A stretch of DNA of 45,122 bases from a virus: UHGV virus genome UHGV-0415709; one strand, 5' to 3'. Of the stretch, positions 1 through 45,122 are shown piece after piece (the stretch's first letter is position 1; the number at the start of each line of letters is the position of its first letter). The notes under the pieces are model-generated. The model searched no databases. It was given only the letters and a program-made list of their open reading frames with translations, and was not told the origin of the DNA. The translations under genes were made by a program, and so were the position numbers.

Positions 1-107
1 TTGTCGGTATTAAGGTCAACGCCAGATAATACATGGGGATACCAAATACCAATGCCAGTTGTGGATGATTCATAGTAATTAAAAACTGTCACCGTGGCAT
101 TGTACAT
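1..107 (-). CDS. 5' end of a minus-strand gene running off the left edge (visible N-terminus MYNATVTVFNYYESSTTGIGIWYPHVLSGVDLNTD...)
   Basis: ATG at 107..105 preceded by GGAGGG RBS (plus-strand cccctcc near 113-119); frame open to position 1; truncated so absent from ORF track. Confidence 0.4.
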   Translation of the reverse strand, partial: MYNATVTVFNYYESSTTGIGIWYPHVLSGVDLNTD

Positions 108-122
108 AAGGTATCCCCTCCA

Positions 123-386
123 TTATTTATTCATCTGCTTATACATCTGGTTAACGCCTGTAGCCGCCAGACCAGACATAGCGCCTACCGCTACAGCCGT
201 GATATAGTCACTTGCCGGGAAATCTGGTATAGTTCCCATACCAAGCGCGCCGAGAACACCACCCACTACAGCCATAATAACCGGAATCCATTCGTCCGGT
301 ATCTTCTTTGCCGCCTTACATCCAAGACCAACCACATAGCTCAGAGCCACAATAGCTACACATGTTCCCAATGTTGTGATGTCCAT
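123..386 (-). CDS. small membrane protein, 87 aa, 2-3 predicted TM helices (holin-like topology; function unproven)
   Basis: Hydrophobic Ala/Gly/Val-rich segments (LGTCVAIVALSYVVGLG; IPVIMAVVGGVLGALGMG; AVAVGAMSGLAATG); abuts upstream ORF (386). Confidence 0.35.
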   Translation of the reverse strand: MDITTLGTCVAIVALSYVVGLGCKAAKKIPDEWIPVIMAVVGGVLGALGMGTIPDFPASDYITAVAVGAMSGLAATGVNQMYKQMNK

Positions 387-664
387 TACTCTGATACCTC
401 CTCATAAGTTTTCATAAAAATATCCGGCTTGCATGGATATAATTCTCCATTTACACCACGAATAACATAATCACCGACTGAAACATGGTGAACACCTTCA
501 AGCGTAGAAATATACAGTTCTGGTCCGTAATAATACATCACCGGATTTTCTTTTTCAAATAAATTTGCTGCCCATTCTGGCACATAATATTTTCCGTCAG
601 ACCCTTTCAAGTCTCCATCGTATTGAAATGCTTCGATTACAACCGGTTTTTTTCTGTATTTCAT
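386..664 (-). CDS. conserved phage hypothetical protein (92 aa)
   Basis: Compact ORF tightly coupled to neighbours; MKYRKKPVVIEA...GELYPCKPDIF reads like a small phage protein family I recall but cannot name. Confidence 0.45.
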   Translation of the reverse strand: MKYRKKPVVIEAFQYDGDLKGSDGKYYVPEWAANLFEKENPVMYYYGPELYISTLEGVHHVSVGDYVIRGVNGELYPCKPDIFMKTYEEVSE

Positions 665-683
665 ATAATCCTTTCTACGTACG

Positions 684-1178
684 CTATAATCCTGCGAACA
701 AAAGCGGTGTCCCTTCGTTATCTCTTAATCCCATCAGATACACCTTTGCAGTATCATACAGGAGTTTATTGGTTGCCTGTTCATCCCCTGCCGCAGAGTA
801 TACGGTACTCCAGGCTTTAGCTCCGTTAGCTATTTCAGACGGGGATGCATAGCTGATTGATTCGGAACCGGATGACTTTGACGTGATAACGCCTGTTGTT
901 GCGCCGCCGGTCCCGCTGGTTATACTTCCAGCGGCGGCAGATAGCGCCTGTTTTTCTGCCAGTTCCAAACCATACAGCTTATCAGCTAAGGCACATACGG
1001 CTTTCTTGATTTTGGTTTGCGCTCGTTCATTGTCTGGGAGGCCGTCAACCAATCGTTCAAATGTTATAATGTCAAGAAAGTCGCTTGCCCGTTCTGCCTG
1101 CTTATCAAATGATTGGGAATCCGGTATGGCACTGCCGTAGTATTTTGTTGTGTAAAACTCATAGTCAGCATAGGCCAT
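684..1178 (-). CDS. putative head-tail connector (gp6-like) / head completion protein
   Basis: Position immediately downstream of major capsid gene; acidic N-terminal region with gp6-like pattern (DFLDIITFERL); low-complexity S/G/T C-terminus. Confidence 0.4.
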   Translation of the reverse strand: MAYADYEFYTTKYYGSAIPDSQSFDKQAERASDFLDIITFERLVDGLPDNERAQTKIKKAVCALADKLYGLELAEKQALSAAAGSITSGTGGATTGVITSKSSGSESISYASPSEIANGAKAWSTVYSAAGDEQATNKLLYDTAKVYLMGLRDNEGTPLLFAGL

Positions 1179-1261
1179 GCCGGTTCCTCCTTATCTGCTT
1201 CTTGCTTTCTTGCTCCCTGTCAAATCTTCGCCGTCAGCGTCCAGGGATAGATTACTGGCGG

Positions 1262-2149
1262 CTACGCTCCCCCCGCGCTGATGGTGATAACTGCAATAGC
1301 GTCCAGGTATTCCGCAAACAACGTCATTCCCATAAGTGCATATGATTCACCAACAGCATGTCGATAATCACCGTCTGCATGGAATCCTATCAGATTTGTT
1401 TCTCCATCAACCACATATTCAAGCCCAAGCTGTTCAAAGCCGGAATTGCTTGGGTCAACGTAATATAAAACAATGTTTTCAGCAGGAGTGGCAATTACTT
1501 TTCCTTCCGGGATTTCGCTAGAAAGGATAACTGTCTGTGCTCCCATAAAATTCTGGATATAGTCAATACCAAATGAGGTCTGCACGGATAATTCTGCGGC
1601 GCCTAAATACTTGTATGCATCCAGTGTATTTACGAACACCACAATATTCGTAGATGTCCGGCGCATTTTTTTGAACTTGTCTTTTACCTTTCCTATTGCC
1701 ATTGCAACCGCCATCTGAAAAGTGGTTTCAGTAGACGTAAGTGTTCCGGTCTGTAAAAAAGTATAGAATCGGTCCAAAATGTTTGCCTGTAATTCATTTA
1801 AAAAGGCTTCATCTGTCATTTGGATAGCTGCTTCTGGACCTTTTTCATCCACTGCCTCTATTGACACCGCTTTAGCATATTTCTCCAGTTTAATTTTTGC
1901 ATATGGAACCTCTACAACGCTTGCAAGAGAATATGGAATTTCTTCTCCCTCTCCCACATTTCCACTTTGCAATGTAATTGTTGCCTTTTTTGACTTTAAC
2001 TCTGTTCCGTTTTCCTTTTTTATTGGCCTCATGATTCCAAGAATTTCTCCGAGAGAATTCCAGTTAAGTCCAAAGCGTGTTACAAAATCTATCGCGCGTG
2101 CAGTAACTGCTATATTGGCTGATTTTGTAAGGTTTTCTTTTGCTGCCAT
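1262..2149 (-). CDS. major capsid protein (HK97-fold type)
   Basis: 295 aa, directly follows scaffolding gene (2153..2773); size, order and composition typical of siphovirus MCP. Confidence 0.65.
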   Translation of the reverse strand: MAAKENLTKSANIAVTARAIDFVTRFGLNWNSLGEILGIMRPIKKENGTELKSKKATITLQSGNVGEGEEIPYSLASVVEVPYAKIKLEKYAKAVSIEAVDEKGPEAAIQMTDEAFLNELQANILDRFYTFLQTGTLTSTETTFQMAVAMAIGKVKDKFKKMRRTSTNIVVFVNTLDAYKYLGAAELSVQTSFGIDYIQNFMGAQTVILSSEIPEGKVIATPAENIVLYYVDPSNSGFEQLGLEYVVDGETNLIGFHADGDYRHAVGESYALMGMTLFAEYLDAIAVITISAGGA

Positions 2150-2152
2150 TAA

Positions 2153-2773
2153 TTATTCTCCTTTTTCAAATAGGCTTAAGTTCTGGGCAATAGCTGCCTG
2201 TCTTTCGCCAGGGTCTTTAATTTTCATGATTTCTGCTTTTGACATAGCTCCATTTCCACTATTTGCTTTAATCGGTGCGGTGAACCTCGCCATGTTCTGC
2301 TGTACCTGCTGCTGTGCATCATCAACAAAAGCCGAAGCATCTTTTTCTTTCATTTGAGACAAAAGGTCATTCAGCCCCAGAATTTTACCATCTTTCAGCT
2401 TTAAACCGGCCTCTTTTACTTCTGCCATAATTGCCCGCTTTGCTGCCTCACTGGAAAATTTAATCCCTTCAAATTCTGTCTTAAGCGCATCCGCAAAATC
2501 ACGTTCATAAAGCTGTGCCTGTGCATTCTTTTCTGCTTCTGTAGCTTTCTGTTTCCAGTCAGATATTTCCCTTTGCATCGTCTCCAGGTCAACCCCTTCA
2601 AAGCCTTTCAGCGTTGTTTCTGCTGCTTCTGCTTTTTCTTTCCAGGTATCCCGGTCTGCGCTCAGATTGTCGTTTTCTTTCTGCAACTTTTTGAGGTCTT
2701 TCCCATTTTCAGCCATGACAAAAGATATCTGTTCCTCTGTCAATCCCTGTGCTTTTAATTCTTCGGTTTTCAT
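2153..2773 (-). CDS. head scaffolding protein
   Basis: 206 aa highly charged alpha-helical/coiled-coil protein (EELKAQGLTEEQ..., KEKAEAAETTLKG...) immediately upstream of capsid gene. Confidence 0.7.
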   Translation of the reverse strand: MKTEELKAQGLTEEQISFVMAENGKDLKKLQKENDNLSADRDTWKEKAEAAETTLKGFEGVDLETMQREISDWKQKATEAEKNAQAQLYERDFADALKTEFEGIKFSSEAAKRAIMAEVKEAGLKLKDGKILGLNDLLSQMKEKDASAFVDDAQQQVQQNMARFTAPIKANSGNGAMSKAEIMKIKDPGERQAAIAQNLSLFEKGE

Positions 2774-2961
2774 TGATGATTCTCCTTTTCCGTTATTAGG
2801 TTATTTGTAGGTGTGTAACCGTCCACCAACGGTTGCCATTTTGTAGGACTTGACTTGTCCAAAAACGCACATGCCGGAAATTGCATCCGCTTTTCAACCT
2901 CCAGGCTGTTCACGCTATGCGCTAGAACCTGTTTCTTTTAAGGACATGTGCTATAGGAGGG

Positions 2962-3030
2962 AGGTCAATATAAAGAAAGAGCCAAACAAACTCTTGCATC
3001 TGTTTGGCTCTGCGTCTGGCGTCTGGCTCT
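2962..3030 (-). terminator. rho-independent terminator (minus strand) with conserved AGAGCC...GGCTCT / GCGTCT-GCGTCT motif
   Basis: 11-bp stem agagccaaaca(2978-2988)/tgtttggctct(3001-3011) with 12-nt loop; on minus strand followed by UCUUUCUUUAUAUU; downstream of ORF 3035..3220; same flank motif recurs at 43731-43771. Confidence 0.5.
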
Positions 3031-3034
3031 AAAG

Positions 3035-3220
3035 TTATGTTGCAGGTGATAAACCACTTTTATCTAAATCACTTGCTTTACCTTTTGCAATATTCATTAT
3101 GGATGTATTCTTGCATACAGGGCAAAATACGGGAAGGTTTTTCGCAACCGTATCTGGTCGTATTTTAGTCCGAGTTTTATTGTTACATATAGGGCAGTAC
3201 ACCCAACCGTCTTTTACCAT
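3035..3220 (-). CDS. zinc-ribbon mini-protein (CPIC...CPVC)
   Basis: 61 aa, two CxxC pairs; followed by terminator hairpin. Confidence 0.4.
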   Translation of the reverse strand: MVKDGWVYCPICNNKTRTKIRPDTVAKNLPVFCPVCKNTSIMNIAKGKASDLDKSGLSPAT

Positions 3221-3301
3221 GTTTTCACCCTTTCTGCTTATTCCTACTCCTATTTTACCTTATTCAAAAAAAATAATCGTCCCCACATTTTAAATATACT
3301 A

Positions 3302-3330
3302 TTGACTTTACGCCCTTTTGGGCGTATAAT
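3302..3330 (+). promoter_or_regulatory. sigma-A type promoter (TTGACT-17 nt-TATAAT) with embedded palindromic operator ACGCCCTTTTGGGCGT
   Basis: -35 ttgact 3302-3307, -10 tataat 3325-3330, 17-nt spacer; perfect palindrome 3310-3325 inside spacer; followed by RBS aaggaaaggtgg and ATG 3363. Confidence 0.6.
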
Positions 3331-3362
3331 ATAATCAGAGATAAGGAAAGGTGGTTAAAACA

Positions 3363-3692
3363 ATGACAGTAGCCGAGTTAAAAGAAATGATAGATACCAA
3401 TGATTGGGATATTAAATATAGTAGGTTTGGAATCCGCATTCAGGAACAGCCCTTTAAACTCGGCGCTATGGACCACAATTCAAAGGTGTGGCTTGACGAA
3501 GAGGAAACAGATGAAGAGCTGAACGGTGTATGCGCCATTGATTTAAACGCTCCAGAAGCCGCCGAATCTCTTAAGGGTAACGGATATTTTGGTTCCTACA
3601 TTGCTCTGATTGCAGGCTATAACTATGAGTACGGTTTTGATGCGGGGGAAGTTATTTTAAAAGATGCGGAAGTGCTGTATATCATAAAATAA
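3363..3692 (+). CDS. hypothetical protein (110 aa), first gene of plus-strand unit
   Basis: ORF track starts at GTG 3351; ATG 3363 (MTVAELKEMID...) has better-spaced RBS; acidic protein. Confidence 0.45.
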   Translation: MTVAELKEMIDTNDWDIKYSRFGIRIQEQPFKLGAMDHNSKVWLDEEETDEELNGVCAIDLNAPEAAESLKGNGYFGSYIALIAGYNYEYGFDAGEVILKDAEVLYIIK

Positions 3693-3982
3693 TGGAGGAA
3701 ATCATGAGAAGATACCCAGATTGTATTAGGACAGATGGACTTTGTGGGGCCTGCTCCGCATCCAGTTACGGCAGGGATTGCCATAACAATAATATCAACA
3801 AACTATTGTATCAACGTTCTTTGGCCGGAATGACCCAGCAGCAAGTAGCTAACGCCGCAGGAATGAATATCCGTCAGATACAGAAATTTGAATCTGGAGA
3901 AAGGGACCTTGGCAACATGACCCTGCGTAATGCCTTGTCATTGGCAAAAGCCCTTGACTGTGAGGTGGATGATTTAATATAG
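3692..3982 (+). CDS. XRE-family HTH regulator with Cys-rich N-terminus
   Basis: C-terminal HTH (QQVANAAGMNIRQIQKFESGERDLGNMTLRNALSLAKAL); N-terminal CxxxxxxCGAC...C cluster; overlaps previous stop (ATGA). Confidence 0.55.
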   Translation: MEEIMRRYPDCIRTDGLCGACSASSYGRDCHNNNINKLLYQRSLAGMTQQQVANAAGMNIRQIQKFESGERDLGNMTLRNALSLAKALDCEVDDLI

Positions 3983-3990
3983 GAGATAGT

Positions 3991-4473
3991 ATGGCACCAA
4001 AAAAAGATATATCGGGACAAACATATGGATATCTTAAGGCAATTAGGTGTACCGGAGATAAGAAGAACGGAAGCTATTTGTGGGAATTTGAATGCATCCT
4101 ATGCGGGAAGCATATTATAAGGCGTATTGGTCTGGTCACTGGTGGAGAAATTATTTCATGCGGTTGCTATAAAGCCAGGAATCTTAAAAACAGGCCATTG
4201 CCTGATAAGGTCGGTCAAGTTTTGGGAACAAACATATCCCGCATTACCTCTAAAAAGCCCCAGTCAAATACATCGTCTGGGCATAGAGGAGTATCTTTGC
4301 ATCGCCAGAAAGGTAAATCAGATACTTGGATTGCTTACATATACTTTCAAGGAAAACGCTTTTATCTTGGGAGCTTTGCAGACAAACAAGAGGCTATTAA
4401 AGCGCGTGAAACTGCCGAAAATCAGATATTTGGAGATTTTTTAAAATGGTACAATGAGCGAAAAAGCAATTAG
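3991..4473 (+). CDS. AP2-domain DNA-binding protein with N-terminal zinc cluster
   Basis: SGHRGVSLHRQKGK...WIAYIYFQGKRFYLGSFADKQEAIKARETAE matches AP2/ERF-type domain seen in phage HNH-associated proteins; N-terminal C..C.C..CGC cysteines. Confidence 0.55.
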   Translation: MAPKKDISGQTYGYLKAIRCTGDKKNGSYLWEFECILCGKHIIRRIGLVTGGEIISCGCYKARNLKNRPLPDKVGQVLGTNISRITSKKPQSNTSSGHRGVSLHRQKGKSDTWIAYIYFQGKRFYLGSFADKQEAIKARETAENQIFGDFLKWYNERKSN

Positions 4474-4529
4474 TGATTTCGTTTATAATACAATTAAAAG
4501 GCGGCAGGACTTTTCCCACCGCCAATTTA

Positions 4530-5069
4530 TTACATCATATTACGAAGCTTTTCAATATACCTTTTCATGGTTTCTCTTTCTTCCCGGCAGTCGGCATCTT
4601 TGGACATTTCGCCTAATTCTTCTGTCAGTTCGTCCATATGCTCTTCCAGGGCTGCAAGCATACGGCGCTTGCAATCTTCATCTTTTCCACCACTTCTGTA
4701 GCTCTGCTTCTGATTCATGTAGTCATCATAGGCCGGTCCAGTGGCGCGACTGTAGTGTCCTCTGACATAATGTTTCCCGCGTGTGCCGCGATAAGAACTG
4801 TCACTATCATAGTCCTGCGACATTCCATCAGCACGGCTATAACGTCCCATGCTGTCGCGCTTGCGACGCGCTTCGCTGTATTCTCCGCCGTCCATTTCGT
4901 CCATTACCTGATTGTAGTACTCTTCTTTGCACTTCCAGTACTCCACATTCTCCATGTCTTTCCACATGTCTATCAGTTTGTATGCGGTTTCAAGGTTGCT
5001 AGTGTTCAGGCCCTTTTCCGCAATCTTATCCAGCTCTTCGTGGATATTCTGCATCATCTTATAACTCAT
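4530..5069 (-). CDS. hypothetical highly charged protein (179 aa; Y/R/S/D-rich centre)
   Basis: ORF with low-complexity charged core (SYRGTRGKHYVRGHYSRATG...); part of accessory island. Confidence 0.4.
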   Translation of the reverse strand: MSYKMMQNIHEELDKIAEKGLNTSNLETAYKLIDMWKDMENVEYWKCKEEYYNQVMDEMDGGEYSEARRKRDSMGRYSRADGMSQDYDSDSSYRGTRGKHYVRGHYSRATGPAYDDYMNQKQSYRSGGKDEDCKRRMLAALEEHMDELTEELGEMSKDADCREERETMKRYIEKLRNMM

Positions 5070-5081
5070 AGCCTTACCCCC

Positions 5082-5513
5082 TTAACCTATTCTGCTAACA
5101 ACAAGGTTAGCGTCTGATACTGTCGCCGCTGTGGCTCCAACGTTTTTTACCGATAAGGTAGCGCAACATGGTTTGCACACCCTTACTTCTACAGTTGCTG
5201 CTCCATTGATTGTTGCGCCAGCGGCAACTGTGTTCTGGATTCTTGCACCGGGAATTCCTTCGCCGTCCTGCTGCACTTCAAAAATAACGTCACCTGCTGC
5301 GGCTGCGGAAAAGTTTCCGTTAAAGCCTACACGGTACAGGCCAGGAAGTAAAACCACTCTCCCAGAAAGTGGCTCGTGCCTTATATTTGGGCAATTACAG
5401 GAATATACCCGGTTTGCTGCAAACAGTACACTTCCATTGACTTCAACAGTCTGTGTGCCAGCAGTTACAAAATCTGCCATAATAAAATCCTCCTTATATG
5501 CACAGAAGGGCAA
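5082..5513 (-). CDS. protein with BclA-C-terminal-like (C1q/TNF-like jelly-roll) pattern
   Basis: Alternating hydrophobic beta-strand pattern (GLYRVGFNGNFSAAAAGDVIFEVQQDG...ATINGAATVEVRV...TLSVKNVG...LVVSRIG) resembles exosporium BclA C-terminal domains; probable start MADFVTAG internal to track ORF. Confidence 0.3.
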   Translation of the reverse strand: MPFCAYKEDFIMADFVTAGTQTVEVNGSVLFAANRVYSCNCPNIRHEPLSGRVVLLPGLYRVGFNGNFSAAAAGDVIFEVQQDGEGIPGARIQNTVAAGATINGAATVEVRVCKPCCATLSVKNVGATAATVSDANLVVSRIG

Positions 5514-5546
5514 GCCTGTGCCTACCCCTCCATGTGTGTAATACTA

Positions 5547-5783
5547 CTATTCAGTAGACATGTCCTTTTCGGACAAGATACGCAATATACGGTTGTTTTG
5601 GTCGATAATCTTCTCCATGTATTCTTTATTTTGCTGTTGCAACGCCTCTAATATATCATTATTAGAAACGTCACCAACGAGTAAAAGCAAATCTATCATT
5701 TGCAATGCAGTTGCATACAAAGCAAGATTATCATAAAACTGCTCGTTTCGATTTAGCATCCGCATCCAGTATTGCATCCACAA
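5547..5783 (-). CDS. hypothetical protein (78 aa)
   Basis: ORF only; overlaps next gene by ~30 nt. Confidence 0.3.
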   Translation of the reverse strand: MWMQYWMRMLNRNEQFYDNLALYATALQMIDLLLLVGDVSNNDILEALQQQNKEYMEKIIDQNNRILRILSEKDMSTE

Positions 5784-6463
5784 CCACAGTTAGAGGCATA
5801 TGGATATGGTGCCGGAACCGTATAAGCCGGTACAGGCTGCGGCTGACGAAGCTGTGCAACGATGGTGTTACCAACTGCATCAATAAAGCCGTTCTGGGCA
5901 GTCTGGCTTGCCTGGAACCTAAGAGTCTGATTTTCTGCCTGGAGACTGGAAATCTTGTCCTGGGTTAAGAAGTCAAGGATAGCCCTGGTGTTGCTGTTGT
6001 TGTTATCCAGTAAATCCCTTGTGGCGTTCTGGATTGTATTTCTGGTATCACATGACTGTGTTGCCAGATTGTAGTTTACGCCGTCAATTGCGCGCTGTGT
6101 CTGGCAGCAGCAATCCTGGAGCTGATAGCCCATCTGGCATAAGCTGCGGTCAACACCGTTGAATCCGCTGGTGATAGTGTTGTTCAGCGCGTATGTGCTG
6201 TCACAGATACCCTGCTGGATACCCCTAATTCCGTTTTCTATACCGTTCAAAGCAAAGCCCTCATTGATATCTGCTCTGGTAGCAAGACCCTGGAGTCCCG
6301 CGCCATTTGCACCGTTTCCGCCGAAGCCATTGCCCCAGCCTCCCCCGGCGAACAGGAAGAGAACGATAATCCAAATCCAATCTCCCCACATACCGTCACC
6401 ATTTCTGTTATTTCCGTTTCCTGTAGCGGCTGCAATGTCCGCTAAAGAGTAACCACTTTCCAT
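5753..6463 (-). CDS. membrane-anchored Gly-rich / Cys-cluster protein
   Basis: One N-terminal TM (WIWIIVLFLFAGGGW), glycine-rich GNG repeats, CCC triplet and C-terminal CGCGCNTGCGC. Confidence 0.45.
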   Translation of the reverse strand: MESGYSLADIAAATGNGNNRNGDGMWGDWIWIIVLFLFAGGGWGNGFGGNGANGAGLQGLATRADINEGFALNGIENGIRGIQQGICDSTYALNNTITSGFNGVDRSLCQMGYQLQDCCCQTQRAIDGVNYNLATQSCDTRNTIQNATRDLLDNNNSNTRAILDFLTQDKISSLQAENQTLRFQASQTAQNGFIDAVGNTIVAQLRQPQPVPAYTVPAPYPYASNCGCGCNTGCGC

Positions 6464-6516
6464 AAATATTTACTCCTTTAAATTTATTTACAAAATCATG
6501 CGCATTGATTTATGTA

Positions 6517-6765
6517 CTATTTTTTCATGCCTCCAAGCATCTGCTGAAACTGCTGGGCCATCTGCTGGGCTTGGTCTAACTGCTGCTGGGTAATCTGCCC
6601 GGACTGTAGCATCTTCTGCACTTCTTCCTGGGGATTCCCCTTGAAGTTGTTCTTAAATTCCATAAACTTCTGAATCATCTGCATTGGGTTGTTTCCCCCA
6701 CCCATTCCAGGCATCATGCCGCCCATTGGTGAGCCGCCGCCCAACATGCTAAATAATGGATTCAT
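6517..6765 (-). CDS. Met/Gly/Gln-rich low-complexity protein (82 aa)
   Basis: MLGGGSPMGGMMPGMGGGNNPMQMIQ...QQLDQAQQMAQQFQQMLGG. Confidence 0.4.
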   Translation of the reverse strand: MNPLFSMLGGGSPMGGMMPGMGGGNNPMQMIQKFMEFKNNFKGNPQEEVQKMLQSGQITQQQLDQAQQMAQQFQQMLGGMKK

Positions 6766-6768
6766 ATA

Positions 6769-7239
6769 TTATTTCCCCTTTCCGCTTGGCGCTGTGCTGG
6801 ATTCTAAAAGGCCATATAATTCATCATATTTTGCCTTTAAATCCTGATACTCGTTTCTTGTAACATATTTTTCATCCAGATTTTCAGCCGGTGCAGATTC
6901 CTTTTTCTGACCATTTACAATCTCTTTATATTCAAAAGTGCGGAGTGTTGGCATCCCTGCCGCATCGGTTGTCTTAATATAAAAATACTCATTTTCGCTG
7001 TCCATCAGCAATATAGATGTGCTGGGCGCTACTAAATACGACTTTGCCCCGGCCTCACCCTGCACCCATAATATTCCCTGATTGGTCTGCGGGACCTGTG
7101 GTACCTGCGTCTGTTGAGGCATCTGGTATGGTGCCTGTAACTGCTGCAATCGGTCCATAGGTGGTTGCATCTGCGGTTGATATGGGTATGCGTTTGGATA
7201 TGTATTCAGATAGTTTGGATTGATAAATGGTTGCGGCAT
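6769..7239 (-). CDS. protein with Pro/Gln/Tyr-rich N-terminal tail and folded C-terminal domain (156 aa)
   Basis: MPQPFINPNYLNTYPNAYPYQPQMQPP...QMPQQTQVPQVPQTNQ then a globular region. Confidence 0.45.
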   Translation of the reverse strand: MPQPFINPNYLNTYPNAYPYQPQMQPPMDRLQQLQAPYQMPQQTQVPQVPQTNQGILWVQGEAGAKSYLVAPSTSILLMDSENEYFYIKTTDAAGMPTLRTFEYKEIVNGQKKESAPAENLDEKYVTRNEYQDLKAKYDELYGLLESSTAPSGKGK

Positions 7240-7346
7240 TATATCCCCTCCGTTCTTTTATAATCCAATTATCCCATAAAAAATAAGCCTCTGACAGTTC
7301 GTCAAAGACTTATAAAAGTATCACGAAAGTATTCTAATATCCAAAA

Positions 7347-7532
7347 TCATCCAAACAATTCGGTTAAGCATTTTATACACATATCTTTTAATGCTTGCTG
7401 TGAAATAGCAACTTGGTCATTGTCTGATAATTTTATTTCAAATCCATTCCATTTTACAGACACCCAATTCCCCTGCGTGGGTGTTCTTCCACAATTTATA
7501 ATTAACTCACTTTTATCTGCAAACTGTTTCAA
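7347..7532 (-). CDS. hypothetical protein (61 aa)
   Basis: ORF only. Confidence 0.3.
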   Translation of the reverse strand: MKQFADKSELIINCGRTPTQGNWVSVKWNGFEIKLSDNDQVAISQQALKDMCIKCLTELFG

Positions 7533-7548
7533 ATTGTTTTCTCCCTTA

Positions 7549-7749
7549 TTAACACACCCTTATGATTTTGTTGTTTACTTTTCTGCTTAATCTCTTGACT
7601 GTGGATACACTTACGTTCATCAGTTCAGCGCAATATTCTAAAGGATAATTTTTAGCCCGGTACTCAAACAGCGCCCGCTCTTCATCTGTAAAGTTGCAAT
7701 ATGTACGAAAATAATTTAGTTCTGGCACTGTAAAGTCATATACTTTCAA
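7549..7749 (-). CDS. sigma-70 region-4-like HTH mini-regulator (66 aa)
   Basis: FTDEERALFEYRAKNYPLEYCAELMNVSVSTVKRLSRKVNNKI fits sigma region 4 / ArpU- or SpoIIID-like HTH pattern. Confidence 0.5.
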   Translation of the reverse strand: MKVYDFTVPELNYFRTYCNFTDEERALFEYRAKNYPLEYCAELMNVSVSTVKRLSRKVNNKIIRVC

Positions 7750-7760
7750 AGCAACGCTCC

Positions 7761-8054
7761 TTAAATACCTTCTGACAAATGCTTTATCATAGCTTCTTTG
7801 GTTTTTTTTAAACCCTCTATGTTGTTACCAGTTATACGATTATCAATTAATGCTATCATTCCTTGGCATAAAAGAGATTGCATATCTCTTATTTCTTGGA
7901 TAGATTTATAATCCTTTTCCACATTTATTTCTAATTTATCCACTCGGTTTTTTAGCTTAAATGCTGGATGCAACAATTTGTATATTACGGCTCCTGCTCC
8001 TCCAAGAGTAATAAGCCAACCGCATACAACCATAATAGAGTTTAATGTTTTCAT
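7761..8054 (-). CDS. membrane-anchored coiled-coil protein (97 aa)
   Basis: N-terminal TM (IMVVCGWLITLGGAGAVIY) followed by charged helical region. Confidence 0.4.
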   Translation of the reverse strand: MKTLNSIMVVCGWLITLGGAGAVIYKLLHPAFKLKNRVDKLEINVEKDYKSIQEIRDMQSLLCQGMIALIDNRITGNNIEGLKKTKEAMIKHLSEGI

Positions 8055-8057
8055 AAG

Positions 8058-8438
8058 TTATCGCCTTTCCCAGTAGTATATTGGTATCTCCTGCCCGCTG
8101 TCCCATGTATCCCAGTAATAACCATCCTGCACACACACCACATGCCCTGTAATTGCTAATACGTATGTTCCCATAGGATTATCCTGACAAAAGTTCTCGA
8201 CCGTGTATACATCTTGTCCGTGGTCATCCACTATGTACCGCTTAAACCCATTTTGACGTAGGTATGCACCCCACACATGATTGGCTGATGGCATATCAGA
8301 TAGAGCACACGCACATACAGTCACTCCGGCAAATACCGTTTCCCAGTCGCTATCTAGGGCTTTGGTTATAGCCCGGATAGGGCAGTCCCCTACGCGGGCA
8401 TTTTTAGGATTTGGATTATATGGTTTCCATCTACTCAT
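8058..8438 (-). CDS. hypothetical Cys/His-containing protein (126 aa)
   Basis: GDCPIRAITKAL...W...H pattern weakly reminiscent of papain-like folds; unverified. Confidence 0.35.
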   Translation of the reverse strand: MSRWKPYNPNPKNARVGDCPIRAITKALDSDWETVFAGVTVCACALSDMPSANHVWGAYLRQNGFKRYIVDDHGQDVYTVENFCQDNPMGTYVLAITGHVVCVQDGYYWDTWDSGQEIPIYYWERR

Positions 8439-8601
8439 TTCTATTCTCCATTTTTAAAATATCAAATATTTCTTTACAGGTAGAAATATTCAAAGGTATT
8501 CCCTTTTCTCTATAACCACTCCGCATATAGTAATTTATTACTTCTTTCGGAATTTCCCATGTTTCATCCTTGGGAACGTCATTAAAATTAATTTCGTTCA
8601 T

Positions 8602-9819
8602 TTAATTCCCTTTCACATTCTGATACCGCCGCGCTGCTCCCCTAGCCTTTTCCGCCTGCTCCCGGTTCCATCTGGCAATCTGTAACCGTTCCTGCTGGGT
8701 GCGTAAGTCGTTCGTTTTACAAAATTCGTTGTATGCCTTATTCTGCCGCTGTAACAGATACGACTTGCGGTCAAGGTCAAGCTGCATTTCAAATTTAGTT
8801 GATTCGTCCTTGCATTTATCCACGGCCTCCTGCATCCCCATGACCTCGCGTTTTGTCTTTCTGATGCGCCGTTCAAGCGTTCGCTGCCGCTTCTCCAGCT
8901 GCTCAACCTTGTAATTGTCTGCGGTTTGGATGTCTTTGTATGGATTGTTTACCCCATCACCGCTTCCGAAGGAGTGACGGCAGTTCCATCCACATAACCC
9001 TTCACCTGTTCCGTATCCAGTCTGGGAAAATGGAGGAAAGCCCTTATCCTTTCCGGTCCTGCTGTAAAACTGCCCTTGCCACCATAAATGATTGCCCGGA
9101 TTCTGTCCCCCGTTCCCGGTTCTGGCCCCGATGTGCGCTGACACCAGTATGATATCCCAGTCCATTTCTTCCATACGCTTAATAGAGATATCGCCTGTAG
9201 CCTGGGCTACTCCAGTGCGTACTGCGCGCGCCGTGGCAGTTTCTATGGTGTCTTTATGGCCCGAAGGATAGTGTACTATCACTCCGCCCGATATCACATT
9301 ATTAACTGCCTCTTTGACGGCCTGTGTGTACGATACAGCCCCAGAAGATACAAGGTGGTATGCATTATCACATTCGTTTATAAAAAGCCTTTGTGCGGCT
9401 TCTGCTGTGGTCCTAGTATAGTTTTCCCACTCTCCCATTGTTGCATCCATGTTTCGTTCCATCAGTCGGATAAGCTGCGGAGATTGAGTAAGAGGAATTG
9501 GAGATAAACCAGCAGCTTCATATATTTTATGGTCATATTCCAGGGCCTTGACTCCCGCTTCTTCCATTGCGGCCTTGATTTCTTTTTCCTGTCGCTTAGT
9601 GATTTTGGATAACTCCGCCGTTATGTCCTCCAGCAGATATCCTGCATCCTGCAATATCTGTATTCGCCATCGGTCAGAGGAGGTGAGTAGGTAATCATCG
9701 CCGCGGCCTATGCGTATCATCATGCGGTCTATTATCTGACGGATAATGTAGGTATGAAGCTGGGAGGCTATTTCTTCGCTTCCTTCTGCGATTCTTGCAA
9801 GGTAATCAGGGCTTAACAT
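8602..9819 (-). CDS. head morphogenesis / minor capsid protein (Mu F-like, SPP1 gp7 family)
   Basis: 405 aa downstream of portal; conserved segment GWNCRHSF typical of MuF-like proteins; basic coiled-coil C-terminus. Confidence 0.7.
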   Translation of the reverse strand: MLSPDYLARIAEGSEEIASQLHTYIIRQIIDRMMIRIGRGDDYLLTSSDRWRIQILQDAGYLLEDITAELSKITKRQEKEIKAAMEEAGVKALEYDHKIYEAAGLSPIPLTQSPQLIRLMERNMDATMGEWENYTRTTAEAAQRLFINECDNAYHLVSSGAVSYTQAVKEAVNNVISGGVIVHYPSGHKDTIETATARAVRTGVAQATGDISIKRMEEMDWDIILVSAHIGARTGNGGQNPGNHLWWQGQFYSRTGKDKGFPPFSQTGYGTGEGLCGWNCRHSFGSGDGVNNPYKDIQTADNYKVEQLEKRQRTLERRIRKTKREVMGMQEAVDKCKDESTKFEMQLDLDRKSYLLQRQNKAYNEFCKTNDLRTQQERLQIARWNREQAEKARGAARRYQNVKGN

Positions 9820-9925
9820 TTACTCTTCCTTCTTTCCCTTATGTCTAATCGACCATTCAAATACTTTCGGGGCAAATGGACCAAGTGGTATATTGAATAC
9901 TATCCAAATTAATAAGCTTCTCAAT

Positions 9926-11359
9926 TTATTCCTCCTCAAACATCCTAGGTCCATCCTTCGGCTGTGCTTCCTTTACCATAGCTTTTGCATCTTCTTCGGA
10001 TAATCCTTCAAACTTCCGAAAATACATCCAGGCCGGCACCTTTCCCTGCACAACATACTGCCACCATCTTGCCCGGTCCTCTTCACGGTTATATGTAATG
10101 TCCCCAAAATCATATGTTATTTCGTAGTTGCCGGCGGGTGCCAGTCCGTACAGGTCAGCATATACATTAAGCGCATATATTGCCCCGTCAAGACAACTTT
10201 CCAGTTTGTCGCGCACATCCTTGATTAGCTGTATGGTTCTCCTGTCGTCAGCCTCTACCTGTGTGGCTGTGACCATTCCTGTTTTTTCATCAAGCACAAA
10301 ATACCCATTGGAATATCCACACTTAAATCCCACAAATGAGAGTAGGTTGTTTATTCCGGTAATTCTGATATCAGTATTCAACGATGGAACAATCTCCTGA
10401 TAGAAAGACTCTGTTCCATTTCCAAATACATTTTTAACATAATGAGGAAGCTTTTCATTGCTCATGCCAGCATAACGGCCTTTAATTTTTGTACCGCTTC
10501 CAAACATCAGCTGGTCGTCTGCCAATATAATCTTCTCACTGTCAAATATTTCACCCACGTTCCGGCTATATGCCACATCCAGGTCCTTTAATTCCTCTAT
10601 GGCCTCGGCATACATCGGTAATCCCAAAGGTGATGAAATATCCAAATTATTAGCCTGTGGAGTGCGGAGTATGCCAAACATGGGACTATCTATTTTCTCG
10701 TTGTTTGCTTTAAGTATAGGTGGAGTCTCTGGAAGTAAGTCGGACCACTTAGTCCTATTTAATGCTATCGGGTCCCCCACACTTTTTGCAGAGTGAGACA
10801 CATAGGCTCTATTGGATATGTAATATGGGTAATAGGTGTTTTCTCCATCCTTGACCTCGACAAACCTATGATACTCAAATCGGGTATAATACTTGTCGTT
10901 CTCGCTATAACTATCCTTAAATACGATTCCGTATATACCTTCATTGTCGCAGTCTGTAATGATAAAATCCATTGGAGTGAATATGTCCAGTCCCTTACCA
11001 TTTGGCTTAAGGATGATTGTGCCGTAGGCCATACCATATTCTACCCAGTGACGAATCTGGAAATATATCTTATCAACCTGCTCCTGGAGCCATTCCGCCC
11101 GCGCGCTCCCATCAATCTGTATTCCGATTGCCAGGGTAGCAAGCCGGGCCGTCTCTGAACATATAGCCTTTGCAAAATTGATTGTCTTAACGTTATCGTC
11201 AGCACTTACCCAATAGGGAGTACCCCGGTAGATATTGGCGCACTCTGTAATCTTGCTTTCCATCTCCGGGGATACCACTGATTCAACGTTAAAATCTTCC
11301 TCTGCCTGTCGCTTGAATATCATTCCTATCACCTTTTTAGCCCATGTTATTAGTCCCAT
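9926..11359 (-). CDS. portal protein
   Basis: 477 aa between terminase large subunit and MuF-like gene; acidic C-terminus; size and order typical of SPP1-type portal. Confidence 0.75.
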   Translation of the reverse strand: MGLITWAKKVIGMIFKRQAEEDFNVESVVSPEMESKITECANIYRGTPYWVSADDNVKTINFAKAICSETARLATLAIGIQIDGSARAEWLQEQVDKIYFQIRHWVEYGMAYGTIILKPNGKGLDIFTPMDFIITDCDNEGIYGIVFKDSYSENDKYYTRFEYHRFVEVKDGENTYYPYYISNRAYVSHSAKSVGDPIALNRTKWSDLLPETPPILKANNEKIDSPMFGILRTPQANNLDISSPLGLPMYAEAIEELKDLDVAYSRNVGEIFDSEKIILADDQLMFGSGTKIKGRYAGMSNEKLPHYVKNVFGNGTESFYQEIVPSLNTDIRITGINNLLSFVGFKCGYSNGYFVLDEKTGMVTATQVEADDRRTIQLIKDVRDKLESCLDGAIYALNVYADLYGLAPAGNYEITYDFGDITYNREEDRARWWQYVVQGKVPAWMYFRKFEGLSEEDAKAMVKEAQPKDGPRMFEEE

Positions 11360-11368
11360 TTAGTCACC

Positions 11369-11578
11369 TTATGCCAAGAAATACCCATTTTCCTTTGCCG
11401 TATTCCATTCTGTTTCCCTAAATACCAATTCCGTTTTGTCTTTCTGTCCATAGCAATCATATTCCAGAAAAACTTTCAGTAGTTTTTCCTTAGATGGTTT
11501 TCCGAACTTTTTTTCATATTCCTCTGTTATATCTTCAATTTTATAGACAGACAAAATAAAATGTTCTAATACATTCAT
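11369..11578 (-). CDS. hypothetical protein (69 aa)
   Basis: ORF between terL and portal; ATGA overlap with terL stop. Confidence 0.4.
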   Translation of the reverse strand: MNVLEHFILSVYKIEDITEEYEKKFGKPSKEKLLKVFLEYDCYGQKDKTELVFRETEWNTAKENGYFLA

Positions 11579-12837
11579 TATGCGCTGTTCCCCCTTCTCA
11601 TTGATAATGGGCTTGTGGCATAGCGGAGTGCATCAATCCAGTGGTCGTTTCCATCCGGGTAATCCGATATCACCTCACCGTTGCTGTCAACCTCATGCTC
11701 ATATTCTATGATTTCTTTGTATGCCCGCGGTGTACGTGCCGGGTCTATAACGATTGTACGGCATTGCAACCATTCAAATGTATATTTTCTGCTCCCAGGT
11801 CCAGCAGACGCATCCCTGGCCGGAAGTCCCGCATCTCGAAAATCTATAACAAATTCATCATCATCCAATCCGCAGTATATCATATAGTCATCGTATCCAG
11901 CTTTTTTGATTTGTTTTGCCATTTCTTTTACTCGGATTTTGCATCCTCCCAATTCGTCTAATAAGATAATTTTTTCTTTGTTTGGCACATAAGCTGCACG
12001 AATAAATGCTTTAGGGTCAGGCCACCATCCCCAGTCCTGCCCTTGATATATGCTTTCGTATTTCTGTATTTCTTCATCCGTGATTGTTCTAATTTCCAGC
12101 ATATCAAATATATTTGTGCCAAGCCCAACCGGCAAACCTAAATACTCGTGGTTATATGCCCGCTCATTAGTGGCTTTAAGATGTTCAGCGCGTTCAATAA
12201 ACTTTTCTCCCAGCCATTCAATCGGCACAGAACGGTAATCGCTTTTATGCCTATACGCGCTATCGTCTGGAGTATTCACATACTGATTAGCCCAGTTGCT
12301 TTGACTGATAGGCGGGTTGAAGGATTTAAATACAACAAACTTGCTGCCACCACGCAATACTGACTGCTCAACAGTTCGTATTTCTTCCGGTCCTGCAAAT
12401 TCGTCCAGTTCCTCGAACCATAGATATTTAAAGTATCCTTTACTGGCTTTTATAGATTTTGTTTTCTTTGCCTTGTCAAGTCCACGGAATATTATTTTTT
12501 GTCCTGTCGGCTTATAAACAAATCGGTATGGACTTGTACGGGATTCCCATAAGTCTGTTACACCCAATGCATCTATGGCCCACTGTATCTGCTCAAAGAC
12601 TGATTCTCCAATGGTTACGGCATATTTACGGAATATAACAGCATTGGCCTCTGGGTCGTCCATCATACCTAGCACAATCTCCGCTGATATAAAAGAGGAC
12701 TTTGCGGAACCTCGCCCGCCGTACAGGTCGTAATATGTATGATTACCGTCCAGAATATCCCAGTGAACGTCATAGAAGGATGGGGCGATTACGTCAGTCA
12801 GATTTATTGTTGTCTGGTCTTGGTATGTTGTTGACAA
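11578..12837 (-). CDS. terL: terminase large subunit
   Basis: Walker A-like GGRGSAKS near N-terminus; C-terminal nuclease-like acidic motifs; follows terS. Confidence 0.8.
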   Translation of the reverse strand: MSTTYQDQTTINLTDVIAPSFYDVHWDILDGNHTYYDLYGGRGSAKSSFISAEIVLGMMDDPEANAVIFRKYAVTIGESVFEQIQWAIDALGVTDLWESRTSPYRFVYKPTGQKIIFRGLDKAKKTKSIKASKGYFKYLWFEELDEFAGPEEIRTVEQSVLRGGSKFVVFKSFNPPISQSNWANQYVNTPDDSAYRHKSDYRSVPIEWLGEKFIERAEHLKATNERAYNHEYLGLPVGLGTNIFDMLEIRTITDEEIQKYESIYQGQDWGWWPDPKAFIRAAYVPNKEKIILLDELGGCKIRVKEMAKQIKKAGYDDYMIYCGLDDDEFVIDFRDAGLPARDASAGPGSRKYTFEWLQCRTIVIDPARTPRAYKEIIEYEHEVDSNGEVISDYPDGNDHWIDALRYATSPLSMRRGNSA

Positions 12838-13192
12838 TGGTAATCCCGCCGCCCTCCTGCTTCTTATCTGTATCTATCTTGCGCTTTGCCAGTTCCACCG
12901 CTGCTTTGGTTCTCTCTGCCAGTGGAGCATCAAGTCCGAATTGGTCCTTGACCTCTCCACGCATTACGGAGGTAAGATATTGTAATATTTCAGCAGCATC
13001 AGCTATGCGGCAATCATCAATTTGTTTCTGCCGTTCAGAGATATATGCAGCAACCGTAGGCTTCCGTAAGTTTTCACGTCCTATTGCGTCTGCTGTCCGT
13101 AAGCTATAACCAGCCTTTCTCGCAGCTTCTGCCGCATTACCGCACTCTATGTAATAATCTGCAAACGCTTTCTGCTTCGGTGTAAGCTCCAC
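12794..13192 (-). CDS. terS: terminase small subunit (HTH type)
   Basis: LTPKQKAFADYYIECGNAAEAARKAGYS HTH typical of terS; overlaps terL start. Confidence 0.65.
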   Translation of the reverse strand: MELTPKQKAFADYYIECGNAAEAARKAGYSLRTADAIGRENLRKPTVAAYISERQKQIDDCRIADAAEILQYLTSVMRGEVKDQFGLDAPLAERTKAAVELAKRKIDTDKKQEGGGITIVNNIPRPDNNKSD

Positions 13193-13405
13193 TTAACCAC
13201 CGTCCTTACAATTCCATTTATCAATTTTAGGGCATCCAGAAGGATATATACCTAACATGGTTGATGTCAGCACAGGAGAATTGCACGCCGGATTTTTACA
13301 AAACCATGTACTATCATATTTACATTGTGTTCCTTTTTCTCCTGTTCCTTTGCAAGCTATGATTTCTCCCATGTTTTTACTTCCTCCCATATCTCCTGCA
13401 AGCAC
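13193..13405 (-). CDS. Cys-rich mini-protein (70 aa, GTG start in track)
   Basis: 8 Cys in 70 aa (CKGTGEKGTQCKYDSTWFCKNPACNSP...CPKIDKWNC). Confidence 0.35.
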   Translation of the reverse strand: MLAGDMGGSKNMGEIIACKGTGEKGTQCKYDSTWFCKNPACNSPVLTSTMLGIYPSGCPKIDKWNCKDGG

Positions 13406-13671
13406 TTCACAATCTCAATCCCCGATGCACTCCGCAGTATCTCATAATCCCTGGTTTTCCACTCCCCATGCTTATCCTGTTGTAGTACAGGGGTGCTTAA
13501 TATCCATACGGTTATCATGCGCCCCTGTTCCTCGCTGTAGAATTGGCTGGTGGATATCTTGATTACAAGTCTGGTCTGCAATATGGCGCGCTGGAGCTTT
13601 TTCATAATTGAGCTAAGATTCATTTTTGCTTTCTGCCTCACGGTATTCTTTGCATACTTCCATATGCGCAC
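13357..13671 (-). CDS. hypothetical protein
   Basis: ORF only; true start probably internal (MNLSSIMKK...). Confidence 0.3.
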   Translation of the reverse strand: MRIWKYAKNTVRQKAKMNLSSIMKKLQRAILQTRLVIKISTSQFYSEEQGRMITVWILSTPVLQQDKHGEWKTRDYEILRSASGIEIVKCLQEIWEEVKTWEKS

Positions 13672-13933
13672 ACCAGATAGTAGCCGTTGTTTTTCTTGTA
13701 ATATTAGAATTCAACGTGTTTCTATATGTTTCAGTTTTATTCTCTGCTCTCGCATCAATGTATATACAGTTTTCACAGCATTCTTTCAATAGGTTAATAA
13801 CCATATCTGCACCTCATGCAATATAATAGTCCTATACTAATTTTACCATGTACAGGTTAATCAAACCGTCCCCACATTTATGCATATCCATTCATCGTTC
13901 CTACTTGCATCCACTTTTTATCAGAATAATTTC

Positions 13934-14182
13934 CTATCGATAAATATATCCACTTGTCGGATACTCAACTATTGCTAAAATTAGTGATTCTCCATATTTT
14001 TTTCTAACCTGCTCATAAATATCCTGAAGATTCAGCATTTCATCCCCTTCACACTCTCTCCATTCTGGTATAAATAAAACATCTTCTGGCATTCCATTTT
14101 GATATGGAGATACGATAATTCTTAAACTTGCTCCTCCCATCCTATAGAATTTTACTTCATCTGGTTTTTCTATTGATTTCAT
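13934..14182 (-). CDS. hypothetical protein (82 aa)
   Basis: ORF only. Confidence 0.35.
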   Translation of the reverse strand: MKSIEKPDEVKFYRMGGASLRIIVSPYQNGMPEDVLFIPEWRECEGDEMLNLQDIYEQVRKKYGESLILAIVEYPTSGYIYR

Positions 14183-14345
14183 TTTTTTATTTCCTCCATT
14201 TTCTCCGCAATGTTTTCAAGCATTACCATATCTTCACCGGTTAATTTATTACTGGCTTCTATAACCAACCTTAAGGCATATAAAAACTCTGTTACCCGTA
14301 TAGTGCTATTAGTATTAATCATCCTTTCCACCTCCAAGACAATGC

Positions 14346-14747
14346 TTATTCATCCATCAATAGTTCTGGATTATCAAATATGTTTCCTATAATATCAATT
14401 CTGTTTTCCATTCCTTTCAGTGGGCCTTTATATTTTCCTCCAATTATATTGATTTCAAATCCCCCATTCTCAAATACCACTTTTGCTTTAAAACAATAAT
14501 CACCTATATAATTACCTAAATGTTGAATAATATCATTTTCAAAAATCCTTATTCCTAATATGTTATCTATTCCACTATATTCACATATAGTTTCTGGAAA
14601 AACCTTATAATTATCAATTTCTTCTTGCGGTATATTTTGAATTATGTATGTTCCGTTATCAGTATGCAACAAATTTCCGTAAATCCATTCTCCTGTTTCT
14701 ACCTTTTTTCCTCTAAATAAAATATCTCTCATACCTATCCTTTCCAC
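14346..14747 (-). CDS. YopX-family phage protein
   Basis: ILFRGKKVETGEWIYGNLL...FENGGFEINIIGGKYKG matches YopX pattern. Confidence 0.6.
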   Translation of the reverse strand: MERIGMRDILFRGKKVETGEWIYGNLLHTDNGTYIIQNIPQEEIDNYKVFPETICEYSGIDNILGIRIFENDIIQHLGNYIGDYCFKAKVVFENGGFEINIIGGKYKGPLKGMENRIDIIGNIFDNPELLMDE

Positions 14748-15037
14748 CTTCCAAACAATGTCATCAACCGCCTATATTCATCCAGCGTTTTTCTTTGATA
14801 CCCGTAAAAATCATCCCGTTTGATTGGTATATTCTTTCGCTTGCTCAGCTTGTCATATCCGATATTACTTACAAGGCTTTCGTATATCTCCACCTCCAGG
14901 CCAGGAGCGGAGGATATGGCACACTGGAACAATGTTAGCTTATCTTCTACGCTGGCGGTCTGGCAGTATTCTTTTATGCGTTTGGCTTCATCATCGGTAA
15001 TGCCATAATCACTATAGTTCTTGTCCCTGGTCCTCAT
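14735..15037 (-). CDS. hypothetical protein (100 aa)
   Basis: ORF only. Confidence 0.35.
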   Translation of the reverse strand: MRTRDKNYSDYGITDDEAKRIKEYCQTASVEDKLTLFQCAISSAPGLEVEIYESLVSNIGYDKLSKRKNIPIKRDDFYGYQRKTLDEYRRLMTLFGRWKG

Positions 15038-15048
15038 AGCCCTCCTTC

Positions 15049-16095
15049 TTACACATTAACTCTTTCTCTTACTGAACGAAGAGTGCGCGGGTTAGACTGT
15101 GCATAATAACGTGCCGTAACTCCTGGGTCAGCATGTCCCATAATTTCCTGTATGGTCCCAATATCAACTCCTCTGTTTTTCAGATTCATTCCCAGCGTCT
15201 TACGTGACTTATGCGGATATACCCGACATGTTAGGCCGGCTCTCTTTCTTATGGTTTTCAATATCGCCCGAAATCCACAAGTAGTCATCTTTCCATACGG
15301 TTTTCTGGAGCGCGGGAACATATATGGACAATCATCTTTCCTGCTGTCCAAATACAGGCTATAGTAATACCGCGCATCATCATCCAGATAGATTGTCCGA
15401 TATCTTCCGCTTTTCTCTCCCTGTATCCAAATATCGCCGGTTCTCATGTCTATCTGGTCCAGGGTTATTTCCGCAATCTCACCTATCCTGGCTCCAGTAC
15501 TGCGAAGTACCTCCAGCAAGGCCCTCTCACGGATATTTTTGCACGCATCCCTTAACCTTGCAGATTCTTCCGGGCTGTAGTAATCAATTGGTTTAATGGG
15601 TACTTTCTTAGCTGGGATAGGTTCTACTGGATTGTCTGTAATTAATTTTTCAAGGCGCATCCATGTAAAGAAGGCTGACAGAAATCGGCGCTCGTTATTA
15701 TAGGTACTGGGTTGGTTTTTCTTTCCTCCTCTGGACACATTTCTGATTTCATATCGCGATAAATACCAATCAATATCAGTGGTATCCATCCGGTCCAGTG
15801 ATTTTGTGCTTATCTCTGTCAGCAATCTTCGTATGGAATTAAGATAGTTTTCTTTGGTTCCTCTTGCCAAATCACGCTTTTTTATCAGGAACAACTGTAT
15901 TATGTACTGATTCCTCTGGCTTATATCATCCTTTCTTTCTGCTGGGAGTGTAGTTATTTCCTCCATATTGACTCTAACTAATTCCTGTTGCATCACATTT
16001 TGCAGAATGGTAAGAGTCTGCTGCTCCATGATATATAAGGCCATTGCTACCAGTACATTGTTGATTATTTCAGCTTTTATTGTCTGTGTACTCAT
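15049..16095 (-). CDS. tyrosine site-specific recombinase (second integrase/Xer-like), located among early genes
   Basis: Catalytic motifs R..IGEIAEITLDQID, HKSRKTLGMNL, MGHADPGVTARYYAQ; probable start ATG 16095 (MSTQTIK, RBS gaggagga) rather than track start 16197. Confidence 0.7.
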   Translation of the reverse strand: MSTQTIKAEIINNVLVAMALYIMEQQTLTILQNVMQQELVRVNMEEITTLPAERKDDISQRNQYIIQLFLIKKRDLARGTKENYLNSIRRLLTEISTKSLDRMDTTDIDWYLSRYEIRNVSRGGKKNQPSTYNNERRFLSAFFTWMRLEKLITDNPVEPIPAKKVPIKPIDYYSPEESARLRDACKNIRERALLEVLRSTGARIGEIAEITLDQIDMRTGDIWIQGEKSGRYRTIYLDDDARYYYSLYLDSRKDDCPYMFPRSRKPYGKMTTCGFRAILKTIRKRAGLTCRVYPHKSRKTLGMNLKNRGVDIGTIQEIMGHADPGVTARYYAQSNPRTLRSVRERVNV

Positions 16096-16127
16096 AATTA
16101 TATCCTCCTCATTCGTATTGATTTTCA

Positions 16128-16157
16128 CGTCTGAGTAAGGTATGATATACTCAGACG
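16128..16157. promoter_or_regulatory. perfect 10-bp inverted repeat CGTCTGAGTA-N10-TACTCAGACG upstream of recombinase start
   Basis: cgtctgagta 16128-16137, tactcagacg 16148-16157; no U-tract after it on minus strand, so operator or RNA structure rather than canonical terminator. Confidence 0.4.
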
Positions 16158-16263
16158 TATTTACGGGAGCGGTGGAATCATCTTGGCGAGTGACCACCGC
16201 TCAGTTTTTATTCTGTGCATATAATTTGTTCCTCAATTTGTTTTTTCTTAGGTTTAGAAAATG

Positions 16264-16425
16264 TTAATTTTTAGAATCAATATAATCGCTTCTCACTTCG
16301 TCAAAATTATGACATTCATCCTCTGTTTCCTCGCAGCAATTATTGTATCCGTAACACCTTATACACTCCTTGCAGGTCTCGCCAATATCAAAACCAAAAT
16401 CCAGTATTTCATTCATGGTAATCAT
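16264..16425 (-). CDS. Cys-rich mini-protein, 53 aa (below ORF-track cutoff)
   Basis: ATG 16425 with RBS ccaggagg; MITMNEILDFGFDIGETCKECIRCYGYNNCCEETEDECHNFDEVRSDYIDSKN; stop TAA 16264-16266. Confidence 0.4.
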   Translation of the reverse strand: MITMNEILDFGFDIGETCKECIRCYGYNNCCEETEDECHNFDEVRSDYIDSKN

Positions 16426-16453
16426 ATTTTTTCCTCCTGGTTTCCTGGAAATC

Positions 16454-16630
16454 CTAATCTACTGAATAACACAAATACTCTATAGATAAACTCACGCCCA
16501 TTTCCCTGCCACACTTTGGACACTCCACGACACCAGCGTCCATATTTGAGTTGCAAGCCTGCTTACCATCAAAAACGTGATGGCAATAGATGCACTCACA
16601 ATCATCAATCCTCTGTGTATTGTCTGGCAT
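16454..16630 (-). CDS. zinc-ribbon mini-protein, 58 aa (below ORF-track cutoff)
   Basis: ATG 16630 with RBS agaggtgaag; MPDNTQRIDDCECIYCHHVFDGKQACNSNMDAGVVECPKCGREMGVSLSIEYLCYSVD. Confidence 0.4.
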   Translation of the reverse strand: MPDNTQRIDDCECIYCHHVFDGKQACNSNMDAGVVECPKCGREMGVSLSIEYLCYSVD

Positions 16631-16863
16631 ATCTTCACCTCTTTTATTACTAAAAATGTTAATCTACTGCCCCATAGATAAAGGGCAAATACAAAAGTCC
16701 CATAATGTCGTCAACTACCCTCGGCTGTATCTGGTGGTATATTAATAGCTCCAAACCTTGCCATACTAAAGCAAGCACTATGTACCACCAGCATGTTTTT
16801 AATATCTTATCCACTGCCAGTACCTCCGTTTAGTAAATCATAAATTTCAGTTTTGGTGCACAA

Positions 16864-17049
16864 TCATGCACCTATTTTATAGGTTGCTCCCAGAGCTTTG
16901 AGCACCTTATCGGCCACCTCCACACTCATATCCCTACCCTGCTCCCAATAGATAAGGGAGCGCTTAGACACTCCGGCGGCCTTCGCCAGCTTTGCATGGG
17001 ATAGGCCCTGCTGTTCACGCTGCTCTTTTAAATACTCTCCGACCTTCAT
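16864..17049 (-). CDS. XRE-family HTH regulator (Cro/CI-like, ~61 aa)
   Basis: MKVGEYLKEQREQQGLSHAKLAKAAGVSKRSLIYWEQG HTH; RBS gaaaggag before ATG 17049; flanked by inverted repeats. Confidence 0.6.
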   Translation of the reverse strand: MKVGEYLKEQREQQGLSHAKLAKAAGVSKRSLIYWEQGRDMSVEVADKVLKALGATYKIGA

Positions 17050-17115
17050 ATGTACACGCTCCTTTCTATGTTCTATTTGTTCTCTCACAACTACCACAAA
17101 TTTCAGTTTTGTGGA

Positions 17116-17331
17116 TTAAAGCTTATGCCCGCAGTACGGACAATACGCAATTCCATCAGCTGTATTTCCGTGTTTTTCGCTCCACCTCACCCAGTACCAA
17201 TGTAAATCACTGAGCTGTTGGACAGCGATTTGTTGCTTTTTCAAACCCGCATTATATTTTTCCAGCACTTTGCACTCGTGGCTCTCTATTACTTCCATAG
17301 GTCTGCTCATAATCTTCCCTTCCTCCGTCAA
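17116..17331 (-). CDS. small protein with C-terminal zinc ribbon (CPYC)
   Basis: 71 aa; TTAAAACATTTGACGGAGG motif upstream. Confidence 0.4.
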   Translation of the reverse strand: MTEEGKIMSRPMEVIESHECKVLEKYNAGLKKQQIAVQQLSDLHWYWVRWSEKHGNTADGIAYCPYCGHKL

Positions 17332-17336
17332 ATGTT

Positions 17337-17510
17337 TTAATTCTCTGGGATATCCTTTTCCAGAATATACTCCAGGCAGGTGTGATTATTTTCTAAATAT
17401 GTTTCATTGCACATGACCACTATCCAACCTTTATCCAGGCTTTCTCTAAGAGCAGTCATAGGATTTGTATAATTGTTCGGATATGTTCTCACTACCTTCT
17501 GTTTTTTCAT
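17337..17510 (-). CDS. small conserved protein, 57 aa, copy A of a duplicated gene
   Basis: ATG 17510 with RBS ggagg; MKKQKVVRTYPNNYTNPMTALRESLDKGWIVVMCNETYLENNHTCLEYILEKDIPEN; ~90% nt identity to 24279-24452. Confidence 0.5.
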   Translation of the reverse strand: MKKQKVVRTYPNNYTNPMTALRESLDKGWIVVMCNETYLENNHTCLEYILEKDIPEN

Positions 17511-17543
17511 TCCACGCCTCCATCAAAATGTTAATTTGAATAC

Positions 17544-17954
17544 TCAGCACTTCTTCCCCGGTTCTGTCCGGTATGGTTCCGGCAGTGGCATCCATGCAAC
17601 AACACTTTTCATTTCTTCTCTCCATGCCTTATTTTCGCTATTATCACCGTCAGCAACTATGAACCATTTTTCGCATTCATAATAGCAGTATTCAATATCG
17701 TATCCTCCAAATTGTTTTGCAAATGTTACAAGGAAAAATTTTGGTTCATCCGGCAACTGTTCCGATACTGGAATCCATCTTCGACTCTTCTTTTCTTCCA
17801 AAACAGTTATTGCCTCTTCGATAGCATAGTCTTCGGGTTCTGGATATACATATCTATGCCCAGACACAAAAGCCGGAGCACCAATCATATCTGCATAATC
17901 CTGTAATGGATTTTGCATACCTTTTAGTAATTCTATTGCTTCTTGCTCTTTCAT
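17544..17954 (-). CDS. DUF551-like phage protein
   Basis: WIPVSEQLPDE motif characteristic of DUF551. Confidence 0.5.
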   Translation of the reverse strand: MKEQEAIELLKGMQNPLQDYADMIGAPAFVSGHRYVYPEPEDYAIEEAITVLEEKKSRRWIPVSEQLPDEPKFFLVTFAKQFGGYDIEYCYYECEKWFIVADGDNSENKAWREEMKSVVAWMPLPEPYRTEPGKKC

Positions 17955-17982
17955 ATAGTTTCTCCTTTTCCATAGTTAAATG

Positions 17983-19026
17983 TTAATTCTCAGGAACAAC
18001 ACCAGGATAGCTATAAATACTCATTTGCCCCTGTGCCTCCCATGTTGTCCATGGTATTCCTGCGTAATCAAGTACATCTGCCATACCAAGCCCTCCCTGG
18101 CAAACTGGTTTCATACAGAATTGATATTGGTTAGGATATTGTTCCGCCATCCGTTGAAACCGGTTTGGTTCTGGCTCCAGATGTGCCCCGAACGCACAAA
18201 ACATGCATCCAGTACGTTGTTCTCCCGTGGTATAATACGTGCCATCTTCGTGCTGTTTAATATCTCCATACACCGAACATATCTTCACACTATTTTCCAC
18301 AACATAGCGAAGGATATCCTGTTTAGTCCAGAATCCCAATGGCTGACTCTTAATGGTCTTTCCATCGTAGACATTGCATCCAGTATGCGCATACTGGTGG
18401 GCACGTTTAAATCCTTCATCCTGTGTAATTCCAATATATGGGACACATCCGGTATCTTTAACAAATTTTTCAAACGGTTTTTTCTTCATGATTTCGCAGC
18501 ATTTATCTGACGTCTCAAATGGCGCGTTTACAAGATACTGCCACTTTTTCGCCAACATCCCAAACTTCCCACGTTCATCTCCATTGAGCAAATAATTTCT
18601 GTGTCTATCTGATAAGTTTCCATGTCTTAGCTTATAGACCTTTCTGGCTGTCTCTTTGCTTACTATTGGATAACCATAGTTCAAAATAACCTGCCGAAAA
18701 GAAATTCGTTTCCCATCTTTATCTTCTGGATATATTTCCCGATATTCTCCGCTGGCCTGCCGGGCAAAGCTCACTATCTCTGGAAACTCCAATCCTGTAT
18801 TTGAAAAAACTGCCGGAACATCATCACCTATGGTTTTCCGAATCATATGTAACAGCACTGTACTGTCCAGTCCACCCGAATAGCTTAGATATACCTGCCC
18901 ACCCCAATTGTCATACCATTCCTGTATTCTGGTTCTGCTGAGGCGCAGCTTCGTGGGCCAGTCCAAATATTTTCGCTGGCTGAACTGCCACGCGTTTAAA
19001 CTCAAATCATCCTCTTTTATAAACAT
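17983..19026 (-). CDS. PAPS-reductase-like / PP-loop ATP pyrophosphatase superfamily protein (DndC-like)
   Basis: PP-loop SYSGGLDSTVLLH near N-terminus; C-terminal Cys cluster (CMFCAFG...CMKPVCQGG). Confidence 0.65.
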   Translation of the reverse strand: MFIKEDDLSLNAWQFSQRKYLDWPTKLRLSRTRIQEWYDNWGGQVYLSYSGGLDSTVLLHMIRKTIGDDVPAVFSNTGLEFPEIVSFARQASGEYREIYPEDKDGKRISFRQVILNYGYPIVSKETARKVYKLRHGNLSDRHRNYLLNGDERGKFGMLAKKWQYLVNAPFETSDKCCEIMKKKPFEKFVKDTGCVPYIGITQDEGFKRAHQYAHTGCNVYDGKTIKSQPLGFWTKQDILRYVVENSVKICSVYGDIKQHEDGTYYTTGEQRTGCMFCAFGAHLEPEPNRFQRMAEQYPNQYQFCMKPVCQGGLGMADVLDYAGIPWTTWEAQGQMSIYSYPGVVPEN

Positions 19027-19107
19027 CTCTCGAAAGGAGCCGATGCATCATTAAGCCGGCCGGCAGCTCCGCCTCCTTTCTTTTCAAAATAACGATTTTG
19101 CTAATAT

Positions 19108-19341
19108 CTATTCAGCATAGTAATAGCAATCCCCAGTGCATTCCTCACACCCTTCCGGGCATTCGTCTATGTCCAAAGGATTTCTTTTTTGTTCATCTGC
19201 CGTACAATGCGCCGTATCTGGTAGGCAGTATACTTCCACCCCATCTTGCATCATATACAACTTAAGCGCTCCCTTTCGATACCGGTGTCTGGAACCGGCA
19301 TGGCATGTCCAGGTAGCACCGGGCCTCCGCCAACGGCGCAC
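19108..19341 (-). CDS. Cys-rich mini-protein
   Basis: ECPEGCEECTGDC; likely true start at MMQDGVEVY. Confidence 0.3.
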   Translation of the reverse strand: MRRWRRPGATWTCHAGSRHRYRKGALKLYMMQDGVEVYCLPDTAHCTADEQKRNPLDIDECPEGCEECTGDCYYYAE

Positions 19342-19522
19342 CCTCCACCACTATGAGCGGACACCATTCCGGCCTTCCACGAAACACATCTGGTATGTCT
19401 TTGTGTTCTTTAGCCTTACACTGCTTATCAATGGAGCAGCATGGGCAATCATAGCAGCTATCTGGCATATTTTTTATTTCTAACATTGTTTTCATCCCTC
19501 TGCCTCCTCCGGTTTTCCACAC
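19262..19522 (-). CDS. Cys-rich mini-protein
   Basis: DSCYDCPCCSIDKQCKAKEH; likely true start MKTMLEIKN. Confidence 0.3.
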   Translation of the reverse strand: MWKTGGGRGMKTMLEIKNMPDSCYDCPCCSIDKQCKAKEHKDIPDVFRGRPEWCPLIVVEGAPLAEARCYLDMPCRFQTPVSKGSA

Positions 19523-20163
19523 CGCTCAAACTCTATCACCCATACCCAGGGGTTGGCGCTCCATCCATAACGGTCAATATATAACTTATCAATCGTAGAA
19601 TCCCATAGTTGCGAAAAAGCATACTGCTGTTCCTTCCCATTCAATTCATGAGGATACTCTGTTTTAACCCCTTCCTTTTCTATCTGGTCGAGTGTTATCT
19701 TCTGCAACCTCTCCACCCTCACATCCGTAACCTTAAGCCAGATACGGGCGGCAGCTTTCGGCATATGGATGGATGGGTGCCATTTTGGCAAATCACATAC
19801 ATGACCGTCAAATTCGTATGATGTTGCTCCATTCGGATAGTCCCCACGATACAAAAAATAATCAGCCTCCCACCAGTTTCCTGCATATGTTCCCCACGTT
19901 TCCCGGACATACAGAATGTCACCAGCGCAATATGGAGCGTGTATCCAGGAGCCGCCTCGCATCGGTATCACTCCATAGCCGCATTGACGACAAGCCCACT
20001 CATTTCCTCCCATATCCCAGAATCCCTTTTCGTGGCTACATTCACATTCTGTTCCTTCTAAGGATATTTCAAATTGCGGCTTAATCACTCTCCTGGTAAC
20101 TGTCTTACGCCCTTCCAGGATTACCCGAACCATGTCACCATTAAATAATATCGGTCTTACCAT
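19492..20163 (-). CDS. ASCH/PUA-like domain protein with inserted zinc ribbon
   Basis: N-terminal ILFNGDMVRVILEGRKTVTRRV and KWHPSIHMP motifs recall phage ASCH-like proteins; CECSHEKGFW...CRQCGYG zinc ribbon. Confidence 0.45.
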   Translation of the reverse strand: MVRPILFNGDMVRVILEGRKTVTRRVIKPQFEISLEGTECECSHEKGFWDMGGNEWACRQCGYGVIPMRGGSWIHAPYCAGDILYVRETWGTYAGNWWEADYFLYRGDYPNGATSYEFDGHVCDLPKWHPSIHMPKAAARIWLKVTDVRVERLQKITLDQIEKEGVKTEYPHELNGKEQQYAFSQLWDSTIDKLYIDRYGWSANPWVWVIEFERCGKPEEAEG

Positions 20164-20356
20164 GCCCCACTTCCTCCTTAATACCCCCGTCAGTTCCGAG
20201 GGCTATAATTTCAGCAACTTTGTTTGCATTGGCCCGAATATGTAGTAACTCAGGGCAAGCATTACCGTTTCTAGCGAGTTCTTTTAATGGGCAATGATTA
20301 CATGTATGCGTTGTACATATTTCTCCAAGAGCCAATAATACATCTGCTATACTCAT
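20141..20356 (-). CDS. hypothetical Cys/His protein (71 aa)
   Basis: TTHTCNHCPLKELARNGNACPELLH. Confidence 0.3.
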   Translation of the reverse strand: MSIADVLLALGEICTTHTCNHCPLKELARNGNACPELLHIRANANKVAEIIALGTDGGIKEEVGHGKTDII

Positions 20357-20363
20357 AATTTTT

Positions 20364-20813
20364 TTAATCTCCTAAATACGTGCTTCTATCATCAAATATC
20401 TGCCCTGTAATATTATTGATTCGGATATGTGATAAGCTATCAATATCTTTCTGTGTAAGATTGTTTCCTTCTAACACGATACTTCCATCCGGTCTTATTT
20501 CTTTGATTTTACCAATATGTCTAAAAACCGAATCTATAGCATTCCGCTTTACCGGACTTATAAGCCCGCAAGCCGTTGACAGTTCATCAATAGCTGCTTC
20601 CCGGCATTCCTTTGCCAGCGCAACCTGCCGCAGTTCTATTTGATACCTTCGGTCGCTATCCGTCTTTAGCATACACAACGCTTCATGCATTCTACTTCCT
20701 GAGTTGTGCTTTTTCACCGCTGAATATAGTCCTTGTCGAGTGTATCCCATAGTGATGGCTAATTCACATACTGACATTCCAAAATCCTCAGCTATCTTAT
20801 TTAGATCCGCCAT
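20364..20813 (-). CDS. hypothetical protein with N-terminal HTH-like segment (149 aa)
   Basis: ORF; MADLNKIAEDFGMSVCELAITMGYTRQGLYSAV. Confidence 0.4.
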   Translation of the reverse strand: MADLNKIAEDFGMSVCELAITMGYTRQGLYSAVKKHNSGSRMHEALCMLKTDSDRRYQIELRQVALAKECREAAIDELSTACGLISPVKRNAIDSVFRHIGKIKEIRPDGSIVLEGNNLTQKDIDSLSHIRINNITGQIFDDRSTYLGD

Positions 20814-20884
20814 TATATTTCCCTTCTTATTTCAGTTTACAGTTATCTTGCGTTCTGTAAAAAGTTAATCAACTAAATACGTGC

Positions 20885-21088
20885 TTACTTGATAAAATCA
20901 AAGATACTTGTCTGATACTCCTGGCCTCCCTTACGGTCCACATCGCAACTGATTGTGTCCAGCAGGTTGTCCCCATTAATCCAGGTACTCATATAACCAT
21001 CCATGGATGCAGTGCAGCCATATCTATAGCACTCACCCACCTGGGTTTTCCGGCTCCTATCCAGGTGCGCACACTTCAAACAACTCAT
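20885..21088 (-). CDS. hypothetical protein (67 aa, Cys-containing)
   Basis: ORF only. Confidence 0.3.
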   Translation of the reverse strand: MSCLKCAHLDRSRKTQVGECYRYGCTASMDGYMSTWINGDNLLDTISCDVDRKGGQEYQTSIFDFIK

Positions 21089-21285
21089 TCTCGTTCCTCC
21101 ACTAAACCGGCATTTTGATTAATTGGACGCCTAGAAAAATCAGGACATATTTCAGTCCTATCATATGCTGGTCGAAGAAATGCTTTAGTCATAGGTGATG
21201 GATATTTCTCCATTTCCTTAATCGCTGCCATTCTTTGACGTTCCGAATTCTCGCTATATTGATTTTTCATTTTGTTATCTGGCAA
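21085..21285 (-). CDS. hypothetical protein (66 aa)
   Basis: ORF only; ATGA overlap with next. Confidence 0.3.
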   Translation of the reverse strand: MPDNKMKNQYSENSERQRMAAIKEMEKYPSPMTKAFLRPAYDRTEICPDFSRRPINQNAGLVEERE

Positions 21286-21286
21286 T

Positions 21287-21538
21287 TCAATTCCCCCTTG
21301 CCTGAATGTTATCCTTGGTATCCCATGTGTAATGCATTCCTGGTATTGTTATAGTTCTAGGGCATTCATCCACATAATCAATCAACCCTATCTCTTTCAT
21401 ATCCCGCAGATATCCCCAGATAGTAGAGCTTGACGTATAACCAAGCCCATCCCCTATTTCCCTGGTTGTGGGGGGATAATCATGCTCTAACATGTATTGC
21501 TTTACAAACACCAGGATTTTTTTATGTATTTCCTTCAA
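21287..21538 (-). CDS. LexA-N-terminal-like winged-helix DNA-binding protein
   Basis: ILVFVKQYMLEHDYPPTTREIGDGLGYTSSSTIWGYLRDMKEIGLI closely follows LexA DNA-binding domain pattern; no peptidase domain. Confidence 0.55.
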   Translation of the reverse strand: MKEIHKKILVFVKQYMLEHDYPPTTREIGDGLGYTSSSTIWGYLRDMKEIGLIDYVDECPRTITIPGMHYTWDTKDNIQARGN

Positions 21539-21548
21539 CTCTCCACTC

Positions 21549-22370
21549 CTATCCTCTCATTCCTTCTATAAGCGCTTTCCGGTTCTGCTCTGCTATCAGT
21601 TCCCTAACGGATTCTTCCGGGAATGGCAGTTGGAATGTATGTTCCTTGATTCTACTGGTTATCCTGTCATCATATCGCAAGTCCTGCAGACTTAGATTGC
21701 TGGTATACATCGTTATCAGCTTGTCCTGGTGCCGTCCATTTATGATGCTGTAAAACCGTTCTCCTATCCAGTCCCTTGGAATCTCTGTTCCGAAATCATC
21801 TATCACCAAGACCTGGACGGTGGATAACGCTCTTAACAGGTCGCTCTCGCTTCTGTCCTTATCATCCCATGTAGCCTTAATCTCGTTGATAATCTGCATA
21901 GAGCCGGCAAACTTAACCTGCATCCTGTATGTACTGACCATCTCGTTTGCTATGCTTGCGGCCATTCGTGTCTTGCCTGACCCCTTGGTCCCGGAATACA
22001 AGTACAGTCCCATCCCGTCCTTCCGCATTCCTTCCAGATTGTCCAGATAATATTTAATGGCTGCACCAGTATTCCTGATTATCTTCTGGCTCTCATTCTT
22101 CCGGTATACCCCAAAATCGAAGGAGCGTATGTCCAGGTTTTTAAATGCTTCTGGTATGTTCGCAAATTCAAGCTTTCTGTCCGCTATCTGCCGTTCTACC
22201 AGCCCGCAATCGCATCTGTATCCGTTTTCCCGGCCTTCCTCGTCCCACCAGTACACCCACCCTTTACCGTGGCATATGGGGCAGACATCAGAATCCGGTA
22301 AATCCTTCTCCGGCTCCTTCGAGGTAGTCATCGCTATATGTTTGCGTTCCTCCTGTATTCTGCTGACCAT
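21549..22370 (-). CDS. DnaC/IstB-like AAA+ helicase loader with N-terminal zinc cluster
   Basis: Walker A GTKGSGKT, Walker B LVIDDFG; CPICHGKGW...CDCG; track start 22535 overlaps organizer gene, so start set at MVSRIQ (22370) or MTTSKE (22334). Confidence 0.7.
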   Translation of the reverse strand: MVSRIQEERKHIAMTTSKEPEKDLPDSDVCPICHGKGWVYWWDEEGRENGYRCDCGLVERQIADRKLEFANIPEAFKNLDIRSFDFGVYRKNESQKIIRNTGAAIKYYLDNLEGMRKDGMGLYLYSGTKGSGKTRMAASIANEMVSTYRMQVKFAGSMQIINEIKATWDDKDRSESDLLRALSTVQVLVIDDFGTEIPRDWIGERFYSIINGRHQDKLITMYTSNLSLQDLRYDDRITSRIKEHTFQLPFPEESVRELIAEQNRKALIEGMRG

Positions 22371-23094
22371 CTCCTGTAACGGGTCCACTGCCTCCACCTC
22401 CTGTATAATTAGCATCCAGATAATCCACATATCCGCTGTTAAAAAATGTACTTCCATTCTGCGGCTTCCTCCAGGATGCATCCCGCTTAAGGTCATACTT
22501 GTATCTTTCAATACACCTCTTAAGCTCATCCTCACCCACTTTCAGGAGCTTCTGCTTCTGGGTATCGGATACCTGTCCCTTCCCCTTCTTGTGTGGGTAC
22601 AGCTTCCACAAGGTTTCAAACAAGGCAGATGCCTGCTGCTTCCTGTCGCCGGATGCACTATATATATTATCTTCTTTCTTTATTTCTTTATTTCTTTCTT
22701 CTATTGTTGTCGTTCGTTTGTCGTTAGAATGTCGCTCGCCTGTCGCCTGTGTGTCGTCTTGCCTGTCGTCCGACTGGTACAAGTCATAGTTTGTTATTGT
22801 AAATACGCTATATTTGTTTGTCGCCTTGCTTGTCACTTCGCCTGTCGTTTTTAGATGGGAAATTCCTGTCCTAATCTCCCTTTCCGTAAGCCCTGTTTCG
22901 GATGCAAGGTTTTTGATGGATGATACAAAAGAGCCACGCGGGATAGTTGTACCCATAAATTTTCCATCCTTCCAGTTGGCCTTCAAGAGCATATGGATGA
23001 ATAAAACCTTCGTGTTTATGTCCTGATACCATTCCCAGTCCAGGAACTTGCGGTAAAGCTTAATATGTCCATCCATCCTATCACCTGCTATCAA
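22288..23094 (-). CDS. replisome organizer / replication initiator (DnaD-like N-domain)
   Basis: N-terminal KLYRKFLDWEWYQDINTKVLFIHMLLKANWKD pattern of phage replisome organizers; contains iteron array within coding sequence. Confidence 0.65.
   Translation of the reverse strand: MIAGDRMDGHIKLYRKFLDWEWYQDINTKVLFIHMLLKANWKDGKFMGTTIPRGSFVSSIKNLASETGLTEREIRTGISHLKTTGEVTSKATNKYSVFTITNYDLYQSDDRQDDTQATGERHSNDKRTTTIEERNKEIKKEDNIYSASGDRKQQASALFETLWKLYPHKKGKGQVSDTQKQKLLKVGEDELKRCIERYKYDLKRDASWRKPQNGSTFFNSGYVDYLDANYTGGGGSGPVTGDGQQNTGGTQTYSDDYLEGAGEGFTGF
22640..22850. repeat. iteron array plus AT-rich unwinding element (candidate lytic origin) inside organizer gene
   Basis: At least 8 copies of YYTGTCGYY within ~200 bp; adjacent AT-rich run 22660-22705. 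Confidence 0.5.
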
Positions 23095-23443
23095 TGTCTC
23101 GACCGGCTTCCCACTCCTTATACAATGCTATCCAATCCTCCAGGCGCATTGTAACCAGCCATGTGCCACGATTACGGCGGTGAAACACGGCTGGGTATAT
23201 TTCCTCACCAAACGGTAATATCTCCGCCCCAGTGTCGTCTACAGCCTGCCTCATGGCATCCTCAATGTTAAGGCGCTCAACTCTTTTGCACTCAATATGT
23301 ATGCCTGGAAGGCCCACCACATCCGCATCCCCGTTGGAGCCACAGTACTGTTGACCCCTACGGCAGCTATATCCATGGTCCTTAAGGAGATTGGCAAGTT
23401 CCCGTTCACCACGCTTTCCTTTTTCACGCTGTGCTTTCCCCAT
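23081..23443 (-). CDS. Hjc-like PD-(D/E)xK Holliday junction resolvase
   Basis: KGKRGERELANLL...DADVVGLPGIHIECKR matches archaeal-type resolvase-like nuclease pattern common in phages. Confidence 0.5.
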   Translation of the reverse strand: MGKAQREKGKRGERELANLLKDHGYSCRRGQQYCGSNGDADVVGLPGIHIECKRVERLNIEDAMRQAVDDTGAEILPFGEEIYPAVFHRRNRGTWLVTMRLEDWIALYKEWEAGRDIDSR

Positions 23444-23896
23444 CTACATGCCTCCCGTCCCGAACATACTTATCTGGCCTGGGATACCCTTGCTCCTTAC
23501 CCCGTTCACGAACCGCCTAGCGCCCTTTGTAGCCGCCTTCATGGACTGTATCCTCCTGTCCTGCCTTGCAATCCAGGTAGCGGCTTCATGGCGCCCCTGG
23601 AGCGTTGAGTCAGGTATGTAATATCCGTCACCATTGTCCAGGTTAATGATAACCTTACTGTATCGCATGGCCTCTATCGCCTCACGGATACGTCTATCCT
23701 TATATCCAGTTATACGGCTGAGTTCCGCCCTGCTAATGGCATTCTGTTTACCTACGCCCAGGGCATTGTATACAGCGCATTGGATAACATCAGAATTTTT
23801 TGTGTATCTCAATTCAATCCCTCCTTTCGGGCCGGGTAAAGGAGGTTTGATAGGTCCCGGCCCAGGGTCAGAAAGTATATCGTGACATATTAGCAA
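23444..23896 (-). CDS. hypothetical winged-helix-like protein
   Basis: ORF; start uncertain (no internal Met near N-terminus; odd Pro/Gly-rich N-terminal stretch). Confidence 0.3.
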   Translation of the reverse strand: MLICHDILSDPGPGPIKPPLPGPKGGIELRYTKNSDVIQCAVYNALGVGKQNAISRAELSRITGYKDRRIREAIEAMRYSKVIINLDNGDGYYIPDSTLQGRHEAATWIARQDRRIQSMKAATKGARRFVNGVRSKGIPGQISMFGTGGM

Positions 23897-23965
23897 TCTG
23901 ACCAGTACTAAATTCCGTTGTATGTATCATCCCGTAAGGGGAATAGATACCAAATGTTAACTTTC

Positions 23966-24151
23966 CTACTCAAAGGGGCACCATGCTGGTACTTTTTTTA
24001 ATGTGTGATACCGTCCATAATACAGTCCTTTGCGTTTACATATTTCAGGGTGTTTACAAACATTGCCCGCTGGCTTGCTTTGTTCTCTCCATACCGCCCC
24101 GTGCTCACATTGCATACACGGGTGCAATTCCGCATGACTATTAAAATCCAT
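23966..24151 (-). CDS. Cys-rich zinc-finger mini-protein (62 aa)
   Basis: ATG 24151 with RBS gagggaaaacgg; track's longer ORF reads through tRNA-like element and is rejected. Confidence 0.4.
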   Translation of the reverse strand: MDFNSHAELHPCMQCEHGAVWREQSKPAGNVCKHPEICKRKGLYYGRYHTLKKVPAWCPFE

Positions 24152-24179
24152 CCCGTTTTCCCTCACAAAAATGCTAAGT

Positions 24180-24271
24180 TGGCGGCGGCCGGAGTCGAAC
24201 CGGCACCCTCTTACTTTCCACCATGGTCTGTCCGGGGAGTTGAACCCCGCCCTGTGTACCACACACCGCCA
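24180..24271 (-). ncRNA. tRNA-like structured element, copy 1 (two T-arm hairpins, 7-8 bp terminal acceptor-like stem, ends ...GCCGCCA)
   Basis: Minus strand: terminal stem GGCGGUG/CGCCGCC; hairpins CGGGG-UUCAACU-CCCCG and GCCGG-UUCGACU-CCGGC with canonical T-loop sequence; no canonical cloverleaf found. Confidence 0.45.
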
Positions 24272-24278
24272 CTAATTT

Positions 24279-24452
24279 TTAATTCTCCGGAACATCCTTT
24301 TCCAGAATATACTCCAAACAAGTGTGATTATTTTCTAAATATGTATTGTTACACATAACCACTAACCAACCTTTATCAAGGCTTTCTCTAAGAGCATTCG
24401 TTGGATTTGTATAATTGTGCGGATACGTTCTCACTACCTTTTGTTTTTTCAT
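24279..24452 (-). CDS. small conserved protein, 57 aa, copy B of duplicated gene
   Basis: ATG 24452 (RBS aggagg); MKKQKVVRTYPHNYTNPTNALRESLDKGWLVVMCNNTYLENNHTCLEYILEKDVPEN; stop 8 nt from tRNA-like element. Confidence 0.5.
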   Translation of the reverse strand: MKKQKVVRTYPHNYTNPTNALRESLDKGWLVVMCNNTYLENNHTCLEYILEKDVPEN

Positions 24453-24463
24453 TTAACCTCCTA

Positions 24464-25093
24464 TTAATTCTCCTCAAACTTGATACCATATACCTTATAT
24501 TTGCTCTCAAACTCTGTCATCCCTATGTTATGCACTTCTGTATGGTGCTGCCGGCATAGACATATTTTCCGATAATCCGAATCATCAACCTTTCTCCGGT
24601 CATTCCCCATGCCAATTGTGTCTACATGGTGTATCTCTCCCTCTCGACCGCATATGGCGCACTTCCGAAGTTTTAAACATGCATACAGATAATGGCCTAT
24701 ATCATCGGTACGGTTAAGTGCAAAATCCAGCAGCGGTATTCCCTGTTCCAGCGCATAATCCAGCATAGTATTAATAAATTCCCTGGCAGTATCCATAGAA
24801 CAATCAGACAGGGAAAAATATCCGCATCCGGTCCGGTTAATATGCAAATACTTAAGCCATTCTTTCTCGACCTCCGGCACATTACCGGAATAGGCGGAGA
24901 TATCATTGACCGTGGCATAAATCTTTCGGCGCTGGTCGGAACTGATGTGTCTGCCATCGTCAAGCCATATGCTGCAACTATTCATGTGCTTCTCAACAAT
25001 CGGTTCCATGAGATTCTTCCCAGGAATAAATATCTGCAAATATGTCCCCTCAGGAACCAGCTTGTATGCTGTTATATCCGCTGACTCATGCAT
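24464..25093 (-). CDS. HNH-motif protein (DUF968-like)
   Basis: C-terminal CAICGREGEIHHVDTIG...NDRRK...ICLCRQHHTEVHN fits HNH arrangement. Confidence 0.4.
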   Translation of the reverse strand: MHESADITAYKLVPEGTYLQIFIPGKNLMEPIVEKHMNSCSIWLDDGRHISSDQRRKIYATVNDISAYSGNVPEVEKEWLKYLHINRTGCGYFSLSDCSMDTAREFINTMLDYALEQGIPLLDFALNRTDDIGHYLYACLKLRKCAICGREGEIHHVDTIGMGNDRRKVDDSDYRKICLCRQHHTEVHNIGMTEFESKYKVYGIKFEEN

Positions 25094-25105
25094 ATAATCA
25101 CCTCT

Positions 25106-25804
25106 TTAATTCCAGGGAAGTCCACTATCCTGCATATTATCTGGAGGTGCAGGATTCTCGTTAGAGGGTTTGTCTGGGGTGGACTTGAACCTTTTAATAC
25201 AATCTCTATACTGAGATTCAACCATATCACTAAATTTTTCTACAGCATACAGAGAGCAGATGGCCCTCCAATGTTTACCAGTCCTATCACACTCTGCTAT
25301 CAAATCATTTACCTGATCCTCGGTTAGCTTCTTTTCTTTTGAAATTTTTTCATTTTTTGATTCTGGAATTTGTTCGTTGTTGTATTTAGTCCGGTCTGAA
25401 TCCCAATAAACATCAGCACCAATCCCAAGCTCCTTACATGCTACGGATATAGCATCTGTTGTTGCCATCTTGTAACATTCGTCAGATACATATATTCCAG
25501 ACTTCTCCTTTGATGCAAACATGCTCCCGCCGTTCCCAGCGATTGGTTTAGACCACTCCCCATCAACCTTTATGTATAATTCAATATTTACAAAAGCTGC
25601 TATCTCATTACCTGCTGTTTCCAACCACTGCCTCGTTGGGATGTAGTACCATCCTATCCCACATGGCCCGAACTGCTCAGTAAGGACTTTTATGCGCCAC
25701 ATAGGGTTAATATCGGTCATACCGCTGGTACGGCCTCCCTTAATGGTTTTCTTGGCGCTATCTGGGACAGAACGGACCTTTTCGTATAAGTCAAGATTCC
25801 CCAT
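25106..25804 (-). CDS. Rad52-family single-strand annealing protein
   Basis: YKMATTDAISVACKELGIGADVYW matches Rad52/Rad22 conserved segment (A.TDA..RA....GIG..LY). Confidence 0.55.
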   Translation of the reverse strand: MGNLDLYEKVRSVPDSAKKTIKGGRTSGMTDINPMWRIKVLTEQFGPCGIGWYYIPTRQWLETAGNEIAAFVNIELYIKVDGEWSKPIAGNGGSMFASKEKSGIYVSDECYKMATTDAISVACKELGIGADVYWDSDRTKYNNEQIPESKNEKISKEKKLTEDQVNDLIAECDRTGKHWRAICSLYAVEKFSDMVESQYRDCIKRFKSTPDKPSNENPAPPDNMQDSGLPWN

Positions 25805-26071
25805 CTTTTTCCTCCTTCATGAGCGTTCCAACTATATAGATGACAGCCATTTCAAGTTCCTTTCTTGCAACACTTCCAATAGGCAAGAGTGACTGTCTAT
25901 CCCGGAGATAAGATACCATTGCAGTACCGTCAATCGTCTTGTGTTCCAGATTCATGTTTTATAATCTCCTTATAATGCTGTTTATGATGTTCTCTGTCCT
26001 TCCCCCTGCATTTATCACATTCTTTCCAATGTTCCGGGTCAAGAAAACATCCACAAGAATCACATTTAGAA

Positions 26072-26269
26072 TTATTCATCATGTGTTTTATCCTTAGGAA
26101 CTTTAACCGGTATGCCTCTCAAAATACCGACCAGCACATTACGCTGGGCATATTCATCTGTATCCAAAAAAACCAAAGCTGCATTTACCCGACCTTCAAG
26201 CTCAATAAGCTTTCTATATTCATTGGCCGTAATTTCAACTGTTCTTTCTTCCATCTTGCAAACCTCCAT
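26072..26269 (-). CDS. hypothetical protein (65 aa)
   Basis: ORF only. Confidence 0.3.
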   Translation of the reverse strand: MEVCKMEERTVEITANEYRKLIELEGRVNAALVFLDTDEYAQRNVLVGILRGIPVKVPKDKTHDE

Positions 26270-26441
26270 AATCTCTGATATAATCAGACTGAGTTATTTT
26301 TTGTATTCGGTCGTTTAGCTCTGTCAAGCTGACGACCTTTTTTATTGGCCTACCATATCCGGTGTACCGACTGGCATTTATCATTGCCCCGTCCCGGTTG
26401 GTTCCATTGCGGCGGCGGCTCATAATATCACCGCCATGCAT
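26235..26441 (-). CDS. hypothetical basic protein (68 aa)
   Basis: ORF only. Confidence 0.3.
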   Translation of the reverse strand: MHGGDIMSRRRNGTNRDGAMINASRYTGYGRPIKKVVSLTELNDRIQKITQSDYIRDYGGLQDGRKNS

Positions 26442-26546
26442 ATCACCAGCAATCCGCTTAAGACCATAACCGCAGCGGTTAAACCGCGAATAATCATCCG
26501 GTCTTTCTGCCGCGAGCTTAAATGTGTTTTTCCGACAGGTATGTAT

Positions 26547-26774
26547 TCAAGCTGTTTCAACAAATTTCATCTCCTTCCCAGTCAATTGCAGAAGTATCTG
26601 CAATTTTTCTATTGTCAGTTTTTGAGGGTTGGCTTTACGCTCTCTAAACGAGCTTGTGCAAAACCCCAAATACAAGGCCAGCTCATTATCATCAAAGTTA
26701 TTTCTTATTTTGGCTTCTTCTATCAGTAGCCGTATGCTGTCCTTTTGCCATTCTGACGGCTTCTTAGATTTCAC
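26547..26774 (-). CDS. hypothetical HTH-like small protein (75 aa)
   Basis: ORF; helix-rich. Confidence 0.35.
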   Translation of the reverse strand: MKSKKPSEWQKDSIRLLIEEAKIRNNFDDNELALYLGFCTSSFRERKANPQKLTIEKLQILLQLTGKEMKFVETA

Positions 26775-26794
26775 TCCTACTTCCTCCTTAACTT

Positions 26795-27139
26795 TCAGTT
26801 TGGTTCATCATGATATTTCAATGCCTGGCCGCAAGTTGGACAGAAATAATCATCATCCTCAACCACATCTGAATCGCATACCGGACAGAGGCACTCTGCT
26901 TCATCACCAGCGGAATAATATGATTGATATGCCGGTGTCCACACCACCATTCTCGGCTCGCTTTTGTCTTTTAAATACTGGACTTCTCCTGGCTCCAGGC
27001 CAGTATCCTCATAGGCTTTCAATCTCTCAATTAATTCGCGGTATGGATTACCTTTCGTGATAATTGCGGGCAATCCAGTATCACTTATGGAATAAGCCAA
27101 CAGTCTGCCTTGGTCATCAACCTTCGTTAATCGTTCCAT
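26795..27139 (-). CDS. protein with C-terminal zinc ribbon (114 aa)
   Basis: ATG 27139 with RBS ggaggt; CPVC...CPTC; track's N-terminal extension reads through tRNA-like element and is rejected. Confidence 0.45.
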   Translation of the reverse strand: MERLTKVDDQGRLLAYSISDTGLPAIITKGNPYRELIERLKAYEDTGLEPGEVQYLKDKSEPRMVVWTPAYQSYYSAGDEAECLCPVCDSDVVEDDDYFCPTCGQALKYHDEPN

Positions 27140-27166
27140 TTTACCTCCTTCTGAAAATTTTAAAGT

Positions 27167-27257
27167 TGGCGGCGGCCGGAGTCGAACCGGCACCCTCTTA
27201 CTTTCCACCATGGTTATGCCAGGAATCGAACCTGGACCTGTGTGCCACACACCGCCA
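27167..27257 (-). ncRNA. tRNA-like structured element, copy 2
   Basis: Identical 52-bp core with copy 1; first hairpin CCAGG-UUCGAUU-CCUGG differs from copy 1 by compensatory substitutions that preserve pairing and T-loop consensus. Confidence 0.45.
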
Positions 27258-27405
27258 TTAACTCTTAAAATACTGGTAAAGCGCTATTGCTATAATTATT
27301 AGTATCTCTGCAATAACAGTGCAAACAACTCCTGCCAAAAATGGATTGATGTACATCGTTTATCTCCTTCTCTTCCTCTTGATTCCCCGGCTCTTGCCAT
27401 TCTTT

Positions 27406-27672
27406 TTAATCCTGGCTCTCTGTCCCATTCTCTAAGTCTCCTTGTGTTCCTGTATTGATGTTGTTCAGTCCACTGCCGTCCTGGGAAACATAGTCATATG
27501 TACCGGCTGTATAAAGCCATGCAGCATTGGTGCCTATCAGCGCCGCCAGCGTTACCAGGAATGCTATAAACCAATGTTTTGCATTCCTCTTGCTCTGCTC
27601 GATTACCTCTACAGCAAAATACTGCTCCAGCCCTTCCCATGTTGGCTTGTCCTTCTGGTTTTCAATGTTCAT
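27406..27672 (-). CDS. small membrane protein (88 aa)
   Basis: Central TM helix HWFIAFLVTLAALIGTNAAWLY. Confidence 0.4.
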   Translation of the reverse strand: MNIENQKDKPTWEGLEQYFAVEVIEQSKRNAKHWFIAFLVTLAALIGTNAAWLYTAGTYDYVSQDGSGLNNINTGTQGDLENGTESQD

Positions 27673-27841
27673 AAATATTTTCCTCCTGTGCTTGCGTAAT
27701 ACAGGAGAAAATGGTAAAATATTCCTGTATCCGCATTAGTGTGGTTAATGTGGTTACGGCTCCGGTTGGTGTTCGTAGCACCGCCGGGGCATTTTATTAA
27801 TTTGGGTTTAGTGGTATACTTTTATCAAAAGGAGAAAATAA

Positions 27842-28186
27842 ATGTCAACCTCGCAAGACATGTCTACCTTATACTTATCTCTCCAAGAAAAGATTGCCTT
27901 GAAATATATAAAATTTCATTCAAAGCTACATATTAATGATATAGAAAACCACAAACATTATAATTCTTTGTATAAAAAGCACTTAATAATAAATATTCCA
28001 ACAATTAATGGTAGGCCACGTCCTACAGACTTTTATAAAATATCAGACTTTGGAAAAGATTATATCAATTACAAAAATGAATGCCGATTTGAACAATTGT
28101 TTGTCCCTGTTATTGTTACCATCCTAACCAATATAGCAATAGACGTGTTGCCAAAGTTGTTAAAACTGATACAAGAACTATTGTAA
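27842..28186 (+). CDS. AT-rich plus-strand membrane protein (114 aa), putative moron
   Basis: Opposite orientation to surrounding early genes; C-terminal TM (LFVPVIVTILTNIAIDVL); low GC; RBS aaaggag. Confidence 0.4.
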   Translation: MSTSQDMSTLYLSLQEKIALKYIKFHSKLHINDIENHKHYNSLYKKHLIINIPTINGRPRPTDFYKISDFGKDYINYKNECRFEQLFVPVIVTILTNIAIDVLPKLLKLIQELL

Positions 28187-28249
28187 AGTAGTTCTTTTTT
28201 TTCATGTTTCACCTCCTAACCCAAGCATTTTATTTGTCTGATTTGTGTG

Positions 28250-28432
28250 TTAAAAGTTATCAATAAAATTAATAACTTCTGATAGATTACAATTATCTTT
28301 AAAGCAAGCTGGTGGGCTATAACAAAAATCCCTTATTTCACATACGTGGCACTTTGTAATATCCTTACTAATCTTTTCAGGCTTGTTAGCGCAAAACCTT
28401 TCAAGTCTATCAAAAAAATCTCTTGCTTCCAC
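28250..28432 (-). CDS. Cys-rich mini-protein (60 aa)
   Basis: ORF; CANKPEK...CHVCEIRDFCYSPPACFKDNC. Confidence 0.3.
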   Translation of the reverse strand: MEARDFFDRLERFCANKPEKISKDITKCHVCEIRDFCYSPPACFKDNCNLSEVINFIDNF

Positions 28433-28448
28433 TCTATTGCCTCCATTT

Positions 28449-28739
28449 TTACTCAGCTGTAATAATCGGAGTTAACTCATTTTCTCCAGATGGTTCGTTC
28501 TTACTGGACGGCTCTCTGTCTTGCAAATCACCTGTTACCATATCAACTGTTACCCTATCAACCTTCCCATCTTCAAAAAATTCGAAATCATGCAAATCAA
28601 AAGAAATACTAACTTTTGGATCTTTGCCCGCTTCGTGAATATATGAAACAGACGAAACACCCTTACCCATAGACTTGCCACATACTTCAAAATAAGAATG
28701 TTTTCCATCACTGACTAACCTAAACTTTGGTCCGTTCAT
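28449..28739 (-). CDS. hypothetical protein (96 aa)
   Basis: ORF directly downstream of cro-like gene. Confidence 0.35.
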   Translation of the reverse strand: MNGPKFRLVSDGKHSYFEVCGKSMGKGVSSVSYIHEAGKDPKVSISFDLHDFEFFEDGKVDRVTVDMVTGDLQDREPSSKNEPSGENELTPIITAE

Positions 28740-28757
28740 CCTCTCTCACCTCCTACT

Positions 28758-28961
28758 TTAAGAAATAAGCTTGTCTACTTTAACTTTTAAAACATCTGCA
28801 ACCGCTTTAAGACTTTTAATAGTCGGACTTGATTTATTCCATTTGCTGATAGTCCCATTTTTCAAACCGGCGGCGACTTCAACTGAGCGAATACTTATAC
28901 CTCTTTCATCGCATATTCTTTGAATGCAATCATAAATAAGCAAATATTTCCCCCCTTTCAT
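28758..28961 (-). CDS. Cro-like XRE HTH regulator
   Basis: 67 aa HTH (GISIRSVEVAAGLKNGTISKWNK) divergent from CI-like gene across operator region. Confidence 0.65.
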   Translation of the reverse strand: MKGGKYLLIYDCIQRICDERGISIRSVEVAAGLKNGTISKWNKSSPTIKSLKAVADVLKVKVDKLIS

Positions 28962-28984
28962 AAGTATGTTAGAAAATATTCAAC

Positions 28985-29165
28985 TTTAATATTGACAATA
29001 CGTAGATTATATTCTATAATTTAGTTACCAGCAAAACTATAGATGACAACGTAAAGTCTATATTAATGAGGTAGATTATTTTCTACTCTTCATAACTGTA
29101 TTATACAGAATATAGTCTACGTTGTCAATAGTTGAAGTAGATTTTTTTCTACTTTTTGAAAGGAG
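28985..29165. promoter_or_regulatory. genetic-switch intergenic region with multiple TTGACAAYRCGTAGA operator half-sites and divergent promoters
   Basis: ttgacaatacgtagat and tctacgttgtcaat form inverted pairs; a third site atgacaacgtaaagtcta lies between. Confidence 0.5.
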
Positions 29166-29171
29166 TAAACT

Positions 29172-29663
29172 ATGACAACATATGAAGTAATTGCAAAGCT
29201 ATGTAATGAACACGGTATCGCAATTACTGCCTTAGAAAAAGAATTAGGATTCGGGAGAGGCTATATAGGGAAATTTAAAACCAAAGGTACAATACCAAGC
29301 GCTAAAAAATTGCAGCAAATTGCAGATTATTTTAAAGTAACTATGGGATACTTGATGGATGATAATGCTAAACAAGAAATGAATGTTCTTATGCCCCCAA
29401 AAGCAGAACTGCAAATATTACTTTTTTACAATAAATTAAATCCTACTGGACAAGCAGAAGCTACTAAGCGGGTTTATGAGCTAACACAAATAAAAGAATA
29501 TACCAACGTAGCAACGGAAACCGCAGATAAAATCATATCTTATAATGATATTGTTCAAATGGACATACCAATGGCTGCGCATGAAAACGAAGGGGCTACA
29601 ATGGAAATGAAAGAGGAGGATTTAAACAACGCATTAAAACTTGTACAAAAAGACAGAACGTGA
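29172..29663 (+). CDS. CI-like XRE-family repressor
   Basis: N-terminal HTH (YEVIAKLCNEHGIAITALEKELGFGRGYIGKFK) plus C-terminal domain, divergent from cro-like gene. Confidence 0.7.
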   Translation: MTTYEVIAKLCNEHGIAITALEKELGFGRGYIGKFKTKGTIPSAKKLQQIADYFKVTMGYLMDDNAKQEMNVLMPPKAELQILLFYNKLNPTGQAEATKRVYELTQIKEYTNVATETADKIISYNDIVQMDIPMAAHENEGATMEMKEEDLNNALKLVQKDRT

Positions 29664-29741
29664 AAACAGCAGACGCACGGGGTCAAATGTCCGCCGAAGT
29701 TACTTAATGAATTTATTTTTTAAAGTACGAGGTGTTGAAAA

Positions 29742-30194
29742 ATGTCCTTTGATGAAATGATGAGTGAAGTATCTGAAAACGGAGTTCCTGTACACGAACT
29801 CGATATGGTTGCTTATTCTGGCCTGTATATTGATGGAAATATAATATTAAATAAAAAATTGCAGACCAGCAAAGAACGGTTGCCAATATTGGCAGAAGAA
29901 TATGGGCACCATCTGACATGTAACGGAAAGAATATCATATGCCAGGATTCGGAGCAGAATAAAAAGCTAGAACTGCAAGGCAAAAAGTATGCTTACAAAA
30001 AATTAACTAATTTTAGGGATATCATAGAGGCTTATGATAGTGGCATACGCACTTTATACGATATGGCCGATTACTTTAATGTTACTGAAAAATTTTTGAT
30101 AGAAATGTTTGAAAGTGCAAAAGAAAAATATGGAATCTATAAAGATGTAGATGGAAGAAAGATATATTTCATTCCTTGCGTTTACATATCATAA
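29742..30194 (+). CDS. putative ImmA/IrrE-like protein (degenerate metallopeptidase motif)
   Basis: Directly downstream of repressor as in ImmR/ImmA pairs; motif LAEEYGHHL approximates but does not match HExxH. Confidence 0.35.
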   Translation: MSFDEMMSEVSENGVPVHELDMVAYSGLYIDGNIILNKKLQTSKERLPILAEEYGHHLTCNGKNIICQDSEQNKKLELQGKKYAYKKLTNFRDIIEAYDSGIRTLYDMADYFNVTEKFLIEMFESAKEKYGIYKDVDGRKIYFIPCVYIS

Positions 30195-30278
30195 ATTAAT
30201 GAGTGTTTTTAGTTATATTTTAGGCAAAAGAATTCACAAAAATTGGAATATCAAGGCCACCTATGAGGAGAGAAATAT

Positions 30279-30920
30279 ATGCCAAAATATATTACTGAGA
30301 TGGAATGGGAGCAAGATTTAAATGAAAGTGTACTCAAAAATGAAAAATATGACCTTAAAAATTTTTCAAAACATGAATCTGATACCATAAAACATGTTTT
30401 AGATGTAGTTAAAAATAAATATCCAAACGAATATTATTCATTAGGATTAGCAAATGAGAGTTATACAATTAAATATAAGCCCAGATATGTTTTATATGAA
30501 ATCATTATTCTTAAGTATAGCAAATCAAATAGTTTTATAGATAAATTTGCTGTTTCTCTTGCATACGAGAGTAAAGGAGCTTTTTATAGAAAGAATGCTA
30601 TCGCATATTTTGAAGAATCAGAACATTACATTACACCAAGTCTAATGGATGACTTTGTGTCATATATGCCATTACATGTTTATACTATGTTTTCAAAATT
30701 ATATGAGCAAGAGCATGATTATGAGAAAGCAATTAGTTTAACGAAAATGGCGAAAAAATACGGGGACCCTAAAAATCCATATTTTGATATTCATATTAAC
30801 GAATTAATAGAAAAAAAATTAAAAATTCCCAAAAAAAGAAAAACTAGTATATCACAAGACCAAATTAATTTTGAAAATGAGGTTACAAATGCGGCTCAAT
30901 ATTTTTTGCAATATTTTTAA
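30279..30920 (+). CDS. AT-rich hypothetical cargo protein (213 aa)
   Basis: Low-GC ORF in lysogeny module; no recognizable motifs. Confidence 0.45.
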   Translation: MPKYITEMEWEQDLNESVLKNEKYDLKNFSKHESDTIKHVLDVVKNKYPNEYYSLGLANESYTIKYKPRYVLYEIIILKYSKSNSFIDKFAVSLAYESKGAFYRKNAIAYFEESEHYITPSLMDDFVSYMPLHVYTMFSKLYEQEHDYEKAISLTKMAKKYGDPKNPYFDIHINELIEKKLKIPKKRKTSISQDQINFENEVTNAAQYFLQYF

Positions 30921-30937
30921 AATATAGGGAGGAAATT

Positions 30938-31840
30938 ATGAGAAAAAAATTATTATTGCCCACACTAGCTTTATGTACTGCTTTATCTGCTTGTGGAGGT
31001 AGTAAAAGCGCAGAACAAACAACAGCAGTGGTGACTACAGAGGCAGTTACTACAGTACCAACGGAGAAAGCCACCGAAGCTGTTGAAGAAACCAGGCCAC
31101 AATCGGACATTTCTCTTAAAGAAATAGAAGGTTGGCTTATTGGAGATATTTGGAATGAAGGCTTCTGCGACTTCTATCATTATGAAGAAGATGGAAAGAG
31201 CAGCCTTGGAGAGACTATTGATATTGATTTTGCTTTATCACGATTCAAAAAAAATTATGAGAAAAAGGCCGAATATGATGCATACATAAATTCTCTTCCT
31301 GATTCATACGATTCGATTAAAGAAACCTGGAATAAGCTTTCTGTAGAAATGGATAAATTGTATGATTACTACAAGGATGGTGTAACCCAAAGCGGAACTG
31401 CAACTGATACCGCACTTTTTGTTCAATATAGGGATGCATTTTCCGAAGATATTAAGAGCGTAGAAGATTTTGATTCTAATCCTAACGCTAACAGTTCTTC
31501 TCAGGAGATAGTTTCAGACTCATCTTCTGCTTTAAGTGATTTAGAACAATATTTACTAAATCAAGGTGTTTTATCAGGAAACAGAACAGATGTATTTGCG
31601 CAGATGATAGGCGCTAAATCTGGAATAAAGTATAAAGATTCAGGTGTGGAAATCTATGAATATTCACCTGACGCAAAAGAATACAAAGAACTTGTAAAAG
31701 GAAATCCAGTTACAATTGAAGGTTTTGAAGGAGTAGAAATTACTGCGAAAGCAATTAACGGAAATTTCGTATTAATTGAAACACAAGATAAAACAGCCAG
31801 CCAAGACTTGATTAATGCTTTTGAATCATATAACAAATAA
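30938..31840 (+). CDS. lipoprotein (signal peptide with lipobox LSAC)
   Basis: MRKKLLLPTLALCTALSACGGSKSAEQTT; T/V/A-rich linker then globular domain; between repressor and integrase. Confidence 0.65.
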   Translation: MRKKLLLPTLALCTALSACGGSKSAEQTTAVVTTEAVTTVPTEKATEAVEETRPQSDISLKEIEGWLIGDIWNEGFCDFYHYEEDGKSSLGETIDIDFALSRFKKNYEKKAEYDAYINSLPDSYDSIKETWNKLSVEMDKLYDYYKDGVTQSGTATDTALFVQYRDAFSEDIKSVEDFDSNPNANSSSQEIVSDSSSALSDLEQYLLNQGVLSGNRTDVFAQMIGAKSGIKYKDSGVEIYEYSPDAKEYKELVKGNPVTIEGFEGVEITAKAINGNFVLIETQDKTASQDLINAFESYNK

Positions 31841-31990
31841 AACAAAGAACCGGCCCCTGCGCCAACAGGAACCGGCCTACATACCCGAAGATATGCACTA
31901 TAATTCGCACCTATATTGTACCATCTTCGGGGCGGCTTTGCAAGATATTTGCGGAGCTGTATTTTTTATACCTATTTTTAGGATAATTAA

Positions 31991-33079
31991 TTGAAGGAGG
32001 AAAGGAAAATGACAAAGAAAGCCCCGAAAAAGAAAATAGGCGAACTACCATCCAAAAATATCCGTGTACAATTATACTTATATACGGATGAGAAAGGTAA
32101 ACGGCATTACAAAAGTTTTGTTGCCCCATCACGCAAAATCGCACAAGAAATGGCAGCTAGATGGAAATTAGATATGAAGGACAAGCCCATAGAACAATAC
32201 AACGTACCGGAAGAGGACGAAGAAGATATTACAGTTAATGATGCTATTGAACGCTATTTAAACGCCAAGAGCGGTGTTTTAAGCCCTTCTACTCTTAGAG
32301 GGTACACTGGTCTGCAAAGACAGTATTTCGGCGGCGCATTTGGCCAAAAAAAGCTTTCAGAACTGACAAGTCCATCTGTGCAAATATGGGTAAGTAATTT
32401 AGCTGCAAAAAAACTATCTCCAAAGACGGTAAGAAATGCCTATGGTCTGTTATCTCCAACGCTGGAAATGTTTGCACCCGAATTAACTTTAAACGTTAAA
32501 CTGCCGCAGAAAAAACGTCCTAACTTATATTGCCCAAATGACAATGATATTAAAAAGTTGCTGGACGCTATTAAAGGCACCGATTTGGAGATAGCTGTAT
32601 TACTGGCTGCGTTTGGTCCACTTAGGAGAGGGGAGATAAGCGCTCTAACCGATAAGGACGTGGATGGAAAAATTATCCATGTAAGAGATAATATGGTCAA
32701 GGGGCCAGACAATCAATGGTATATCAAACAGCCAAAGACAGATGACAGTACAAGGGATGTAGAAATGCCCGCATTTGTAATTGACCGGATATCTGAAAAA
32801 AAAGGAAAGCTGGTTGATATGAACCCGGATTACATCACACACCGATTCGGGCGAGTACTCAAAAAGATTGACATACCCCATTTCCGCTTTCACGACCTCC
32901 GGCATTATGCTGCATCCATTATGCACGCTATAGGGATACCGGACCAATATATTTTGCAGCGGGGAGGATGGGCCAGCGATAATATTATGAAAACCGTATA
33001 CAGAAATGCAATTGACTCTGAAACCGTCCGGCAAAATAAAAAAATTAATAAGCACTTTGAAAAATTGAACAGCATGTAA
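31991..33079 (+). CDS. int: phage integrase (tyrosine recombinase)
   Basis: C-terminal catalytic signature HFRFHDLRHYAAS...GGWASDNIMKTVY; adjacent to repressor module and repeat-rich attP-like region. Confidence 0.8.
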   Translation: MKEERKMTKKAPKKKIGELPSKNIRVQLYLYTDEKGKRHYKSFVAPSRKIAQEMAARWKLDMKDKPIEQYNVPEEDEEDITVNDAIERYLNAKSGVLSPSTLRGYTGLQRQYFGGAFGQKKLSELTSPSVQIWVSNLAAKKLSPKTVRNAYGLLSPTLEMFAPELTLNVKLPQKKRPNLYCPNDNDIKKLLDAIKGTDLEIAVLLAAFGPLRRGEISALTDKDVDGKIIHVRDNMVKGPDNQWYIKQPKTDDSTRDVEMPAFVIDRISEKKGKLVDMNPDYITHRFGRVLKKIDIPHFRFHDLRHYAASIMHAIGIPDQYILQRGGWASDNIMKTVYRNAIDSETVRQNKKINKHFEKLNSM

Positions 33080-33089
33080 TAAAACGGCA

Positions 33090-33330
33090 TATTTTTCGTG
33101 TTGCATCGTGTTGCATATATCATAAAAAATATAATATAATCCTCCGTAATAGGCAGAGGAAGTGATGTTTAAAAACATGAAAAAACCTTGTAAATACGTT
33201 GTTTTTCCCGTATCTACAAGGTTTTATGGAAAAGCTGCTGACGGGAATCGGACCCGTAAAATACAACGGTTTTATGCGGTTTCCAGGCTCCGTGTTGCAT
33301 ATCGTGTTGCATATTTCCGAAGATGGTATA
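33090..33330. repeat. candidate attP: tandem CGTGTTGCAT arm-type repeats (2+2) flanking a 10-bp inverted repeat
   Basis: cgtgttgcatcgtgttgcatat 33097-33118 and ccgtgttgcatatcgtgttgcatat 33290-33314; IR aaaaccttgta 33182-33192 / tacaaggtttt 33215-33225. Confidence 0.45.
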
Positions 33331-33367
33331 ATATTTATAGAAGCGTCAGTGTAAAAATCTGGCGCTT

Positions 33368-34108
33368 TTATATTGAATCAGAATCCTCTATGTACCAGAT
33401 TTCCTGCGCGCCATTATCCTGGCTATGCCAGCAAGCGCCCTCTAGCGGACCATCCGGTGTTGGGTCGAAATAGTACCAGTCTCCTGAGCCGTCCTCCGGG
33501 TCGCACACAGTGCCATTCCAGCGGTGCCAGCTGGTGCAGGCATAACCATCCTTATTAAATAAGTACCAATGGTGATTTATGACACACCACTTATTAGCCG
33601 GGTAAGTTCCATCTGGTTTGCGGTACCACCAGCCGTTATTATCCTTAATCCACCCAGTGCGCTCCTGCTCAGTCCAGGTTTTCATGAATTGTTCTGGATT
33701 TTGGTACAATTTCTTGATACCACTGGTGGAGCTGCCCCAATCAGGAAGTTGAAAATGTGGCTTGTCCACAGGAGACTTCCAGTTTCCTCCCCATTCAAGG
33801 CCGATAGATACGCCAATAGCACCTACACGGTCAAAGAAGCCGCCTATTTCGTTATAGGCTCCAGCGCCATCATTGCGGAATATATCAAAAGCTGTTCCCC
33901 ACTGATGATAGGAGCTGTAGCTGCTGCCAGGAGCATTAGTTACAATGTTACCCGGTTTAGTCCTACCCTGAGCGTATAAAGCATCCTGTTCTGCCACGGT
34001 CCGCAGTGTCTCACCTATTTTAATTTTTAATCCCTGTTTATTGCATTCGTCCACCAATTGACCTGCTAAAAGCTGTAAGCGTGGATGGCACAATGTGATA
34101 TCTCTCAT
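33368..34108 (-). CDS. endolysin: M15 (VanY-like) zinc peptidase N-domain + choline-binding-type cell-wall-binding repeats
   Basis: SYHQWGTAFD and DKPHF zinc-ligand motifs; C-terminal GW/WYY repeats (GWIKDNNGWWYRKPDGTY, WYLFNKDGY, GDWYYFDP); start set at ATG 34108 (RBS ggagga), track start 34153. Confidence 0.7.
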   Translation of the reverse strand: MRDITLCHPRLQLLAGQLVDECNKQGLKIKIGETLRTVAEQDALYAQGRTKPGNIVTNAPGSSYSSYHQWGTAFDIFRNDGAGAYNEIGGFFDRVGAIGVSIGLEWGGNWKSPVDKPHFQLPDWGSSTSGIKKLYQNPEQFMKTWTEQERTGWIKDNNGWWYRKPDGTYPANKWCVINHHWYLFNKDGYACTSWHRWNGTVCDPEDGSGDWYYFDPTPDGPLEGACWHSQDNGAQEIWYIEDSDSI

Positions 34109-34237
34109 AATCATCCTCCAATTATGCTGTTTTTCTGCTGCTCTGTAATCCATCCAATTGACACAGCCCGGTTGAGTTCGGAAACCGTTAATGGCCCTTT
34201 ACCATTGTTATATAGCCTTTTTAATGTTGTATACATT

Positions 34238-34651
34238 TTACACCTCCAACTGACTTAAAATCATTGCATCCACGGTATCTTGCAAGGTCTGCACTGTATC
34301 CCGTATATCCGGCCTACGAAGTTTAGCAACCATAATGGTATCCTTCACTTCATTGGTTTCATAATTTGGCTCTTCCTCGGTGCCGGCATTTACTGTTTCG
34401 TAAGATATAACATAATCTATTTTCTTTTGCATCTCTGCCAGCTGAGTAAACCCGGTTTTCACTTCCATCGGCTGACCGTCCAAACCAAGTATGTAAATTT
34501 TTCCTGTATTTAAAGGACTGAATTCTGATTCTACCGTTTCAAAACTGTCTAGGCCGGGAAGAAACGACAGGGTTAGGTAATCGCCTGATTCTTCCACCCC
34601 GTTTGTTATTAAGTCGTATTTTGTGTTGTTTGATAATTTTAATTGGTTCAT
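34238..34651 (-). CDS. hypothetical protein upstream of endolysin (137 aa, no TM)
   Basis: ATG 34651 with RBS aaaggag (MNQLKLSNN); not holin-like. Confidence 0.4.
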   Translation of the reverse strand: MNQLKLSNNTKYDLITNGVEESGDYLTLSFLPGLDSFETVESEFSPLNTGKIYILGLDGQPMEVKTGFTQLAEMQKKIDYVISYETVNAGTEEEPNYETNEVKDTIMVAKLRRPDIRDTVQTLQDTVDAMILSQLEV

Positions 34652-34702
34652 TTGACTCCTTTCGTGGATATGTTTTTTATATAGCAAAATATCAATTTAG
34701 CA

Positions 34703-35032
34703 ATGGAAAAGGTTGAGGGTACTAAGTGTACGCTATACTATAACAACGTATTTGCGGTATTATCTATTAACGCTACTAATTTAACCTTGGTTGGTGGAAA
34801 TACTACTGGTAGCATAATCGCAAAACTCCCAGCGAACGTAAAAGTGCATATCACATCAAAGTCAACCAGCGTTATGGACGCATCGTGGAGGCCAACAGCA
34901 AACAACGCAAGAATCAATTGTAGTGGAGCGGAATGGGGGGAAGACATTACACTAAGGTCAAGTGTATCTGCTAACACTGCTGTTATATATGAGGAAATAT
35001 TTCTGTCTCAAAATGATTTTGAAGTTAAATAA
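34703..35032 (+). CDS. plus-strand ORF (109 aa) embedded antisense to late operon
   Basis: Non-overlapping ORF between minus-strand genes; AT-rich region; Thr/Ser/Asn-rich. Confidence 0.3.
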   Translation: MEKVEGTKCTLYYNNVFAVLSINATNLTLVGGNTTGSIIAKLPANVKVHITSKSTSVMDASWRPTANNARINCSGAEWGEDITLRSSVSANTAVIYEEIFLSQNDFEVK

Positions 35033-35037
35033 TCATT

Positions 35038-35739
35038 TTAATCAGACACTACTATAAATAATGAAAAATAAGTTTGTCCAAATGTTATTGTAACACTTGT
35101 ATTATCGGCCGCTAGTTTAACAGTCGGAAGTTTGTCTCCAAAGCTATTATTAAATAGAGAGACTATTTCGCCCGAAGGTCGATAACAATAGCCTGCGGTT
35201 TTTACATAATCAAATTTTGCGCAAAACATAATCATATTTTTATTTGGGATAGTTATTTCTGAGGATGACATATACTTATATTTTATTTTATCCAAAGATT
35301 CTAAATTGATATTTGCCGTAGCAATGTCCTCTTTATTTTTTGTGATTGCTTGCTGCATTTTATAGGCTAACGAGGATGACGGAACAGTGTTGTCCGAATT
35401 TGTGTGAACGGTTGAAATAGAAGTCTTTTTAAGCAAATTATTGACAACTTCATTTGTAAGATAATCAACCAAATTTTGCGCAGATACATCCCCGCCTACA
35501 TCTCCAATTACTCCATAAGTATCCTTTGCAACAACATCTCCTAACGCATTGGCACTAAATCCCTGTGCCATTAATATGTAATTTATTTTATCATTATTAG
35601 GTATTATACCTGTAACTGTACGAAGGGTAATGTATGTACTATTTTGGTATAAAACCATTGTAAGTTGTTCGTAAGTGGTGTTAGGATTATATTCGCCACC
35701 ATTTGTTATCATCCATTTCCCCAAATCTGTTGTTGCCAT
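35038..35739 (-). CDS. hypothetical tail-region protein (possible receptor-binding accessory)
   Basis: 233 aa, AT-rich, downstream of fibre genes. Confidence 0.35.
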   Translation of the reverse strand: MATTDLGKWMITNGGEYNPNTTYEQLTMVLYQNSTYITLRTVTGIIPNNDKINYILMAQGFSANALGDVVAKDTYGVIGDVGGDVSAQNLVDYLTNEVVNNLLKKTSISTVHTNSDNTVPSSSLAYKMQQAITKNKEDIATANINLESLDKIKYKYMSSSEITIPNKNMIMFCAKFDYVKTAGYCYRPSGEIVSLFNNSFGDKLPTVKLAADNTSVTITFGQTYFSLFIVVSD

Positions 35740-36512
35740 TATGCCACCTCTACAATTACATGATTATTTGAATCTATCAAAAATGTTACATTTTTTCCTT
35801 GCTTACATATTAAATGACCAGTACCATTATCAAGGAAAAATTCTGGGAATGTCAGTTCAGAAAATGATGCTGCTCTATCAGCTTCTGTTTTTGCTTTTTC
35901 ACTATACCATTTACTATTGTCAATATCTTCATTATCACGGCTTGATGTTCCACCCACCGCCCAACTTTTTGATGCGATATAATATTGTTCCGAAGATGTT
36001 GCCGCGGTTTGCGCATCAAGCATATATTGTCTGATAGTGGTCATGACAGACTGTTCCAACTTTGATAACGTAATTGACCCATCCACAACCTCCGCGGTGA
36101 TTGTTCTGTCACTAATTTTCATGGAGATTGTTGCTGTACTGTCAACAGAATATACAAACCTGGTTAAGTCAATAATCTTTTCTGTCCCATCTGCAAGCTC
36201 AAGTACAAGTTCATTATCATCTGTGATATGAAAATTTACAACGACCTTTTCAATCGCTAAATCATATGTTTTTGTCGTGCCATTTTTTAACTTTACCGTA
36301 AGAATACCAGTATTTACATCCAATGTAACATCCTGTACCATGGTATTCACTTCGGATAACTCTGCTTTATCTTGCGACAGTGATAAAATATGTTGGGCGC
36401 ATTGCAGAATTCCACTATCCATATGTCTGAGATTTCGCTTTCCTAATGGTGTGGATTTATCCGGGAAATTTAGCCACCCTACAATTGTATAGAAAATGCT
36501 ATCCAGTCTCAT
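35739..36512 (-). CDS. hypothetical tail/baseplate-associated protein (257 aa)
   Basis: Located between fibre gene and distal genes; beta-rich composition. Confidence 0.35.
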   Translation of the reverse strand: MRLDSIFYTIVGWLNFPDKSTPLGKRNLRHMDSGILQCAQHILSLSQDKAELSEVNTMVQDVTLDVNTGILTVKLKNGTTKTYDLAIEKVVVNFHITDDNELVLELADGTEKIIDLTRFVYSVDSTATISMKISDRTITAEVVDGSITLSKLEQSVMTTIRQYMLDAQTAATSSEQYYIASKSWAVGGTSSRDNEDIDNSKWYSEKAKTEADRAASFSELTFPEFFLDNGTGHLICKQGKNVTFLIDSNNHVIVEVA

Positions 36513-36677
36513 TGCCGTCTCCTTCCATGCTATCCTTATTTTTTATTCTTCCAGTGTCAATGATATTGGCCGCCATCGAAATAAGCTTGGCATTTTCAAA
36601 GCCAGATACTTGTATGGAGTTGATGCAGTCTGCCAACCTACGCACATCCTCATATTTGAACACTACAATTTTATCCA

Positions 36678-38618
36678 TCATTCTCCCAACCTTTCCAATA
36701 TGTGTTGAACAGCTCCGGTCAGAAACGCAATATAATTTTTGTATTCTATACCATACCTTCTGTGTTCCGAAAAATAGCTTACAAGTTGATAATCAAGGTT
36801 CATTTCATCTGATATTTCCTTGACATCTTGAGCGATGAAACCCGTCCCCCTAATTCCATTATCAATCAACGTGTAAGCGACAGGTTTCAACCTTTTTATT
36901 ACTTCAATACATGTATCTGGAGGTATGTTCTGTATATCCCGCTTTTCTCTCCTGTCAGATATTTGTGTCCATCCACCACCATATACCATACCGGTACAAT
37001 ATATGCTCTGGGTGTTTATTTTTTCAAGAGACCCTATGTCTGCCTCTATTTCTCCATTACAAACTATTCCTCTTTCAGCATATATAATGCCAGTGGCATT
37101 AAATGTAGCTGCTGTAATTTTTGCATTATTAGCCTCAACCGCTCCGCTTAAATTAACGGTGAAATTACCATTTCCAATATTTATGCTACTACTGACAATT
37201 GACGCGCCAGACACAGTACCAGAAAAAGTAGCATTTCCACCACTATCAACAGTCATATTTTTAGCATTAATTGTAAAATGCCCTGTTGTGAGTTCGATGG
37301 CATTCCCTGTCACCTTTAATTCGGAGTTTATTTGTGATGTAACATCCCCCTTTTTCACCATAAGCGAGATTTCATGGGCTGTTTGAGTGAATTTTGATGT
37401 GGTTTCCTGTTCAAGGTTGGTTAATTCATTGGATACTTCCTCAACTGTACGCTTTAAAATTGCAGATAGCCCTTTTACCTGAATGATTTCGCTTTCTATG
37501 TTAAACTTTCTTTCGAGTTCTTGACTTCCCGCGCTAGAGAAATAATCCATTGCACCTTGTATACCTGTCAAATCTCGTTTCATGACAATGGTATTTATAA
37601 TCCCATCCGAAGTCACTATCTTAATTCTGTCTCCCACTTCAATCCATGGTGAACCATTTGTTGATATTTCTGCCGGACAATAAGATATGCTGCTTATCAC
37701 AGATTTTATGTTATTGGCAATCGTAATCATTTGGGATGTGTTTTTTCCATACACAAGCGGATTTCCTTCAATGACATAGACATTATTCCCATCACCTTCA
37801 CTGGTTCCGCCTATGTCCCCATCTTCCTGCTGTATTTTCACCGTGTCAATATCTGGTACATTGTATTCTTCGCTCTCAACGGTCTTATATACGTTGATTT
37901 CTACACTTATATCATCTTTCTTTGGTACAGAAACATATCTTAGTTCACCATTTTTAGTAATATTTCCAAATGTGCCATTGATTTGGCATATATACTTTAA
38001 TACATCCCTCCCATTAAGTGATGATGGTTTAAGTGTCTTTTCTACTTCCATATCATCGTTTATTAATTCCGTGTTTTCTACTTCATTCACTCCAACAAAC
38101 TCACACAAAGAATTTCTAAATGCTTTTAATGTCATCGGAAATGACAGAAGATTATACCACCCCGATACATCCGCATCAAAGCGTTTCATACGGTCATATG
38201 CAATAATTTTTCTGGTATCCTTATCTTCCTGCTTGGGTGTGGAATCAACCGTAAAAAGTCCCAATACAAGTTCATATTCTCCGAACTGTTCAGATACAAG
38301 GAATTCTTTTCCCGCAATGTTTTTTGACAGTCCTGACACAACAATCTCAAACTGCGAGCATTCACATGCGCCAAAGCTTAAATCCTCTTTCGATGACAGA
38401 CTTTCCATTATCTTCATGCTGTCAGACTGTATCATATCATCAGAAATGACGAAATCTATCGAATCAGAATCCATTTCTGATGGGTAAAGCTGTTCTGATG
38501 GAAATAATGTCTCTGATGGGTACAATGCTCTGTAATCATCCTTATAGAACATTAATTTAAGTTTCTTTCCACCATATGAATTATATAAATCCTTGAATTT
38601 CTGTTCTACATCTAACAT
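36678..38618 (-). CDS. tail fibre / tail-associated protein with C-terminal intramolecular chaperone (peptidase S74-like) domain
   Basis: C-terminus ISDRREKRDIQNI...GFIAQDV...YIAFLTGAVQHILERL matches S74 auto-chaperone signature; central Gly/Asn/Thr-rich repeats; immediately downstream of TMP region. Confidence 0.6.
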   Translation of the reverse strand: MLDVEQKFKDLYNSYGGKKLKLMFYKDDYRALYPSETLFPSEQLYPSEMDSDSIDFVISDDMIQSDSMKIMESLSSKEDLSFGACECSQFEIVVSGLSKNIAGKEFLVSEQFGEYELVLGLFTVDSTPKQEDKDTRKIIAYDRMKRFDADVSGWYNLLSFPMTLKAFRNSLCEFVGVNEVENTELINDDMEVEKTLKPSSLNGRDVLKYICQINGTFGNITKNGELRYVSVPKKDDISVEINVYKTVESEEYNVPDIDTVKIQQEDGDIGGTSEGDGNNVYVIEGNPLVYGKNTSQMITIANNIKSVISSISYCPAEISTNGSPWIEVGDRIKIVTSDGIINTIVMKRDLTGIQGAMDYFSSAGSQELERKFNIESEIIQVKGLSAILKRTVEEVSNELTNLEQETTSKFTQTAHEISLMVKKGDVTSQINSELKVTGNAIELTTGHFTINAKNMTVDSGGNATFSGTVSGASIVSSSINIGNGNFTVNLSGAVEANNAKITAATFNATGIIYAERGIVCNGEIEADIGSLEKINTQSIYCTGMVYGGGWTQISDRREKRDIQNIPPDTCIEVIKRLKPVAYTLIDNGIRGTGFIAQDVKEISDEMNLDYQLVSYFSEHRRYGIEYKNYIAFLTGAVQHILERLGE

Positions 38619-38632
38619 ATCAGCACCTACAC

Positions 38633-39055
38633 TTAATACTGAATCATTTCCAGGGTAAATGCCTCATATTGCATATCACCTGTCTCATTGTCATATATAT
38701 GGCTAACTGCATATTCCGTGTCAGGAACATAAAATTCACCCGTTCCATACACACATGTATCTAAGTTCCAATATGTAACTGAATACTTACGCTGCGTTTC
38801 ATCCAAAATTCCGTCTGCCTTTATGCTGTTCCAAAGGTCTTTTTCTCGCTGAGTCAGCGGTCGGATTTCTAGGTTTAATGTTGTTTTATAATTTGGAGAG
38901 GTAACACGTTGAAGAGCCTCCGTGTTATCCCTCCAGGCTTTTTTTTCAATCCTCTGGTCAGGAATTGAGGCATAACGAGTAAGAAAAGAATTGGGAAGCT
39001 GATGACTTCCAAACATAACTAGATATCCCCTGTAATCCTTCTGCATACCGCTCAC
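38633..39055 (-). CDS. tail component downstream of TMP (Dit-like position, short)
   Basis: 140 aa ORF directly after tape-measure gene. Confidence 0.35.
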   Translation of the reverse strand: MSGMQKDYRGYLVMFGSHQLPNSFLTRYASIPDQRIEKKAWRDNTEALQRVTSPNYKTTLNLEIRPLTQREKDLWNSIKADGILDETQRKYSVTYWNLDTCVYGTGEFYVPDTEYAVSHIYDNETGDMQYEAFTLEMIQY

Positions 39056-39058
39056 TCC

Positions 39059-42000
39059 TTACACTAATAGTGGATTGCTCCCTGTTCTGTTCTTCTCCAT
39101 GCGGTTTCTCTTAACTACAGTATCATAGATGGCCTTTCCTTCGAGGTTTACAGTAAGGTGGATATCTCCGCCACCAACTCCGTTTACTTCAAGAATTGCT
39201 TCTTTAAGGGCTTGTTTCATAGTTGACAAGGGAGATACCACTTCCGTCTCCTTTGGGTTATCTCCCAGAATAGCAGCAAACTCTCCTGCCCGTGGTGGAA
39301 CTACGGTTCCTGATGCCAAGCGAGGAAGGTGTACTTCGTCTAATTGAAATCCAAAAGTCTGCCCTCCTATCTTGGGTACCCAATCCGGAATATCAAAACT
39401 CAAAGAATTAATTGAACGAATTACACCATTTATCATTGTTTCAACACTACTAATTACTTTTTCAATAACCCCTTTTACAATTCCAGGAAGAGATTCAAAT
39501 GTTTCCTTAAAACTTTTCTTTACTCCTTCCCATGCACTGTTCCAATCAACAGAAAAAATATATGTAATAAACTGTATGACTGCTCTGGCTGTATCCATAA
39601 AATCATTAAAAATATTACCTATATCTTCAAAGTTAGTCAAAAAAATGCTTGCTAAATCTTCCACAATTGGAGCAATTACAGGGTACATGTTTGATACAAA
39701 CCAATTTACTACGGGCTGTAATATATTTTCCCATACAGCTTTTATTAAGTCAGCTACATCACCTATTAATCCTATTGCATTCTCAATTAAAGGCTGTATT
39801 GTTCCTTCCCATACTTCTGTAAATCTTTTTGATATCTTATCGAGAACCGGAGCAATATATTTATTATATCCATCAAGTAATGATGTCAAAATATCACTTA
39901 ATCCATCTTTGAGTGATTCAAATAAAGGCGCCAAATGTTCATCATACATTCGGTTAAATGCATCAAATGTATTTGCAACACTATTTGCAATTGTTCCCAA
40001 TACTTCTTCAACCGGAGCTAAGGTATTATTAAGTGCATCTTTTATAGCATCTGCATTTTCAGTAAAAGGAGTAAGAATAAGGTTTATAACATCACGAAAC
40101 AGTTTTCCAACAAGTTCATTAATCCCCATAAAAGTATTAGAAAATATACTAATTATGTCTGCTGTAACTTGCTTTGCTGTATCGCTACGAAACACTGTAA
40201 ATATATCAGCTACTGCAACAGCAAAATTGGCCTGTATTGTGCTAATAGAACTTGCTATATCAAACATAGATATTAGGTAAGATTTAATCCGGTCTTTATT
40301 TTGGTTGAGAAACTTGGAAAATCCCCCCAGTATGTTATCTGCGATTGTTAAGCCAACAGATACAAAGGAACCAGCAATTCTTCCAGCATTGTAAACCAGT
40401 GTATCAACCATTTTTTGAAATGCCGCTGTCACACTGTTATCTGTAAAAATATCTAATAGACTACTTTTTATGCTGGAAATACTATCTTTGATGTTATCCA
40501 GAACAGATAAATCACCTATACCTTCAACAAATCCTTTTTTGAATAAATCAGATAATTCAAGCCATTTTTGTTTTATCATATCAATAGCTTGTGTAAGGGA
40601 ATTATCTACCGGGACAGTTTCAAACATTTCTTCTGGTGATAATTCTCCCCCGCTTCCACCACCACCAGAATTATCCTGTGCAACATCCAATTTATCAAAG
40701 GCTGCTAGTGCACCTTCGGTTTCTTTTGCTGCTCCCCCTGTCTTTTCAAGACTTGCAGCGTAGTCCTGCTGTACTTTTGTGGCTTTTACAAAACTATTTT
40801 TTCCGGTTAGTGCAGAAATCAACTGCGCTACTGCTGTTGCTGCCGAAGTCAATAATCCAATAAGATAATTAAGTGCCGGCGCAACTACTGTAAGGATGGG
40901 TGAAAATGCTGTAGCAAATGCATTTTTAAGTTGCGTAAGAGATGACATAAGGCTGGATAGTGTGGAATTAGTTTCGCCGGAATATTGAGCCAGATTGTCC
41001 ATCCCTTCTTTCATAGCTCCCATAATAGAATACAATCCCTGGAATACCACTCCCATCAATAGGCCAGTTCCCATCATTCTTAACAGCCCTGACCTACCTT
41101 TGTTTGATGATTTTGTAGTGTCCTTAACAGTTTTATTGAAGTTATTCTGGGCATCCTCAGTCTTTACCAGACTATTTCTGTATTCATCAAGTTCACCTTT
41201 TAAGCGGTTGATTTCTTTTATATTCTGGTCATATTCCGTATTTCCAAGCCCTACACCAGCTTTTTCAAGGTCTTTTTGCCTATTCGTCAATGCCTCAAGT
41301 TCTTGGCGCATCTTTATCACTTTAGGAGTAGATATTTGAGCACTTTCTCCAATCGACCTCAATCTTGCAGATTCCGCAGCAGCCGCAGCTTCCTTTTGTT
41401 TTGTTTCTTCTAGTTTTTGATTAAGTTGGGCTTGCCTTTCAGCTTGATTTCTGGCTGTTTCGGCTTCTTTTTCTCGTTGAGCATCCGTCTTAAACAATTC
41501 ATTCTTATATTCCGCAAGGGCTTGCTCTGCTCGTTTTAACGATTGAGCGGTAGAATCAAATTCACTATCACCAAACCCTTTACCCTGATTCCTCAACCCT
41601 TCAAGCTTTGCCTTGAGCAGATTAATTTGTCCTTCCATTGTTGAGGTGTCAACCACCATTGGCAACTGAATGGGTTCTTCTTTTTTTGTGAGATTTTTTT
41701 TATATTCTTTTAGTTCTTCCTGAACTTTTATAAGACTTTTATACGCGGAATCAAACGTTTCGTCTCCAAACCCTTTACCCTGTTCCCGAAGTTTCACCAA
41801 TTTATTTGACAAACGCTCTATTTGTCCTTCTAAAGACGAACTATCAAAAGACATTGCATCAGGTGTTGGACTCACCAGTTCTTTCTTGTAGTCCTTTAAG
41901 GCTTGTTGCACTTTCTGCAATTGTAGATATGTATTATCATAATCCTCATCACCAAAATACAATCCTTTGCTTTCCATACTTTTAAGCTGTTTTTTTAGTG

Positions 42001-42208
42001 ATTCTATTTGTTTCCGAAACTCATTGGTTGATGCAGTGGATTGGTTAAGACCCTTTTCATAATCATCAATAAATTTGAGAATCTCCTTATTAGCATTTTT
42101 TAGTGCTAATGCCATTCGATCCACACCGTCTTGTATGTCTTTCGCTCCAGCAGTAATTCCATCGGAGTTAATTTTTGTGTCAATGATTATACTTCCATCG
42201 GCCGCCAT
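39059..42208 (-). CDS. tail tape measure protein
   Basis: 1049 aa; N-terminal coiled-coil with three ~50-aa tandem repeats (KGLYFGDEDYDNTY / KGFGDETFDSAY / KGFGDSEFDSTA), hydrophobic central segment, Gly-rich GGGGSGG tract. Confidence 0.85.
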   Translation of the reverse strand: MAADGSIIIDTKINSDGITAGAKDIQDGVDRMALALKNANKEILKFIDDYEKGLNQSTASTNEFRKQIESLKKQLKSMESKGLYFGDEDYDNTYLQLQKVQQALKDYKKELVSPTPDAMSFDSSSLEGQIERLSNKLVKLREQGKGFGDETFDSAYKSLIKVQEELKEYKKNLTKKEEPIQLPMVVDTSTMEGQINLLKAKLEGLRNQGKGFGDSEFDSTAQSLKRAEQALAEYKNELFKTDAQREKEAETARNQAERQAQLNQKLEETKQKEAAAAAESARLRSIGESAQISTPKVIKMRQELEALTNRQKDLEKAGVGLGNTEYDQNIKEINRLKGELDEYRNSLVKTEDAQNNFNKTVKDTTKSSNKGRSGLLRMMGTGLLMGVVFQGLYSIMGAMKEGMDNLAQYSGETNSTLSSLMSSLTQLKNAFATAFSPILTVVAPALNYLIGLLTSAATAVAQLISALTGKNSFVKATKVQQDYAASLEKTGGAAKETEGALAAFDKLDVAQDNSGGGGSGGELSPEEMFETVPVDNSLTQAIDMIKQKWLELSDLFKKGFVEGIGDLSVLDNIKDSISSIKSSLLDIFTDNSVTAAFQKMVDTLVYNAGRIAGSFVSVGLTIADNILGGFSKFLNQNKDRIKSYLISMFDIASSISTIQANFAVAVADIFTVFRSDTAKQVTADIISIFSNTFMGINELVGKLFRDVINLILTPFTENADAIKDALNNTLAPVEEVLGTIANSVANTFDAFNRMYDEHLAPLFESLKDGLSDILTSLLDGYNKYIAPVLDKISKRFTEVWEGTIQPLIENAIGLIGDVADLIKAVWENILQPVVNWFVSNMYPVIAPIVEDLASIFLTNFEDIGNIFNDFMDTARAVIQFITYIFSVDWNSAWEGVKKSFKETFESLPGIVKGVIEKVISSVETMINGVIRSINSLSFDIPDWVPKIGGQTFGFQLDEVHLPRLASGTVVPPRAGEFAAILGDNPKETEVVSPLSTMKQALKEAILEVNGVGGGDIHLTVNLEGKAIYDTVVKRNRMEKNRTGSNPLLV

Positions 42209-42220
42209 TCCATCACCGCC

Positions 42221-42775
42221 TTATAGCCATTTTTCGATACTGTTAATTTCTTTTTGTTGTTTCTCGCTGTATATCTTCTTAAGCTTTACCAATTCTGGAT
42301 TGCTTCGTTCAAATTCCTTTTCCCACTTTTCTAGTTTTTTTCCTCTGGCTCGTTTCTGCCGGATTGCCCACACCTGAGATACAAGTCCATCTCCAATTTC
42401 CATGAAATACCCCATGAATGTCCACCAGTGCAGGTATGGCACAGACCTTACCTCCATCCCAGCAATCTTATTGACTGCCGGGATAATAATAGGAGCATCC
42501 TGTTCCCAGTCCATGGTTTTGGGCTGTGGTTTGCCAGGAGGCAGGTTGTAATCAATGAAATCAACTGCCTTTTGGCATGCCTCTGACTTGGCTTCTGGTG
42601 GAATGTCTTGATAGTCCGGGTACATGATTCGGAACATTATTTCCTGTTTCTCCCATTCATTGAGTTCCGGGTCAGACATATCAATCAAAATATCAATAAT
42701 CACTCTAAAATCGCTTTCAATAGCATAGTCTTTTCCTGCAACCTTAAGTGACTTCGGCAAATCGTATGTATTCAT
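42221..42775 (-). CDS. Gp15-like tail protein / tail assembly chaperone
   Basis: Position immediately upstream of TMP; 4-nt overlap with preceding chaperone gene. Confidence 0.45.
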   Translation of the reverse strand: MNTYDLPKSLKVAGKDYAIESDFRVIIDILIDMSDPELNEWEKQEIMFRIMYPDYQDIPPEAKSEACQKAVDFIDYNLPPGKPQPKTMDWEQDAPIIIPAVNKIAGMEVRSVPYLHWWTFMGYFMEIGDGLVSQVWAIRQKRARGKKLEKWEKEFERSNPELVKLKKIYSEKQQKEINSIEKWL

Positions 42776-43173
42776 CGGCCATATTTCTCGGTGTATTTCT
42801 TAATCCGGGATTCACTTTTCTTAATTCTGGTTTTCATTTCAGATTCAATAAACTTAACCAATGTATCAAGCACATATTCCGCGTAGAAGGTTCCGTCCGA
42901 ACGTGGGGAAAGTGGGTTGCAATGCTTGAATAATTCTTCTGAGGCGTTATCTGAGCCAAGAAGATAGTTAAATTGCTTCTTAATTTCATCAGATATAGCA
43001 AAGAAATCTGCTTCTTTATCAACTTCTATACCATTAAAATAGTTGAGTACATTCTCACAACGCTTGGCAATATCTAAATCAGATGGATTCCACCAAAATC
43101 CCCCCGTCACTTCCTTTCCCGAATTTACAATCTCAATCCATTCCCTGTCGTTAAGGGTAATCTGTCTTGCCAT
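42772..43173 (-). CDS. tail assembly chaperone (gpG-like)
   Basis: 133 aa acidic protein between major tail and TMP-proximal gene. Confidence 0.5.
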   Translation of the reverse strand: MARQITLNDREWIEIVNSGKEVTGGFWWNPSDLDIAKRCENVLNYFNGIEVDKEADFFAISDEIKKQFNYLLGSDNASEELFKHCNPLSPRSDGTFYAEYVLDTLVKFIESEMKTRIKKSESRIKKYTEKYGR

Positions 43174-43183
43174 AATTCCTCCA

Positions 43184-43705
43184 TTAATCGCTCAGACTAG
43201 CGCTAGAAGCTGTGGTGAACTTCTTTGTCTCAACATTCCATGTACCTTTAATGCGATTTCCAGCCTTGTATACTGTAAATGGTGTCTGAATGCCGGATGT
43301 ATCACCGCCTACACTATTGGGAATAACATATACATCTTCACGGTATGCCCATACTACCGTTGGTGGAGCACCTTCCGGGTCATCCGCATCTGGTTTAAGC
43401 AACACATCAACCATGCTTGTTTTACATTTGTCTCCTGTCGCTCTTGTATTGGCCAATGCCATAATCTTGTTTGACAAGGTATCATCATAATTTTCGTAAT
43501 AGTAAGGGTCTACATCGGACTGCACTTCATATCCACTATGCTGCACAGACTGCTCCCCAAGTATATTTTTGGTTATATTTACATCTGGATTTAACTCTTC
43601 ACTGTATTCTTCCAGATTTTTTCCCAGCCTTGCATATTCTGTTGCTGCATAAGTAGTATCAAAAGCAGCATCTAAATAATGCGCAAGGTATTTACGTTCA
43701 ACCAT
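43184..43705 (-). CDS. major tail protein
   Basis: 173 aa, preceded by terminator plus strong RBS (ggagat), order MTP-chaperones-TMP. Confidence 0.55.
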   Translation of the reverse strand: MVERKYLAHYLDAAFDTTYAATEYARLGKNLEEYSEELNPDVNITKNILGEQSVQHSGYEVQSDVDPYYYENYDDTLSNKIMALANTRATGDKCKTSMVDVLLKPDADDPEGAPPTVVWAYREDVYVIPNSVGGDTSGIQTPFTVYKAGNRIKGTWNVETKKFTTASSASLSD

Positions 43706-43715
43706 TATTTATCTC

Positions 43716-43771
43716 CTTTCAAATAAAAATAGAGCCATCACACAAGGCTCTGCGTCTTAGCGTCTGGCTCT
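43716..43771 (-). terminator. rho-independent terminator upstream of major tail gene sharing motif with 2962-3030 element
   Basis: agagcc(43731-43736)-loop-ggctct(43746-43751) then gcgtcttagcgtctggctct; on minus strand followed by UAUUUUUAUUUG. Confidence 0.45.
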
Positions 43772-44285
43772 ACCATCTTTCAAAATCATATTTATATTCT
43801 ATTGATACAGGAAGTATCCGGTCCTGCACGCCACTTTCCTGCGGTTCCAGTCCGTATGAGTTATCACGGGTAACTTTGGTTATCTTTCTTCCCTGAGATA
43901 ATGTGGGATATTTTGATAATCGTTGCTCACTCCCATCAATCACAACCGGCTCACGACATAGCCACTTCCCGAACGTATCAAGAAATTCCTGTATGCTCAT
44001 CTTCTGCCGCTCTTTTGTGGAGGATGTACGGTATATAATATAGAAGGGATACTGGCAGGTCTGTCGCACTCCGCCCAGTACATCCTCAGTCTCAGAAAAG
44101 ATTAAGGCTCCATTATCTGCCGAAAATGCAATCCCACTATCCTCACCCAATTCTTCAAATTTAACAGTTTCATTTTCATACAAGCCAGGGAATTGATTGA
44201 GCAAAGCCTTTACAGCGATTGTCAGCACATCATATCCGCTTGCGTCTTTTCCTATTGGTTTTCGTTCATCACCCACGCTTTCCAC
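43770..44285 (-). CDS. head-tail joining / tail terminator-position protein (171 aa)
   Basis: Position upstream of major tail gene. Confidence 0.35.
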   Translation of the reverse strand: MESVGDERKPIGKDASGYDVLTIAVKALLNQFPGLYENETVKFEELGEDSGIAFSADNGALIFSETEDVLGGVRQTCQYPFYIIYRTSSTKERQKMSIQEFLDTFGKWLCREPVVIDGSEQRLSKYPTLSQGRKITKVTRDNSYGLEPQESGVQDRILPVSIEYKYDFERW

Positions 44286-44781
44286 CTCCAGCCGTTTTCT
44301 TGGCTTGCTTTATCCATGATTTACCGTCTGCTTGTTTGGCTGCATCAAACCATTTAGCCTGTGCCTTAGGATGCGCTGTTTTGGTATACTGTAAATCCTC
44401 TTTTGCTTTGGTTTTTCCTCCATATTGGCTTACTAATACCTTTTTAGTACCCTTTGTAGCCCAGGTACTACCAGTAACAGTGCTAACCATAGTTTTACCA
44501 TGGTATAAAAAACGACCAGCAGGGCCATATGCGGCATATACTTTTCCGCTCCCTTGTACTGCGGCGCTCGCTGCTCTGGTAACATCCACAAAATCGCCTG
44601 TGACCATCGGCATAAAAGGGACCATGCTATTCATGACATTTCCATCAAGATGATACTGCGCGCGCTGAAATTGCTTATCAAATCGAGATAAATTGAGCTT
44701 GATGTTGATATCACCATCAACAATAGAGAATCCTTTAAAATGTGTTATTTTACTTGCCATATTATTTCCCCAATATTTCAA
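44269..44781 (-). CDS. head-tail joining / tail completion-position protein (170 aa)
   Basis: Position; lysine-rich C-terminus. Confidence 0.35.
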   Translation of the reverse strand: MKYWGNNMASKITHFKGFSIVDGDINIKLNLSRFDKQFQRAQYHLDGNVMNSMVPFMPMVTGDFVDVTRAASAAVQGSGKVYAAYGPAGRFLYHGKTMVSTVTGSTWATKGTKKVLVSQYGGKTKAKEDLQYTKTAHPKAQAKWFDAAKQADGKSWIKQAKKTAGGGKRG

Positions 44782-45122
44782 AGTGAGGAATCACAGAGTA
44801 TGGACCTCCAACAGAAGATACCAAATATACGAAGTCGTACCAGTTGTTCATATAAGCATAAAACCCACCACGATAATCTTCATCATTGACCGGGCCGCTA
44901 TTCCATACCCCTTCCCAGAAAAAACAATCATCCGATGCTTCAAAAGTAATGGTATCGTCCAACAAGTCATTTACCTGTCTCCTCCACTCCTTTGGAGGAA
45001 GCCACGGCAATTCTTTACCGTCAGCATCACGGATTATTTGTTTACCATCCTGTAATTCATAAGCTATGTGTAATTCGGCATTATCCGTGCTATCCGGTCC
45101 ATACTTTTTTAGTATCGCGCCT
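44762..45122 (-). CDS. 3' part of a minus-strand structural gene running off the right edge
   Basis: Frame of ORF 44762..45010 stays open upstream to the window edge (…DADGKELPWLPPKEW…); track start is a TTG. Confidence 0.4.
   Translation of the reverse strand, partial: GAILKKYGPDSTDNAELHIAYELQDGKQIIRDADGKELPWLPPKEWRRQVNDLLDDTITFEASDDCFFWEGVWNSGPVNDEDYRGGFYAYMNNWYDFVYLVSSVGGPYSVIPHFEILGK

What the first reader, a model, noticed from the sequence alone, without database searches (positions are those of the whole stretch)
2850..8600. 5.8 kb accessory island inside the head-assembly operon encoding low-complexity, Cys-rich, BclA/C1q-like proteins and its own mini-regulators
Between the MuF-like head morphogenesis gene (ends 8602) and the scaffold gene (starts 2773), where SPP1-type phages are normally contiguous, there are ~14 extra genes. 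These include a sigma-region-4-like 66-aa HTH; a TM-anchored coiled-coil protein; Met/Gly/Gln-rich and Pro/Gln/Tyr-rich proteins; a TM-anchored Gly-rich protein with CCC and CGCGCNTGCGC clusters; a protein whose beta-strand pattern resembles the BclA C-terminal (C1q/TNF-like) exosporium domain; and a highly charged Tyr/Arg/Ser-rich protein. A divergently oriented self-contained unit (strong sigma-A promoter, HTH-XRE, AP2-domain protein) is also present. Collectively the composition resembles spore coat or exosporium proteins of Firmicutes more than virion proteins. The island may be phage cargo acting on the host cell or spore surface, or a set of novel capsid decoration/fibre proteins under its own regulator.
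Basis: partly seen in the sequence, partly recalled or inferred. Interest (0 to 1): 0.8.

Follow-up and report, generated by a model that had tools for sequence, protein, structure and literature searches.

The report
Portable accessory cassette in gut phages
The extra genes in this phage's head operon are mostly one conserved six- to seven-gene cassette with its own regulator, found in many gut Firmicutes phages at different genome positions; it is dispensable for head assembly, its job is unknown, and it is not tied to spores.

Summary
Fifteen ORFs lie between the minor capsid gene (PF06152, 8602-9819) and the scaffold gene (PF06810, 2153-2773).

The island is a mosaic. Its core is a conserved syntenic cassette:
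- a GerE/sigma-4-type HTH
- a C39-like cysteine peptidase (invariant Cys/His/Asp)
- a P/Q/Y-rich protein
- a G/M/Q-rich protein
- a Trp-flanked, hydrophobic-anchored Cys-rich protein
- a stand-alone BclA-C/TNF-fold protein
- an R/Y/S/D-rich protein

A hairpin followed by an extended -10 precedes the cassette, and a terminator follows it.

I found the cassette in 81 of 83 related loci. It lies in the head module in only 12 of 54 complete genome loci, and otherwise usually after the endolysin. Among phages with a related minor capsid gene, 14 have the scaffold gene 132-786 bp downstream, so the island is dispensable for head assembly.

The spore link is not supported. The whole cassette sits in Butyrivibrio virus Ceridwen, a plaque-isolated phage of a host I know as non-sporulating, and no other member resembles coat proteins.

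The + strand HTH/AP2 unit is a separate indel.

My best guess, at low confidence, is a self-regulated moron-like module that builds a peptidase-matured, membrane-tethered protein assembly in the infected cell.

The parts
8602..9819 (-). Left flank: minor capsid protein 2 (MuF-like). Backbone gene, not part of the cassette.
   Evidence: PF06152 E 1.4e-74; phrog_581 minor head protein E 3.9e-95.
8431..8601 (-). 56-aa ORF of unknown function, seen only in this window's lineage.
   Evidence: No family hit. The HMM search found it in 1 source only.
8058..8438 (-). Cassette gene 1: 126-aa papain-fold, C39-like cysteine peptidase (phrog_3754).
7761..8054 (-). 97-aa protein with an N-terminal hydrophobic segment followed by a predicted helical region. 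Lineage-specific companion, probably independent of the cassette.
   Evidence: KD19 1.98 at residues 6-24. It occurs alone at otherwise empty sites L127/L128. In Ceridwen a homologue lies upstream of the endolysin.
7549..7749 (-). Cassette regulator candidate: 66-aa stand-alone GerE/LuxR- or sigma-region-4-type HTH.
   Evidence: Sigma70_r4_2 E 9.6e-4, phrog_1190 E 2.8e-6. Family profile vs PDB: GerE 2e-7, NarL CTD, SigF/SigH region 4. Adjacent to the cassette in 48 sources.
7347..7532 (-). 61-aa ORF; strain-specific small insertion.
   Evidence: Window 7333-7546 is absent from L004 and L005, whose flanks are contiguous there. No family hit.
7268..7334 (-). Regulatory region of the cassette. 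Direct repeats GAATACTTT (7334-7326) and GATACTTTT (7322-7314); hairpin 7313-7283; T-run; TATG-G-GATAAT extended -10 (7278-7268).
   Evidence: Sequence read. Hairpin dG -15.9, z -5.7. A T-run plus extended -10 lies 34-77 nt after the HTH gene in 15 of 41 loci (farther downstream in L067 and in the window, 17 in all), against 9 of 480 control windows. Hairpin + T-run + -10-like site: 57/73 vs 50/218 controls. The mosaic breakpoint with L004 is at 7332.
6769..7239 (-). Cassette gene 2: 156-aa protein with a P/Q/Y-rich N-terminus, a conserved ~55-aa core (WVxGExxAKxYxVxP...YxK..D..G.P) and a C-terminal helix (phrog_21718).
   Evidence: phrog_21718 E 7.5e-48. Found in 75 sources. Alignment A6. No Pfam or PDB relative.
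6517..6765 (-). Cassette gene 3: 82-aa G/M/Q-rich protein with a conserved N-terminus MxNPLFxxLGG (phrog_22984).
   Evidence: phrog_22984 E 3.2e-22. It occurs only where the peptidase gene is present: 27/0/12/15 in 54 complete loci, and 41 with both vs 12 with neither in viral loci.
5753..6463 (-). Cassette gene 4, the most widespread member: 236-aa protein. It has a short N-tail, a Trp-flanked hydrophobic segment, a Gly-rich linker, a conserved Cys-rich helical domain (DCCC, TRAILDFLTQDK), a PxPAY motif and a CGCGC tail (phrog_16490).
   Evidence: phrog_16490 E 1.2e-62. More than 8000 90%-identity clusters. 1781 50%-identity clusters, all about 200-300 aa. Alignment. No Pfam, NCBIfam or PDB relative.
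5547..5783 (-). 78-aa ORF overlapping the 3' end of the 236-aa gene; a doubtful gene.
   Evidence: Found only in the closest relatives L004/L005. Weak sub-threshold Pfam hit.
5082..5480 (-). Cassette gene 5: stand-alone BclA-C / TNF-C1q-fold protein of 132 aa from ATG 5480 (the ORF as listed starts at TTG 5513) (phrog_20016).
   Evidence: AF2 pLDDT 88. Foldseek PDB: F-BclA 9h38 E 1.4e-8, BclA 2r6q/1wck, BxpB 8d02, ExsFA 7r5i, and phage fibre knobs. 15 of 48 homologues hit PF18573, best E 1.5e-7. In BFVD the nearest structures are same-size gut-phage proteins, TM 0.84-0.91.
4530..5069 (-). Cassette gene 6: 179-aa protein with helical ends and an R/Y/S/D/G-rich low-complexity centre (RDSxGRYSR repeats) (phrog_28802).
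   Evidence: phrog_28802 E 1.8e-70. Found in 57 loci. Alignment.
4500..4523 (-). Terminator-like hairpin closing the cassette.
   Evidence: 10-bp stem with 7 GC pairs plus a T-run. dG -18.4, z -4.5. The mosaic block shared with L004 ends at 4529. A terminator follows the last cassette gene in 22/55 loci vs 22/400 controls.
3293..4496 (+). Separate 1.2-kb insertion: promoter-like site 3302-3330, 113-aa ORF 3351-3692, XRE HTH 3692-3982, and an AP2-domain protein 3991-4473 (the DNA-binding part of the HNH homing-endonuclease families; no nuclease domain detected).
   Evidence: Promoter-like site TTGACT-17-TATAAT. HTH_3 E 9.5e-8, AP2 E 1.4e-3, phrog_374/99 HNH endonuclease. Precisely absent in L005 and replaced by another AP2 ORF in L004.
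3035..3220 (-). Cys_rich_KTR zinc-ribbon protein; a backbone gene preceding the scaffold gene, followed by hairpin 3011-2978.
   Evidence: PF14205 E 5.8e-19. It is present between the minor capsid and scaffold genes in phages without the cassette (L113, L125, L126, L150, L151, L154). Hairpin dG -20.4.
2153..2773 (-). Right flank: head scaffolding protein; a backbone gene.
   Evidence: PF06810 E 1.5e-27; phrog_194.

Best explanation
Shown: the island is a mosaic. Its core is a portable, conserved accessory cassette, with some extra lineage-specific ORFs lying between its genes. In the window the cassette genes are the peptidase 8058-8438, the HTH 7549-7749, the regulatory region 7334-7268, and the five genes 7239-4530 closed by terminator 4523-4500. 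The cassette recurs with the same gene order in phages and prophages of gut and rumen Bacillota. It sits at different genome positions, and close relatives of this phage do without it.

Inferred: it works like a moron, that is, an insulated transcription unit.
1. A hairpin stops upstream transcription.
2. A sigma-A-type extended -10 placed directly behind it restarts transcription.
3. The small GerE/sigma-4-type HTH encoded just upstream probably binds the short direct repeats in front of the hairpin.

Inferred, with low confidence: the products assemble inside the infected or lysogenic cell at the membrane.
- The 236-aa protein is the hydrophobic anchor and Cys-rich scaffold.
- The C39-like cysteine peptidase trims a Gly-Gly-type N-terminal leader. 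The 82-aa G/M/Q-rich protein is the likeliest substrate or partner. The leader-like N-tail of the 236-aa protein is a second candidate.
- The P/Q/Y-rich and R/Y/S-rich low-complexity proteins form the matrix.
- The fast-evolving BclA-C/TNF-fold protein, probably a trimer, is the exposed or ligand-binding element.

The assembly would alter the cell envelope, for example by superinfection exclusion or receptor masking. It would not build the capsid or the spore.
For: Portability and conservation:
- The same gene order occurs in 81 of 83 related loci, in the cultured phage Ceridwen and in about 50 IMG/VR contigs.
- Only 12 of 54 complete genome loci have the cassette in the head module.
- Elsewhere the nearest upstream genes are mostly endolysins: Amidase_2 7, CHAP 3, GH25 2, M23 2 and others.
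- In Dulem virus 33 it lies between the amidase and integrase genes.

Dispensability: 14 phages with a related minor capsid gene have the scaffold gene 132-786 bp downstream.

Module boundaries:
- Window 7332-4529 is 96.3% identical to L004, while the flanks are 73-93% identical.
- Stable hairpins lie at both ends.
- Hairpin-plus-extended -10 signals are enriched after the HTH gene, and terminators are enriched after the last gene.

Peptidase: invariant Cys/His/Asp, pLDDT 96.5, and best structural neighbours that are enzymes cutting after Gly-Gly (C39 domains, Josephin, UFM1 proteases).

Partner links:
- The 82-aa gene never occurs without the peptidase gene.
- The S/TxxD[IV]AAxT[GN] N-tail of the 236-aa protein is associated with the peptidase gene: 35/38 vs 17/29.

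Anchor: a conserved Trp-flanked hydrophobic segment and conserved Cys clusters.

TNF-fold member: it is the most divergent protein of the set, 28-35% identical where the others are mostly 46-68% (o179 falls to 31% in L002).

No member has a recognisable signal peptide (read from the sequences).
Against: - No experiment or expression data exist. The promoter, terminators and regulator binding are consensus-level predictions.
- The hydrophobic core of the 236-aa protein is short (KD19 1.46), so it may not span the membrane.
- The co-occurrence statistics are not corrected for phylogeny.
- Gly-Gly motifs in the proposed substrates are frequent but not universal.
- The peptidase family also occurs alone in Bacillus, Geobacillus and Lak phages, so it may have an independent role.
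- PADLOC finds no defence family.
- Ceridwen's authors regard it as virulent (PMC7372960). That argues against a purely lysogenic-conversion role.
- Placement inside the late operon on the late strand is compatible with a virion role.
Confidence: 0.4

Rival explanations
1. Accessory virion decoration. The TNF/BclA-fold trimer and the low-complexity proteins coat or fringe the capsid or tail of the progeny phage, after trimming by the peptidase. They would form a dispensable nap that improves stability or adhesion in the gut.
For: In this lineage the cassette lies in the head module on the late strand. The fold also matches phage fibre and knob domains: 8ke9, 9k09, 9eul, and fibritin-like and collagen-tailed viral proteins in BFVD. 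Known decoration proteins are dispensable, and the cassette is absent from close relatives. An apparently virulent phage keeps the cassette (PMC7372960). None of the proteins has a signal peptide, which is what virion parts look like.
Against: 42 of 54 complete loci have the cassette outside the head module, mostly after the endolysin, where structural genes are not expected. It travels between unrelated phage backbones, and BFVD homologues carry automatic sipho-, myo- and podovirus labels, whereas decoration proteins must fit one capsid lattice. It contains a hydrophobic-anchored protein, its own HTH regulator and a hairpin-insulated promoter. It has no hit to any PHROG or Pfam decoration family.
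Confidence: 0.2
2. One reading: cargo that is deposited on, or remodels, the host spore coat or exosporium during sporulation of a lysogen.
For: The BclA-C fold is confirmed, with BxpB/ExsFA also among the best hits. The regulator family profile's best named hit is GerE, the coat-gene regulator. The proteins are Cys-, Tyr-, Gln- and Gly-rich and lack signal peptides, like coat proteins made in the mother cell. Many hosts are Clostridia.
Against: The whole cassette is in Ceridwen, which was plaque-isolated on Butyrivibrio fibrisolvens, and in contigs of Faecalibacterium, Subdoligranulum, Agathobacter and Christensenella. These are non-sporeformers by my own knowledge. The promoter-like element is a sigma-A-type extended -10, not a sigma-E/K type. 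There is no collagen-like stalk and no exosporium targeting motif. No other member hits a coat or exosporium family. GerE-like HTHs are ubiquitous LuxR-type domains.
Confidence: 0.05
3. A lysis or release accessory module: membrane and cytoplasmic factors that tune or complete host lysis, or act on envelope layers beyond peptidoglycan.
For: The usual position is immediately downstream of the endolysin (Ceridwen). The set includes a hydrophobic-anchored protein. A TM/coiled-coil companion (the 97-aa protein) has a Ceridwen homologue upstream of the endolysin.
Against: In this window the cassette lies about 25 kb from the endolysin (33368-34153) and apart from the holin-like gene (123-386). Close relatives lack it. 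None of the proteins resembles a holin, a spanin or a wall hydrolase. The post-endolysin slot is also the classical moron slot.
Confidence: 0.1
4. A peptide-maturation or counter-defence module. The C39/DUB-like peptidase (with AgrB-like peptidases in variant cassettes) either processes a small exported signal or toxin, or removes ubiquitin-like tags that host defence systems place on phage proteins. The other genes would be substrates or decoys.
For: The structural neighbours are double-glycine leader peptidases and deubiquitinase-type enzymes. AgrB-like genes lie directly upstream of four variant cassettes. The N-termini of the 82- and 236-aa proteins look leader-like. The peptidase also occurs alone in unrelated phages.
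Against: There is no ABC exporter, no receptor kinase and no AgrD-like peptide next to the cassette. The conserved partners are 80-280-aa proteins with large conserved domains, not short precursors. 15 of 54 complete loci lack the peptidase but keep the rest.
Confidence: 0.1

Closest known systems
BclA C-terminal domain and BxpB/ExsFA (Bacillus exosporium; TNF/C1q-like trimers, Pfam PF18573)
   Same: The predicted fold of the 132-aa protein is the same jelly-roll. Best PDB matches are F-BclA 9h38, BclA 2r6q/1wck/3twi, BxpB 8d02 and ExsFA 7r5i. A third of its family reaches Pfam BclA_C. Like BxpB/ExsFA it is a stand-alone domain without a collagen stalk.
   Different: Only 13-21% identical. The window protein itself has no Pfam hit. 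It has no collagen-like repeats and no exosporium targeting sequence. It is encoded by phages, including a phage of a non-sporulating host. Equally good fold matches exist to phage fibre knobs and eukaryotic TNF/C1q.
C39 double-glycine leader peptidase domains of PCAT/AMS transporters (ComA, PCAT1, LahT-type)
Phage morons (for example HK97 gp15, lambda bor/lom): extra transcription units inserted between essential late genes
   Same: Present or absent between otherwise syntenic head genes. It has its own promoter-like and terminator-like signals. Its mosaic boundaries coincide with those signals. Its alternative home is the post-lysis slot next to the integrase gene.
   Different: Six to seven conserved genes with a dedicated regulator, rather than one or two genes. 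It is also carried by a phage described as virulent. Expression from the prophage is untested.
GerE (B. subtilis, 74 aa) and other stand-alone LuxR-type / sigma-region-4 HTH proteins
   Same: The same size and four-helix HTH. GerE is the best named PDB hit of the family profile (E 2e-7).
   Different: No evidence of any link to sigma-K or to sporulation. The window protein is below Pfam's cut-offs. Its binding site is only inferred from the direct repeats.
Dispensable capsid decoration proteins (SPP1 gp12, lambda gpD, T4 Hoc/Soc)
   Same: Accessory, encoded near head genes in this lineage, and probably trimeric.
   Different: No sequence or family similarity. The cassette usually lies outside head modules. 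It includes a hydrophobic-anchored protein, a peptidase and a regulator.

Membership tests
BclA_C / TNF-C1q superfamily (the 132-aa protein) | Ten-strand jelly-roll fold of the TNF/C1q type | tested here: met
   AF2 pLDDT 88, all-beta. Foldseek PDB: F-BclA 9h38 E 1.4e-8, TM 0.75; BclA 2r6q TM 0.78; C1q and TNF family members.
BclA_C / TNF-C1q superfamily (the 132-aa protein) | Sequence match to Pfam PF18573 | tested here: inconclusive
   The window protein has no hit at E <= 0.1. 15 of 48 family members hit, best E 1.5e-7. Two close homologues carry a precomputed PF18573 assignment.
BclA-type exosporium glycoprotein | N-terminal exosporium targeting region and collagen-like GXX repeats | tested here: not met
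   The protein is 132 aa and the fold domain fills it. No GXX repeats appear in the sequence or in alignment A2.
BclA_C / TNF-C1q superfamily (the 132-aa protein) | Homotrimer | not testable with these tools
Peptidase C39 (double-glycine leader peptidase) | Papain-like fold closest to C39 domains | tested here: met
Peptidase C39 (double-glycine leader peptidase) | Catalytic Cys and His (plus Asp) and an oxyanion Gln/Asn, all conserved | tested here: met
   C19, H99, D110 and N8 are invariant in 38 homologues at 23-69% identity. Their geometry in the model was not inspected.
Peptidase C39 (double-glycine leader peptidase) | Sequence match to Pfam C39 families | tested here: not met
   No C39 hit for the window protein or for any of 38 homologues at E <= 1. 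No PDB sequence hit with the family profile.
Peptidase C39 (double-glycine leader peptidase) | Fused to or next to an ABC exporter, with a Gly-Gly leader substrate | tested here: not met
   There is no ABC transporter gene in the island or next to the cassettes. The leader-like N-termini are suggestive only.
Spore coat / exosporium protein set (CotG, CdeC, CotY-like) | Sequence similarity of the low-complexity and Cys-rich members to known coat families | tested here: not met
   No Pfam, NCBIfam or PDB sequence hit for the 156-, 82-, 236- or 179-aa proteins.
Spore coat / exosporium protein set | Restricted to spore-forming hosts | tested here: not met
   The complete cassette is in Butyrivibrio virus Ceridwen, host B. 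fibrisolvens DSM 3071. There are also loci in Faecalibacterium, Subdoligranulum, Agathobacter and Christensenella assemblies. Their non-sporulating status rests on my own knowledge, and MAG binning of phage contigs can err.
Phage moron | Present or absent between genes that are adjacent in related phages | tested here: met
   The gap from the minor capsid gene to the scaffold gene is 132-786 bp in 14 related contigs and 4.2-7.8 kb with the cassette in about 50.
Phage moron | Own promoter and terminator | tested here: inconclusive
   Consensus-level signals are enriched over controls. No transcript data.
Phage moron | Expressed from the repressed prophage | not testable with these tools
   Needs RNA-seq of a lysogen.
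Sigma-70 region 4 / LuxR-GerE HTH (the 66-aa protein) | Sequence match to the HTH families | tested here: inconclusive
   Window protein: Sigma70_r4_2 E 9.6e-4 at 19.2 bits, below the 25.7-bit cut-off. Family profile: GerE 2e-7, NarL 1.4e-6, SigF 6e-6.
Known anti-phage defence systems (PADLOC) | Match to any PADLOC model | tested here: not met
   No hits for 10 island proteins at E <= 0.01.
Head decoration / standard virion families | Match to a PHROG or Pfam structural family | tested here: not met
   All cassette PHROGs are of unknown function. No structural Pfam family matches.

The most novel reading that the evidence does not exclude
The cassette is a previously undescribed multi-protein system of Bacillota phages. 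It would be a self-regulated, horizontally mobile module that builds a peptidase-matured, membrane-tethered matrix of low-complexity and Cys-rich proteins, capped by BclA/TNF-like trimers. This would be a phage-made 'nap' on the inner or outer face of the infected cell's envelope (or on released particles), with a function not yet on the list of known phage accessory functions.
Probability: 0.3. Interest if true: 0.8.

Novelty: new variant of a known kind. Interest (0 to 1): 0.6.

Why it matters
The anchor protein family alone has more than 8000 90%-identity clusters and 1781 50%-identity clusters in public data. This is therefore one of the common gene sets of gut Firmicutes phages. Every member sits in PHROGs as 'unknown function', and I found no paper that treats them as a unit.

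Knowing what the cassette does would assign a function to thousands of hypothetical genes. It might also reveal how temperate gut phages change the envelope, phage susceptibility or particle properties of dominant commensals such as Lachnospiraceae and Oscillospiraceae.

The question can be tested now:
- a cultured phage-host pair carries the full cassette (Ceridwen on B. fibrisolvens DSM 3071);
- cultured bacterial strains carry related prophage regions (Enterocloster hominis CLA-SR-H021, and Anaerotruncus colihominis DSM 17241 with a reduced version);
- natural cassette-free relatives exist as controls.

The 'repeats, hairpin, extended -10' layout behind a 66-aa HTH gene is also a compact regulatory design that could be tested directly.

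Tried and rejected
- A nucleotide search of the whole region against 50,697 phage records found nothing usable.
- PDB sequence searches were uninformative for the 143-, 236- and 126-aa proteins singly and for the family profiles A1, A2 and A6.
- Pfam scans of every member of the peptidase and P/Q/Y-protein families gave only scattered chance hits.
- NCBIfam and PADLOC gave nothing for the cassette.
- The AFDB50 fold library was unavailable.
- Literature searches found no description of the cassette. The searches covered phage-encoded exosporium or coat proteins, BclA_C in phages, and prophage cargo in Lachnospiraceae and C. clostridioforme.
- I considered a strict rule that the 236-aa N-tail ends in T-G-G/N only when the peptidase is present. 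Genome loci contradict it: L034, L037, L041, L055 and L059 have the peptidase with T-R/D-N.
- I considered the 82-aa protein as an STI1/SGTA-like Met/Gln-rich chaperone. That resemblance is recalled from memory only, and Pfam gave no support.
- I considered the whole 5.8-kb island as a single unit. I rejected this because the 61-aa ORF, the + strand unit and the KTR gene vary independently.

Full report
**1. What is in the window.**

The window reads as a complete temperate siphophage genome. The late operon is on the - strand:
- large terminase 11578-12837
- portal 9926-11359
- minor capsid protein 2 at 8602-9819 (PF06152, E 1.4e-74)
- scaffold 2153-2773 (PF06810, E 1.5e-27)
- major capsid 1262-2149

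Elsewhere there are two tyrosine-recombinase genes, an M15/VanY endolysin at 33368-34153, a tail fibre and a tape-measure gene.

Every compositional statement in the finding can be verified from the translations.

Three small corrections apply:
- The BclA-like gene probably starts at ATG 5480 (132 aa), like its homologues.
- The hydrophobic core of the 236-aa protein is short (KD19 1.46), so membrane insertion is an inference.
- The 78-aa ORF is doubtful.

**2. The island is a mosaic around one conserved cassette.**

All the larger - strand ORFs belong to PHROG families of unknown function.

tblastn and then iterated HMM searches covered 83 related loci: 3 annotated phages and 80 species-level genomes fetched with the 236-aa protein. 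They show a fixed gene order. The order is (HTH) - 126-aa enzyme - (HTH) - 156 - 82 - 236 - 143 - 179. A variant order has the enzyme gene at the 3' end.

In the 54 loci with enough flanking DNA, the partner genes occur as follows:

| Gene | Loci |
|---|---|
| 156-aa | 53 |
| 179-aa | 40 |
| 126-aa | 39 |
| 143-aa | 37 |
| HTH | 34 |
| 82-aa | 27 |
| all six structural genes | 23 |

The other ORFs vary independently:
- Window 7333-7546 (the 61-aa ORF) is missing in L004 and L005.
- Window 3293-4496 (the + strand promoter, 113-aa ORF, XRE HTH and AP2 protein) is precisely missing in L005. In L004 a different AP2 ORF replaces it.
- The Cys_rich_KTR gene (PF14205) is a backbone gene. It stays next to the scaffold gene in phages that lack the cassette.
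- The 97-aa TM protein can occur alone (L127/L128).

**3. It is portable and dispensable.**

Only 12 of the 54 complete loci have the cassette next to head genes. Elsewhere the nearest large upstream genes are mostly endolysins, with some tail genes: Amidase_2, CHAP, GH25, M23, M15, PG_binding_1 and CW_7.

In Dulem virus 33 the cassette lies between the amidase and the integrase genes. In Bajarodcaudo virus 5 the 236-aa homologue lies downstream of a holin gene and a C39-like peptidase gene.

Among 80 IMG/VR contigs with a minor capsid protein 61-97% identical to this one:
- the scaffold gene follows within 132-786 bp in 14;
- it follows after 4.2-7.8 kb of cassette in about 50;
- two contigs carry partial deletions.

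Head assembly therefore does not need these genes.

**4. It looks like an insulated, self-regulated transcription unit.**

The signals in the window are:
- The HTH gene, then the inserted 61-aa ORF, are followed by two direct repeats (GAATACTTT 7334-7326 and GATACTTTT 7322-7314).
- Next comes a 13-bp hairpin (7313-7283, dG -15.9, z -5.7), then a T-run.
- Directly after that is TATG-G-GATAAT, a Gram-positive-type extended -10 (7278-7268), then a strong ribosome-binding site and the 156-aa gene.
- The unit ends at a GC-rich hairpin with a T-run (4523-4500, dG -18.4).

The 96.3%-identical block shared with L004 runs from 7332 to 4529, exactly from the repeats to the terminator. The flanks are 73-93% identical.

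The layout recurs in other loci:
- A T-run plus extended -10 lies within 34-77 nt of the HTH stop codon in 15 of 41 loci (farther downstream in L067 and in the window, which makes 17 of 41). In random control windows the count is 9 of 480.
- A hairpin, T-run and -10-like site precede the cassette in 57 of 73 loci, against 50 of 218 controls.
- A terminator follows the last cassette gene in 22 of 55 loci, against 22 of 400 controls.
- The authors of Ceridwen independently annotated a terminator at the same place.

The HTH family profile matches GerE (2e-7), the NarL C-terminal domain and sigma region 4. That the HTH binds the repeats is an inference.

**5. What the proteins are.**

*126-aa protein.*
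- N8, D18, C19, R22, H99 and D110 are invariant across 23-69% identity.
- The AlphaFold2 model has pLDDT 96.5.
- I file it as a papain-fold cysteine peptidase that works like a C39 or deubiquitinase-type enzyme.
- I do not file it as a member of Pfam C39. There is no sequence match, and no transporter gene is nearby.

*132-aa protein.*
- The model is confident (pLDDT 88).
- The best PDB matches are F-BclA, BclA, BxpB and ExsFA. Phage fibre knobs, TNF and C1q follow.
- 15 of 48 family members reach Pfam BclA_C.
- In BFVD the nearest structures are same-size gut-phage proteins (TM 0.84-0.91). Two of them are already auto-named 'BclA protein'.
It was derived from the sequence alone, so this is a real confirmation.
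- The protein lacks a collagen stalk and a targeting motif.
- It is the fastest-evolving cassette member.

*236-aa protein.*
- The family is very large. The word-index search saturated at 8000 candidates. An exhaustive search found 1781 50%-identity clusters, all about 200-300 aa and without fusions.
- It is strongly conserved. The conserved features are a Trp-flanked hydrophobic segment, a GFGG linker, GICDSTYALNN, DCCCxTQRAIDGVNYN, TRAILDFLTQDK, CPxPAY and a Cys-rich tail.

*156-, 82- and 179-aa proteins.* Each combines a conserved core with a low-complexity stretch: P/Q/Y, G/M/Q and RDSxGRYSR respectively.

None of these last four proteins has a relative in Pfam, NCBIfam, PADLOC or PDB sequences.

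**6. Links between the parts.**

The 82-aa gene is never found without the peptidase gene. The counts are 27 with both, 0 with the 82-aa gene alone, 12 with the peptidase alone and 15 with neither (p = 4e-6). In the viral lineage, 41 loci have both and 12 have neither.

Its conserved N-terminus MxNPLFxxLGG has hydrophobic residues at -4 and -7 before a Gly-Gly, like a short double-glycine leader (the comparison with such leaders is from my own knowledge).

The N-tail motif S/TxxD[IV]AAxT[GN] of the 236-aa protein is commoner where the peptidase is present: 35/38 against 17/29, p = 0.002.

These statistics are not corrected for shared ancestry. The motifs are not universal. I treat them as leads only.

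In four variant cassettes an AgrB-like membrane peptidase gene lies directly upstream.

**7. Why not spores.**

The complete cassette follows the endolysin of Butyrivibrio virus Ceridwen. There it consists of the HTH, terminator, peptidase, 156, 82, 236 and 143, then an inserted HNH/AP2-like ORF, then 179, with HMM E-values from 1e-11 to 3e-48.

Ceridwen was isolated by plaque on B. fibrisolvens DSM 3071, and its authors regard it as virulent (PMC7372960). B. fibrisolvens does not form spores, by my own knowledge.

Other loci come from Faecalibacterium, Subdoligranulum, Agathobacter and Christensenella assemblies, although binning errors are possible.

The promoter-like element is of the sigma-A type. 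Apart from the TNF fold and a generic GerE-like HTH, nothing matches coat or exosporium proteins.

**8. Most likely mechanism, and how sure I am.**

*Shown:* a portable, dispensable, conserved cassette with module-like boundaries; a C39-like peptidase; a BclA-C-fold protein.

*Inferred:* an insulated sigma-A-dependent unit controlled by the small HTH.

*Inferred with low confidence:*
- The products assemble in the cytoplasm at the membrane around the 236-aa anchor.
- The peptidase matures the 82-aa protein, and perhaps the 236-aa protein.
- The low-complexity proteins form a matrix.
- The variable TNF-fold trimer is the interacting surface.
- The outcome is a change of the infected or lysogenic cell's envelope, such as exclusion or receptor masking.

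I give this 0.4.

The main rival is a dispensable virion decoration (0.2). The late-strand head-module position here, the fibre-knob fold matches and retention by an apparently virulent phage favour it. Four things count against it. The usual post-endolysin position is not where structural genes lie. The cassette spreads across unrelated phage backbones. It has a hydrophobic anchor. It has a private regulator.

A lysis accessory role and a peptide-maturation or counter-defence role get about 0.1 each. The spore-surface reading gets about 0.05.

**9. Novelty and what is unexplained.**

The families are already catalogued, as PHROGs of unknown function and as UniProt 'uncharacterized' or 'BclA protein' entries. 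I found no description of them as a unit. As a genetic element it is a large, regulated variant of a moron. Its function may be new.

Open points:
- How the scaffold and capsid genes are transcribed across three stable hairpins (7313-7283, 4523-4500, 3011-2978).
- Why homing-endonuclease-like ORFs keep landing inside the cassette.
- What the AgrB-like genes do.

Noticed in passing
L049:8446-9018, L068:8442-9002, L073:8430-8999, L076:8403-8972: AgrB-like membrane peptidase genes (PF04647, E 3e-7 to 8e-5) lie directly upstream of variant cassettes, usually paired with another multi-TM ORF. Six of the 76 scanned upstream flank ORFs matched AgrB.
   Followed up: partly
L002:6073-6624 (between the 82- and 236-aa genes); L063 (between 236 and 143); L165:8382-9245 (Ceridwen, between 143 and 179); window 3991-4473; L004:11949-12980: HNH/AP2-type homing-endonuclease-like ORFs are inserted at different points of the cassette in different phages. 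The window's copy keeps only the DNA-binding parts; no HNH nuclease domain was detected.
   Followed up: partly
window 7283-7313, 4500-4523, 2978-3011 (- strand): Three stable terminator-like hairpins (dG -15.9, -18.4 and -20.4 kcal/mol) lie between the minor capsid gene and the scaffold and capsid genes. No convincing promoter was seen in 2774-2977. Late expression of the scaffold and capsid genes would therefore need read-through or antitermination.
   Followed up: no
window 123-386 (-) and 33368-34153 (-): A holin-like two-TM ORF sits just after the head-tail adaptor gene, as annotated in Dulem virus 35. The M15/VanY endolysin is about 33 kb away by window coordinates, so the lysis genes are split.
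   Followed up: no
window 15049-16197 (-) and 31991-33079 (+): Two Phage_integrase-family genes occur in one 45-kb phage genome (E 1.1e-30 and 7.7e-10). The second lies in the low-GC (27-37%) + strand block 29-33 kb, which looks like the lysogeny module.
   Followed up: no
window 17983-19026 (-): A PAPS-reductase-domain protein (PF01507, E 2.5e-21) is encoded among the early genes. It may be a DNA- or nucleotide-modification enzyme.
   Followed up: no
Phage records MW084976 (Bacillus phage Kirov), NC_023007 (Tsamsa), KJ159566 (Geobacillus GBK2; L166:4995-5384), MK250016 (Prevotella Lak-A1): The 126-aa peptidase family (29-42% identity) also occurs in large Bacillus siphophages, Geobacillus phage GBK2 and Lak megaphages. 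In GBK2, the only one of these I checked, none of the other cassette genes lies nearby. The enzyme therefore may have a role of its own.
   Followed up: partly
L088 and L099 (IMG/VR contigs): Natural partial deletions keep the peptidase, the 97-aa protein, the HTH and the 156-aa gene but have lost the 82- to 179-aa genes. They could serve as natural mutants.
   Followed up: no
window 3692-3982 (+): The XRE-type HTH of the inserted + strand unit has a 35-aa N-terminal extension with four Cys and a His (CxxxxxxCxxC...C.H). It may be a small metal-binding module.
   Followed up: no

What the first reader, a model, noticed from the sequence alone, without database searches (positions are those of the whole stretch)
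15049..16197. Second tyrosine recombinase among early genes, preceded by a perfect 10-bp/10-nt-spaced palindrome
A canonical integrase plus attP-like repeats already exists at 31991-33330. This extra recombinase (R...HxxR...Y signature intact) sits between YopX-type early genes and a cluster of Cys-rich mini-ORFs with an XRE regulator. It is preceded by CGTCTGAGTA-N10-TACTCAGACG (16128-16157). It may belong to a nested mobile element, resolve dimers (Xer-like), or act on the tRNA-like direct repeats at 24.2/27.2 kb.
Basis: partly seen in the sequence, partly recalled or inferred. Interest (0 to 1): 0.6.

Follow-up and report, generated by a model that had tools for sequence, protein, structure and literature searches.

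The report
Antisense-RNA-gated second phage recombinase
This temperate gut-bacterial phage carries a second, intact Xer-like DNA recombinase, and the "palindrome" in front of it is one hairpin of a conserved, undescribed regulatory leader that also appears to encode a small antisense RNA, so it is probably a control element, not the enzyme's DNA target.

Summary
The recombinase and the palindrome are both real. The gene most likely starts at ATG 16095 (348 aa), not GTG 16197. All catalytic residues are kept, dN/dS is 0.04-0.08, and the nearest relatives are XerA/XerD-type "simple" tyrosine recombinases.

It is a conserved second recombinase of Lachnospiraceae temperate phages. It lies at the end of the early region, 0.8-2.7 kb before the large terminase gene. 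In many relatives a sigma70-region-4/DUF1492-like late activator follows directly.

The palindrome (16127-16158) is hairpin 2 of a ~90-nt two-hairpin element. This occurs once per genome, always just upstream of this recombinase, even at 26% protein identity. 17 of 18 stem pairs covary, and Rfam has no matching family.

The conserved "loop" and "tail" match a sigma-A promoter on the opposite strand: TTGnnn, 17 nt, TATAAT. Hairpin 1 plus a T-tract follows as a terminator. I infer a ~58-nt cis-antisense RNA that, together with the sense hairpins, gates translation.

A lox/dif-like site, a nested mobile element and action on the tRNA-like repeats find no support. The recombinase's DNA target remains unknown.

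The parts
15049..16095 (-). Xer-like 'simple' tyrosine recombinase gene (348 aa plus stop). An N-terminal helical hairpin (residues ~3-40) precedes the core-binding and catalytic domains.
16104..16110 (-). Shine-Dalgarno sequence GAGGAGG of the recombinase, 8 nt before ATG 16095.
   Evidence: Read directly. The RBS-to-ATG stretch is invariant among five of the six close relatives compared without gaps.
16119..16206 (-). Conserved structured 5' leader: hairpin 1, linker, hairpin 2 and tail.
   Evidence: Covariance model R1 scores 100 bits here, with a single copy in the window. Folding z = -4.76. 17/18 pairs covary. Divergence is 0.02-0.09 against synonymous 0.25-0.50. No Rfam family.
16127..16158 (-). 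It is read as a hairpin of the sense mRNA. One arm lies in the spacer of the antisense promoter and the other covers about +1 to +6 of the antisense RNA.
16167..16202 (.). Hairpin 1: GAGCGGTGG / 18-nt conserved loop / CCACCGCTC. On the sense strand it is the 5'-proximal leader hairpin. On the + strand it is the terminator hairpin of the antisense RNA.
16118..16146 (+). Sigma-A-type promoter antisense to the recombinase: -35 TTGATT (16118-16123), 17-nt spacer, -10 TATGAT (16141-16146).
   Evidence: 9/12. Relatives score 10/12 with TATAAT. TTGnnn-17-TAnnnT is present in all 33 lineages; 31 were found by the script and 2 by eye. Scores are 9.05 against 6.97 in random windows.
16153..16212 (+). 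Predicted ~58-nt cis-antisense small RNA: a single-stranded 5' tail, a terminator hairpin with a conserved loop that contains YUNR (CUUG/UUGG), then the U-tract AGUUUUUAUU. The ends are inferred, not mapped.
16206..16223 (-). Window version (TATATGCACAGAATAAAA) of a conserved box (GAACATATGTRCGAA in other lineages) just upstream of hairpin 1. It is a candidate sense promoter or operator. There is one copy per locus.
   Evidence: L152 and L160 keep the box but lack the hairpins.
14735..15037 (-). 100-aa ORF that starts 11 nt after the recombinase stop and has its own Shine-Dalgarno. It occupies the slot where many relatives carry a sigma70_r4/DUF1492-like late activator, but it is not detectably related to those.
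14737..16270 (-). Mosaic module (leader, recombinase and 100-aa ORF) shared at 93% identity with related phages. The flanks on both sides are unrelated.

Best explanation
SHOWN
- The gene encodes a catalytically intact, strongly constrained Xer-like 'simple' tyrosine recombinase.
- It is a conserved second recombinase of Lachnospiraceae temperate siphophages, separate from the lysogeny integrase.
- It is the first gene of a small operon at the end of the early region, shortly before the terminase genes. In many relatives the next gene is a sigma70-region-4/DUF1492-type late activator.
- The palindrome is hairpin 2 of a ~90-nt two-hairpin element that always accompanies this recombinase.

INFERRED FROM SEQUENCE
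- The element is a sense/antisense control device.
- On the opposite strand, the conserved 'tail' and 'loop 2' form a sigma-A promoter (TTGnnn-17-TATAAT).
- Hairpin 1 followed by a U-tract forms its terminator.
- A ~58-nt antisense RNA would therefore be made, probably constitutively.

INFERRED MECHANISM
- Without the antisense RNA, hairpin 2 holds its loop and 3' arm, the ribosome site is free, and the recombinase and the downstream gene are translated.
- The antisense RNA first contacts the leader by loop-loop contact at hairpin 1.
- It then pairs through the linker into the base of hairpin 2.
- That frees the loop and 3' arm to pair with the Shine-Dalgarno and spacer region, and/or creates an RNase III substrate. 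Either way the operon is silenced, for example in the lysogen.

LEAST CERTAIN
The recombinase itself most likely carries out a lytic-cycle reaction at a simple site not yet identified, such as Cre/Xer-style resolution or joining of replicating genomes. It probably does not carry out integration.

MY PROBABILITIES
- Functional recombinase: 0.95
- Palindrome is part of a selected structured element: 0.95
- Antisense RNA exists: 0.75
- Translational gating works as described: 0.5
- Resolvase-type role: 0.3
The overall confidence of 0.6 refers to the core claim: an active non-integrative simple recombinase whose upstream palindrome is a hairpin of an RNA-level sense/antisense control element rather than its DNA site.
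For: RECOMBINASE
- Domain hits, invariant catalytic residues and Xer-type relatives.
- dN/dS 0.04-0.08, with intact ORFs in 27 of 31 genome loci at 50% identity or more.

SECOND RECOMBINASE
- The window and the cultured phage phiCs5676-1 each carry both genes.

POSITION
- Large terminase-sized ORFs lie 0.8-2.7 kb downstream in most loci.
- The downstream gene matches Sigma70_r4 in 5/9 relatives and DUF1492 in 3/9. These are the LtrA and LtrB late-activator families of PMC3753634.

STRUCTURED ELEMENT
- Every sequence folds on its own into the same two hairpins.
- 90.9% of cells are paired, against 35-47% for slid controls. 17/18 pairs change on both sides. 0/500 shuffles reach the observed score.
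- There is one copy per locus in about 2 Mb of related DNA, always just 5' of the recombinase on the same strand.
- It is kept at 39%, 37% and 26% protein identity.
- The leader evolves 3-11 times slower than synonymous sites.

ANTISENSE UNIT
- -35/17 nt/-10 is present in 33 lineages, although the hairpin-2 loop varies from 8 to 19 nt.
- Promoter scores are 9.05 against 6.97 +/- 1.1 in random windows.
- An independent scanner finds TTGATT-17-TATAAT (10/12) on the antisense strand, plus antisense terminators.
- The predicted RNA folds as tail plus terminator hairpin plus U-tail.
- G.U pairs are rare in hairpin 1 (3 of 312 cells), which must fold on both strands. They are commoner in hairpin 2 (18 of 390 cells), which needs to fold on one strand only.

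GATING
- The duplex between loop 2 plus 3' arm and the ribosome site averages -9.6 kcal/mol, against -5.4 for shuffled sites. It is significant (<=5% of shuffles as good) in 13 of 18 lineages.
- Minimum-energy folds that include the ribosome site switch to that pairing in several lineages.
Against: - No transcript data exist. Promoter, start site and terminator are all predictions.
- The terminator hairpin has an unusually large 18-nt loop.
- The window's own -10 (TATGAT) and its loop-2/ribosome-site complementarity are weaker than in relatives (z = -0.18).
- Cis pairing does not explain why the hairpin-1 loop is almost invariant, because both strands change together. Some other constraint must act on it, such as a protein, a trans target or loop geometry.
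- The alignment used for pair counts was registered by hand by choosing the best-pairing register, which favours the structure somewhat.
- L152 and L160 carry the recombinase without the hairpins, so the device is dispensable.
- No DNA substrate for the recombinase was found, so its role is a guess from family and position.
- In the window itself the downstream ORF is not recognisably a late activator.
Confidence: 0.6

Rival explanations
1. The element is a purely sense-strand cis-regulatory leader, such as a riboswitch, a protein-binding leader or a thermosensor. No functional antisense transcript is made, and the promoter-like match is a by-product of an AU-rich loop.
For: Hairpins covary and loops are conserved. 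Loop 2 and the 3' arm are complementary to the ribosome site. The near-invariant hairpin-1 loop looks like a ligand- or protein-binding surface.
Against: TTG lies exactly 17 nt from TAnnnT in 31 of 33 lineages, even though loop length and the distance from arm to tail both change. A U-tract follows hairpin 1 on the antisense strand in nearly all lineages. Many lineages add a second terminator that works only on the antisense strand. A sense-only function does not predict these features.
Confidence: 0.15
2. The palindrome is the double-stranded recombination core (lox/dif-like) of the adjacent recombinase, forming a self-contained module like Cre-loxP or XerS-difSL.
For: It is adjacent to the gene and has perfect 11-bp arms. 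The 21-bp centre-to-centre distance of the arms equals that of loxP (own knowledge). One hybrid leader, L045, has its junction inside the hairpin-2 centre. The element is tied to the recombinase down to 26% identity.
Against: Arm spacing is 10 nt here and 8-19 nt in relatives, whereas tyrosine recombinases cleave 6-8 bp apart (established knowledge). The arms are not conserved while the centre is. Hairpin 1 shows the same pattern with an 18-nt centre. Other hybrid leaders have junctions at the edge of hairpin 1 (L015, L032, L050), as expected from ordinary homologous exchange at conserved DNA. No second copy exists in the genome.
Confidence: 0.07
3. The small RNA is the main product and acts in trans on a host or phage target through its conserved loop. 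Its overlap with the recombinase leader is secondary.
For: Cis pairing does not explain the conservation of the loop (CAUCUUGGCGGGUG on the antisense strand). The loop contains YUNR motifs, which are typical of recognition loops (own knowledge).
Against: No complementary site exists elsewhere in the window. In about 2 Mb of DNA the element is never found away from this recombinase.
Confidence: 0.1
4. The recombinase belongs to a small nested mobile element, or serves as a second integrase for an alternative attachment site.
For: It is a mosaic block with sharp borders. The neighbouring genes vary between phages.
Against: No terminal repeats or target duplications were found. The borders coincide with gene ends. 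Its position relative to the terminase is the same across unrelated structural modules. Host DNA is never adjacent in the loci examined. It has no beta-type arm-binding domain.
Confidence: 0.05
5. The hairpins act as folded single-stranded DNA sites for the recombinase, as with integron attC or CTX-phage attP.
For: The protein is related to the Xer and integron-integrase groups. The stems are maintained by base-pairing rather than by sequence.
Against: attC sites have conserved stem boxes and variable loops (established knowledge). The pattern here is the reverse. There is no GTTRRRY box. Integron-integrase models score far below their cut-offs. The phage is a double-stranded-DNA tailed phage.
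Confidence: 0.04

Closest known systems
XerA / XerD chromosome-dimer resolvases (simple tyrosine recombinases)
   Same: Two-domain core-binding plus catalytic architecture, full catalytic residues, and the best sequence and fold matches.
   Different: Scores are far below the equivalog cut-offs (142 against 220; 98 against 330). It has an extra N-terminal helical hairpin. It is phage-borne and has no dif-like site.
Cre-loxP of phage P1, and the XerS-difSL and XerH-difH single-recombinase modules
   Same: A phage or stand-alone simple recombinase with a palindromic sequence right next to the gene. Cre serves as a second, non-integrative recombination function (own knowledge; PMC2731167 abstract for XerS-difSL).
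   Different: The palindrome's geometry and its pattern of evolution do not fit a crossover site. No recombination partner or product was seen.
IS10 RNA-OUT/RNA-IN and IS200 art200 plus 5'UTR hairpin (antisense control of a transposase); R1 CopA/CopT; P22 sar; lambda OOP
   Same: A short, constitutively promoted antisense RNA ends in a stem-loop, overlaps the 5' leader of a DNA-rearranging enzyme or regulator, and is combined with a leader hairpin that affects ribosome access. The recognition loop contains YUNR (own knowledge for these systems; for this one).
   Different: The target gene is a tyrosine recombinase, plus a late activator in relatives, in a Firmicute phage. The antisense RNA does not cover the ribosome site itself. 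It has an 18-nt conserved loop. None of this is demonstrated experimentally.
ColE1 cer site with its internal Pcer promoter and Rcd small RNA
   Same: A small-RNA promoter is embedded in a sequence associated with Xer-type recombination (own knowledge).
   Different: Nothing here shows that the element is a recombination site, and there is no sequence similarity.
LtrA (Sigma70_r4) and LtrB (DUF1492) late-gene activators of Gram-positive phages (PMC3753634)
   Same: In many relatives the gene immediately after the recombinase matches these families and lies upstream of terS.
   Different: Most matches are near or below the Pfam cut-offs. The window's own 100-aa ORF shows no relationship to them (hhalign probability 0.1).

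Membership tests
Tyrosine recombinase superfamily (Pfam PF00589) | Catalytic domain with the R-K-H-R-H/W residues and the tyrosine nucleophile. | tested here: met
   PF00589 E = 1e-30. R203, K228, H295, R298, H321 and Y331 are invariant in 31 sequences. They were also read by eye in the 26-39%-identity members.
Simple (Xer-type) tyrosine recombinases as defined in PMC8138268 | Only core-binding and catalytic domains, with no beta-type arm-binding domain. | tested here: inconclusive
   SAM-like plus catalytic domains. AlphaFold predicts residues 3-40 as two helices rather than a beta-sheet arm-binding fold, but pLDDT there is only 68-76. The extra helices depart from plain Xer proteins.
XerC/XerD/XerA/XerS equivalogs (chromosome dimer resolution) | Score above the NCBIfam equivalog cut-off. 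| tested here: not met
   XerA 142 against 220; XerD 98 against 330; XerC 91 against 335; XerS 43 against 267.
XerC/XerD/XerA/XerS equivalogs (chromosome dimer resolution) | A dif-type site: about 11-bp arms with a 6-8-bp centre (11 bp for difSL). | tested here: not met
   No match to a Firmicute dif consensus (recalled from memory) with up to 3 mismatches. The palindrome spacing is 10 nt and varies from 8 to 19 nt in relatives.
Cre/loxP-type module | Conserved inverted arms flanking a fixed 6-8-bp crossover region, with recombination between two copies. | tested here: not met
   The arms are variable and the centre is conserved. There is one copy per genome, which would be compatible with inter-molecular use. 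The recombination itself cannot be tested with these tools.
Integron integrase / attC | An IntI-specific model match, and attC sites with conserved R/L boxes and a variable loop. | tested here: not met
   Integron integrase models score 58 against 265 and 30 against 435. The hairpins show the reverse conservation pattern.
Cis-encoded antisense RNA regulators | A promoter on the opposite strand inside the target's 5' region. | tested here: met
   TTGnnn-17-TAnnnT in 33 lineages. Promoter scores exceed background. An independent scanner agrees. This is a computational result only.
Cis-encoded antisense RNA regulators | An intrinsic terminator that defines a short transcript. | tested here: met
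   The antisense form of hairpin 1 followed by a U-rich tract is present in nearly all lineages. The loop is atypically large at 18 nt.
Cis-encoded antisense RNA regulators | The transcript is detected and represses the target. | not testable with these tools
   No expression data are available.
Any described RNA family (Rfam 15) | A covariance-model match at the gathering score or at a low E-value. | tested here: not met
   Nothing over the leader in the window or in 12 diverse loci.
Nested mobile element | Terminal inverted or direct repeats, or target duplications, with presence/absence at otherwise identical sites. | tested here: not met
   Only chance-level repeats were found. The block borders fall at gene ends and the flanks are replaced rather than empty.
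Ltr late-gene activators (downstream gene) | A Sigma70_r4 or DUF1492 domain, with a position just upstream of terS. | tested here: inconclusive
   Relatives: 5/9 match Sigma70_r4 (best 4.7e-7) and 3/9 match DUF1492. The window's ORF has no match.

The most novel reading that the evidence does not exclude
The two hairpins are at once the recombinase's own DNA substrate and a small-RNA gene, as cer is for Rcd. The state of recombination or of recombinase binding would then switch the antisense promoter. This would couple a lytic-cycle DNA transaction to translation of the recombinase and of the late-gene activator, giving a recombinase-operated developmental checkpoint in phage.
Probability: 0.07. 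Interest if true: 0.85.

Novelty: new variant of a known kind. Interest (0 to 1): 0.55.

Why it matters
- It defines a widespread, portable module in phages of major human-gut Lachnospiraceae: leader/antisense RNA, Xer-like recombinase, and usually a late activator. Annotation pipelines label it simply "integrase".
- Second integrase calls of this type should not be used to delimit prophages or to infer nested elements.
- The leader/antisense element is a candidate new RNA family with abundant covariation. It can be tested directly by Northern blot and reporter fusions.
- If the antisense RNA silences the operon in lysogens, it is a previously unnoticed safeguard at the early-to-late transition of these phages.
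- The function of a strongly conserved non-integrative recombinase placed just before the packaging genes is an open, tractable question. phiCs5676-1 is cultured on C. scindens.

Tried and rejected
- Near-identical phage records for the region: none.
- dif-like site: none.
- Rfam families for the leader: none.
- Second copy of the element or of its loop sequence in the window: none.
- Extra copies of the upstream box that might mark a shared late promoter: none.
- Repeats delimiting a nested element: only chance-level matches, for example 14443-14459 with 16270-16286, 15/17 in AT-rich DNA.
- Defence-system membership of the recombinase: none.
- Relationship of the window's 100-aa ORF to Ltr-like proteins: none.
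- tRNA-like repeats as targets: they are sub-threshold tRNA-like elements inside the early operon with no link to the recombinase.
- Contig ends clustering upstream of the gene: they are scattered 240-1265 nt upstream. I attribute this to assembly breaks at the mosaic border, not to a physical end.
- G.U against A.C counts to decide the folding strand: informative for hairpin 2 but not decisive overall.
- Protelomerase-type reading of the palindrome: rejected because the centre is not self-complementary (direct reading).
- Literature searches for this family or this arrangement: nothing found.
- I first mis-indexed the palindrome by one base. I corrected this.
Full report
OBSERVATION

The window is a circularly permuted temperate siphophage genome of about 45 kb. 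terS lies at 12794-13192 and terL at 11578-12837, both on the minus strand. A long minus-strand early region runs up to about 28 kb. A lysogeny integrase lies at 31991-33079 on the plus strand.

The ORF 15049-16197 (-) exists, but it is the maximal ORF read from a GTG. I place the real start at ATG 16095 for three reasons:
- A GAGGAGG Shine-Dalgarno sits 8 nt upstream.
- Most full-length homologues are 342-352 aa.
- The stretch 16096-16197 is a conserved non-coding element.

It extends to perfect 11-bp arms at 16127-16137 and 16148-16158. On its own it is only mildly unusual: the window has 2 such repeats against 0.3 expected, with a maximum of 2 in 30 simulations.

THE GENE

- Domains: Pfam Phage_integrase (1e-30) plus an N-terminal SAM-like core-binding domain.
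- Nearest NCBIfam models: XerA, XerD and XerC, all far below their equivalog cut-offs.
- Nearest solved structures: archaeal XerA and E. coli XerD.
- AlphaFold model (pLDDT 74): the usual two domains plus an extra N-terminal pair of helices at residues 3-40. This is not the beta-type arm-binding domain of classical phage integrases.
- Catalytic positions R203, K228, H295, R298, H321 and Y331 are invariant in 31 homologues. I also read them in members only 26-39% identical.
- dN/dS against nine close relatives is 0.04-0.08, and 27 of 31 genome loci at 50% identity or more keep an intact ORF.
- BLASTP finds no significant similarity to the window's other integrase (E 0.53).
- It matches no defence-system model.

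It is therefore a working enzyme, not a decaying copy.

DISTRIBUTION AND CONTEXT

569 database proteins match at E <= 1e-10. Named hosts are Lachnospiraceae: Enterocloster, Lacrimispora, Hungatella, Roseburia, Bariatricus, Diplocloster and [Clostridium] asparagiforme.

The cultured phage phiCs5676-1 of C. scindens has a 55%-identical copy. It also carries a separate integrase in its lysogeny module. Its paper does not discuss either gene.

The gene was examined in about 90 loci. It is transcribed with the early genes and is the last sizeable gene before the packaging genes. A large terminase-sized ORF follows 0.8-2.7 kb downstream in most loci, across different terminase types and head modules. 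Lacrimispora-type elements differ: there it lies among DNA methyltransferase genes.

A small ORF follows within 6-17 nt, or overlaps the recombinase gene. In the largest cluster of these ORFs, 5 of 9 members match Sigma70_r4 and 3 of 9 match DUF1492. These are the LtrA and LtrB families shown to activate terS promoters in Gram-positive phages (PMC3753634). The window's 100-aa ORF (14735-15037) occupies the same slot but shows no relationship to them.

Against a close relative, the homologous block is 14737-16270. It is bounded by gene ends and flanked by replaced, unrelated DNA. No repeats delimit it. This is ordinary phage mosaicism, not a nested element.

THE PALINDROME IS PART OF A CONSERVED TWO-HAIRPIN ELEMENT

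The roughly 105 nt before the ribosome site are conserved wherever the gene is found.

- Hairpin 1: GAGCGGTGG / 18 nt / CCACCGCTC, at 16167-16202.
- Hairpin 2: the palindrome.

Evidence that the element is real and under selection:
- Every sequence folds on its own into the same two hairpins. The window folds with z = -4.76.
- The stems differ completely between lineages while staying complementary. Hairpin 1 is AAGCGGCAGA, AGCGATAAAT or GACAATGCG in other lineages. Hairpin 2 is GCTTAAGGA, CTACCTGAGTA or CCTGGGAG.
- On a 39-sequence alignment, 90.9% of cells pair, against 35-47% when partners are slid. 17 of 18 pairs change on both sides. No shuffle out of 500 reaches the observed score. Caveat: I set the register by hand.
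- A covariance model finds exactly one copy in the window at 100 bits, with the next hit at 16.6 bits.
- It finds at most one copy per locus, in 70 of 87 loci at E <= 0.1, across about 1 Mb of IMG/VR DNA, always immediately 5' of the recombinase on its strand. The same holds in genome loci down to 50% protein identity.
- A loop-sequence scan recovered the element upstream of recombinases only 39%, 37% and 26% identical.
- Among close relatives the leader differs at 2-9% of positions, while synonymous sites differ at 25-50%.
- Rfam 15 has no matching family.

WHY IT IS NOT A LOX/DIF-TYPE SITE

The arms vary and the centre is conserved. The arm spacing is 10 nt here and 8-19 nt elsewhere. Tyrosine recombinases cut 6-8 bp apart, which is established knowledge. 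Hairpin 1 behaves the same way around an 18-nt centre.

One hybrid leader, L045, has its junction in the hairpin-2 centre. Other hybrids (L015, L032, L050) have junctions at the edge of hairpin 1. That is what homologous exchange at conserved DNA would produce.

THE OPPOSITE STRAND

The conserved "loop 2" (ATTATA) is the reverse complement of TATAAT. The conserved "tail" after hairpin 2 (TCAA or GCAA) is the reverse complement of TTGA or TTGC.

- Read on the antisense strand, all 33 lineages examined have TTGnnn, a spacer, then TATAAT, TATACT, TACAAT or TATGAT. The script found this in 31 lineages, with a 17-nt spacer in 29 and 18 nt in two. In L087 and L151 I found a 17-nt-spaced alternative by eye.
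- This spacing holds although the hairpin loop length and the distance between arm and tail both change.
- Promoter scores average 9.05, against 6.97 +/- 1.1 in random 110-nt windows of the same loci. Only 4.3% of random windows reach 9.
- The independent scanner reports TTGATT-17-TATGAT in the window (9/12) and TTGATT-17-TATAAT (10/12) in L011 and L034.
- About 20 nt downstream, the antisense form of hairpin 1 is followed by a U-rich tract in nearly all lineages. In the window this is AGTTTTTATT at 16203-16212.
- Many lineages add a second hairpin, GCCGGGG..CCCCGGC, that is terminator-like only on the antisense strand.

The predicted product is a ~58-nt RNA from about 16153 to 16210 on the plus strand. 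It has a single-stranded 5' tail and a terminator hairpin whose loop carries CUUG/UUGG. These fit the YUNR motif, which from my own knowledge is typical of antisense recognition loops.

The distribution of G.U pairs fits this picture. They are nearly absent from hairpin 1 (3 of 312 cells), which must fold on both strands. They are commoner in hairpin 2 (18 of 390 cells), whose two arms are both present only in the sense RNA.

MODEL (INFERRED)

The sense mRNA begins near the conserved box at 16206-16223. Lineages L152 and L160 retain that box without the hairpins.

- Hairpin 2 sequesters a segment, loop 2 plus the 3' arm, that is complementary to the Shine-Dalgarno and spacer region. The mean duplex energy is -9.6 kcal/mol, against -5.4 for shuffled sites. 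It is significant in 13 of 18 lineages.
- When the ribosome site is included, the minimum-energy fold switches to that pairing in several lineages.
- The antisense RNA is complementary to hairpin 1, the linker and the first ~6 nt of hairpin 2. It would open hairpin 2, or create an RNase III substrate, and so shut off the recombinase and the co-transcribed downstream gene.
- The window's own variant has weaker complementarity (z = -0.18) and a weaker -10.

Cis pairing does not explain the near-invariant hairpin-1 loop. That remains unexplained.

WHAT THE RECOMBINASE DOES

This is the weakest part of the account. From family and position, I favour a lytic-cycle site-specific reaction over integration, for example resolution or joining of replicating genomes. 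The grounds are:
- It is a simple Xer-type enzyme.
- A separate integrase is present.
- It sits at the early-late junction.
- Its expression appears to be tightly controlled.

No target was found. There is no dif-like site, no second copy of the element, no convincing inverted repeats that bracket an invertible segment, and no link to the tRNA-like repeats.

COMPARISON WITH KNOWN SYSTEMS AND NOVELTY

The protein is a new member of the simple tyrosine recombinases. These are uncommon in phages: 27 phages carry simple forms against 410 with arm-binding forms (PMC8138268).

From my own knowledge, the control device works like IS10 RNA-OUT/RNA-IN, or like IS200 art200 with its 5'UTR hairpin. It is a distinct and undescribed RNA element attached to a recombinase and late-activator operon in Lachnospiraceae phages. 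I rate the whole finding as a new variant of a known kind. Interest is moderate, limited by the absence of expression data and of a DNA substrate.

Noticed in passing
window 2797-2952 (-) and 2978-3011: Rfam RAGATH-21 RNA (2866-2952, 83.5 bits) and GP20-b RNA (2797-2860, 40.9 bits) lie in tandem near the head genes. The only other perfect 11-bp palindrome in the window (12-nt spacing) lies just upstream at 2978-3011. GP20-b also occurs in related loci L035 and L054.
   Followed up: partly
window 24177-24270 (-) and 27167-27256 (-): Two copies (81-90% identical) of a ~90-nt tRNA-like element lie between early genes. Each has a 7-bp acceptor-like stem and two T-arm-like hairpins. ARAGORN finds no tRNA. 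The 27-kb copy scores 26.1 bits on the Rfam tRNA model, below the gathering score of 29; the 24-kb copy gives only a weak tmRNA match (15.4 bits). No link to the recombinase was found.
   Followed up: partly
window 17335-17511 and 24277-24453: A 177-nt direct repeat (89% identical) duplicates a 57-aa ORF. The second copy abuts the 24-kb tRNA-like element.
   Followed up: no
window 31913-31930 / 33317-33334; 33098-33120 and 33291-33315: An 18-nt inverted repeat (94% complementary) brackets the lysogeny integrase gene. Tandem CGTGTTGCATAT repeats occur twice downstream of it and are likely arm-type sites of attP.
   Followed up: no
window 17983-19026 (-): A PAPS-reductase-domain protein (347 aa) matches the PADLOC models BrxP (1e-16) and SspD (1.7e-10). 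phiCs5676-1 has an annotated PAPS reductase next to a ParB-like gene.
   Followed up: no
L034 5839-5856; L008, L035-L054, L060-L071, L152, L160 upstream of the leader: A conserved GC hairpin (GCCGGGG-N4-6-CCCCGGC) is flanked by A-runs. It is terminator-like only on the strand antisense to the recombinase. The box GAACATATGTRCGAA follows it. L152 and L160 keep the hairpin and box but lack the two-hairpin leader.
   Followed up: partly
L045 1939-2026: A hybrid leader. Everything up to the hairpin-2 loop is window-type. The 3' arm, the ribosome site and the 70%-identity recombinase are L043-type. The hairpin still pairs through two G.U pairs.
   Followed up: partly
L002 (Terrisporobacter phage TPELB_ph1) 4989-5984: A 29%-identical tyrosine recombinase sits between the tail genes and the holin, in a phage that also has a serine-type integrase. 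This is a different context, and the leader model gave no match in this locus at E <= 0.1.
   Followed up: no

What the first reader, a model, noticed from the sequence alone, without database searches (positions are those of the whole stretch)
24176..27257. Two tRNA-like structured elements in direct orientation with an identical 52-bp core, bracketing a 2.9 kb cassette
Elements at 24180-24271 and 27167-27257 (minus strand) each fold into a 7-8 bp terminal acceptor-like stem ending ...GCCGCCA plus two hairpins whose loops match the tRNA T-loop consensus (UUCAACU/UUCGAUU and UUCGACU with G-C closing pairs). The 3'-proximal 52 bp are identical between copies (24176-24227 = 27163-27214). The 5' hairpin differs by compensatory changes that preserve pairing (CGGGG...CCCCG vs CCAGG...CCUGG). 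No canonical D or anticodon arm could be drawn, so these are not ordinary tRNAs. Because tyrosine integrases commonly target tRNA 3' halves, the two identical cores could act as recombination sites for the 2.9 kb segment between them (HNH protein, Rad52 SSAP, small genes). Alternatives are tRNA-like punctuation processed by RNase P/Z, or Y-RNA/YrlA-like tRNA mimics, which are frequent in phages. Each element sits ~25 nt upstream of a small Cys-rich gene.
Basis: partly seen in the sequence, partly recalled or inferred. Interest (0 to 1): 0.8.

Follow-up and report, generated by a model that had tools for sequence, protein, structure and literature searches.

The report
Phage tRNA-like RNA with two T-loops
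The two repeats are copies of a conserved, roughly 90-base tRNA-mimicking RNA gene carried by gut Lachnospiraceae phages; they are not ordinary tRNAs and not integrase sites, and what the RNA does is still unknown.

Summary
Two co-oriented elements on the minus strand (24180-24270 and 27167-27256) share an identical 52-bp 3' part. Each has an acceptor stem, a canonical T arm and an inner hairpin whose loop is a second T-loop.

ARAGORN finds no tRNA. Rfam's tRNA model scores 26 bits, below its threshold of 29, and no other Rfam family fits.

The element is a real family. About 75 viral or metagenome contigs, one of them a Lachnospiraceae MAG, carry 21 sequence variants. Compensatory changes occur in the acceptor stem (G1-C72 to A-U, plus an eighth pair -1:73) and in the inner arm. 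Many relatives add an optional hairpin capped by tetraloops that are mostly of UNCG or GNRA type. G-U pairs fit only the gene-sense strand.

The element always lies between genes, inside operons, with at least 16 upstream and 16 downstream contexts in many combinations.

The flanks that look like target-site duplications are a general intergenic motif (ATTARNATTT), also present at junctions that lack the element.

No host tRNA shares the core, and the copies are far from both recombinase genes, so the attachment-site idea is not supported.

Most likely this is a tRNA mimic derived from a class II tRNA, cut out of the early transcript by RNase P and RNase Z. That processing is inferred, not shown.

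The parts
24180..24270 (-). Copy A of the tRNA-like RNA (91 nt, G1 = 24270, A73 = 24180). U(-1) at 24271 can pair with A73.
   Evidence: Covariance model R1 scores it 110.7 bits. Rfam tRNA scores 26.2 bits, below the threshold of 29, and aligns only the acceptor stem and T arm. Sequence.
27167..27256 (-). Copy B of the tRNA-like RNA (90 nt, G1 = 27256, A73 = 27167). U(-1) is at 27257.
   Evidence: Covariance model R1 scores it 122.4 bits. Rfam tRNA scores 26.1 bits. Sequence.
24233..24249 (-). Copy A inner hairpin: CGGGG-UUCAACU-CCCCG (the second T-loop).
   Evidence: Read from the sequence. Columns 23-39 of alignment A2 are 100% paired, and two pairs change on both sides.
27219..27235 (-). 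Copy B inner hairpin: CCAGG-UUCGAUU-CCUGG (the second T-loop).
24188..24204 (-). Copy A canonical T arm: GCCGG-UUCGACU-CCGGC.
   Evidence: Aligned to the T arm of Rfam tRNA with high posterior probability. The stem is invariant across the family; the loop varies only within UUCRANU, apart from one outlier (UUCGCCU in L344).
27175..27191 (-). Copy B canonical T arm.
24205..24229 (-). Copy A linker ACCAUGGUGGAAAGUAAGAGGGU. The GAAAGUAAGAG part is almost invariant across the family.
   Evidence: Alignment A2. The ACC can pair with the GG just 5' of the inner arm (columns 20-21 with 59-60). No complementary target was found in the window.
27192..27215 (-). Copy B linker, the same sequence as in copy A.
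24169..24177 (-). Intergenic boundary motif (TTAGCATTT) 3' of copy A. A similar stretch, AATTAAAAATTAGT, lies 5' of the copy at 24271-24284.
   Evidence: The same motif occurs at junctions without the element.
27155..27163 (-). Intergenic boundary motif (TTAAAATTT) 3' of copy B. The 5' flank, TTTTAAGAGTTAAT at 27257-27270, overlaps the stop codon of the 32-aa ORF.
29100..29128 (-). Consensus sigma-70 promoter (TTGACA-17-TATAAT) at the head of the leftward early region that contains both copies.
   Evidence: 12 of 12 matches. A Cro-like HTH gene lies just downstream at 28758-28961. That transcription runs uninterrupted through both copies was not shown.
17512..17543 (-). An 'empty' junction. 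The intergenic region ahead of the paralogous 57-aa gene holds one copy of the boundary motif and no element. In L006, L026 and L155 the same gene is preceded by the element.

Best explanation
Each element is a gene for a ~90-nt tRNA-like non-coding RNA that lies inside the phage's leftward early region.

Architecture:
- a 7-8 bp acceptor stem, presumably stacked on the T arm as in tRNA;
- a short G-G-containing strand where the D arm should be;
- an inner hairpin that occupies the anticodon-arm position but carries a second T-loop;
- a 20-27 nt purine-rich, almost invariant linker. Many relatives add a tetraloop-capped hairpin at the variable-arm position.

This layout, together with a T arm that matches tRNA-Leu from memory, suggests descent from a class II tRNA.

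Mechanism:
- Shown: it is a conserved, strand-specific, structured RNA family that tRNA finders do not call.
- Inferred from what is known about the substrate requirements of RNase P, RNase Z and the CCA-adding enzyme (an acceptor stem stacked on a T arm is enough): the polycistronic transcript is cut at both ends of the element. This releases a stable tRNA mimic that receives CCA, and it separates the upstream and downstream mRNAs.
- Speculative: the released RNA acts in trans as a mimic or decoy for some factor that recognises the acceptor/T-arm half of tRNAs.

The identical 52 bp are simply the shared 3' half of two family members. Because the copies are the only homology between otherwise different modules, they also serve as crossover points. 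I regard that as a by-product.
For: Family and conservation:
- 34 IMG/VR contigs hold an exact 28-mer of the core, 41 metagenome contigs hold a degenerate 22-mer, and one Lachnospiraceae MAG carries the element.
- There are 21 distinct variants, all scoring above 100 bits with model R1, whereas ordinary tRNAs score 30 bits or less.

Structure:
- Pair 1:72 is G-C in 19 variants and A-U in 2.
- Pair -1:73 is U-A in 14, A-U in 2, U-G in 2 and G-U in 1.
- The inner arm has 2 pairs changed on both sides and is 100% paired.
- The optional hairpin has 6 pairs with compensatory changes. Its loops are UGCG, UACG, UGAG, GAAA, GAUA and, in one variant, the pentaloop UCCAG.
- In total 98.1% of cells are paired, against 27-57% when the partners are slid by 1-3 columns.

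Strand:
- U6-G67 is a wobble pair in all 21 variants, and the hairpin has 11 wobble cells. On the opposite strand these would be A-C mismatches.

T-loops:
- Both loops vary only within UUCRANU, apart from one outlier.

Context:
- The element is always intergenic and co-oriented with a downstream RBS and start codon, in at least 16 contexts.
- It lies downstream of a consensus early promoter.
- A genuine tRNA-Met without an encoded CCA sits in the same orientation 1.4-1.8 kb from the element in L009 and L329. If it shares the element's transcript, which was not checked, tRNA-type processing already operates there.
- U at -1 is usual. From memory, this is the nucleotide bacterial RNase P prefers.

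Possible expression evidence:
- A published screen reports an 86-nt candidate structured RNA in Lachnospiraceae phages among the most highly expressed in human-gut small-RNA-seq (PMC10690425). Whether it is this element could not be checked.
Against: - No transcript or end-mapping data were available, so processing, CCA addition and stability are all inferred.
- Folding energy is not better than that of shuffled sequence.
- The family is narrow and very similar in sequence, so several compensatory changes may trace back to a few events, or to swapping of whole hairpins.
- An eighth pair at -1:73 and some leader-trailer complementarity could shift or hinder RNase P cleavage.
- No partner protein, antisense target or consistent neighbouring gene was found, so the trans function is a guess.
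- The most conserved part is the unpaired linker, which the model does not explain.
Confidence: 0.55

Rival explanations
1. The element is purely cis-acting mRNA punctuation or a stabiliser, like the t-elements of plant mitochondria. The tRNA-like fold exists only to direct RNase P and RNase Z cuts, or to block exonucleases, so that neighbouring cistrons have different stabilities. The excised RNA itself has no function.
For: It always lies between cistrons of an operon and in the gene sense, ending 27-28 nt before the next start codon in this window. No target or partner was found. Two copies occur in one operon.
Against: An acceptor stem plus T arm would be enough for punctuation. Yet the second T-loop hairpin, the nearly invariant 20-nt linker and the tetraloop-capped extra hairpin are all conserved. 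Most gene junctions in these phages manage without the element.
Confidence: 0.2
2. The element works at the DNA level, in one of three ways: an attachment or recombination site for a tyrosine recombinase, an attC-like folded site flanking gene cassettes, or a miniature mobile element with terminal inverted repeats and target-site duplications.
For: - The acceptor stem is by nature a terminal inverted repeat.
- The flanks look like 9-bp direct repeats (TTAAnATTT), and 'empty' sites exist at window 17512-17543 and in L222.
- At least 16 x 16 flanking contexts recombine at the element.
- The element occupies a different slot in L312.
- The phage encodes two tyrosine recombinases.
Against: - The flanking motif is a general intergenic motif, present once at many junctions that never held the element. 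The two flanks of a copy match each other no better than they match the flanks of other copies.
- No host genome carries the core.
- The copies are far from both recombinase genes.
- The conserved features are T-loops, wobble pairs valid on one strand only and RNA tetraloops.
- Cassette shuffling occurs equally at junctions without the element.
Confidence: 0.08
3. The element is a functional but aberrant tRNA, for example a class II Leu- or Ser-like species. It would be aminoacylated and perhaps used in decoding, with the inner hairpin as the anticodon arm (CAA in copy A, CGA in copy B).
For: - The inner hairpin sits where an anticodon arm would, with a 7-nt loop and U at position 33.
- CAA (Leu) and CGA (Ser) both belong to class II tRNAs, which have long variable regions.
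- A73 is, from memory, a LeuRS identity element.
- ARAGORN calls architecturally similar elements in large phages tRNA-Leu(caa) (L143 and L049).
Against: - There is no D stem.
- Position 37 is a pyrimidine, and the loop varies exactly as a T-loop does (R57, N59), switching 'anticodon' between near-identical copies.
- The 'variable region' is 27-40 nt.
- Neither ARAGORN nor the Rfam tRNA threshold accepts any of the 21 variants.
Confidence: 0.05
4. The element is a member of a known tRNA-mimic family: YrlA/Y RNA (Ro60 partner), or a reduced tmRNA tRNA-like domain.
For: The topology (acceptor stem, D-loop-like strand without a stem, T arm) resembles the tRNA-like domain of tmRNA. Weak Rfam matches to tmRNA exist (15.4 bits).
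Against: - tmRNA scores 15 bits against a threshold of 47, and there is no YrlA match at E<=10.
- The third pair is C3-G70, not G3-U70.
- There is no tag reading frame, and the short AUG/GUG frames differ between variants.
- No Ro/TROVE protein is among the 30 proteins scanned.
Confidence: 0.03
5. The elements are inert remnants of a duplication.
For: The two copies in this window are near-identical over 52 bp. The MFE is unremarkable.
Against: About 75 contigs carry the element, with 21 variants. Their flanks are unrelated while the element is conserved, and stems keep pairing through compensatory and wobble changes.
Confidence: 0.02

Closest known systems
t-elements of plant mitochondria (Forner et al. 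2007, PMC1920247, found)
   Same: tRNA-like structures embedded in longer transcripts and lacking a usable anticodon domain. Their acceptor/T-arm half is recognised by RNase P and RNase Z and so defines mRNA ends.
   Different: They are organellar rather than phage-borne and are unrelated in sequence. Here an additional T-loop hairpin and an invariant linker are conserved, which suggests more than a cleavage signal. Processing has not been shown here.
mascRNA / MEN-beta tRNA-like RNAs (Rfam RF01684)
   Same: A small tRNA-like RNA cut from a long transcript by RNase P and RNase Z and then given CCA. It has a minimal D region and no decoding function.
   Different: They are eukaryotic. The Rfam score here is 18-22 bits against a threshold of 42.5, with several mismatched acceptor pairs in the alignment. 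mascRNA has one T-loop, not two.
tRNA-like domain of tmRNA (RF00023)
   Same: Acceptor stem, then a D-loop-like strand with GG but no D stem, and a canonical T arm.
   Different: There is no G3-U70 pair, no mRNA-like frame and no pseudoknots. The score is 15 bits against a threshold of 47.
YrlA (bacterial and phage Y RNAs; Chen et al. 2014, PMC4201824, listed)
   Same: A non-coding tRNA mimic with a T arm, also reported in some phages.
   Different: No Ro-binding helix was recognised, there is no Rfam match, and no Ro60 gene is among the proteins scanned.
Class II tRNAs (Leu/Ser), and the ~90-nt 'UAGUCAGG...CCUGACUAC' elements in tRNA arrays of large phages (L143, L078, L069, L061)
   Same: Same order of parts and similar length. 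The T arm GCCGG-UUCGAGU-CCGGC found in some variants equals, from memory, that of E. coli tRNA-Leu(CAA). L143 has an intact D arm and the same ...ACC(C)AUGGU...AGAG... linker.
   Different: Our family has lost the D stem, has a T-loop in place of an anticodon loop, and carries a 20-27 nt insertion before the T arm. It is not called as a tRNA. Homology to the L143 type is suggested by alignment, but the score is only at tRNA level (23.6 bits).
'Group X': ~130-150-nt multi-T-loop RNAs of high-GC phage contigs (L163, L171, L173, L177, L180, L190, L204), apparently undescribed
   Same: tRNA acceptor stem plus T arm, an inner T-loop hairpin flanked by a GGU/ACC mini-helix, and the motif (U)UAACCAUGGUGG right after it.
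   Different: Three T-loop hairpins and two further hairpins. GC-rich hosts. No significant covariance-model score against our family. Not in Rfam or GenBank phages.
Candidate structured RNA DNAVirus_6258 (PMC10690425)
   Same: 86 nt, found in Caudovirales of Lachnospiraceae, restricted to the human gut and highly expressed in small-RNA-seq.
   Different: Identity with this element could not be tested. No sequence or supplement is held.

Membership tests
Canonical tRNA | 7-bp acceptor stem and a T arm with the loop U54-U55-C56-R57-A58 | tested here: met
   Rfam tRNA aligns these parts with high posterior probability. The acceptor stem covaries.
Canonical tRNA | D arm (3-4 bp stem with a G18-G19 loop) | tested here: not met
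   Only 13-14 nt (UGUGGYACACAGGN) lie between the acceptor and the inner arm. The possible hairpin GUGU-GGY-ACAC is broken by G9A and U10C variants.
Canonical tRNA | Anticodon arm with U33 and a purine at position 37 | tested here: not met
   The loop is UUCAACU, UUCGAUU or UUCGACU. Position 37 is C or U, and the variation follows T-loop rules.
Canonical tRNA | Recognised by tRNA gene finders or reaches the Rfam gathering score | tested here: not met
   ARAGORN finds 0 tRNAs in the window and none at the element in 10 related loci. RF00005 scores 26.1-26.2 bits against a threshold of 29.
tmRNA | G3-U70 pair, tag reading frame, pseudoknots, Rfam threshold | tested here: not met
   The third pair is C3-G70. 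Only about 55 nt lie between the acceptor strands. Short frames are not conserved between variants. The score is 15.4 bits against 47.
YrlA / Y RNA | Ro-binding helix formed by the RNA ends, plus a tRNA-like module; usually linked to an rsr (Ro60) gene | tested here: not met
   No Rfam match at E<=10 on either copy. There is no TROVE-domain protein among the 30 window proteins scanned. Not every ORF was scanned.
mascRNA-like | Rfam RF01684 gathering score | tested here: not met
   18.5 and 22.1 bits against 42.5, with 3-4 mismatched acceptor pairs.
Phage attP / tRNA-targeting integrase site | The core is identical to the 3' part of a host tRNA or tmRNA gene | tested here: not met
   The 25-mer GCCGGTTCGACTCCGGCCGCCGCCA is found once in 185,579 species-representative genomes, and that hit is the element itself. 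This was an exact-match test only.
Phage attP / tRNA-targeting integrase site | Lies next to the integrase gene, one site per genome | tested here: not met
   The integrases are at 31991-33079 and 15049-16197, while the copies are at 24.2 and 27.2 kb. There are two copies here, one in most fetched loci, at varying positions.
Integron attC-like cassette site | An imperfect palindrome at the 3' end of each cassette, an adjacent integron integrase, conserved R/L boxes | tested here: inconclusive
   The element does sit at cassette junctions, but most junctions lack it. No IntI-type context is present. R/L boxes were not examined. The T-loop and tetraloop conservation points to RNA.
Miniature inverted-repeat transposable element | Terminal inverted repeats, target-site duplications that differ between insertions, and filled versus empty sites | tested here: inconclusive
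   Inverted termini (the acceptor stem) and filled/empty pairs exist. However, the 'duplication' is a pre-existing intergenic motif, and the flanks of one copy do not covary.
RNase P / RNase Z substrate (t-element-like) | Cleavage at the 5' end of the acceptor stem and after the discriminator; CCA addition | not testable with these tools
   The structural prerequisites are present: 12-13 bp of acceptor plus T stem, a T-loop and no encoded CCA. No transcript data are available.

The most novel reading that the evidence does not exclude
The RNA is a dedicated phage-encoded decoy of the acceptor/T-arm half of tRNA. It presents two T-loops, an internal ACCA and, after processing, a 3' CCA end. It soaks up a host factor that recognises tRNA elbows or acceptor ends, for example a tRNA-targeting defence nuclease, a toxin that modifies the CCA tail, or a tRNA-processing or modifying enzyme. 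It travels between phages as a self-contained RNA gene cassette bounded by the ATTARNATTT motif. It would then be one branch of a wider, undescribed class of multi-T-loop tRNA mimics in phages, together with group X and the UAGUCAGG elements.
Probability: 0.15. Interest if true: 0.8.

Novelty: new variant of a known kind. Interest (0 to 1): 0.5.

Why it matters
tRNA mimics are a recurring way for viruses to engage host RNA machinery, and tRNAs are increasingly recognised as targets of bacterial immunity.

This is a conserved family of two-T-loop tRNA-like RNAs lacking a D arm, common in temperate phages of a major group of gut bacteria. It is absent from Rfam and invisible to tRNA finders. If expressed and processed as predicted, it offers several things:
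- a compact natural substrate for studying what RNase P, RNase Z, the CCA-adding enzyme and T-loop-modifying enzymes need;
- a candidate anti-defence or regulatory RNA;
- a marker of module boundaries in phage mosaicism.

If it proves to be only a processing signal, it would still be a bacterial-virus counterpart of the tRNA punctuation seen in mitochondria.

Tried and rejected
- **Helix around the inner arm** (CAC.CAGG with CC.UG.GUG, from the minimum-free-energy fold). It has no compensatory change, and position 47 is U, A or C opposite an invariant A18. Only the GG/CC part stays compatible.
- **D-like hairpin GUGU-GGY-ACAC.** It is broken by G9A and U10C in several variants.
- **Variable-arm pairing ACC/GGU with G63-U65.** It is broken by G63A variants.
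- **T-box-like pairing of the internal UGGN with the element's own NCCA end.** The fourth base does not follow the discriminator across variants.
- **Antisense target in the phage.** There is no match to the complement of the linker at up to 3 mismatches, apart from the copies themselves.
- **Linker as an anti-Shine-Dalgarno binder.** The duplex energy is -13.3 kcal/mol, similar to a real RBS, but 8% of shuffles reach it. Inconclusive.
- **Short ORF starting at the AUG or GUG in the linker.** Frame and peptide differ between variants.
- **Target-site duplication.** It is explained by a general intergenic motif.
- **The motif as a -10 promoter box.** B-type flanks (TAAGAG) do not fit, and there is no conserved -35.
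- **Host tRNA with the same 3' end.** None was found.
- **GenBank phage records.** There was no match to the 3.5-kb region, to copy A, or to group X.
- **Literature search for the sequence itself.** Nothing was found.
- **Gene neighbours of group X.** None were informative.
- **Model R1 against group X and the L143-type elements.** Scores are only at tRNA level, so the wider family rests on architecture and a shared motif.
- **Supplement of PMC10690425.** It is not held.

Full report
**What is in the window.**
Genes around the finding run on the minus strand, and so do both elements. Copy A runs from 24270 (G1) to 24180 (A73). Copy B runs from 27256 to 27167.

The repeat finder confirms the exact identity of 24176-24227 with 27163-27214 and 81% identity of the 5' halves. 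A covariance model finds no third copy in the window.

Each copy reads, 5' to 3':
- GGCGGUG;
- UGUGGYACACAGGN;
- a 5-bp hairpin with loop UUCAACU (A) or UUCGAUU (B);
- a linker ending ...AACCAUGGUGGAAAGUAAGAGGGU;
- GCCGG-UUCGACU-CCGGC;
- CGCCGCC;
- A.

Both hairpin loops fit the T-loop pattern UUCRANY with a G-C closing pair. The final A is position 73, and no CCA is encoded.

**It is not a known RNA.**
ARAGORN reports no tRNA or tmRNA in the 45 kb. At Rfam gathering thresholds only RAGATH-21 and GP20-b appear, and both are far away.

In permissive mode the best match for each copy is the tRNA model at 26 bits (threshold 29). It aligns only the acceptor stem, the last bases of the variable region and the T arm, and skips about 50 nt. 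The next matches are all far below threshold:
- mascRNA, 18-22 bits against 42.5;
- tmRNA, 15 against 47;
- SpF41 sRNA, 18 against 52.

YrlA does not appear at E<=10. Folding energies are no better than those of shuffled sequence.

**It is a conserved family.**
An exact 28-mer of the core occurs in 34 IMG/VR contigs, and a degenerate 22-mer occurs in 41 metagenome contigs, mostly human gut. Among 185,579 species-representative genomes, the T-arm plus acceptor 25-mer occurs once, in a Lachnospiraceae MAG, and that hit is the element itself. GenBank phage records have no match.

There are 21 distinct variants of three kinds:
- A-type;
- B-type;
- a longer C-type with an extra hairpin right after the inner arm.

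All score 105-123 bits with a model built from the first nine variants. Ordinary tRNAs in 100 other phage loci score 30 bits or less.

**Comparative support for structure.**
On the 21-variant alignment (A2) I counted pairs for a named structure. RNAalifold independently predicted the same three helices.

- Acceptor stem: pair 1:72 is G-C in 19 variants and A-U in 2. Position -1 pairs with position 73 in 19 of 21 (U-A 14, A-U 2, U-G 2, G-U 1), so the stem is effectively 8 bp.
- Inner arm: 100% paired, with two pairs changed on both sides.
- Optional hairpin: six pairs, two of them with compensatory changes (U-A to C-G, A-U to G-C). Its loops are UGCG, UACG, UGAG, GAAA and GAUA, plus the pentaloop UCCAG in one variant. 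Most of these resemble the UNCG and GNRA tetraloops typical of structured RNA.
- T arm: the stem is invariant, and the loop varies within UUCRANU apart from one outlier (UUCGCCU in L344).
- Overall: 98.1% of cells pair, against 27-57% when partners are slid by 1-3 columns. No shuffle reached the observed covariation score.

Two caveats apply. The sequences are closely related, and some changes may be single events or whole-hairpin swaps.

Wobble pairs (U6-G67 in all variants, and 11 cells in the extra hairpin) are valid only on the gene-sense strand.

Two further helices suggested by single-sequence folding, the D-like hairpin and a helix enclosing the inner arm, are contradicted or left unsupported by the variants. 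Only a 2-bp GG/CC contact next to the inner arm remains compatible.

**Genomic setting.**
Pfam and PHROG scans show a temperate siphovirus-like genome:
- cI-like gene, 29172-29663 (+);
- Cro-like gene, 28758-28961 (-);
- integrase, 31991-33079 (+);
- HNH nuclease, 24464-25093;
- DnaC-like ATPase, 21549-22535;
- a second tyrosine recombinase, 15049-16197;
- terminase, 11578-12837;
- endolysin, 33368-34153.

A perfect sigma-70 consensus promoter at 29128-29100 (-) heads the leftward early region that holds both copies. That transcription runs uninterrupted through both copies was not shown.

Across the family the element is always intergenic and co-oriented with a downstream RBS and start codon. 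In L009 and L329 a genuine tRNA-Met, also without an encoded CCA, lies 1.4-1.8 kb away in the same orientation.

**Mosaic junctions and the apparent target-site duplication.**
The 41 occurrences first collected have at least 16 upstream and 16 downstream contexts in many combinations. For example:
- the 32-aa ORF upstream of B-type copies is joined to eight different downstream genes;
- the zinc-ribbon gene at 26795-27139 follows a B-type copy here and an A-type copy in L003, L023, L032 and L154.

The flanks look like 9-bp direct repeats (ATTAAnATTT-AGT[element]AC-TTAAnATTT). Element-free versions of the same junctions exist, at window 17512-17543 and in L222.

However, the same motif sits once between stop codon and RBS at many junctions that have no element. 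This holds both in related contigs and in this window, where eight minus-strand sites cluster at 16.2-18.0 kb and next to the copies. The two flanks of a copy also do not match each other better than they match the flanks of other copies.

The simplest reading is that this phage group builds its accessory regions from cassettes that are each preceded by the motif. The RNA gene is one such cassette. In L312 it occupies another slot, next to the second recombinase region. What the motif does is unknown.

**Recombination-site hypothesis.**
Several results argue against a dedicated recombination site:
- no host counterpart of the core exists;
- the copies are not adjacent to either recombinase gene;
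- copy number and position vary;
- the conservation is of an RNA type.

Exchange within the shared core probably happens, as the A/B chimeric contexts suggest, but ordinary homology is enough to explain it.

**Origin and wider relatives.**
The order of parts is acceptor, G-G strand, hairpin, long region, T arm. Together with the variable-arm-like hairpin of C-type copies, this suggests a class II tRNA ancestor that lost its D stem.

From memory, the T arm GCCGG-UUCGAGU-CCGGC of some variants equals that of E. coli tRNA-Leu(CAA). That tRNA's anticodon loop, UUCAAAA, is already close to a T-loop.

Pattern scans turned up two groups with the same layout.
1. The first group is ~90-nt 'UAGUCAGG...CCUGACUAC' elements in the tRNA arrays of large phages. 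One of them, L143, keeps a D arm, shares the ...ACC(C)AUGGU...AGAG... linker, and is called tRNA-Leu(caa) by ARAGORN despite a pyrimidine at position 37.
2. The second group, 'group X', is 130-150-nt RNAs in high-GC phage contigs. They have three T-loop hairpins and the motif UUAACCAUGGUGG directly after the middle one. They are strongly supported by covariation, with 14 of 28 pairs showing compensatory changes. They are absent from Rfam and GenBank phages.

Covariance-model scores between these groups and our family do not exceed tRNA level, so common descent is plausible but unproven.

**Mechanism.**
Shown: this is a conserved, strand-specific, structured tRNA-like RNA gene inside phage operons, and it is not a canonical tRNA.

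Inferred from established enzymology (recalled from memory, not tested here): RNase P, RNase Z and the CCA-adding enzyme all accept an acceptor stem stacked on a T arm, and TruB and TrmA-type enzymes accept T arms. The element should therefore be excised, receive CCA and possibly be modified at both T-loops. Excision would also separate the flanking mRNAs.

The conservation of the second T-loop, the extra hairpin and above all the unpaired linker argues that the excised RNA has a role of its own. A role as mimic or decoy for a factor that reads the tRNA elbow or acceptor end is a guess. No target, partner or consistent neighbour was found.

A published screen lists an 86-nt, highly expressed candidate RNA in Lachnospiraceae phages (PMC10690425). 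If it is the same element, the RNA is at least known to accumulate. I could not check this.

**Verdict.**
- The interpretation as integrase sites is not supported.
- The 'tRNA-like structured RNA' reading is supported.
- The RNase P / RNase Z route is the best mechanistic guess.

This is a new variant of a known kind (a tRNA mimic) and is of moderate interest. It would be of higher interest if a trans-acting decoy function were shown, or if the wider multi-T-loop class proves real.

Noticed in passing
window 16259-16268, 16449-16458, 16654-16663, 17526-17535, 17978-17987, 23952-23960, 24169-24177, 27155-27163 (all minus strand): An intergenic motif, ATTARNATTT, recurs between stop codon and RBS of small accessory genes, here and in related contigs. 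It marks cassette boundaries where gene content differs between phages. Its function is unknown; it could be an RNA-processing, recombination or transcription signal.
   Followed up: partly
L163 3470-3602, L204, L171, L173, L177, L180, L190 (high-GC IMG/VR contigs): 'Group X': RNAs of ~130-150 nt with a tRNA acceptor stem, three T-loop hairpins and the motif UUAACCAUGGUGGCGAAAAGG. 14 of 28 predicted pairs show compensatory changes. There is no Rfam or GenBank phage match.
   Followed up: partly
L143 5644-5731, L078 (1456-1545 on the reverse strand), L069 2390-2481, L061 (9892-9981 on the reverse strand): ~90-nt 'UAGUCAGG...CCUGACUAC' tRNA-like elements, two of them (L143, L069) in loci with many tRNA genes, carry a T-loop sequence in the anticodon-loop position. 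ARAGORN calls L143's copy tRNA-Leu(caa).
   Followed up: partly
Many are extra T-arm modules next to normal tRNAs. A few are collagen-like coding repeats.
   Followed up: no
L163 7989-8069: An 81-nt match to the tmRNA model (60 bits, above threshold) spans model positions 1-374. It looks like a tRNA-like domain with no mRNA part.
   Followed up: no
window 2797-2952 (minus strand): Adjacent Rfam matches above threshold: GP20-b (2797-2860) and RAGATH-21 (2866-2952).
   Followed up: no
window 15049-16197 (minus strand): A second tyrosine recombinase (Phage_integrase family, E = 1e-30) lies inside the middle operon, in addition to the lysogeny integrase at 31991-33079.
   Followed up: no
window 24277-24453 and 17335-17511: A 57-aa gene is present twice (89% nucleotide identity). 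One copy lies directly upstream of element A. The other lies behind an element-free junction that is element-filled in L006, L026 and L155.
   Followed up: partly
window 27258-27356 (minus strand): A 32-aa strongly hydrophobic ORF precedes most B-type copies, and its stop codon lies within the element's conserved 5' flank. It is preceded by an 88-aa ORF with a hydrophobic stretch (27406-27672). No family match was found.
   Followed up: no
window 27842-28186 (+), with inverted repeats 27284-27319 / 28107-28142 and a bidirectional terminator-like hairpin at 28011-28026: A single plus-strand ORF (114 aa) interrupts the leftward early region. It may be a moron-like insertion.
   Followed up: no
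L009 3330-3403 and L329 2204-2277: A canonical tRNA-Met(CAT) without an encoded CCA lies in the same orientation as C-type copies of the element, 1.4-1.8 kb away.
   Followed up: partly
window 28992-29020 (+) and 29100-29128 (-): Two perfect consensus sigma-70 promoters face in opposite directions between the cI-like and Cro-like genes, forming a textbook genetic switch region.
   Followed up: no
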